DNA from: Candidatus Entotheonella sp. DD2
GTDB taxonomy: Bacteria > Tectomicrobia > Entotheonellia > Entotheonellales > Entotheonellaceae
Reading direction: 5' to 3'
NCBI GenBank assembly: GCA_964656735.1
Contig: CAZZSM010000001.1
Location: forward strand, 808,198-852,387
Length of the DNA stretch: 44,190 bases
In this document: positions 1 to 44,190 of the stretch, piece by piece
Position numbering within the stretch: position 1 is the first letter of the stretch
Layout of the letters: the number at the start of each line of letters is the position of its first letter
Notes under the pieces: model-generated
Told to the model about the DNA's origin: nothing
The model's database searches: none
What the model saw: only the letters and a program-made list of their open reading frames with translations
Translations under genes and position numbers: made by a program

Positions 1-121
1 TCTGGGCTAAGAGCCATGCCGCAAGCACCAATGCGGTGAGGCTCTGAGCTTGCCCGATGGCGGTGAGATACGGTTGCCTAGCTGGATCATCGTGACGTAT
101 GCTGTCGCTGAGGCATAGCAT
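1..121 (-). mobile_element. Probable N-terminus of a transposase (ISKra4/ISLre2-like), running off the window edge
   Basis: ATG at 121 with an upstream AAGGG. The open frame MLCLSDSIRHDDPARQPYLTAIGQAQSLTALVLAAWLLAQ continues to the edge and resembles, from memory, N-termini of ISKra4-type transposases. Only 40 codons are visible. Confidence 0.35.
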
Positions 122-235
122 GGCAAGGCCCTTCCCGTTTGGCACCGAATGTGGATGATTCCAAAAGGGTAGCGGATTTTGACTGCTATGCCAGTCCTCC
201 CCCAACTAAATTTTGCGCCCTGGCTTGCCTCAATC

Positions 236-2284
236 TTAGTATTTTACTTTTTTGAATTGTTCTTTCATCTCGTTGAGAGATGGTAGTGTGCGGTACTTGA
301 GCAGTGGACTCATCGCATTAGCTAGACCTGCAAGCAGGCTGAGATTGTACAGAATCATACCAGTCACAAGGCCAAAACTCAGAAAGAACACACCACCTAA
401 GCAAATAACCCCCGGGATGATACTGGTCCTGAGATTGTTTTTCATGTTACTTTCGAAATCATAAGTGATGTCAAACAATTGGCTGAGGTTCGTCAGCGTG
501 CCATCCATCAAGATAATCTGCGCCGTATCTGTTGCCGCGGTCGAAGCCCCGCGCAGGGAAATCGAGACATTTGCTGTTTTCAAAGCAATGGAGTCGTTGA
601 TCCCATCGCCAACAAAGCCGACGAATTTCCCCTCCTGACACAGTTGCTCCACCAAGGCCGCCTTGTTCTCCGGCAAGGTCTCGGCAAAGTAATGCGGGAT
701 GCCCAAGGACTCGGCTAACTGACGGGTGGGCTCTTCGTGATCGCCTGAGATGATGTAGAGGGACATCTGGCGCTCACGCAAGCAATCGATGACGGCTTTC
801 GCCTCGGGCCGGATGGTTGGGCGCAATTCAATTGCCCCTTCCACTTGCTCGTCAAGCGCCAGGTAGACCAGGGAGGCGCCCTTGTGGTTACACTCGGCTT
901 GGAGCTTTTGCAGGTCATCGGACAGCTCGATCCCTTCCCGCTCCATAAACCGGGCGCTTCCGACCCGCACCAACCGGTCGTGGAGCCGGACTTGAATCCC
1001 GTAGCCCACTTCATAAGCCGCCTCATCAATGGGCGGTAGATTCAGGCCATGGTGCTCCGCTTCCTCCAAGATCGCCTTGGCAATGGGGTGGCTCTGCCGG
1101 TACTCGGCCGCAGCAGCATACGTCAGGAGTTCCATTTCCGGCACGCCGTTGCAGGAATGGATGCGGCTCACATGGGGTTGCTCCAGGGTCAAGGTGCCGG
1201 TTTTGTCGAACACGATTGTATCGACCTGGCTAAGCGATTCCAGCGCGCGGCCATCTTTGACCAAAATGCCCTTTTGGGAGAGGATTTGCAAAAAGTTCAA
1301 CACGCTAATCGGGGAGACGAGCCGCATGGTGTAGCCAAAGCTGGCCCAGATGATCGATAAGGCCCGGTCGAGGCCAAGAAGCGGCCAGGTGAGGCCACTG
1401 ACGACTAGTGTGGGCAGGGTCCAGTTATCGGCGATCTTCTGGCCACGCGCTTGTAGCGTGTCCTTAAAATCTTTGCTGCGATTCAAGATCTCACCGATCT
1501 GAGCCGCGATGGTTTCCGCTCCGGCTTTTTCAACCTCAATGCAAATACGACCGGACAGGACGACCGTGGCCGCATAGGCGCTCTCGCCCGCTTCCTTTTC
1601 CACCGGTTGGGCTTCGCCGGTCAACAGGTGTTGATCGACCGTGGCCAGGCCAGCGGTCACCACGCCATCGACCGGGATCATTTCGCCGGCGTTGACCACG
1701 ACGATATCGCCCGGTTGCACCGCCTCAAAAGGGGTTTGCATCTCGACCTCATCGCGTAGCACCCACACCATGCGGGGCTGTTCGCCAAACACATTGATCA
1801 ACTTCTTGCGGGAGTTATCCTCAGTCTTCATGAGCAGTTTGAAGCCGAGGCAGGCGAACCAGCTCGTCATGGCTGCGAGCACGATATGTCCGGTGATCAA
1901 CATGCCCCCGGTCAGGATGAGATCCCCGACATCGGTGGTGACCCGCCGTTCTTTAAGCGCGCCAGCAGCGCTACGCACAATCGGCGTCGCGGCATAGAAA
2001 ATGGCGCCCAAACTGAGAAAGGTCAACGGCGGATACACCAGAGCGCCAAGGATGGCGGCGCCCAGCATGCTTGACGACAAGGCGAAAAACCGATTGACCT
2101 CTTTCTCCATCTCGCCTCTAGCCTCGTCTGCGCTAGCGGAAGTCGTTGCGGGTGGTTCGTGAGCTTCAGGATTGCGTTGGGTCACAAGGAACTTAGCGGC
2201 GTTTTTCTTGCCGGACCTGGGGGACAAGCGGCTGGCAAACAAAAGGCTGCTCGCAGCACTCGTCAGTAGAATTTCGACTAACAT
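236..2284 (-). CDS. P1B-type (heavy-metal-like) P-type ATPase, atypical, no CPx motif
   Basis: TGE (LLTGEAQP), DKTGTLT, HP (SHPIA) and GDGIND motifs plus hydrophobic segments. The pre-phosphorylation helix reads SFGYTMRLVSP instead of CPCALGLATP. Confidence 0.92.
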   Translation of the reverse strand: MLVEILLTSAASSLLFASRLSPRSGKKNAAKFLVTQRNPEAHEPPATTSASADEARGEMEKEVNRFFALSSSMLGAAILGALVYPPLTFLSLGAIFYAATPIVRSAAGALKERRVTTDVGDLILTGGMLITGHIVLAAMTSWFACLGFKLLMKTEDNSRKKLINVFGEQPRMVWVLRDEVEMQTPFEAVQPGDIVVVNAGEMIPVDGVVTAGLATVDQHLLTGEAQPVEKEAGESAYAATVVLSGRICIEVEKAGAETIAAQIGEILNRSKDFKDTLQARGQKIADNWTLPTLVVSGLTWPLLGLDRALSIIWASFGYTMRLVSPISVLNFLQILSQKGILVKDGRALESLSQVDTIVFDKTGTLTLEQPHVSRIHSCNGVPEMELLTYAAAAEYRQSHPIAKAILEEAEHHGLNLPPIDEAAYEVGYGIQVRLHDRLVRVGSARFMEREGIELSDDLQKLQAECNHKGASLVYLALDEQVEGAIELRPTIRPEAKAVIDCLRERQMSLYIISGDHEEPTRQLAESLGIPHYFAETLPENKAALVEQLCQEGKFVGFVGDGINDSIALKTANVSISLRGASTAATDTAQIILMDGTLTNLSQLFDITYDFESNMKNNLRTSIIPGVICLGGVFFLSFGLVTGMILYNLSLLAGLANAMSPLLKYRTLPSLNEMKEQFKKVKY

Positions 2285-2337
2285 ATGTATCGCCTCAACA
2301 TTCGCGATATAGAATGGGCTGCGGAGTATAGCGGGAT

Positions 2338-2380
2338 ATAGTAGGACAAAATCGCCTTAAAATCGCCCAAAAACACTTCC
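2338..2380 (-). promoter_or_regulatory. Putative promoter of the ATPase gene: GGCGAT direct repeats at 11-bp period plus -10 TACTAT
   Basis: The minus strand reads ggaagtgtttttgGGCGATtttaaGGCGATtttgtccTACTAT. Repeats are at 2362-2367 and 2351-2356, and the -10 at 2338-2343 follows a 7-nt gap. Confidence 0.6.
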
Positions 2381-2524
2381 AATCTCAACCGTTCTTTTGC
2401 GGCTTTGCCGCCTCTCCTATATAGTTTGCGTCGGAGACGCGCGGCACCTAGGCGGTGTTGGACCTGGCGCAGCGGCGCGTCGATATCCACCGCTTTTCCC
2501 TTGATTGATGTGGCTCGGCTAACA

Positions 2525-2570
2525 TGGAGGGCGTTCTTAGGGCGTTTTTAAGGCGTTTTGATTTTATGAT
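2525..2570 (+). promoter_or_regulatory. Putative mbtH promoter: three GGCGTT direct repeats at 11-bp period plus -10 TATGAT
   Basis: GGCGTT at 2530, 2541 and 2552; TATGAT at 2565-2570 after a 7-nt gap. Confidence 0.65.
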
Positions 2571-2591
2571 AAATCATGAAAAAAAAATGGA

Positions 2592-2665
2592 TCCGCTAAG
2601 GACGCTAAGGAGTGCTAAGCAAGGCCAAAGCCGGATCCACGAAGGACACTAAGGAACACGAAGAG
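2592..2665 (+). repeat. Short degenerate repeats (GCTAAG x3; CACGAAG/CACTAAG) in the mbtH leader
   Basis: ccgctaaggacgctaaggagtgctaagc ... ccacgaaggacactaaggaacacgaag. Confidence 0.4.
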
Positions 2666-2691
2666 AAGTAAATTTTTCGTAGGAGCACCTT

Positions 2692-3279
2692 ATGCCCTGG
2701 GATGAAGAAGAGGATACCAACACCTATAAAGTGGTTATTAACCACGAGGAACAGTATTCGATCTGGCCGGCCGACCGGGAAAATCCGCTGGGATGGAACG
2801 ATGTTGGCAAAAGCGGCCCCAAGGCCGAGTGTCTGTCCTATATTGAGGAGGTGTGGACCGACATGCGGCCGCTGAGCCTGAGGCGGCAAATGGAGGAACT
2901 GGCCCGCAACCCACCACCGCCACCACCGCCTTCGCCTCTTGACAACACACCCGAAGATGCCCTGGTCCAGCGCCTCGCCACGGGCCGTCATGCAATCGAA
3001 GCCGGCTTGCGCCCGGATCGTACGGTTGAGCGTCTCAAGGAATGCCTCGACCGGCAATTCGTTCACATCAAGTTTACTGAGACGCAGGGCGGGACCGAGT
3101 TGGGAATACCACTCGAGCCCCAGGCCTCCGACTTCGGGCAGGCCGATTTCACCAGCGGCGCAGGTTCCGTGCATCTGGAAGGCAACCTGGTGCTGGATTT
3201 CGTCAAGGTTCGCTTTATTGGGGATGTTGACCTGGGAACCCTGGCGGGTGAAGGTTATCTGCAAATTCGCGAAGATTAG
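2692..3279 (+). CDS. mbtH: MbtH-like A-domain chaperone fused through a poly-Pro linker to a ~105-aa CBF-beta-like domain
   Basis: MbtH signature [10 protein letters not shown]...PLGW...[18 protein letters not shown], then a PPPPPPP linker and an extra C-terminal domain. RBS AGGAG upstream. Confidence 0.92.
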
Positions 3280-3283
3280 GACC

Positions 3284-5578
3284 TTATGCCTCCGTGAGCA
3301 TGAGCTGCTCGTCCTTCTGGTGCTGCAATACAGGCTTCATGACAATGCCGAGCGCAGCAGCCAGACCAAAACTATAAAAGAGTTCTGTTGCGATGAAGTC
3401 AAAGTGCAGGAACAAAATACCTCCTGCACACAGCAGGCTTAATGCTATGTAGGACCGGAAGAGCAGCTCGATGTTGCGATTAAATTCATCGGCAAGTATC
3501 AAGAGCTCTAATAGTTGATTGAGACTGGCATCCATCAGCACAATTTGCGCAGTGTCTGTCGCTGCGGTAGTCGCCCCGCGCAGGGAGATCGACACATCTG
3601 CTTGGCGCATGGCAATCGCGTCATTGATCCCGTCGCCTATGAAACACACACAGCGCCCCTCTTCTTGTAACTGCTTGACCAAGTCCGCCTTGTGTTCCGG
3701 CAGGGTATTGGCAAAATAGCCCGGAATGTCCAACTCGGTGGCGAGTTTTTGCGTTGGCGCTTCATGATCACCGGAGATGATGTAGAGCGATAAGCCACGA
3801 GCTTGCAAGCCATCGACAATATGTTTGGCCTCCGGCCGAATCGTCGGTTGCAGTTCAATGCTGCCCGCCAATTCGTCGCCGACCGACACTATCACTAAAG
3901 AATGACCTTGACCGTGACAGAACGCTTGGTGTTCCTGGCTTGCCATAGGTAAGTCGACACCTTCCATGGTCATGAAGCGCTGACTGCCAATGCGTATCAG
4001 ACGCTCCGAGAGCCGCACCTTAATGCCGTACCCCACTTCGTATTGCGCCTGTTCGATGGTGGGCAGGGTTAATTGTTGCTCTTCGGCAGCGGCTTGGATG
4101 GCGCGGGCAATGGGATGCGTCTGCCGATATTCGGCCGCCGCGGCCAGGGCGAGCACTTCGTCATCCGCCATGCCGTTGTACGTGTAGATGTGGGCCACGT
4201 GGGGCTGTTCGAGGGTGAGGGTGCCGGTCTTGTCAAAAACGATGGTATCGATTTTGTCGAGGCGTTCGAGAGATCGGCCATCCTTTAGCAAAATGCCTTT
4301 ACGAGCGGCAATATTGAGGAAATTTAGCATGCTGATCGGCCCTGCCGCGAGCATGCCAAAGAAGTTCGACCCCAACATGGTGATGGCCCCACGGCTACCG
4401 ATGAGGGGCAAACTGACTAGGCTGGCGGTGAGTGTTGGGTATAGGGATCGATCCATCATTTCCACGCTTTTCGAGAGCATATCCAGCTTGTAAGTCGAGG
4501 TGCGGTTGAGAATCTCGCCGATCTGCGCCGCGGTGGTGTCGGCGCCGGCTTTGTCTACGCGCACATAGATGCGTCCGGCCAACACCACGGTGGACGCCAG
4601 CACTTCATCACCGATCGTTTTTTCAACTAGTTGCGACTCTCCTGTGAGCATGTGTTGATCGACCGAGGCCACGCCGTCGAGCACCGAACCGTCAACCGGT
4701 ATCGTTTGTCCCGCGTCGAGCACAATGGTGTCACCGGCTCGCAACTCCGCAAAGGGAAGTTCGATTTCAGTCCCATCCACGAGCACCCACACCGAGCGAG
4801 GCTCGTACTTGAAGACATTGATGAGGCTTTTCCGTGACCGATCCTCGGTAATCATCGCCAGTTTATTGCTCAGGAAAAACAATAGCGTTCCGACGACCGC
4901 GATAAAAAAGTAACCCCAAAACCACATGCCGGCGACATAGAAGGCGATGAGGTGAATCATCCGCAGGCGGCGATCTTCAACCGCGGCTTTATACGCCATT
5001 TGATAGATTTTCAGCGTGAACAAGAATCTCGCGGCAACCGCGAGCACGAATAAGGGCGGAAACACCCACTGGCCAATCAACATGGCCCCAACCGCCACCA
5101 CGCCGAACGCGATATGGCGATTGATGGCCTTCTCTTCTTTGCTGATTTCCAAGATTCCCTCAGAAGCCAGGGTTTGGAGGTGTTGGAGCCGGGTTCGACC
5201 AAACAGCGGATCGATGCGAGCCTGCATAAACTGCTGATACTTGTTGTCGAACATCCTAATGTAGGTGATGATATCTGCGACAATCTCTTCCGCGATGGCG
5301 ATCAAGTTCCGCGTATCGATCATTGCCGGGTATGGTCTCCCGTACAGGGATTTTAACTTTGCATCGCTGCTGTCGTGCAGACGCGCCGGCATCCGGACCA
5401 CACCATTATTGGCCGCCTGGCGCGCATGATCGACCGATCGGTTGGAGTGCTCATCCACCACCGCATCACGATCGTTGAGGAAGGTTTTGGTCCGTTGCCG
5501 CCGACGGAACTTTTTGACCGCGGCGGTGCCAACCGCTAATGTACCGCTCGCGAGGGTTAACGAGAAAACGGGTAACAT
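3284..5578 (-). CDS. Second atypical P1B-type ATPase, no CPx motif
   Basis: LTGES, DKTGTLT, THPIA and GDGIND motifs. The helix reads SNFFGMLAAGP. It starts 40 nt after the PKS-TE stop on the same strand. Confidence 0.92.
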   Translation of the reverse strand: MLPVFSLTLASGTLAVGTAAVKKFRRRQRTKTFLNDRDAVVDEHSNRSVDHARQAANNGVVRMPARLHDSSDAKLKSLYGRPYPAMIDTRNLIAIAEEIVADIITYIRMFDNKYQQFMQARIDPLFGRTRLQHLQTLASEGILEISKEEKAINRHIAFGVVAVGAMLIGQWVFPPLFVLAVAARFLFTLKIYQMAYKAAVEDRRLRMIHLIAFYVAGMWFWGYFFIAVVGTLLFFLSNKLAMITEDRSRKSLINVFKYEPRSVWVLVDGTEIELPFAELRAGDTIVLDAGQTIPVDGSVLDGVASVDQHMLTGESQLVEKTIGDEVLASTVVLAGRIYVRVDKAGADTTAAQIGEILNRTSTYKLDMLSKSVEMMDRSLYPTLTASLVSLPLIGSRGAITMLGSNFFGMLAAGPISMLNFLNIAARKGILLKDGRSLERLDKIDTIVFDKTGTLTLEQPHVAHIYTYNGMADDEVLALAAAAEYRQTHPIARAIQAAAEEQQLTLPTIEQAQYEVGYGIKVRLSERLIRIGSQRFMTMEGVDLPMASQEHQAFCHGQGHSLVIVSVGDELAGSIELQPTIRPEAKHIVDGLQARGLSLYIISGDHEAPTQKLATELDIPGYFANTLPEHKADLVKQLQEEGRCVCFIGDGINDAIAMRQADVSISLRGATTAATDTAQIVLMDASLNQLLELLILADEFNRNIELLFRSYIALSLLCAGGILFLHFDFIATELFYSFGLAAALGIVMKPVLQHQKDEQLMLTEA

Positions 5579-5618
5579 AGTTTTGATCCCAATTTATCTC
5601 CGGATTGCTTACAACGGC

Positions 5619-8600
5619 CTAATCGGACGTGCCTAGCAGGTAGCCCCTCAAGGTTTCCGCCAGAACCGGACTTTGAATAATCGAATAGTGGTCGCCGGGA
5701 ATCTCATGCAATGCGAGCTTGCCGGCTGCCACCGCAGCCCAGCCGAGACTTGCATCTTGGCTCGATTGCCCGGAGTCACTTGAGCAAAAGAATATGATGT
5801 CTCCCGCATAGGGTTGCGGACGATAGTCGTCCATGGCACGAAAGTTAGCCGTATAGACCGCTAAGCGATGGCGAATTTGCTCGGCCTCAAGTTCCGGGGG
5901 CAAGATGCCAAGCCGTCTCCCTTCGGTGACGATAAGCCGCAGTTGCGCTTCCGCGTCGAGCTGCCGCAAGTCATGTACCGAGAGAGACAGTGTCTTCCCG
6001 ACCATCGCACCCATGTAGCTTGCGAAATAAGATGCATAGGTTGCGTCGTCGACCTCGCCGGTTTGCACGCTCGGGAAAAAAGAATCGATCATGACGAGCC
6101 GGGCCACTTCCTCCCCGCGGCTTCGGAGCTGTTGCGCCATTTCAAAGGCCACCAGGCCACCTAGTGACCACCCACCAAATTGGTAGGGGCCTTGGGGCTG
6201 AATGCCCTGCAACAGACTGAGGTAATACGTGGCCATGTCCTCAACCTGGGTGAACGGTGTGTCCTCTCCGTCCAGTCCGCGCGCCTGCATGGCATACACC
6301 GGGAGCTCGGCATCCAGATTGCGGGCCAGATAACGGTAGTCGTAGATCGACCCGCCAACGGGGTGGATCAAAAAGAGCGGTGTTGTTTGGCTGTTGGCCG
6401 ATTGCAGTGGCACGAGAACTGTGGAGCGCGATGGCTGAGGGCGTATCTCGGTCGCCGCTGACGCCGCGTTCATCTCGTCAACAATGGCCGCCAATGCCGC
6501 CACCGTCGGGGCGCTCATGAGATGATTGGGTGACAGCTTGGCTTGCAAGGCGTCGCTCAACGCGGACGTGAGCTGAATCGCCAAGAGAGAATCCCCGCCA
6601 ATCTCGAAAAAATCGTCGTGGATACCCACCTGTTCGATGCCCAAAAAATCTTGCCAAACTTGGGCAATCGTGTGCTCCAGCTCGCTTTCGGGCGCGATGT
6701 ACGTCTGTTCGATCACCGGCCGTGGGCTTTTTGGCTTGGACACGTGAGTAATGTCGGCGTCCGGCCCTTCTTCTCGCATGGTTGACGCCTTGAGACCCGG
6801 CTGCATGTGAAGCTCCAGGTCTTGTGTCGAGACGAGCACCTGCATGAATGAATGCGACAGAATACGGTTGAAAGCCTCGACGCCCTCGGCAGATAATAAC
6901 CCGTGCTGAAGAAGTTGCCGCTCGACAGGAGACGATGCCGGTATGCCCACCGGCGAAGGGATAATCCCATTGCCCGGATCGTCTGTGGGCTCCAGCGCCA
7001 AGGTCCGCAGGACATACGCTTCAATCTCAACCCACCCGCTTCCGTGTTCGTCCATGATCGTGATATCAAATGCCAATGTGTCTTGCCCATGCGGGTGCTG
7101 CTCGGCGGGACGGATATAGCTGTATATCGTTTTCGGTAGCGGGCCTAGGACTCGCAGTTTCTGGTAGGAAAACGGCAGGTAGAATCGTTCATCCGGCGCA
7201 CTGAGGAAATTCGTGGCGCCGTCCAATAAAGTGGGATGTAACGCATAACAGTTGAGGTCTTCAGTATAGGCGTCGGGAAGTTCACAGAGCGTCAAGCTCC
7301 GATCGGCTCCGAGATACGCCTGCTTCAAGGTCTGCCACCTGAGGCTGGCTTCGATGTAGTCGGTTCGAGATCCCGCCTGATCTTCAGTGACCACCCGCTC
7401 CCGCTCCCGACAAATGGCTTGTATCTCACCGATGTCATACGGTTTGGGCGATGCGTCCTCTACGGTGGTGAGGGTTCCTCTGGCATGTTCGCGCCAAGTC
7501 GCGGGCTCGGCTGCCGCTTGACTCATGATCGAGAATTGCCACTCCTCTCCCTGTTGCGTCAGACGCGTTTGCACCTCGATTTCCTCGTCCTCGGCCACCA
7601 CCAGAGGCTGCAATAAGAAGACGTCGCGCAGTTCCATCGCGCCACATTGCACCTGGTGTTCAAACGCCGCGCGAGCCATTTCCAAATACGCGGTTGCCGG
7701 CAGGGTGGCCTGCCCCACGAGCCGGTGTTCATCCAGCACCCAGTGCTTATGGACGCTAAATTGCGTTGTGTAGATGGCTTGCGCCTCGCCCTCGACAATA
7801 CAGTGCTCAAATAACGGATGCGGGACATCGTCTTGCAGCGGAGTTGGCGAAAACCCGGCATGCTGGGCAAGGGTCTTGGCCGCCTCAACCGCCATGCCCA
7901 CTTCCTGCCACGTGTCCCAGTTGATCGAGACCGTGTGGGTCCCATCCCGGTTCGTCTTGTCGTGGGCAAACGCATCGAGAAAGGCGTTAGCAGCGCAGTA
8001 GTCGACTTGCCCAAAGCCGCCAGCCATGGCGGTCAGAGATGAACAGAGGATCCACCAATCCAGCTCGCCATCCTTGAGAAGTGCGTCTAGAACCAGCGTT
8101 CCCTGCACTTTGGGGGCGAGAATCGCGTCCGCAATGTCTCGCGTTTTGCGTTGTATAGCGCCGCCGCCTGGAACGCCAGCAGCGTGGATGACGCCATGTA
8201 GCTGACCAAATCGAACCTGCGCCCGCGTCATCACGACCTGCATTTGTTGGAACTCGGCCACATCCGCTTGCAGCGCCATCACTTCAGCCCCCAACGCTTC
8301 TAAGGTCTGCAGGCTCCGGATTTTGCGGCTCACGTCATCTTGCTCCGGGTGAGCGGCCAGCCATGGGTCCCACTCGGAGCGCTCCGGAAATGCCGAACGT
8401 CCGGTCAAGATCAGCTTGGCCCGCACTGTTTTCGCGAGATATTCGGCCAGGGCCAGGCCAATGCCGCCGAGTCCGCCGGTAATCAGATAGACGCCACCCT
8501 CCCTTAACCGCAGTGTCCCATTACCAGCCCCTTCCAGATGCACAGAATCGAAGCTGCGCACCCAGCGATGATGGCCCCGGTAAGCGATCACCGGTGCCGC

Positions 8601-11600
8601 CGATGGGGCGGCGAGTTCCTCCAGGAGCTGGTGGGTCAAAGGGGCCTCTTGCCATGTGGTTTGGGGCAGCATCACATCCACACTGCGGCAGGTGAGATCG
8701 CCGTACTCTTGAGGGATTACGGTCACCGGACCGAGTAGGGTTGCCTTTTCCGGATAAAGCCATGCTTCGCCCGCCACTTCTTGCATGTTATTGGAACAAA
8801 CGGTGAGGTGACAGGGCTCAGCACGATTCTGCCGGCCTAGGGCTTGGGCCAGAAAGAGCAAGCTGTGGAAGCCACGCCTTTGCACCTCGTCCACCCATTC
8901 CAGTCCGCCCACTTGAGGCTCGGCGACGCTCCACAAATGCACGATGTGGGGCGGGATCGATCCCAGGTCGTTAAACAGCGCATCGTAGTCATCGGGGACG
9001 CCGGGGTTGAGGACGTAACGGTCCTCTGCTTGCTTGCCGAATGCGTCTCCCGCCTGCACGGCGATCACTTGCTGACCAACCTGCAGCAGTCGTTCCATCA
9101 GCCGCTCGCCCACGTGGCATCTATCCATCAAGATCAGAACAGGGCCTTGCAGGGTGGCAGCGGTGATCAGCGGGGTGCGCTTCCAAACCGGGACGTAAAA
9201 CCAATCGGCCATGTCCGGCTTTTTGCCCGGTTGAGGTGTGGTCTGCATGTTGATGCTATCTGGTTGCACTGCATCTACCTGTTGCACCGTATCCAATGGA
9301 CGGTCAATCCAACAGCGTTGACGCTCAAAGGGATAAGTCGGCAAAAGCACCCGGCACCGCTGTTGATCGGCATAGAAACCCGGCCAATCGACCTTGCAGC
9401 CGTGCATCCAGAGCTGTCCCAGCGTTTTCAGCCCAAACGCCACATCCGAGTCGGCTTGTTGCGGATGGCGCACAGACGTGAGCACCACCTGCCCGGCGGC
9501 TTTGCCCGGGTGTTGGTTCACCAGGGTGCTCAGCGTCCGCCCGGGACCGACCTCCAGCAGGATTTGCTCCGCATCCTGCTGTTGTATGGTCTCCACGCCC
9601 TGGGCAAATCGGACCGGGCTGCGCAAGTGCCGAGCCCAATAGGTGGGATCGGTCGCATCGGCCGCAGTCATCCAAGTGCCCGTAACGTTGGACACATAAG
9701 GCAGTTGCGGCGGGTTAAGGCGAACGCGTTGCAAGCGCGCGGTGAAGGGTTGCAGAATGGGCTCCATCATCTGGGAATGGAAAGCATGAGAGGTGTGCAA
9801 ACGGCGGCATGGAATTTTCTGCTCAGTGAGTTGCTGCTGCAAAGCGTCGATGGCGTCTCCGGGCCCCGACACCACACAACGGGAGGGGCCATTGATCGCC
9901 GCCAGCGACAGGGTCTGGCCCAGCAGGAGATATACCTCGTGCTCAGGCAAGGGGATGGCGAGCATGGCGCCACCGGGGAGCTGCTGCATCATCTGCCCGC
10001 GCGCCGCCACCAGCGCCAGGGCATCTTCCAGAGAGAAAACCCCGGCCAAGGTGGCCGCGACATATTCACCGATGCTGTGTCCAATGGCCGCTTTCGGGTG
10101 TACGCCCCACGATTGCCAGAGCTGCGCCAGAGCGTATTCCATGACAAAGAGAGCGGGTTGGGTAATTGCGGTTTGCTCGAGTTGGTGTGCGGCGTCGCCC
10201 GTCAGCTCGTCCTGGGGATAGAGGACCGTGCGCAGGTCCAATCCCAGGTGGGGTTGCAACATCTCACAACACCGCTCGACCTGCTCGCGAAACAGGGGTT
10301 CGCTTTGGTAGAGATCCCGTCCCATATTGACATATTGCGAACCCTGTCCGGAAAACATGAAGACGACCGGCCGCGTCTTGTCTCCCACCATGCCAGTCAA
10401 CACCCGCTGCGCATCCAAGCCGCTCAGCGCTCTGGCTGCATCATCGGGAGCCGAACACACCAAGATCCGCCGATGGGAGAACGCAGTGCGCCCCACGCTC
10501 AGAGTGTAGGCCACATCGGCCAGATTGCAGTCGGCATGTTGTTGTAGGTGAGCCGCGAGATCAGCGCTTGCCGTGTCAAGGGCGGACGGAGTCCGGGCGG
10601 AGAGGAGCAGGAGTTGCCAGGGTTTTCCCGGCGCCTCGGTTGCTATTGTTTCCTGCGCCACCGCAGGCGCTTCTTCGACAATCACGTGGGCATTGGTGCC
10701 CCCAATGCCAAACGAACTCACGCCCGCACGGCGAGGGATGCCGTTGCTTTTCCACTCGGCGAGGGAGGTCTTGACGTAGAACGGACTATTGGCAAAATCG
10801 ATCTGCGGATTGGGCTGCTCAAAGTTCAAACTGGGCGGTAGCTGTTTGTGTTGCAACGCCATGACCGTCTTGATGAGTCCCGCCACCCCGGCCGCAGTAT
10901 CCAGGTGACCGATGTTCGTTTTCACTGCACCAATGGCACAGAAGCCCGTTTTCTGCGTGCTCTGCCGGAACGCCCGGGTCAGGGCGGCGATTTCGATCGG
11001 ATCGCCCAGCGGCGTTCCCGTGCCGTGGGTCTCCACGTAGGAGATGGTCTCGACATCCACCTCGGCCAGGGATTGGGCTTCGAGAATGACTTCGGCTTGC
11101 CCGGTCACACTCGGCGCGGTATAGCCCACTTTCTGTGAGCCGTCATTGTTGATGGCAGAGCCTTTGATCACGGCATAGATGCGATCGCCGTCAGCCACTG
11201 CATCTTCGAGCCGTTTCAGCATCACCAGACCAACGCCATTGCCGATCGTGGTGCCTTGTGCGTTAACGTCAAAGGCGCGGCAGTGTCCATCCGGCGACAT
11301 CACCATGCCTTCCTGATACAAATACCCGGTTTTCTTGCTGTGCATGGACGGTCACCCCCCCCGGCCCAGGCCATCTCGCACTGATAAGTCAGCAAGCTCT
11401 GGCAGGCCATGTGCACGGCCACCAAAGAGGTAGAGCAGGCGGTATTGACATAGACACTGGGGCCGGTCAGGTTCAACTTGTAGGACACCCGCGTGGGCAT
11501 CGCGTCGTTCTCATTGCCAATCGCGATTTGAAACCCACCCATCATCCGGTTCAGTTCGGGGTTCGGGTACAGATGGGTCAAAAAATAGGTATTCGTCCCC

Positions 11601-11983
11601 GCTCCCGCGTAGACGCCAATGCGCCCGGCGTAGGCGTCCGGGGCATAACCGGCCTGTTCCAGGATTTCCCAGGCACACTCCATGAAAAGGCGTTGCTGGG
11701 GATCGAGCAGTTCAGCCTCCCGAGGCGAATAGCCAAAAAACGCGGCATCGAACAGCTCGATGTCGGACAGCACGCCTTTGGCCCGCACATAGTTGGGGTG
11801 GTTGAAAACGGTCGGATCGACGCCGGAAGCACGCAATTCCGCATCGCTGAAAAAGGAGATGGATTCGATACCATCGCGCACATTTTGCCAAAACGCGTCG
11901 ACCGTGTTGGCTCCCGGAAACCGGCAAACCATGCCCCTAATGGCAATGCCGTCCAAGGCGTCTTGCATGTCCTCCAGGTTCAT
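5619..11983 (-). CDS. Terminal cis-AT PKS module KS-AT(malonyl)-KR-DH-ACP-TE, split by a frameshift at ~11335-11362 (ORFs 11300-11983 and 5619-11345)
   Basis: KS NTACSTS lies in the upstream ORF, with HGTGT and IGHL in the downstream ORF. AT GHSIG and HAFH; KR GGLGGIG and DYCAAN; DH HRLVGQATLP and HPTLLD; ACP GGDSL; TE GWSLG and GDH. Confidence 0.88.
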
Positions 11984-12019
11984 TCAGACATCTCCATGTC
12001 CAGGCATGTTAGTATCAAT

Positions 12020-13129
12020 TTAAAAATAAGATTGGAGCTCGCCTCTTCTACGAATATCTAAGGTAGCGCAATGAAAAGAGCCACCAAACGCGTTGAAATT
12101 GCAGAAGTTACACAGAATAGGTTTGAATCCCCAGTCTTTTAAGGCTTTAATAAGGGGCGCTTCATGTTTTTCAACCATGATGCGTTTCTCATCTAGCATC
12201 AATATATTCATACTAATCCACTTCGTACTCATGTAAAGCGGTATATGATCAGGAATACAGGGTTCCGGTGCATATAACACATCCCAGGACTTCACGATAT
12301 CCGGCAGCCGCCCCATTTTCATGGGATTGAGTAAGAGCTTACCCGGAGCAAGTGGCATAAACGTTGCGTCAATATGCATAGCGCCCGGATCGTTTACATC
12401 AAGTTCATGGATCGTATACTGAGAACCTAAATGCCGCTTCAGCCACTCAATCCCTAAACTGTTCGTCACTTGACTTTTCTGTACGAAAATGTCTTTCCCG
12501 CACCTCATAAAGTCAGCTGCATCAAATGTGGGTTCAAACTCCGTGATGGCGTACGCTTGATCTTCGCCCTGATGGCCGGGATGCTCACGGTAATCATAGT
12601 TGTACTGCGCATCGACTAATTGAGGTTTTGGAGCTGCGACCCACTTTGCTCCTTTGCGAAAATAGTCTGTCAGCAAGGGGCGATAAGCCTCGATTTCAAA
12701 ATACCTGGAGCGCCAGGCCATAGGCGCCTCAATCAGTTCATTGCCGATGACGAGCAAGAGGTCTCTTGGCATGGCCGCGTAGAGGCCACCGGCACTCTTC
12801 CAATTGGGCGTGGCATACGGCCGGGTAAAGTCGATGACGTCGGGGCGGCGCACCGTCACGCCTTCCGCCTCTAAGATATGGGCAAATGCCTCCAGTTCCT
12901 GTCTGGCAGCCGCGACTTGTTCTTTTGGGAAGGGTTGCCCGCCATGGGTTTGAAAAAACGGGAACTGCTGAGCGGGCATGGTCGCTTCCAGCGTGATATG
13001 CCACGATGGCACCGCCGCCCCATCGATCACCCCCACGATGACTTCTTCTAAGGGATCCCACTCATTGAACGAGTTCACGATGGGGAATTCCTGTATTCTC
13101 AAATGCGTCTGTTTCATATGTGCTAGCAT
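12020..13129 (-). CDS. L-arginine:amine amidinotransferase (glycine amidinotransferase/CyrA/SxtG/AmtA family)
   Basis: NSFNEWDPLEEVIVG, MPRD, FDAAD, MHID and GGSFHC (Asp-His-Cys triad). The start is probably 13129 or 13117, not 13387, which would overlap the NRPS. Confidence 0.93.
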   Translation of the reverse strand: MLAHMKQTHLRIQEFPIVNSFNEWDPLEEVIVGVIDGAAVPSWHITLEATMPAQQFPFFQTHGGQPFPKEQVAAARQELEAFAHILEAEGVTVRRPDVIDFTRPYATPNWKSAGGLYAAMPRDLLLVIGNELIEAPMAWRSRYFEIEAYRPLLTDYFRKGAKWVAAPKPQLVDAQYNYDYREHPGHQGEDQAYAITEFEPTFDAADFMRCGKDIFVQKSQVTNSLGIEWLKRHLGSQYTIHELDVNDPGAMHIDATFMPLAPGKLLLNPMKMGRLPDIVKSWDVLYAPEPCIPDHIPLYMSTKWISMNILMLDEKRIMVEKHEAPLIKALKDWGFKPILCNFCNFNAFGGSFHCATLDIRRRGELQSYF

Positions 13130-13232
13130 GCCTTTCTTTTTGTCGCATCGAACCATCTCTGAAAACTTAAGTTCCACATCCTCTTCATGACCCTCTCCTG
13201 ACCTAGGCCCAACAGAAAGGTGAGCGTGCTGC

Positions 13233-17872
<4,640 letters not shown>

Positions 17873-17879
<7 letters not shown>

Positions 17880-20800
17880 TCTTCGTCCTCTTCATCTTCC
17901 AGCACTTGTCCCAAGGGCAGCATATGGCGAGCGGCTGCGAGCGCCTTAATATGTTCGGCTAGGCTTGCCACGGTAGGACGTTCAAAGAGCTGACGCAGGG
18001 GTAGCGCGATCTCGAAAGCATTGCAAAGACGAGCGATCACCTGAGTGGCCAAGAGCGAATGACCGCCGATATGAAAGAAGTTGTCGTCAACGCCGATTTT
18101 TTCCAGGCCAAGTACCGCACACCAGACGGCGGCGATCGTTTCTTCCGTATCGTTGCGCGGCGGTGTATAACGGGCTTCAAGGCCCAGACTCAAGGCATCC
18201 GGTGCCGGTAAGACGTGGCGGTCCACCTTGCCACTGGGGGTCAATGGCAGGGCATCCAATGGCACAAACGCCGAGGGGATCATATAGTCCGGCAGCCGGT
18301 TCCGGAGGAAGGTGCGCAAGGCTGCCATGTCGCCGTTCGGCAAGGTGGTGACAACATACGCGATCAGCCGTTTATCACCGGGCCGATCTTCTCTCACCAC
18401 GACCACGTTCTCCCGCACATCCGGGTGCTGACTTAGCACCACCTCGACCTCGCCCAGCTCAATGCGAAAACCGCGCAGCTTCACCTGGGTATCCATGCGG
18501 CCCAGGAACTCGATGACCCCATTGGGCAACCAGCGCGCCAGGTCTCCGGTGCGATACAACACCCCCTCGCCATACGGGTTGGGCACAAAGCGCTCCGCCG
18601 TCAGACTAGCTCGATTGAGGTAGCCCCGCCCCACCCCATGGCCGCCCGCGCACAGCTCGCCCGCGACCCCAATCGGTACCGGTTGAAGCCAGGCGTCGAC
18701 AATATACACCTGCGTATTGGCTATCGGACCGCCAATTGGCACCGACGACGCTATGGGATCGTCAGCCGATACCGCATAGCAGCACGTGAATGTCGTGTTC
18801 TCAGTCGGACCATAGCCGTTGATCAGTTGACACCCCGGCAGCTCCCGCAACACCCGCTGCACATGGGGTACCGAGAGCACATCGCCGCCGGCCAGCAATT
18901 GGCGCAGGGGGCGCAAATCCGACAGGCGCTCCTCCACCATCACATGAAACAGCCCGGCCGTTAGCCATAGCGTCGTCACCTGATGCTGCTGAACCAGCCC
19001 ACCCAACGCTTCGACCGACAACCCCTGCGGGGGCGGCAGCACCAGACAGCCGCCGTTCAACAGGCTGCCCCACAGCTCCAACGTGGCGGCATCCAAGGAA
19101 ATCGGCGCATATTGCAGGAACACGTCGGCGGCGGTGAGCTGGGCAAAGTTCGTCTCTTTCACCAGCCGCACCACGTTGCGGTGCACGATACCGATGCCTT
19201 TGGGCCGGCCGGTCGAGCCGGACGTGTACATCACGTAGGCCAGGTGATCGGCCGTGATCAGGGGGGTGGGATTGGTGCTGCTGTTGCGAGAAATCCGCTC
19301 CCAGGCTGCATCCACACAGACAATGTCTGCCTCGGTGTTCGGCAGCAGATCACGCAAATGCTGTTGGGTCAAGATCACCGGGGTATGGGTATCGGTCAGC
19401 ATAAAGGCCAGGCGGTCCTGGGGATAAGCCGGATCCAGAGGCACATAAGCCCCGTCCGCCTTGAGAATGCCGAGTATCCCCACCGCCATTTCCAGTGACC
19501 GCTCGATGCACAGACCCACTAGCGTCTCGGGACCGACCCCTAGCGCTTGCAGGTCATGCGCCAGTTGGTTAGCCCGGCGGTTCAAGGCCCGATAGGTCAG
19601 GGATTGGTTCTCAAACACGATCGCCACCGCGTCCGGGGTGCATGCCGCCTGCGCCTCAAATAGCTGATGGATAGGCGTGTTAGAGGGATACTCGCTCTGC
19701 GTTGCGTTCCACTGCACCAACACCTGCTGCCGTTCGGGTTCCGTGAGCAGAGGCAATGCATGCACCGCCTGCTCGGGATTCGCGGCAATGGCTTCTAACA
19801 GCGTCTGGAAATGACCCGCCATACGGGCGATGGTCGCGCTCTCAAATAGATCGCTGTTATATTCCCAATAAGCTCGAAGCCCCTGCTCGGTCTCCTCCAT
19901 TCCCAGCGTCAGATCAAACTTGGCCGTGGTGATCTCAAGCGGCAAGGGACTAATGGTCAACCCGGATAGCTCAAGGGGTTCCATTGGCACATTTTGCAAG
20001 ACAAACATCACCTGAAACACTGGACTATGACTTAGATTCCGTTCGGGTTGCAGGGACTCCACCAGCAACTCGAAAGGGACATCTTGATGCGCATAGGCAT
20101 CTAGAGCGACGCGCTGCACTTGAGCCAGCAATTCGGCGAAGCTGAGATGATCGTGCAACTGGGTACGCAGAACTAACGTATTGACAAAAAATCCAATGAG
20201 CTTCTCGGTCTCTTCGTGGTGACGATTGGCAATCGGCGTGCCGACCACGATGTCTTTCTGCCCACTATAGCGGGCCAGTAACACCTTGAACGCCGCCAAC
20301 AACGTCATAAACAGCGTCGCCCCGGCCTGGCGGCTGAGGGCCGCTAACTGCTGCGTCAAAGCCGCATCCATCGTCCACCACTCAAAAGCCCCGTGAAACG
20401 TCTGCACCGCCGGACGCGCGTGATCCGTGGGCAGCGCCAACAGCGGCGGTGCATCCGCCAACTGGCCGCGCCAGTACTCAAGTTGGGTTTCTAGCACCAC
20501 CCCCTGGAGCCACTGCCGCTGCCAATGTGCAAAGTCGGCGTATTGAATGGTCAGCTCCGGTAGCGGCGATGCGGCACCTTGCGTGAAGGTCTCATAGTGG
20601 ACAGCGAGTTCGCGCCCCAGCACCCCGATTGACCAGCCATCGGTGGCAATGTGATGCTGAGTCAGCAGCAGCACATGCTCCTGGTGGCGCAGCCGCAGCA
20701 GCTTCGCCCGCAACATCAAGTCGCTCGCGAGGTTAAAGGGTTGCTGAAGCTCTTCCCGGGTCATTCGCTGCACCTCAACCTGTTGAGCTTCGCCGGGCAG

Positions 20801-23800
20801 ATGGGACAGATCGACGAGGGGCAGAGGCACAGGCGCAGGGGGGTGAATCACCTGCTGCGGCTCCCCGTCCCCTGCTGTGAAGGTCGTGCGCAGGCTTTCA
20901 TGCCGCCGCACGATTTCGGTCAGCGTGCGCGCCAGGGCATCGACATCGAGCGGCCCCTGGAGGGCCAGGGCGATCGGAATGTGATAGGCTTCACCAGTGC
21001 CGAGTTGGTCCAGCAGCCACAGCCGTTGCTGTGCAAAGGATAGCGGCAGGTGATCTTCGCGTGGCGCCGGCTCGATTTTATCGACCTTGGCATCTGCCTG
21101 AATATGCCCAATGCATGTGGCCAGACCGGCCACCGTGGGTTCCTGAAACAGGCTACGCAGCGGTAACGCGACTGCGAAGGCAGCGCGGATTCTCGAAATG
21201 ACCCGGGTCGCCAGGAGCGAATGCCCCCCTAATTCAAAGAAGTTATCATGCACGCCGATTTGCTCGACGTCGAGGATTTCCGCCCAGATGGCTGCGAGGG
21301 CTGCTTCGGCCGGGTTGCGGGGCGGGACATAGCGCGTTGCCAGTCCCAGCGTGGAAGCATCCGGGGCTGGCAGGGCGCGGCGATCCACCTTACCATTGGG
21401 CGTTAGCGGCAGCGCATCCAAGTGCACGAATACCGCTGGCACCATGTAGTCCGGTAGTTTCTGACGCAAGAAGGCGGCCAGAGGCAGCTCACAAGCCGCT
21501 GGTGTACCCACGACATACGCCACCAACCGCTGATCGCCGGGTTGATCTTCGCGGGCGATGACAACTGCTTCCCGCACCTCGGGATGTTCAGCCAAGGTGA
21601 CTTCAATCTCGCCAAGTTCGATGCGGAAACCGCGTATCTTCACCTGGTTGTCCATGCGGCCCAGAAACTCCATGCGGCCATCTGATAACCAACGCACCAG
21701 GTCCCCCGTGCGGTACAGGCGGCCCGCTCCAAACGGATTCGCAACAAAGCGCTCCCGCGTCAGCTCCTCCCGATGGTAATAGCCTCGAGCCAACCCCGCT
21801 CCACCCAAGTAGAGTTCCCCTGGCGTCCCCACTGGCACCGGACTCAGATGCCGGTCCACGATATACGCCTGCGTATTGGACACCGGACGCCCTATCGTCG
21901 GCTCCGCTGTCGCCCCCTTGGCAATCAGATCCCAGGTGGAATAGGTCGTATCCTCCGAGGGACCGTAGAGATTGAACACCTTCTCGACCGCACCGGAGGC
22001 ATAGACACGCTGCACCAACTCATTCTTGAGCGGCTCACCCGCCAGGTTCACCACCCGCACATTGGCTGGCACCTCGCCACTGCGCACCAATTCCGTCATG
22101 GCCGACGGGACCGTGTTGATCAGCGTGACCGCTTCGGCATGGGGCAAGGTGGGCAGATGCAGCGCATTGTCCGCCAGGATCACGGTGCCGCCTCGGCTCA
22201 AGGTCATGAAGAGTTCAAAGACCGACAGATCGAAACAGATCGAGGTCGAGGCCAGCACTCCGCTCACCTCTTCGGAGGTAAAGACCTGGTGCGACCAAGC
22301 CACCAACGCCACCGGGCTCTGATGTTCAATCGCCACTCCCTTGGGCTGGCCGGTGGAGCCCGAGGTGTAGAGCACATAGGCCAGATGCTGCGAGGTCACC
22401 GGGCTGCTGGGGTTGGTGGCAGGCTGGCTGGCAATGGCGACCCACTCCGTTTCCGGACAGATGGCGCAGGTCGAGTGCTCGGGCAGGTCATGCAGGAAAG
22501 ATGCCTGGGTCAACACCAGCGGCATCTGGGTATCGGCAAGCATAAACGCCAGGCGTTCTTTGGGATAGGCGGGATCGAGGGGCACGTAGGCGCCGCCCGC
22601 CTTGAGAATGGCCAGCAATCCCACCACCATCTCCAGGGAGCGTGGCATGCAAATGCCGACCAGGGTGTCTGGTGCAACGCCTTGCGCTTGGAGGTAGTGG
22701 GCGAGTTGGTTGGCGCGGGCGTTGAGGTCATGGTAAGTCAGGCGCTCATGGGCGTAGATCACGGCGGGCGCATCGGGAGTTCGTGCCACTTGCTGCTCAA
22801 CCAACTGGTGCAGACATGTGTGGGCGGGATAGTCGATAGCAGTATCGTTCCACTCGAACAGTATCTGATGGCGCTCGGCTTCGGTCAACAGCGGTAGCTC
22901 AGCAATGGATAAATCAGGATTCGTTACAATGCCTTCGAGAAGGGTCCGAAAGTGCATCACCAAGCGCTGTATCGTAGTGGCATCAAACAAGTCACTATTG
23001 TAGACGCAGCTCCCTTGCAATGCGCCGCTGACGTCATAGAGATATACTGCGAGATCAAACCGCGTAATGTGAACATCCGTTTCCAGCAGACGCATCTGTA
23101 CATCTGTCAGTTCCATGACGGCTGGCAGCTCGTATTGAAGCTGAAATAAGACCTGAACCAGGGGATTCAGGTTGAGACTGCGCCGTAGTTGCAACTCCTC
23201 CACCAAGCGCTCAAACGGTAAATCCTGGTGCTCGTAAGCCGCACGTGTCACCTGGCGAACCTGATCCAAAAGCTCAAGAAAGGTGGGGGGACACCCGTTG
23301 GACCCGGACAAATCGGCGCGCAGGGCCAGGGTGTTGAGAAAAAACCCGATCAGCGGCTCAAGCTCTTTGTGCGAACGATTGGCAATGGGTGTGCCGACGA
23401 CAAGGTCATCCTGTCCCGTATGGCGATACAGCAACACCTGAAACGCCGCCAACAGCGTCATAAAGAGGGTGGTACCCGCTTGCTGACTCAGGATCTGTAA
23501 CTGTTGCGTCAATATCGCATCGATGTTCATGGCGACCGCACGTCCGCGGTAGCTCTCGCTTGCCGGGCGTGGGCGGTCGGTGGGCAATTCCAGGACCGGC
23601 GGTGCATCGGCCAACTGCTGTTTCCAGTAGGTTAGCTGTTGGTCCAGCACCTCTCCCTGCAGCCACTGGCGTTGCCACTGCGCAAAGTCGGCATACTGGA
23701 TAGGGAGTTTTGGCAATGGCGATGGGCTGCCGTCGACAAATGCCTCGTATAGTGTCGACAGCTCGCGTAAGAGAACCCCTATCGACCAGCCGTCCGAGGC

Positions 23801-24424
23801 AATATGATGCAGGGTCAGCAGCAACACATGTGCCGTTGGCGTCAGCCGCAGCAGCTTGGCGCGTAGCATCATGTCCCGGTTCAGGTCAAAGGGATGTAGC
23901 GCCGCCTCGTGCGCTAACCGCCTCACCTCAGCGTCCTGTTCGCCCGCAGGCAGATGCTGCAAATCGACGATGGGCAGGTCTAAAGTGACATCATCATGAA
24001 TCACCTGGCGCGCTTCGCCATCGATCACGGCAAAGGTGGTGCGCAGACTCTCATGTCGCTGCACGATGTCGTTCAGCGCCCGCGCTAGCGCCGCCACATT
24101 CAGCCTGCCGCTGACCTCGAGATTGGGCGGTGCATTGTAGGCAGGACCAACGTCCAACTGATCCAAAATCCATAACCGCTGTTGCGCAAACGAGAGCGGC
24201 GCGGGACCCGGTTCGGACACGGGCTGGATGGCTGGACGTGTCACACGTTGCTGCTGGGCCTGTTGCAAGAAGGCGAGAATCTCCTCCTTTCGCGTCCGGA
24301 GATCATCAAGCCAATTCGGTGTGAGCACACCCGGTGGCGCACTATAGCCCAAATAGCCGTCATCGTCCCAGAGCTTGACGTCCAGACGATCGAGATCAGC
24401 CAAAAACTCACCGATGGGTTTCAT
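17873..24424 (-). CDS. Bimodular NRPS: docking domain, C-A(Ala)-PCP-C-A(Val)-PCP
   Basis: HHIASDG and HHIATDG; codes DLFNNALTYK (Ala) and DALWLGGTFK (Val); two GGHSL PCPs; ATGA overlap with the upstream PKS. Confidence 0.93.
19400..19755 (-). repeat. Dispersed near-identical segment, copy 1 (N-terminal part of the Val A domain); copy 2 at ~38000-38356
   Basis: agagggatactcgctctgcgttgcgttccactgcaccaacacctgctgccgttcgggttccgtgagca occurs at ~19682 and ~38283, with highly similar flanks. Confidence 0.8.
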
Positions 24425-27400
24425 AACCTGCCTACATCCCGTTGTTCCATTGCAACCTCGGATGGCTCTTGCATCCGGTTTGCCAGCATCAATTCATCAA
24501 CGCGAGCCGCCAACCCAGCGATGGTTGGATTCTCGAACAGGCTGCGCAGCGATAATTCCATCTGCAAGGTTTCCCGCACCTGGGCAACCACCCGCACCCC
24601 CAATAGCGAATGCCCACCCAGTTCAAAAAAGTCATCGTGAATGCCAATCTGCTCAAGACCCAGCAGCATCTGATAGATGGTGGTCAGGGTCTGCTCAGTC
24701 TCGGTTTGCGGCGCCACGTACGGCGTGGCCAGATCGGGGCGTTCATGCACGGCCTGATGCCCGTTGCGCTGATCGGATAGCCCCGGCATGTCAGTCGGCG
24801 AGCGACTGAGTAAGACGTCGAGATCCTGAATGGAGACGAGCACTTGTGGCGGTACGGGCTGACCGATAATGCGCCGGAACGCCTGAGCGCCTTCACGCGC
24901 CGTCATGCCGACGGTCGCCTCGCCGGTGAGGGCTTCGAGCATCTGTTCAAAGGCCACGGTTGAGCCGCCAATGTGCAGCCATCGGTCCCAGTCAATCGAG
25001 ACCGTAAACTGACCGCTTCTGGCCGTGCGGTCGTGAGCATAAGCGTCTTGGAACAGATTGGCGGCAGTATAATCCACATAGGCAAACGAGCCGAAGATGC
25101 CGGTGAGCGACGAACAGTAGACCATAAAATCCAGTGGCTGATTTTCGAAGATGGCGTCGAGCACCAGGGTGCCCTGCACCTTTGCCGCTAGCGCCCGCGC
25201 CATGGACGCCGGTGTTTTGCGCAGCATCACGCCCGGTTCCAGCACGACTGCGGCGTGGATGACCCCGTGAATCGCGCCGAAGTGTTCCCGCGCCTGGGCA
25301 ACCGCCGCCGCCATCTGCCCCTGGTCGGCGACATCCGCACTCAGTGACAACACCTCGGCTCCCTGTTGCTCCAGGTCTTGAATCCGGAGGATAGTCTGGC
25401 TCGTGGCGTCCTCTTCGCCGTGCTCCGTCAGCCATTGCGCCCATGCGTCGCGTTCGGGTAATCCGGTACGCCCAACCAAAATGAGCCTGGCCTGCACCTG
25501 TTCCGCCAGATCAGCGGCCAGCGCGAGCCCCACCCCGCCCAGCCCGCCGGTGATCAGATCAACGCCCTGTTGCCGCAGCCGCGCGCCAGGTTGGCCGGCC
25601 TCCAGGCGAACGGGCTCAAAGCACTGCGTCCAGCGATGGGGGCCACGATACGCCACCAGGGTATCCGGCGCATCGCTGCGCAATTCCGTGAGCATCTGCT
25701 CAATGAGCGGCGCCGTCTGCGGACTGCCGGGTTCCGGCACAACCACATCGACGCAGCGGCAGGTGATGTGGGGGAACTCCTGGGGAATCACCTTGACGGG
25801 TCCCAACACCAGGGCCTTTTCCGGACAGCGCCCTGCTTCGCCCATCACATCATGCATGTGGTTGGTCAACACTGTGATCGCCAGCGCATCAGTCCAACCA
25901 TGGATATCGAGTGCCTGGGTCAGGGAAACCAGGCTATCAAAGCCGTATGTCTGCATCCTGGCCGTTCTGTCAAAGACGGATTCCTCGGCCGCGCCGTCCG
26001 CAGTTGTGAGGGTCCAGGCGTGGACGACCTCCGTTGGGCGGCTGTCCGGTTGGGTCAGCTCGCCGACCAGGGCGACGTAGTCATCATGTTGCTGAGGGTT
26101 GAGCACAAACTCGTGCGGGGTCAGCCTGGCAAATGCCGCTCCTATCCGCACGATGATGACCTCTTGACCGGCTTTTGTCAGGCCCTCGATCAGGTGTTCG
26201 GAGCATCCCGAGCCATCGGCAAAGACCAGCCAGCTTTGCGGGGCTTCCGGCCACGTTTTTTGCGGGTACAGTGCGGCCGGTGTCGACTGTTTCCAGGCCG
26301 GTAAGTAGAACCAGTCCGCCATGTCGGGCTTTTTACCGAGCCTATGCTTTGCGGCGTTACCCGCCGGTGGCTCAACCCAGTAGCGCTGGCGCTCAAACGG
26401 ATAGGTCGGCAAGGGCAAACGGCAGCGTGGCTCGCGGGTGCCGTAAAAGCCGTTCCAGTCCACCGGCACACCGGCCAACCACAACCGGCCTAGCGTATTG
26501 AGGAGGAACGCCACATCGGATTGCTCGTCTTGCGGGTGACGCAACGACGTCAACACGACCTGGCTTTGACGCGCCGGGTGCTGCCGGGTCAACGACGCCA
26601 TGGCGCGTCCCGGGCCGACCTCGAGTAGAATCCGATTGGGCTCGTCCAGCAACGTCTGCAAACCCGTGGCAAAGCGCACGGTGTGACGCAGATGTTTGAC
26701 CCAGTACTCCGGATCGGTGACTTCGCTGGCCGTGATCCATGTGCCCGAGAGGTTGGACACAAAGGGACGCTGGGGTGGCCGCAGGGTGAGCGTCGAGACA
26801 AACTGCCGGAATGGCGCCATGATGGGCTCCATGAGGGCTGAGTGTCCGGCACCGGCGATCGGCAAGCGGCGGTGATCGACGTCACCGTCCTGCAACCGCG
26901 CCTGCAATCGATCGATGGCCGCACTGGCTCCCGCCACCACGCATGAGGAAGGCGTATTGACCAGGGCGATGGAGAGATCGGCGCCCGATGGGTCTTCGTT
27001 GATCAGGGCCTGAATCTCTTCCTCCGCCAACGATACCGTCAGCATGGCGCCCGGAGGCAGGGTTCGAATCAGTTGGGCGCGGTGGTTCACCAGAGCCAGC
27101 CCATCTTCCGGCGTAAATACTCCGGCCAGACAGGCCGCCACGTATTCGCCCAGGCTATGGCCAATCATCGCCTGGGGTTGGATGCCCCACGACATCCACA
27201 ACTGCGCCAGCGCATACTCGGTCATAAACAGGGCGGGCAGTGCCAAGAATGGCTGTTGCAGCTGCTCTGCCGCACGTTCCGGGTCGTCCGGATGATAGAG
27301 CAGCGTGCGCAAATCAAGTCCTAGATGGGGCATGAGGCATTCGACACAGCGATCGATCTCCTGGCGAAACACCGGTTCAGTCTCATACAACTCCTGCCCC

Positions 27401-29067
27401 ATGGTCGTGTATTGGGTTCCCGCACCGGGGAACATGAAGACGACCGACGGCGTGTCCGGCATGGCGATGGCAGTGGCCAGGTGTGACGCATCTCCCGTCT
27501 CCAAGGCGGTGACGGCTTCGTCGTGGCTCCGGCACACCAGCATGCGCCGATGGTCGAACGGCTGGCGGCCCACTTGGAGGGTGTAGGCGACATCGGCCAG
27601 GTTCAGACCGGGATGTTGCTGCAAATGAGCCGCTAAATTACCGGTTAGCGTATCTAAGGCCGTTGGCGTTTGGGCCGAGAGCAAGAGTAACTGCCAGCTT
27701 TCGGACGCATGGGCAGTCGGTAGCATCGGCGCTTCCTCGACCACGATATGTGCGTTCGTACCGCCAAGCCCGAACGAACTGATCCCAGCTCGGCGGGGTG
27801 TGCCGTTTGTCTCCCAGGGCGTCAACGCCGCATTCACGTAAAAGGGACTGTTGGCAAAATCGATCTGCGGATTGGGCGCCGTGAAGTGGAGGCTGGGCGG
27901 AATCATCTTGTGCTGTAGCGCCAATACCGTCTTGATTAAGCCGCCAGCGCCCGCCGCGGTATTGAGATGTCCGACATTCGTTTTGAGCGAACCGATGGCG
28001 CAGTACTCGCGATTCTGCGCACCTCGCGTTCGGAATGCCTGGGTCAAAGCCGTGATTGCAATCGGATCCCCCAACTCGGTGGCCGTTCCGTGGGCTTCCA
28101 CGTAGGTGATCGTCTCCGGATGCACATTGGCGATCTCCTGCGCCTCGGCAATCGCTGCCGCCTGGCCGTCAACACTGGGAGCAGTGAAACCGATTTTCTC
28201 CGCCCCATCATTGTTGATGGCCGAGCCTTTGATGACGGCGAGAACAGTATCTCCCTCACGCAACGCATCGACCAACCGTTTCAACACCACGATGGCGGCG
28301 CCATTGCCGCCGACCGTGCCCGATGCCGCCGCATCAAAGGCTCGGCATCGGCCATCGGACGAGAATGCCATGCCTGGTTGATACAGATAGCCCCGCTCTT
28401 GCGGCAAGCCAATGGAAACGCCGCCGGCCAGCGCCATGTGACACTCGCCTTCGAGAATGCTCTGGCAGGCCAAATGAATGGCCACAAGCGAAGTGGAGCA
28501 GGCAGTCTGCACATTCACGCTTGGACCACGCAGGTTCAGCTTGTAGGAGATGCGGGTGGGCAAAAAATCCGAGTCATTGCCCGTGGCCAATTGGACCCCG
28601 CTGGCCGATAGGCTGAAATCGTAGTTTGGCATCAGGTTGTTGATCAGGTAGGTGCTCATCCCAGCCCCGGCATACACGCCCACCACGCCGCGATATGCCG
28701 CTGCCCTGTATCCCGCCATCTCCAGGGCCTCGGCCGCGCATTCCAGGAACAGGCGCTGCTGCGGATCGAGCATGGCGGCTTCATTGGCGCTATAGCCGAA
28801 GAAGGCGGCATCAAACAGGCCCGGATCCGACAGAATCGCCTGGGCAGGCACATAGTCGGGATGCGCAACGAGGGCCGGGTCGTTGCCTGCGGCCACCAAT
28901 GCTTCCGGACTAAAAAACGAGATCGATTCCACGCCATGCTGCAAATTTTGCCAGAACTCGGCCAGGTTATCGGCCCCCGGCGCGCGGCAGGCCATACCGA
29001 TGATCGCAATATCAGCATCGCTCACAGCGGCTGGAGTAGCGCGATGATCCATGCGTGATACCCCCAC
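24421..29067 (-). CDS. cis-AT PKS module KS-AT(non-malonyl motif GAGH)-KR-ACP
   Basis: KS QTACSTS, HGTAT and VGHL; AT GHSLG and IAGAGHS; KR GGLGGVG and DYTAAN; carrier LGGHSL; no DH. The real start may be the ATG at 29052. Confidence 0.93.
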   Translation of the reverse strand: MGVSRMDHRATPAAVSDADIAIIGMACRAPGADNLAEFWQNLQHGVESISFFSPEALVAAGNDPALVAHPDYVPAQAILSDPGLFDAAFFGYSANEAAMLDPQQRLFLECAAEALEMAGYRAAAYRGVVGVYAGAGMSTYLINNLMPNYDFSLSASGVQLATGNDSDFLPTRISYKLNLRGPSVNVQTACSTSLVAIHLACQSILEGECHMALAGGVSIGLPQERGYLYQPGMAFSSDGRCRAFDAAASGTVGGNGAAIVVLKRLVDALREGDTVLAVIKGSAINNDGAEKIGFTAPSVDGQAAAIAEAQEIANVHPETITYVEAHGTATELGDPIAITALTQAFRTRGAQNREYCAIGSLKTNVGHLNTAAGAGGLIKTVLALQHKMIPPSLHFTAPNPQIDFANSPFYVNAALTPWETNGTPRRAGISSFGLGGTNAHIVVEEAPMLPTAHASESWQLLLLSAQTPTALDTLTGNLAAHLQQHPGLNLADVAYTLQVGRQPFDHRRMLVCRSHDEAVTALETGDASHLATAIAMPDTPSVVFMFPGAGTQYTTMGQELYETEPVFRQEIDRCVECLMPHLGLDLRTLLYHPDDPERAAEQLQQPFLALPALFMTEYALAQLWMSWGIQPQAMIGHSLGEYVAACLAGVFTPEDGLALVNHRAQLIRTLPPGAMLTVSLAEEEIQALINEDPSGADLSIALVNTPSSCVVAGASAAIDRLQARLQDGDVDHRRLPIAGAGHSALMEPIMAPFRQFVSTLTLRPPQRPFVSNLSGTWITASEVTDPEYWVKHLRHTVRFATGLQTLLDEPNRILLEVGPGRAMASLTRQHPARQSQVVLTSLRHPQDEQSDVAFLLNTLGRLWLAGVPVDWNGFYGTREPRCRLPLPTYPFERQRYWVEPPAGNAAKHRLGKKPDMADWFYLPAWKQSTPAALYPQKTWPEAPQSWLVFADGSGCSEHLIEGLTKAGQEVIIVRIGAAFARLTPHEFVLNPQQHDDYVALVGELTQPDSRPTEVVHAWTLTTADGAAEESVFDRTARMQTYGFDSLVSLTQALDIHGWTDALAITVLTNHMHDVMGEAGRCPEKALVLGPVKVIPQEFPHITCRCVDVVVPEPGSPQTAPLIEQMLTELRSDAPDTLVAYRGPHRWTQCFEPVRLEAGQPGARLRQQGVDLITGGLGGVGLALAADLAEQVQARLILVGRTGLPERDAWAQWLTEHGEEDATSQTILRIQDLEQQGAEVLSLSADVADQGQMAAAVAQAREHFGAIHGVIHAAVVLEPGVMLRKTPASMARALAAKVQGTLVLDAIFENQPLDFMVYCSSLTGIFGSFAYVDYTAANLFQDAYAHDRTARSGQFTVSIDWDRWLHIGGSTVAFEQMLEALTGEATVGMTAREGAQAFRRIIGQPVPPQVLVSIQDLDVLLSRSPTDMPGLSDQRNGHQAVHERPDLATPYVAPQTETEQTLTTIYQMLLGLEQIGIHDDFFELGGHSLLGVRVVAQVRETLQMELSLRSLFENPTIAGLAARVDELMLANRMQEPSEVAMEQRDVGRL

Positions 29068-29070
29068 TCG

Positions 29071-30285
29071 TTACAACGGGTTGACCGTAAAAATCGGGAA
29101 ATACGTTTCAAGTCGACCGTGAGCGTAGTCATTGGCCAGTTGCGGCATATCGTCCCAGTCGTACACGTCGTGGATGGGCGGCGCCATCCAACCGGTTTTG
29201 TGGGCAAAGGCGACGGCATCAACCCCCTCGGCGTAACGCGCATAATAGGTGTGGACATGAATGTGGCGGTTGATGCATTCAATGGCGCGCAGGTTGGTGA
29301 GCTTCATGCCGTGTTTCCAGCCACAAGTGGTGATCACCCCCTGACGCGCCAACGCCTTGAGCGTGGCCCGGTACACCGGCGTGCCAATATTGTCGATGAA
29401 AATGGAGACCCCAGTCCCGTTGGTCTGCTCCCGCATGGTTTGAACAAACGCTTTTTCAGCCTGTTCATAGCTCTGTCGATAAGCGCGGTCGGATTGATAT
29501 CTCGCCTCGTCGTAGTTCAGATCCGGAAACGCCCGCCGGTCAATCATGGTAATGCCGGATTCTCTGCCCACCTGTAGGCGGGCATCGCTCGAAGCTAGCA
29601 TGATCGCTTGACAACCCACGTGCTTGGCCAGCTCGCATTCGGCCAAGGACACGCCACCGCCCCAGGCCGCGACATAGGTGTCAGCCGGGTCGACCTCTTC
29701 CATTTGCGATTGCCAGCATTTGTAGGACACATGCCAACTGGCCCAGGCCGTAATGTAGCGCACCGAGAAGGCAGCCCATTGCGGCAGCGAAAACGGCGAC
29801 GGTTGGGGAATCGGAATCACGTTGCTCTGGTGCAGCTTGGCCTGCTTGGCCAGCATGCCCATCGTCCCCGGCGTATCATAGGCCACGACTTTGATGGGAT
29901 AGCCATGCGCATCCGCAATGCTGGTTCCAAACAAAACGCACACATCGCCTGCTTGCGCGGTTGTCACCGCAGCGCCGGCCTTTAGGATTCTGACCACCCC
30001 GGCGTTGCCGATCACCACCCGCTCTTCACCCCGCTGATGGCAGATATCGACGGGTTGGCGTTCGAGAGCATGCGTCATATTGGCTTCCCAGCAGCCATAG
30101 AGGGGTTCGACCAGGACTTCTTCTTCGGTGATGTCGGGAAATCCGAATGACTCTTTACGAAGCTGGGCGGTCTGTGGTGCGCGCGCATGATCCGGTTCGC
30201 CAGCGTAAAGCACCCATGCTTCGGTGGAGATGGTTTTTGCCGCATGAGCCGGTTCAATTCCTGAAGCTACATATTGCCGCGTCAT
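29071..30285 (-). CDS. MDR-superfamily NADPH oxidoreductase, divergent crotonyl-CoA carboxylase/reductase (ECR)-like
   Basis: About 400 aa. Segments EVLV..WEAN, VIGNAGVV, AYDTPG, WGGGV, IDRR, IFIDNIG and ITTCG parallel the CCR/MDR layout. ATG at 30285 has a GGAGG RBS. Confidence 0.65.
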   Translation of the reverse strand: MTRQYVASGIEPAHAAKTISTEAWVLYAGEPDHARAPQTAQLRKESFGFPDITEEEVLVEPLYGCWEANMTHALERQPVDICHQRGEERVVIGNAGVVRILKAGAAVTTAQAGDVCVLFGTSIADAHGYPIKVVAYDTPGTMGMLAKQAKLHQSNVIPIPQPSPFSLPQWAAFSVRYITAWASWHVSYKCWQSQMEEVDPADTYVAAWGGGVSLAECELAKHVGCQAIMLASSDARLQVGRESGITMIDRRAFPDLNYDEARYQSDRAYRQSYEQAEKAFVQTMREQTNGTGVSIFIDNIGTPVYRATLKALARQGVITTCGWKHGMKLTNLRAIECINRHIHVHTYYARYAEGVDAVAFAHKTGWMAPPIHDVYDWDDMPQLANDYAHGRLETYFPIFTVNPL

Positions 30286-30303
30286 ACCTGCGTCCTCCAA
30301 AAA

Positions 30304-32910
30304 CTATGACTGCATTTTTTGCCGGATCGTCCGGCGTTCTCGGGTAGCAGTGCGACGTGCCTGGCGCAGCTCGCCCTGCCCCTGACGCACGTCTTCCGGT
30401 TGTCCGTGCGGTTGCCGGTTCAGACGTTCTGTCAGGGCATGGATCGTTGGATAGCGAAACAGATCCACCAGGGTAAAATCATCTGTCCGCAAGGGTTCCA
30501 ACTTGCTGTAGATTTGGGGTAGGAGCAACGAGTGGCCACCGAGGTCGAAAAAATTGTCGTGGATGCCCACCTGATCGACCTGAAGCACCTCGCGCCAGAT
30601 ACTGGCAAGGTGTCGTTCCGCCTCGGTTTGCGGCATGACGTAATCGGTGCCGAGTTCAGGACGATGGGTTGGCGCAGGCAAGGCGCGCCGGTCGATCTTG
30701 CCGTTAGGCGTCAACGGCCAGGCATCCAACCCCACAAACGCCGATGGCACCATGTAGTCGGGCAACGTCTGTTGCAAAAACACGCGTAGAATGGCGGTTG
30801 GCCCGTCATCTCCCCAACCTTGCTCCGTTGCCATCACATAGGCCACCAGCCGTCGGTCGCCCGGTTGATCTTCACGCACGATCACCACGGTATCTTGTAC
30901 AGTGGGATGTTGGTTCAGAACCGCTTCGATTTCGCCAAGCTCAATGCGGAAACCACGCACCTTCACTTGATTGTCCAGGCGACCCAAAAACTCGATGCAG
31001 CCATCGGACCGGTAGCGCGCCAAGTCCCCCGTGCGATACAACCGACAGGCACCATACCCATTGGCCACGAACTTCTCGGCCGTCAGCCCCGGACGATGGT
31101 GATATCCCCGCGCCAGGCTCTCACCGCCCGTACACAGCTCGCCCGCAATCCCCACCGGCACAGCCTCACCATAGCGGTCCAAAAGGTACACCTGAACGTT
31201 GTCAATCGCATAACCAATAGGCGGCGTCCCCAATTCCTCGGGTCTCACCTCAATCGCAGTCGCGACCACGGTGCTTTCCGTGGGCCCGTAGTTGTTGATG
31301 AGCGAGAACGGCAGACCACACGGCGGCGATTGATGCAACGTGTCACCCCCCGTCAACATCTGATGGAACCCACTCGCCAGCAGCCAAGCGAGGGTCACCA
31401 GGTGTTCCGCCACCGGGGTCGGGACAAAGCTAATGCTGATGCCGCGCTGCACCAGCCAGTCGCGAAGCATCTCCGGGGCACTGAGCAAGGCCGAGGGCAC
31501 CAGATCAAGCCTGGACCCCACCGCCAGATAGGGCCACATTTCCCACCCGCACACATCAAAGGACAGACTGGTCATGGGCGAGGCCCGATCCTGCGCCGTG
31601 ACCCCATAGGCCCGGTGATGCCAACCGATCAGATTGAGCAACCCGCCATGCTCCACCAGGACCCCTTTGGGGTGGCCGGTCGAGCCCGAGGTGTAAATGA
31701 CATAGGCCAGGTTACCGGTGCTGACCGTACAACCGGGATTATCGCGACGCTGGGAGGCCAGGGTGGGCCAGTCGCGGTCCAGACAGATCACCCGCGCGGT
31801 CTCTGCCGGCAGCTCATCGGCGAGGTGGCCTTGGGTCAGGAGCACGGGGGCTTGGGCATCGGCCAGCATGAAGGCGAGGCGCTCCTTGGGATAGGCGGGG
31901 TCCAGGGGCACATAGGCGCCGCCGGCTTTGAGAATCCCTAACAAGCCCACCACCATCTCGAGCGAGCGCTCCACGCAAAGCGCCACCAGGGTTTCCGGTC
32001 CAATGCCGAGGGCTAGCAGATAATGCGCGACTTGGTTGGCCCGTTGATTTAGGGCACGATAGGTGAGGTGTTCGGCTTCCCACACCACCGCCATGGCCTC
32101 CGGTGTCTGGGATGCCTGTTCTTCAATCAACTTATGGATAGGTTGATCACAGGGATAAGCCGTCTGCGTGGCGTTCCAAACGACTAAGATTTCATGGCGC
32201 TCAGCCGCTCTCAGGAACGGCAACTCGCTCACGACTTGCTCCGGATTAGCCACGATGCTTTCGAGCAGCGTGTGAAAATGATACACCATCCGCTCTATGG
32301 TAGCGGCATCGAACAACTCGCGGTTGTAGTGCACAGCGCCAACGAGGGGGTCGCCACCGTCGACCATCGCTAAGACCAGATCCGACCAGCCTTGTCCCAT
32401 CCCGACAGTTGCAAGCAATCCATCATCCCCATCCGTTCGCCACTCGGCCTCGATTTCCCACGCCGCGGCCATGCCTTGGGGCTGCATTAGGGCAAACCCC
32501 ACCCGACAGATCGAGGTGTCGCGCGAAGGGCGCAAGGGATCGTCTGGCGTCCTGAACGCATCGCGCACCGTTTGATGCATCTGCTGGAGAACACTCCGAA
32601 ACGAGGGATTCCCGGATACATCGGCGCATAAGACAACCGGGTCCGACCAGGGGTCAGTCGCGAGCGCTCCTACCGGGATGTCGTCTTGATCGGTGTAGCG
32701 ATGCAACAGCACCTGAAAGGCGGCGAGCAGAGTCACAAACAAGGTAGTGGAGGTATTCGATGCCAGGTTTCGGAGTCCGTGGGACAGGTCATACGGCAAT
32801 TGAAACGGTTCAGATGCGCTCTCGAAGACCGATGTGGATGACTGCGGCCGGTCCGATGGCAGATTTAGCATCGGGAACTCACCAGTCAGCTGTTCTCGCC
32901 TATCTAGCAT
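30304..32910 (-). CDS. NRPS: truncated C domain (C-terminal half only), A(Leu), PCP, Arg-rich tail
   Basis: Begins at REQLTGEFPMLNLPSDRP (mid-C domain) and has no HHxxxDG. Code DVWFLGNVVK (Leu-type); PCP LGGHSL; AAGGAG RBS. Confidence 0.88.
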   Translation of the reverse strand: MLDRREQLTGEFPMLNLPSDRPQSSTSVFESASEPFQLPYDLSHGLRNLASNTSTTLFVTLLAAFQVLLHRYTDQDDIPVGALATDPWSDPVVLCADVSGNPSFRSVLQQMHQTVRDAFRTPDDPLRPSRDTSICRVGFALMQPQGMAAAWEIEAEWRTDGDDGLLATVGMGQGWSDLVLAMVDGGDPLVGAVHYNRELFDAATIERMVYHFHTLLESIVANPEQVVSELPFLRAAERHEILVVWNATQTAYPCDQPIHKLIEEQASQTPEAMAVVWEAEHLTYRALNQRANQVAHYLLALGIGPETLVALCVERSLEMVVGLLGILKAGGAYVPLDPAYPKERLAFMLADAQAPVLLTQGHLADELPAETARVICLDRDWPTLASQRRDNPGCTVSTGNLAYVIYTSGSTGHPKGVLVEHGGLLNLIGWHHRAYGVTAQDRASPMTSLSFDVCGWEMWPYLAVGSRLDLVPSALLSAPEMLRDWLVQRGISISFVPTPVAEHLVTLAWLLASGFHQMLTGGDTLHQSPPCGLPFSLINNYGPTESTVVATAIEVRPEELGTPPIGYAIDNVQVYLLDRYGEAVPVGIAGELCTGGESLARGYHHRPGLTAEKFVANGYGACRLYRTGDLARYRSDGCIEFLGRLDNQVKVRGFRIELGEIEAVLNQHPTVQDTVVIVREDQPGDRRLVAYVMATEQGWGDDGPTAILRVFLQQTLPDYMVPSAFVGLDAWPLTPNGKIDRRALPAPTHRPELGTDYVMPQTEAERHLASIWREVLQVDQVGIHDNFFDLGGHSLLLPQIYSKLEPLRTDDFTLVDLFRYPTIHALTERLNRQPHGQPEDVRQGQGELRQARRTATRERRTIRQKMQS

Positions 32911-32982
32911 CGCTTGTCTCCTTGGGCGTGTAACCCGTCAAACGTGCGGCGCAATCTGCCTAACCATGATCTTTTCCTCTCT

Positions 32983-35900
32983 TTACCCTTGCCCAGACTG
33001 TTTTTGCCGCAGCAGCGCCTCGATTTCTTCCTCAGACAGTTGGCTGAGGTGTTGCCGCAGGTGTGCAATATCTGCGAGCTGACCCGGTGTCGTCTCATGG
33101 TCAACCATGGCCTCTGCGAGGCCGGCCACCGTGGGGTGTTCAAAGAGGGTGCGCAGGGGCAGCTCAATCCCAAAGGTGTTCCGGATGCGAGAGATCGTTT
33201 GGGTCGCCAGCAGCGAATGGCCTCCCAACTCAAAGAAATTATCGTGAATCCCGACCTGCTCCAGCCCCAACACCTCCCGCCAGATGGCCGCCATCGTGAC
33301 TTGAGTGGGCGTTTGAGGCGGCGCAAAATGGTCGGCCAGCGGCCGGGGAGCAGGAGCCGGCAAGGCGCGCCGGTCCACCTTGCCACTCGGCGTCAACGGT
33401 AGCGCCTCCAACTGCACAAAGATTGATGGCACCATGTAGTCCGGCAGCTTCAGCCGCAGGAAGTCAGCCAGAGGCAGGTCGCAAGCGGCCGGGGCTTCTG
33501 GCGGCTGGCCGCCGGCGCCCTGGCGAAGCACATATGCCACCAATCGCTTCTCACCCGGGGGCTCTTCTCGATCGATCACCACCGCTTCCCTGACCTCGGG
33601 ATGTTCACACAGCGCGGCTTCAATCTCGCCCAATTCAACCCGGAAGCCGCGAATTTTCACCTGCTGGTCCAGGCGGCCGAGAAACACAATGGATCCATCC
33701 GCTAAGTAGCGGGTTTGATCGCCCGTCTTGTACAACCGGCCAGCGCCAAAGGGATTGGGAATAAACGTCTCCGACGTCAACCCTGGACGTTGGTGATATC
33801 CTCGCGCTACCGGCCGGCCACCGATGTAGAGCTCCCCCAGCACCCCGATGGGCACGGGTTGATGATGGCGGTCTAAAATGTAGATTTGCGCGTTGGCCAG
33901 CGGACGGCCAATGGGCGGTAGCGCGGGCCAGTGGCGCACTGTCTCGGGCATCACAAACGTGGTGACCACATGGGCTTCGGTGGGGCCATAATGATTGGCC
34001 AGAGTGCACGTGGGCAGGTGTTCGAATAGGGTGGCGATGGCCGGCGTGACCTGCAACTGTTCGCCTGCCGTGATCACCTCCCGTAAGCTGCTTGGGTAGA
34101 CGGCTGACTGCACGGCAGCCTCGGCCAGGTGGTGTAGCGCAATGAAGGGTAAAAACAACCGCTCCAGTTGACGCGTGCGAATCAGCCTGCGGATGGCCTC
34201 CATATCGCGGCGCGCGTCTTCTGACACGAGGTACAGGGCGCCCCCGGCACACCAGGTAGCGAACATTTCCTGAAAGGAGACATCAAAGCTGATGGGAGCA
34301 AATTGCAAGGTGCGGGGCTGCGGGACCGCGGTGTGTTCAAGTTGCCACTGAATCAGGTTGCACAGCGCCTCATGGGGCATGGCGACACCTTTGGGACGCC
34401 CGGTCGAGCCGGAGGTGTAGAGGACATAAGCCAAATGGGACGAGGCCACCTGGCGAGTTGGATTGTGGGTGGGGTGCTGGGCTATCGCCGCCCACTGTGT
34501 ATCCAGGCAGATGACGTGAGCCGGATGGTCAGGCAGGTTGAGCCACAACGTGTCCTGCGTCAAGAGGACCTGCACCTGGGTATCGGCCAACATGAACGCC
34601 AAGCGATCCGGGGGATAGGCCGAGTCAAGCGGCACATAGGCACCGCCCGCTTTGAGGATGCCCAACAGTCCCACCACCATCTCCAGGCTGCGTTCCATGC
34701 ATATGCCGACCAGGGTGTCAGGGCCAACGCCCAGTGATTGCAGGTAATGGGCCAATTGGTTGGCGCGCGCGTTGAGAGTGCGGTAGGTCGCGGACGGAGA
34801 GTGGGTGTGGTCATCAAATACGACCGCAACGGCATCGGGCGTCCGCTCAACTTGCGCTTCAAACAATTGCTGCACGCACGTGTCTTGGGGATACGCGATC
34901 GCAGTCTGGTTCCACGCCACCACCAGCTGATGTTGTTCAGCCTCGCTCAACAGCGGCAAGGCGCCGATGCGCTGGGCCGGGTCCGCCACAATTGCGGCAA
35001 GCAAGGTCCGGAAGCATCCGATCAAGCGCGTCATGGTCGATTCTTCAAACAGATCCGTGCTGTAGATGCAGTAGCCATCAAGCCGGTCCGGCCGCTCCCA
35101 CAGGTGAATTTCCAGGTCAAATCGCACCCGTTCCAACGCCAGAGGCAGCGGCGTGACGCGCAGGCCCGGCAGTTCAAACGCATGTATTGGAGCGCGCTGC
35201 AACGCGAAGACAGCCTGCACCACCGGGTTGTAATTGAGAGCGCGCTCCATCGGCAGTTCTTCCACCAGGCGTTCAAACGGCACGTCCTGATGCTCGTATG
35301 CCGCCTGGGTGATCTGACGCACTTGCGCCAACAGCTCCAAAAAGGTGGGATTGCTTGACAAATCCACCCGCAGGGCCAGGGTGTTGACAAAAAAGCCAAT
35401 CAGGGGTTCGATCTCTTGACGGGTGCGATTGGCAATTGGGGAGCCCACCACAATGTCGTCCTGCCCGCTATAGCGCCCCATCAACACCTGGAATGCGGCC
35501 AACAAAGTCATAAAGAGGGTAGCGCCCGCCTGTTGGCTCAGGGCCTGCAACTGTTGCATGAGCGCAGCGCCCACATCAAAGGTGATCGCACGGCCCCGAA
35601 AACTTTCGACTGATGGCCGAGGGTGATCCGTGGGCAGTTGTAACAACGCCGGCGCGCCAGCCAACTGCGCGGTCCAGTAACGTAGGTGCCGCTCAAGCAC
35701 ATCGCCTTGTAACCAGTGGCGCTGCCACACGGCAAAATCGGCATATTGAATGGGTAGCTGCGGCAAGGGTGAAGGCTTGCCTTGCGAGAAGGCTTCGTAC
35801 AGCACGGCCAGCTCCCGCACCAGTATTTCTGCCGACCAGCCATCAAAGGCAATGTGATGCAGGGTCAGCAGTAAAATATGCACTTCAGCCTCCAACCACA

Positions 35901-36465
35901 GCAGCTGCGCTCGCAGCATCCGATCCCGGCTCAGATCGAAGGGATCACGGGCGTCCGCTGCCGACTGCCGTGCCACTTCGCTCTTCTGGTCGGCAGCAGA
36001 CAGATACCGAAGGTCCTGCACCGGCAAGGCAACCGACCCTTCGCGGTCAATGATCTGACACGGCTCCCCCCCAAGCGTCTCAAAGGTCGTGCGCAAACTC
36101 GCATGGCGGCGCACCACTTCCGTGAGCGTCTGTTGCAACGCCGCCCTATCGAGTCGTCCCGTGAGCTGCAAGCTGAGGGGAATGTTGTAAGCCGAACCGC
36201 TGCCCATCTGATCCAGAAACCAGAGCCGTTGTTGGGCAAACGACAGCGGCAGGACGCCATCTCGCGGCACCGGTGGAATCGGCTGATCGAGACCCGCCTC
36301 GGTTTGACGCAGGAGCGCGATCAGGTCGGCTTTGCGGCTTTTCAGTTGCTCCACCAGAGCCGGGGTCAGGGTGCCCTTGGGCGCGTCGCAACGCAACTGG
36401 TCGCCATCGACCCACAGCTGGATATGCTGCTGGTATAGAGTTTGTAAAAACTCCAGGGTGGTCAT
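32983..36465 (-). CDS. NRPS: TubC-N-type docking domain, C-A(Pro)-PCP
   Basis: HHIAFDG; code DVQFIAHVVK (Pro or Pro analogue); LGGHSL; tail LSQLSEEEIEALL. Confidence 0.93.
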   Translation of the reverse strand: MTTLEFLQTLYQQHIQLWVDGDQLRCDAPKGTLTPALVEQLKSRKADLIALLRQTEAGLDQPIPPVPRDGVLPLSFAQQRLWFLDQMGSGSAYNIPLSLQLTGRLDRAALQQTLTEVVRRHASLRTTFETLGGEPCQIIDREGSVALPVQDLRYLSAADQKSEVARQSAADARDPFDLSRDRMLRAQLLWLEAEVHILLLTLHHIAFDGWSAEILVRELAVLYEAFSQGKPSPLPQLPIQYADFAVWQRHWLQGDVLERHLRYWTAQLAGAPALLQLPTDHPRPSVESFRGRAITFDVGAALMQQLQALSQQAGATLFMTLLAAFQVLMGRYSGQDDIVVGSPIANRTRQEIEPLIGFFVNTLALRVDLSSNPTFLELLAQVRQITQAAYEHQDVPFERLVEELPMERALNYNPVVQAVFALQRAPIHAFELPGLRVTPLPLALERVRFDLEIHLWERPDRLDGYCIYSTDLFEESTMTRLIGCFRTLLAAIVADPAQRIGALPLLSEAEQHQLVVAWNQTAIAYPQDTCVQQLFEAQVERTPDAVAVVFDDHTHSPSATYRTLNARANQLAHYLQSLGVGPDTLVGICMERSLEMVVGLLGILKAGGAYVPLDSAYPPDRLAFMLADTQVQVLLTQDTLWLNLPDHPAHVICLDTQWAAIAQHPTHNPTRQVASSHLAYVLYTSGSTGRPKGVAMPHEALCNLIQWQLEHTAVPQPRTLQFAPISFDVSFQEMFATWCAGGALYLVSEDARRDMEAIRRLIRTRQLERLFLPFIALHHLAEAAVQSAVYPSSLREVITAGEQLQVTPAIATLFEHLPTCTLANHYGPTEAHVVTTFVMPETVRHWPALPPIGRPLANAQIYILDRHHQPVPIGVLGELYIGGRPVARGYHQRPGLTSETFIPNPFGAGRLYKTGDQTRYLADGSIVFLGRLDQQVKIRGFRVELGEIEAALCEHPEVREAVVIDREEPPGEKRLVAYVLRQGAGGQPPEAPAACDLPLADFLRLKLPDYMVPSIFVQLEALPLTPSGKVDRRALPAPAPRPLADHFAPPQTPTQVTMAAIWREVLGLEQVGIHDNFFELGGHSLLATQTISRIRNTFGIELPLRTLFEHPTVAGLAEAMVDHETTPGQLADIAHLRQHLSQLSEEEIEALLRQKQSGQG

Positions 36466-39400
36466 ATGGAGATCCCTTCGCGCGCCTCGCCGTCCACAGC
36501 CGGCGACACCCGCAACGCTTGCATGACCTTGAGTTCCTCAATCTGCTCAGCCACCTCGGCAATCGTCTGAGCGTCAAACAGACTCTGCAGCGGCAAGGCG
36601 ACGGAGAAGACGGTGCGAATTCTCGATACCACCTGCGCCCCCAACAGGGAGTGGCCGCCCAAGGCAAAGAAGTCATCGTGCACCCCAATGGGATTGACCC
36701 CCAACATCTCCTCCCAAATGGCCGTAAGCTGCTCTTCAACCGGTGTACGTGGCCCGACGTATTGGACGGCCGGCGTGAACGCCTCGACACCGGGCACCGG
36801 GAGCGCCCGGCGGTCAAGCTTGCCATTGGGCGTCAAGGGAAATATTGGTAGAAAGACCAGGGCGGCGGGAATCATGTAGTCGGGCAGCTTGTGCTGCAAG
36901 AAGGCGCGTAACGCCTCCGCCTGGTCGCTTTCCGATTCCACCACCGGGCTAGGTGGCGCCGAGGCGACGACATAAGCCACCAGGCGTTTATCGCCGGACG
37001 GGTCTTCACGTACGATGACCACGGCATCCCGCACCTCCGGGTGCTGGCTCAGCACCGCTTCAATTTCACCCAGTTCAATACGAAAGCCGCGAATCTGCAC
37101 TTGGTTGTCGATGCGGCCAAGGAACTCGATGGCGCCATCCGGACGGTAGCGTACCAAGTCGCCTGTGCGGTACAACCGACCCGCACCAAACGGATTCGGG
37201 ATAAATTTCTCGGCCGTCAACCCCGCCCGGCCGTGATAGCCACGCGCCAGGCTCTCCCCGCTCAACCACAATTCACCCGGCCAACCCTGCGGTATCAGCT
37301 CCACATGCCGATCCAAAATGTAGCTCTGCACGTTGGCAATCGGGCGGCCAATCGACGGCACACCTTCGCACTCGGGCTCGACATCGCCAGCGGTCGACAC
37401 CACCGAGTTTTCCGTCGGACCGTAGTTGTTCACATAACCGAAAGGCAAGCCTGCCAGCGTGCCATGCTGTAGCTTGTCACCCCCGGTCAACAGCAGGCGC
37501 AACGCCGTGTTGGCTGGCCACACCTGTCTCACCAGGGGTTCCGCCACCGGCGTGGGCACAATGCCGACGCTAATCGCCTGCTCCACTAGCCAGTCACGAA
37601 GCCCTACCGGAGCTGCCAGCAGCTCCGGTGGCGCCAGGTGCAGCGTCGCGCCTATCGCCAAGTAGGGCCAAATCTCCCAGACCGAGATATCAAAGGACAG
37701 GCTGACAAGCTGGGTGGCGCGGTCGTCGGCCGTGATGGCAAAGGCCCGTTGATGCCAAAACACCAAATTGAGCAGCCCGCCATGGCGGATGAGCACCCCT
37801 TTGGGCTGGCCGGTCGAGCCCGAGGTATAGATGGCATAAGCCAGGTTGCCAGGGGTTGCCGTGTGGACCGGATTGTGGGTGGGATAGGTCTCGACCCGGG
37901 GCCAATCCCGATCGAGGCAGAGCATCTGGACATGGTGGGGCGGCAACTCGGCAACGAGCCGCTCTTGGGTCAACACCATGGACGCTTGCATATCGGCCAG
38001 CATGAAGGCGAGCCGGTCCTGGGGATAGGCCGGATCGAGGGGCACATAAGCCCCGCCCGCCTTGAGAATGCCGAGCATTCCCACCACCATCTCCAGTGAC
38101 CGCTTGATGCACAAGGCCACCAGGGTCTCCGGGCCGACCCCGTGCGCTCGCAGGTAGTGCGCCAGTTGATTGGCCCGGCAGTTCAAGGCCCGATAGGTCA
38201 GGGCTTGGTTTTCAAATACAATCGCCACCGCGTCCGGGGTGCATGCCGCCTGCGCCTCAACTAACTGATGGATAGGCGTGTCAGAGGGATACTCGCTCTG
38301 CGTTGCGTTCCACTGCACCAACACCTGCTGCCGTTCGGGTTCCGTGAGCAAAGGCAGCGTTGCGATGGGCTGATCGGGATTGGCTACAATGCCATGGAGC
38401 AAGGTCTCGAAGTGACCTACCAGCCGCTGTATTGTGCTGGCCTCGAACAGAGACGTGTTGTACTTGAAGGCCCCGAGCAATCCATCCCTGCCTTCGTCCA
38501 TCTCCAAGTTGAGATCGAAGATACCGGCCTGTTGTAACAGACCAAAAGGCGACAGCGCCAAGCCACCCCCGTCAATAGGCCGGATGCTCCCCCCTTGTTC
38601 CGGAGGCGTCATCCAAAATTCGGCCAACTCGGGAGACAGTCTGGGAAAATTAAAGACCACCTGGACAAGCTGAGGCGCACTGGGATTGCGCTGGGGTTGA
38701 AGCTGCTTGACCAGCCAACCAAAGGGATAAGCCTGATGTTGAAGGGCCTCGGAGGTCGTCTCATACACCTGCTCCAACACGCTCCTAAAGGTCGGCTGAC
38801 CGCACAGATTGATCCGCAAAATGAGTGTATTCACGTAGTAACCAACGACATGGTGGCATTCTTGCGGGATGTGGCCAGCCGTTGGCATCCCCACTAAAAA
38901 TTCGGCCTGTCCGATGTAGCGATACAGTAAGACCTGAAAGGCGGCCATGAGGGTGCGAAAGAGCGTGGTCTCTTCCGCTTTCGCCAGGGCTCGAAGACGC
39001 TGAGTGAACGCCTGGGAAAAGGCAAAGGCTTCCATCGCGCCGCCATCATACGTTTGTACAGGCGGGCGGGGATGATCGGTGGGCAGGTTTAACAAGGGTA
39101 AATCATTGCCCAACCGGTCGTGCCAATAAGCCGACAGGCGGTCGCCCTCCGCCTCAAGCAGGCGCGCTTGCCAGGTGATATAATCGGCATAGGTATAGGC
39201 CGGAGACGGTAGAGTCGCAGTTTGGCCCGCTTTCAAGGCCGCATAAAGCGTCCGCAACTCGTCGAACACGCGATAGTAGGACCGGCCATCCCAAACGAGA
39301 TGATGCCCGATGATCAACAAGACATGATGATCGGGCCGGCATGTAAACAAATCAACCCGGAACACCGGTCCATGCGTGAGGTCAAAGGGACGCCGATGGG

Positions 39401-39746
39401 CCGCCAAAACCTGTTCTCTGAGCTCGACGTCGTTGCACCCCGAGGCATCAATGTGTTGAAACGCGTCCGGATGGGGGGGATGCACCTGTTGCACGGGCTC
39501 GTCATCTTGCAGGGAAAAGGTCGAGCGCAGGGCGGGATGGCGCTCCACCAGGGTTTGAACGCACTGCCGTAAAACGGGAACATCAACTGGTGAATGAACG
39601 TAGGCCGCAATGGCAATATGATAGGCAGGGCTCTCCGGTGCTTGTTGCTGGATTAACCACAGGGCCTGCTGCCCATACGAGAGGGGGTAAGCGGGTTCTT
39701 CCGCTCTCTGTGCGGTATCGGTCCGGTGCGAGGTGGTGTCTTCCAT
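36462..39746 (-). CDS. NRPS: C-A(Leu-like, atypical code)-PCP
   Basis: PLSYGQQALW and HHLVWDG; code DIWILGNVVK; LGGHSL; tail REGISI. Confidence 0.92.
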   Translation of the reverse strand: MEDTTSHRTDTAQRAEEPAYPLSYGQQALWLIQQQAPESPAYHIAIAAYVHSPVDVPVLRQCVQTLVERHPALRSTFSLQDDEPVQQVHPPHPDAFQHIDASGCNDVELREQVLAAHRRPFDLTHGPVFRVDLFTCRPDHHVLLIIGHHLVWDGRSYYRVFDELRTLYAALKAGQTATLPSPAYTYADYITWQARLLEAEGDRLSAYWHDRLGNDLPLLNLPTDHPRPPVQTYDGGAMEAFAFSQAFTQRLRALAKAEETTLFRTLMAAFQVLLYRYIGQAEFLVGMPTAGHIPQECHHVVGYYVNTLILRINLCGQPTFRSVLEQVYETTSEALQHQAYPFGWLVKQLQPQRNPSAPQLVQVVFNFPRLSPELAEFWMTPPEQGGSIRPIDGGGLALSPFGLLQQAGIFDLNLEMDEGRDGLLGAFKYNTSLFEASTIQRLVGHFETLLHGIVANPDQPIATLPLLTEPERQQVLVQWNATQSEYPSDTPIHQLVEAQAACTPDAVAIVFENQALTYRALNCRANQLAHYLRAHGVGPETLVALCIKRSLEMVVGMLGILKAGGAYVPLDPAYPQDRLAFMLADMQASMVLTQERLVAELPPHHVQMLCLDRDWPRVETYPTHNPVHTATPGNLAYAIYTSGSTGQPKGVLIRHGGLLNLVFWHQRAFAITADDRATQLVSLSFDISVWEIWPYLAIGATLHLAPPELLAAPVGLRDWLVEQAISVGIVPTPVAEPLVRQVWPANTALRLLLTGGDKLQHGTLAGLPFGYVNNYGPTENSVVSTAGDVEPECEGVPSIGRPIANVQSYILDRHVELIPQGWPGELWLSGESLARGYHGRAGLTAEKFIPNPFGAGRLYRTGDLVRYRPDGAIEFLGRIDNQVQIRGFRIELGEIEAVLSQHPEVRDAVVIVREDPSGDKRLVAYVVASAPPSPVVESESDQAEALRAFLQHKLPDYMIPAALVFLPIFPLTPNGKLDRRALPVPGVEAFTPAVQYVGPRTPVEEQLTAIWEEMLGVNPIGVHDDFFALGGHSLLGAQVVSRIRTVFSVALPLQSLFDAQTIAEVAEQIEELKVMQALRVSPAVDGEAREGISI
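38000..38356 (-). repeat. Dispersed near-identical segment, copy 2
   Basis: Matches ~19400-19755 at nucleotide level (LTEPERQQVLVQWNATQSEYPS...AYPQDRLAFML). Confidence 0.8.
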
Positions 39747-39806
39747 AGTTCCCTAGCCTGTAGATTGGCCGGTTTTGATAGGAATACAATTGTCCAGAAA
39801 ACACCC

Positions 39807-39852
39807 ATGATACTCTCCAAACGCCTCAAGAACGCCTCAAGAACGCCTCCAA
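39807..39852 (-). promoter_or_regulatory. Putative NRPS operon promoter: three GGCGTT direct repeats at 11-bp period plus -10 TATCAT
   Basis: aacgcc at 39820, 39831 and 39842 on the plus strand. The minus strand reads ttggaGGCGTTcttgaGGCGTTcttgaGGCGTTtggagagTATCAT (7-nt gap). Confidence 0.65.
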
Positions 39853-39960
39853 CGGAAATAACATACCCCAAAAATTCTTTTGAGAATTACGATTACACTA
39901 TCATCCATTGGCCAAGAAGGTCATACACGCAAGGTAGTGACGTTCATCTCTATCTCTTCT

Positions 39961-40653
39961 TCATCTCCTCTCTCTCTGCCTGAGCTGTTGCAGGGCCTGT
40001 TTCCGTTTCTGCCGCCGCTCCTCGCGTTCCTGGACCATTGAGGCATCCGGCGACTCGTCCGGCGATTCGTCTGATCCTGCTTCCCGGCTCAGATATTCGG
40101 CCAGGGAACTAACAGTGGGATACGTGAACAGGTCAACCACGGCCAGGTGACCATTAAAGTGGGCCTGCAATTGACTGTACACCTGCATGGCTAAGAGAGA
40201 ATGTCCCCCTAAATCAAAAAAATTGTCGCGAATACCGACATGGTCCCGTTGCAGCACCTGCTGCCACACCGTGACAATGGTGCGCTCAAGCTCCGTTACC
40301 GGAGCCGCAAAGCCGGCGTCCGGCTCATCCCGGCCACGACCCGGAACGGGCAATGCTTGCCGATCGATTTTCCCATTCGGGGTGCGCGGCATCGCATCCA
40401 ACAGCACAAATGCCTGCGGCACCATGTAGTCCGGCAGATGTTCACCCAGAAAGCTTCGCAGCATGGGAACCAGCTTCTCGTCACGGTCCGGCGCCGCCCG
40501 CTCAGGCGGATTGGGCACGACATAAGCGATAAGTTGCTTGGTATCCCCCGGCAAGCCGGTCGTGGCCAAGGCAACACGGCCCCGAAGTTGCAATGCAAGA
40601 AGGGCTCGCTGCCTCGAAGAAAGCTTCTCAAGGCGTGTCGAAAGCGTATCCAT
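39961..40653 (-). CDS. Stand-alone NRPS fragment: N-terminal helix, A-domain C-terminal subdomain, PCP, basic tail
   Basis: MDTLSTRLEKLSSRQRALL, then KQLIAYVV, LPDYMVP, TPNGKIDR (A10), FFDLGGHSLLA and RRQKRKQALQQLRQRERR. There is no C domain or A core. GAGGAG RBS before ATG 40653. Confidence 0.8.
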   Translation of the reverse strand: MDTLSTRLEKLSSRQRALLALQLRGRVALATTGLPGDTKQLIAYVVPNPPERAAPDRDEKLVPMLRSFLGEHLPDYMVPQAFVLLDAMPRTPNGKIDRQALPVPGRGRDEPDAGFAAPVTELERTIVTVWQQVLQRDHVGIRDNFFDLGGHSLLAMQVYSQLQAHFNGHLAVVDLFTYPTVSSLAEYLSREAGSDESPDESPDASMVQEREERRQKRKQALQQLRQRERR

Positions 40654-40744
40654 AACGTCAACATCTCCTCTTGAGCGGCCCGATTTCGCGGCCTTGATAC
40701 GGCCTTCGAATTTATATGATGTTGGATGAGTATAATGGAATCTT

Positions 40745-42064
40745 TCATTCACCGTAAATCACCCCGGGTAGCCACAGGGCAATCTGCGGAAAGAAAATAA
40801 TCAGCAGCAGGCCGATCACCTGGATGACCATAAATTGCATCATGCCGACATAAATGTCTTTCAAATCCCATTCCGGAACCACGCCCTTGAGAAAATAGGC
40901 AGAGAGAGCCACCGGGGGTGAGAGCCAAGCGGTTTGCAAATTGACGGCGACCAGAATACCGAACCAGGTGAGATGAAACTGCAGTTCCTCGATGAGGGGT
41001 AGCAGAATCGGGATGATAATCAGCACAATCGGCACCCATTCAAGCGGCCAGCCCAGCAAAAAAATGAGCGCCATGATCATGAAGAGAATGATGAGCGGCG
41101 AAAGCTCGAGCCCTAAGAGATACTGTGTGAGCATGCCTGGGGTGCCAAGGCGCGAAAACACCGCGCCAAAAAAATTGGAGGCAGCTACCAGCAACAGAAT
41201 CAAAGCCGAGATTTCGAGCGTTTTAATAAGGGCGTCCTGGAAACTGCGCCAGGATAAACGCCGGTAGGCAAGCGCTAATAGCAAGGCGCCAAAGGCGCCC
41301 ATGCCCGCCCCTTCCGTGGGCGTGGCAAAACCGAGCAAAATGCTGCCGAGGGCGAAGGCCACCAGGGCCGCTGGCGGCACGAGTCCCTTGCAAAATTGGG
41401 CCACAACTGCAGTCAAACTCGCCGCGCGTTCTTCAGGCGGCAGCACCGGACCGAGGGCGGGATTGAGCTGGCAACGCACCATGGCATAGCCAGCATAGAG
41501 GATGGCGAGCAATAGGCCCGGCACAATCGCAGCGGCAAACAAGTCCGTCACCGGGACTTCGAGCACTGGTCCCATGACCACAAGCATAATGCTCGGCGGA
41601 ATCAAAATGCCAAGCGTTCCTCCAGCCGTGATCGTACCGGCTGCCAAGCGCACATCGTAGTTCGAGCGGTTCATCGTGCGCGCCGACATAATGCCGAGAA
41701 TCGTCACCGAGGCGCCGACAATGCCCGTGGCCGCAGCAAAAATGGCGGAGACAAAGAGAACCGCGAGATAGAGGGCGCCGCGAAGCCGGGCGAGCATTTG
41801 CTGCACGGCTTCAAACAAACTCTCCATGAGGCCGGCCTGTTCCATGAGGATGCCCATGAAAACGAAGAGCGGCACGGCCGCGAGGGTCTGCTCCATCATG
41901 ACGCCGAAAAACTGATACGCCATGAGGTAAAAGACCAGTTTGCCAAAACCGATGTAGCCAAACACCAGACCCAAAAAGATCAAGGTAAACGAGATCGGAA
42001 AGCCGATCAAAATGGCGAATAGCATACAGCCAATCAGGATGATACCGAGTATTTCCGGGGTCAT
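40745..42064 (-). CDS. dctM: TRAP transporter large permease
   Basis: Highly hydrophobic; AVPLFVFMG, GTLGILIPPS and LSPP motifs; ATG 42064 overlaps the dctQ stop (ATGA). Confidence 0.92.
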   Translation of the reverse strand: MTPEILGIILIGCMLFAILIGFPISFTLIFLGLVFGYIGFGKLVFYLMAYQFFGVMMEQTLAAVPLFVFMGILMEQAGLMESLFEAVQQMLARLRGALYLAVLFVSAIFAAATGIVGASVTILGIMSARTMNRSNYDVRLAAGTITAGGTLGILIPPSIMLVVMGPVLEVPVTDLFAAAIVPGLLLAILYAGYAMVRCQLNPALGPVLPPEERAASLTAVVAQFCKGLVPPAALVAFALGSILLGFATPTEGAGMGAFGALLLALAYRRLSWRSFQDALIKTLEISALILLLVAASNFFGAVFSRLGTPGMLTQYLLGLELSPLIILFMIMALIFLLGWPLEWVPIVLIIIPILLPLIEELQFHLTWFGILVAVNLQTAWLSPPVALSAYFLKGVVPEWDLKDIYVGMMQFMVIQVIGLLLIIFFPQIALWLPGVIYGE

Positions 42065-42663
42065 TGCGTCGGCCACCTTCCTCGCATCGCGGCGTACAGG
42101 CTCTTCAAAAATTCTGAAATGCCCTGAATCAGTAACAAGGCAACCCCCATAGGCAGGACGGTTTTGATGGGATAAACCGGCGGCATCCAGGCCGTATCCA
42201 TGCCGCGCTCTTGCCGCATCCAAGCATCGGAGGCAAAATCGATCGCCATCCACGTAAACACAATGAGGCTGGGAAAATAAAAAAACAAATACAGGGCCGC
42301 GTCGACTATCCCTTGGGTGCGCTCACTCCAGTTGCGGTAGAGAAAGTCAGCGCGGATGTGCACCCCCTTGGACAGCGCATAGCCGGAGCCAAGCATAAAC
42401 AGGGCGCCGTAGAGCATGCGGCTGATGTCGTAGGCCCACATCGTCGGGGCCGTAAAGGCATAGCGCGCCACAATTTCGTAGACCATGGCCCCGAACATCG
42501 GCACCGTGAGCCAACAGACGATGCGGCCGGTCCCCAGGCTGAACATGTCGATCCAGGTGATCGAACCGGCCATCCACCGGGGCATGTCACCCGGCAATGC
42601 GCCCGGCGGATCCGAGCGCCGCTCTGCAATCAGTTCATCGGAGAATTCCGGCCGCTCTGACAT
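42061..42663 (-). CDS. dctQ: TRAP transporter small permease
   Basis: Four hydrophobic segments, YEIVARY and HIRAD motifs; lies between dctP and dctM; ATG 42663 with a GAGG RBS. Confidence 0.9.
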   Translation of the reverse strand: MSERPEFSDELIAERRSDPPGALPGDMPRWMAGSITWIDMFSLGTGRIVCWLTVPMFGAMVYEIVARYAFTAPTMWAYDISRMLYGALFMLGSGYALSKGVHIRADFLYRNWSERTQGIVDAALYLFFYFPSLIVFTWMAIDFASDAWMRQERGMDTAWMPPVYPIKTVLPMGVALLLIQGISEFLKSLYAAMRGRWPTQ

Positions 42664-42672
42664 CAACCTCAC

Positions 42673-43776
42673 CTATTTTTTGGACTTTGAAAACGCCATG
42701 CCGAGATTGGCATTGGACATCTGGGCGCCGGCCCAAAATGGCACCGCCACGTCGGCAAACGCTTTTTGAGAGTCCCACACCTTCTTGAAGAACGGGTTCT
42801 TGGCGGCATTCTTCTCCAGGGTCGCCTTCGCGGCATCCATGTAGGCTTTGAAGTAGTCTTCAGGCGTATCATGCAGGATCACTCCATGATTTTCTGTCAA
42901 GTCCTTCAAAGCTTTGCCATTTTCATAGATGCGATAAGCAAGTGACTTCATTAAAGATGCATTGGCTGCAACTTCAATTGATTTCTGTTGGTGCGGCGTG
43001 AGCTTTTTCCAGATATCACCATTGATGTAGATATCTGCGTTCCCCACGACCTGATGCAGACCCTGCAAATAGTAATGCTTGAGCACTTTTTGAAAGCCAA
43101 ACACACTATCGGGTTTCGGACAGCACCACTCGGCGGCATCAATCACCCCTTTTTCCAGGGCCGGTCAAATATCACCACCGCCCATGGCCACCGCCGCAAT
43201 GCCCATATCCTTGTAAGTCTGACCCGGAATGCCCGGCGGGGTGCGAAAGCGATACTTGCGAAAATCTTCCATACTGGTGATGGGCTCTTTAAACCAGCCA
43301 AGTGCCTCCGGCCCCACCGGCTGCAGCATAAAGCCCTTGACGTTCATGCCCATCTCGCTCCATAGCTGATCGTAGAGCTCACGGCCGCCGCCATACATAA
43401 ACCAGGAGATAAAGGCAATGTTGTCAATGCCAACCCCGGCACCGGCTACCGGCGAACCGAACAGCATGGCCGCCGGATGATAGCCTGACCAGTAATGCGT
43501 CCAGGCAAAGCCGCCTTCAACTAAGCCCTTGTCAACCGCCTCCCAGGTCTCTTTCACACCAACCACGGCACCGGCCGGCAGCACTTCAATTTGCACCTCG
43601 CCATTGGTCAAGTCGCTAACATCTTTGGCAAATTGGTTGAGCATCGTCACTTCATCGGCTTTGGCCGGAATGACGGACTGCACGCGTATTTTGACCGTCT
43701 TCGCAAACGTCAGGCTCGCGGTGAGCATGGCAATCGCCATGAGACAACCGAACACAGATAAGATACATCGAACCAT
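42673..43776 (-). pseudogene. dctP: TRAP substrate-binding protein interrupted by an in-frame TGA at 43165-43167
   Basis: Signal peptide from ATG 43776. The read-through sequence MGGGDI*PALEKGVIDAAEW is in one frame, and the stop replaces an expected hydrophobic residue. Confidence 0.8.
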
Positions 43777-43980
43777 AGCTATTTCCTTCGATGAATAAGT
43801 GACGATAGGGGACGTGACCACAGCAGCACCCTGGCAGACGCACCCACCGGGACCGGGAGATGAGCCCACGCATAAAAATCAATTTCACCGGATTCCTATG
43901 AATTGAGGGGCCTATGTATTGACAGGATAGCAGACAACTGTCAGACACTGGTCGCGGCCTATTCTGACCGCGACCGTATC

Positions 43981-44132
43981 CAATGTCAATCGTTTTGCTG
44001 ATTCGTATGCGGATTTTGCAAGGGCCTGGCTGGAAGGACTTTGCTCGACTGACGACTTCTACTGACTTCTGACAGGGTTTTGCGGTTTTTACTCTAATGA
44101 TTGGATTTTGCTGAGCATAAAAAAAGACATTG
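43981..44132. mobile_element. Possible MITE or IS remnant bounded by imperfect CAATGTC...GACATTG inverted repeats
   Basis: Left end caatgtcaatcgttttgctga versus right-end reverse complement caatgtctttttttatgctca (15/21 match). No target-site duplication seen. Confidence 0.2.
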
Positions 44133-44190
44133 ACCTCTGAGGGCGGGGGGTGTCCTGGGAGCATCGCAGCTCCCCTGGTTGAGCTTTTGT

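Follow-up and report, generated by a model that had tools for sequence, protein, structure and literature searches.

A gene of Candidatus Entotheonella sp. DD2 that joins an MbtH-like domain to a CBF-beta-like domain beside an NRPS/PKS cluster

MbtH-like proteins (e.g. PA2412, YbdZ and FscK) bind the A domains of NRPSs, and they are routinely co-expressed so that NRPS enzymes fold and work. Long biosynthetic operons, in turn, often have RfaH/UpxY-type antiterminators. A protein of a different kind is animal CBF-beta, the cofactor of RUNX, which has been traced to the common ancestor of metazoans; it makes 18 RUNX contacts in all, with T60 and T62 among those named (PMC2527000, in the part of the text available). 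Replacing its N104 with alanine (N104A) abolishes RUNX binding while folding remains normal (PMC10866659, likewise in the part available).

In the window (i.e. the whole stretch of 44,190 nucleotides that was analysed), both kinds of domain occur in the product of a single gene (Table 1), which lies on the strand opposite to that of both flanking ATPase genes. Its translation contains zero internal stops and holds all of the motifs quoted in the initial annotation, including the Pro7 run of the linker (residues 74-80, i.e. 2911-2931). The same fusion was found in the 120 matches listed from a full-length search, at 62-70% identity, from which it follows that it is not an assembly chimera. Given these homologous fusions, and the neighbour-like GC at codon positions in both halves (GC3 of 0.71 and 0.65, versus 0.66-0.71 in the neighbours), a chimeric-assembly artefact is ruled out. 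A scan of 2280-3400 for promoters and terminators found 0, the same as in shuffled sequences. In the DD2 assembly (96% complete, 8.6% contamination), this fusion is the sole MbtH and the sole CBF-beta-like sequence found, and A-domain matches are present on seven contigs.

Table 1. Features of the window around the fusion gene, and examples of the KYC protein at other loci
Feature	Coordinates	Strand	Evidence
P1B-type ATPase, divergent neighbour, not conserved with the domain	236..2284	-	context
Shine-Dalgarno-like AGGAG	2681..2685	+	6 nt 5' of ATG, sequence
MbtH + CBF-beta-like fusion gene (P0001)	2692..3279	+	intact 195-aa ORF, Pfam, homologues
MbtH-like domain, residues 4-72	2701..2907	+	Pfam PF03621, PDB sequence and fold matches
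Proline-rich linker, residues 73-87, predicted flexible	2908..2952	+	low pLDDT, Pro content
CBF-beta-like domain, residues 88-195	2953..3276	+	Pfam PF02312, Foldseek, VIA-align, profiles
P1B-type ATPase, convergent neighbour	3284..5578	-	context
Hybrid NRPS/PKS cluster, six AMP-binding domains in five ORFs	5619..40752	-	Pfam
ORF without Pfam match, inside cluster	12020-13120	-	weak pentein-fold match (dimethylargininase, E 9e-4)
Crotonyl-CoA carboxylase/reductase-like gene, between NRPS and PKS genes	29071-30300	-	TIGR01751 E 1.5e-17, below cut-off
KYC example	L030:5654-5989	+	in NRPS/PKS cluster
KYC example	L007:6640-7284	+	in NRPS/PKS cluster
KYC example	L083:1456-1728	-	in NRPS/PKS cluster

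The identification of the first half as an MbtH domain was sound: PF03621 matches residues 4-53 with 80.7 bits (cut-off 27, E 5e-23), and PDB chains of the PA2412 type match at E 4e-24 with about 67% identity. W25, W35 and W55, as well as NxExQYSIWP and WTDMRPLSL, are intact, and among the 120 listed homologues W35 and W55 are invariant while W25 is kept in at least 90%. The SxWP and PxGW motifs of MbtH are likewise present in the fusion protein. The three-strand plus helix fold of MbtH, with its conserved Trp, is present in the fusion model, the half agrees with 2pst to an rmsd of 0.9 Å (Foldseek on the model), and MLP-NRPS complexes are found among the PDB matches of the model.

The hybrid cluster begins 2.3 kb downstream of the fusion gene and is likely to be the client of the MbtH half. 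The ORF without Pfam match inside it, which by eye we take from its motifs to be amidinotransferase-like, suggests a guanidino building block, and the crotonyl-CoA carboxylase/reductase-like gene could possibly provide an unusual extender unit or a trans-acting reductase. Several genes of the window are in pieces (5619-11983(-), 30304-32910(-), 39961-40752(-) and 42673-43869(-)): the ketosynthase of the terminal PKS is divided between two frames and DctP between two ORFs, one C domain is incomplete, and the cluster starts with a lone A-domain end and a carrier fragment. This fragmentation reflects either sequencing errors or decay.

The resemblance of the second half to CBF-beta had initially been proposed from a comparison by eye. 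PF02312 matches residues 115-194 of the whole protein with 26 bits (cut-off 25, E 8e-6), the isolated DD2 domain scores 28.1 bits, and the cut-off is passed by 15 of the 18 bacterial domains tested. Against the PDB, CBF-beta was absent at E<=1 from a single-sequence phmmer search with the fusion protein; it was matched at E 0.015 by a full-length profile of 120 sequences, at E 6e-5 by a domain-only profile of 84 rows, and, over human residues 16-137, at E 9e-9 by an 11-row subgroup profile. Foldseek, which had been suggested as a check, places human CBF-beta (8cx0_C) at rank 1 for the fusion model (E 1e-6), and every match listed (35 rows, from ranks 1 to 50) is a chain of CBF-beta or of MbtH. 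VIA-align superposes residues 88-195 of the model on residues 14-130 of 1e50_B (Z 13.4, rmsd 2.2 Å, 100 residues, 25% identity), the best unrelated fold for this half reaching Z 4.7 among 48,161 chains. Judged by these profile and predicted-fold matches, the proposed likeness is a real homology.

Between the two halves, a linker of 15-22 aa with at least four prolines is found in 117 of the 118 homologues parsed. In the AlphaFold2 model of the fusion (120-row alignment, mean pLDDT 85.4), pLDDT falls below 50 at residues 81-88, and this low-confidence linker, together with a pTM of 0.53, is consistent with two independent domains.

The CBF-beta-like domain forms a broad but patchy bacterial family. 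At E<=0.001, 2,745 proteins (107-342 aa) matched the full-length fusion, of which those beyond the 120 listed may match via MbtH alone. A domain-only search gave 331 clusters at 50% identity; among the best 150 of these, 18 include an MbtH part, the majority being stand-alone proteins roughly 105-125 aa long. Named records come from Nitrospirota, Acidobacteriota, Actinomycetota, Cyanobacteriota, Chloroflexota, Myxococcota, Pseudomonadota, Aminicenantes, Omnitrophota and Bacteroidetes. The domain is carried by 4 of the 17 genomes of DD2's class and by 9 of the 301 genomes of one cyanobacterial order (centre genome counted), and in a phylum-wide sample of 120 cyanobacterial genomes the centre genome was the only carrier. 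In a tree of bacterial domains (210 of 264, with no animal sequence), 13 of 207 branches are well supported; fused and stand-alone forms are interspersed in it, and the number of fusions cannot be read from it. By eye, five stand-alone proteins (P0133, P0179, P0206, P0217 and P0267) have signal-peptide-like N-termini, and P0217 has an acyl-carrier-like insert within its CBF-beta-like domain, perhaps as a chimera. Two others, P0160 and P0194, for which the search returned neither names nor taxa, are candidate eukaryotic members at most.

The guess that such fusions already sit in databases was confirmed by existing labels: both fused and stand-alone forms carry PF02312, under names such as 'MbtH domain protein' and 'uncharacterized protein YbdZ (MbtH family)'. 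For stand-alone entries the name 'MbtH domain protein' is misleading, as there is no MbtH domain inside. Neither the fusion nor the stand-alone domain has an NCBIfam model, nor does the small KYC protein discussed below, and in a literature search (with subscription papers mostly outside its reach) neither the fusion nor any bacterial family of CBF-beta was found described or given a function. Within the MbtH system, the fusion is a genuine variant, labelled by Pfam but not yet studied.

Across 118 carrier loci, mbtH is fused to the domain or lies within 1.5 kb of it, upstream or downstream, in 112, a count to be read in the knowledge that the loci are related, ranked by likeness to the query and hence not independent. 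For the genome set, 80 loci were kept of 593 found with MbtH-derived patterns (35 with the domain, 45 with MbtH only). The metagenome set was chosen to avoid the bias of these patterns: a profile of the domain alone found 585 loci, and the best 80 in similarity to the fused query were kept; 66 of the 80 are fused and 74 have MbtH, and the six without MbtH are all close to contig ends. Because related genomes are not independent, the p values given below overstate the differences. At L012:4111-6588(+), an A domain, a carrier, MbtH and a CBF-beta-like domain are all encoded in one open frame (825 aa if counted from the earliest possible start), which may be either a genuine fusion with an NRPS or the result of read-through.

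MbtH is present in 55 of the 301 cyanobacterial genomes. Eight of the nine domain carriers have mbtH within 1.5 kb; the ninth (locus L168) is an orphan, its 10.4 kb lacking mbtH, KYC and NRPS genes alike. In 47 of the 55 MbtH-bearing genomes there is no match to the domain, which means that MbtH proteins in general can function without it. This dispensability, the orphan and a broken copy in genome G397 would fit a passenger domain without any NRPS role. Such a reading is, however, hardly credible for a domain that has stayed intact, conserved and linked to mbtH across seven or more phyla and in many different gene orders.

The best-kept positions in 84 domains include T131 (82 domains), G134 (77), T135 (83), L168 (82) and N or D at 169 (83). 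In the printed profile alignments, T131/G134/T135 align with T60/G61/T62 of CBF-beta and L168/D169 with L103/N104 (the N104 position thus being Asp in the DD2 protein), a comparison that covers five positions (T60, G61, T62, L103 and N104) where CBF-beta has 18 contacts, so that a wider list could shift the count kept. Going by these aligned residues, the pattern suggests that the bacterial domain binds a protein via the same face as CBF-beta; the conserved Thr and Gly may instead serve a hairpin turn. A search of six carrier genomes with PF00853 (Runt) gave no match, and its positive control gave none either.

The conserved polar residues (T131, T135, E136, N/D169 and R174), along with the signal-peptide-like N-termini seen by eye in P0133, P0179, P0206 and P0267, could also be explained if the domain bound a small molecule or acted catalytically in the pathway. 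In fact, none of the residues is invariant across all 84 rows, a Cys that is common in the family is Phe in the DD2 protein, the clusters that accompany the domain are chemically unrelated and the nearest fold is non-catalytic, all of which makes a ligand-binding or catalytic role improbable.

If the domain binds a protein, gene linkage offers a candidate. A small protein of 90-110 aa that starts with a KYCKAY motif (here 'KYC') is encoded in 18 of the 35 carrier loci of the genome set compared to 2 of the 45 MbtH-only loci, and in 22 of the 80 metagenome loci. In cyanobacteria it occurs in 11 of the 301 genomes and is adjacent to the domain in seven of the nine carriers. Over all 118 carrier loci, many of them on short contigs, it is present within 1.5 kb in 36 and absent within this distance in 82. 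The three components occur in six arrangements across Cyanobacteriota, Chloroflexota and Acidobacteriota (fusion then KYC, 13; KYC-domain-mbtH, 9; mbtH-KYC-domain, 4; domain-KYC-mbtH, 3; KYC then fusion, 3; mbtH-domain-KYC, 1), and in most of these KYC is the direct neighbour of the domain. In several lineages it follows ankyrin repeats within one protein, and it also occurs as a stand-alone protein; among 519 proteins from length-limited searches, 0 joined KYC to either the domain or MbtH. Four of the 11 genomes have KYC without the domain, and in two of these it sits in a PKS cluster that shows no mbtH over 8.5-9 kb. In DD2, KYC is absent within 1.5 kb of the fusion gene, and a copy is located among NRPS accessory genes on contig C111, the GC content of which is 61% versus 57% for the contig of the window (C1), in an assembly with 8.6% contamination.

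KYC has 1,683 homologues at E<=0.001, belongs to no Pfam or NCBIfam family, and has no PDB match by sequence below E 8. Its model (mean pLDDT 82.5) gave no Foldseek match at E<=0.001, a best Z of 3.0 and Atlas matches below 0.9; a missing fold match does not prove a new fold. The idea of KYC as a Runt-like partner found no support, with no Pfam match and no Runt chain among the structural matches of the model. From gene linkage, KYC is the likeliest candidate for the partner of the CBF-beta-like domain.

The following mechanism is put forward tentatively, with a little less than an even chance of being correct. The MbtH half would bind and support the A domains of the DD2 NRPS clusters, while the CBF-beta-like half would serve as a non-catalytic adaptor recruiting a second helper, for which KYC is the best candidate, and the purpose would be to keep the megasynthetase folded and active. 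Binding through the same surface as CBF-beta, KYC as the partner and the folding purpose are all points that we infer. A helper with this purpose would be in line with the stabilisation of NRPS megaenzymes by Hsp90 (10.1101/2025.07.01.662645, in the part of the text available). Against the mechanism are the 82 of 118 loci without KYC, the orphan locus, the Asp at the N104 position and the lack of a counterpart to residues 1-13 of CBF-beta.

It could also be that the CBF-beta-like domain contacts the synthetase itself (i.e. an A or C domain) beside MbtH, with KYC as a separate accessory in the cassette. The link with mbtH (112 of 118) is far tighter than that with KYC (36 of 118), KYC also occurs alone or beside mbtH only, and the long proline linker and the pTM of 0.53 suggest two independent binding heads. 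Direct contact nevertheless seems unlikely (if worth serious attention), since KYC tracks the domain (18 of 35 loci) over MbtH alone (2 of 45), accompanies seven of the nine cyanobacterial carriers set against 55 MbtH genomes, and is the immediate neighbour of the domain in most arrangements.

The initial annotation described the domain as an interaction module that could link A domains to a regulator or to the flanking ATPases. The tie to A domains fits both the linkage with mbtH (112 of 118) and the conserved residues of the RUNX-binding face, and stands as an adaptor reading; the ATPase part found no support. Two ATPases do flank the gene, two out of three same-class relatives of DD2 have one nearby, and two more flank contig C51, as might be expected if the domain linked A domains to P-type ATPases for export or metal supply. 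Outside the class, however, P-type ATPases are found in 0 of 35 genome and 0 of 80 metagenome carrier loci within the DNA examined, the gene runs opposite to both neighbours, and 13 such frames are scattered over the DD2 genome. With 13 related frames in the genome and 0 of 115 loci outside the lineage, the adjacency is local, and the ATPase link is dismissed as very improbable. Nine frames of DD2 encode similar P1B-type ATPases with over 50% identity, and ATPase pairs flank both the fusion gene (236-5578) and the NRPS contig C51 (1643-3775 and 20474-22696).

A link with a regulator fared slightly better, but is weak. RfaH/UpxY-like genes are found in 9 of 35 carrier loci versus 1 of 45 MbtH-only loci (p 0.002) and in 10 of 80 metagenome loci; by analogy with animal CBF-beta, the domain might bind such an antiterminator and tie free MbtH to the expression of long operons. 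The antiterminator is missing at most loci, including that of DD2, antiterminators of this type are frequent at long biosynthetic operons anyway, and the six carrier genomes showed no Runt match (the positive control being silent as well), so that regulatory coupling is of low probability. Hsp90/HtpG genes are present in 18 of 80 metagenome loci, and in 4 of 35 carrier versus 1 of 45 MbtH-only loci, which is not significant (p 0.16). Type II thioesterases and PPTases are part of carrier cassettes, with no enrichment over MbtH-only loci. In acidobacteria (L005, L007, L008 and L010) an RfaH-like gene and htpG lie upstream, in an operon with the fusion and an ankyrin-KYC gene at the head of NRPS clusters, and L172:16164-18107 is listed with these RfaH-like/htpG operons; in DD2, htpG, a type II thioesterase and a PPTase are found together on contig C3.

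The two-residue insertion after T131 is absent in 7 of the 84 rows, as it is in CBF-beta. This no-insertion subgroup has many relatives and gives the best match to human CBF-beta (E 9e-9, residues 16-137), and the Pfam scores of the insertion and no-insertion types overlap. This subgroup would be the place to look for a donor of animal CBF-beta; the direction of transfer cannot be read from the tree, which is bacterial-only and poorly resolved. In the parts of the texts available, PMC2527000 has no mention of 'prokaryot' and PMC6040629 no passage on CBF. On a wider reading, which is doubtful, bacteria would possess a three-part NRPS helper complex (MbtH, adaptor and KYC), and animal CBF-beta would be derived from the adaptor through lateral transfer, its binding face having been put to a new use. 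If true, second and third helpers would work with MbtH in cyanobacteria, acidobacteria, Nitrospira, Chloroflexota and actinomycetes, and leaving them out could explain failed heterologous NRPS expression. CBF-beta has been treated as an animal gene, and now that bacteria show a large and varied family with its fold and a conserved binding face, the question of where the RUNX cofactor came from becomes testable; the Pfam label on the fusion already limits the surprise.

Compared to known systems, the DD2 protein is closest to the MbtH-like proteins (PA2412, 2PST/5JA2; PvdL-MLP, 9UP2; YbdZ, 5JA1; FscK, 6EA3), which are alike to its residues 4-72 in sequence and fold, and it likewise lies beside an NRPS cluster and keeps the three tryptophans. 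It differs from them in adding a proline linker and a second domain of 108 aa. In the known MbtH fusions among the PDB matches (SlgN1, 4GR5; ObiF1, 6N8E), the partner is an NRPS and not a CBF-beta fold. Animal CBF-beta (CBFB; PF02312; PDB 1E50, 1H9D and 4N9F) shares the predicted fold over its residues 14-130, whereas its residues 1-13 and C-terminal tail have no counterpart in the DD2 domain. Most bacterial members also differ from it by the two-residue insertion after the T60 position and, unlike the animal protein, the bacterial domain is linked to NRPS clusters.
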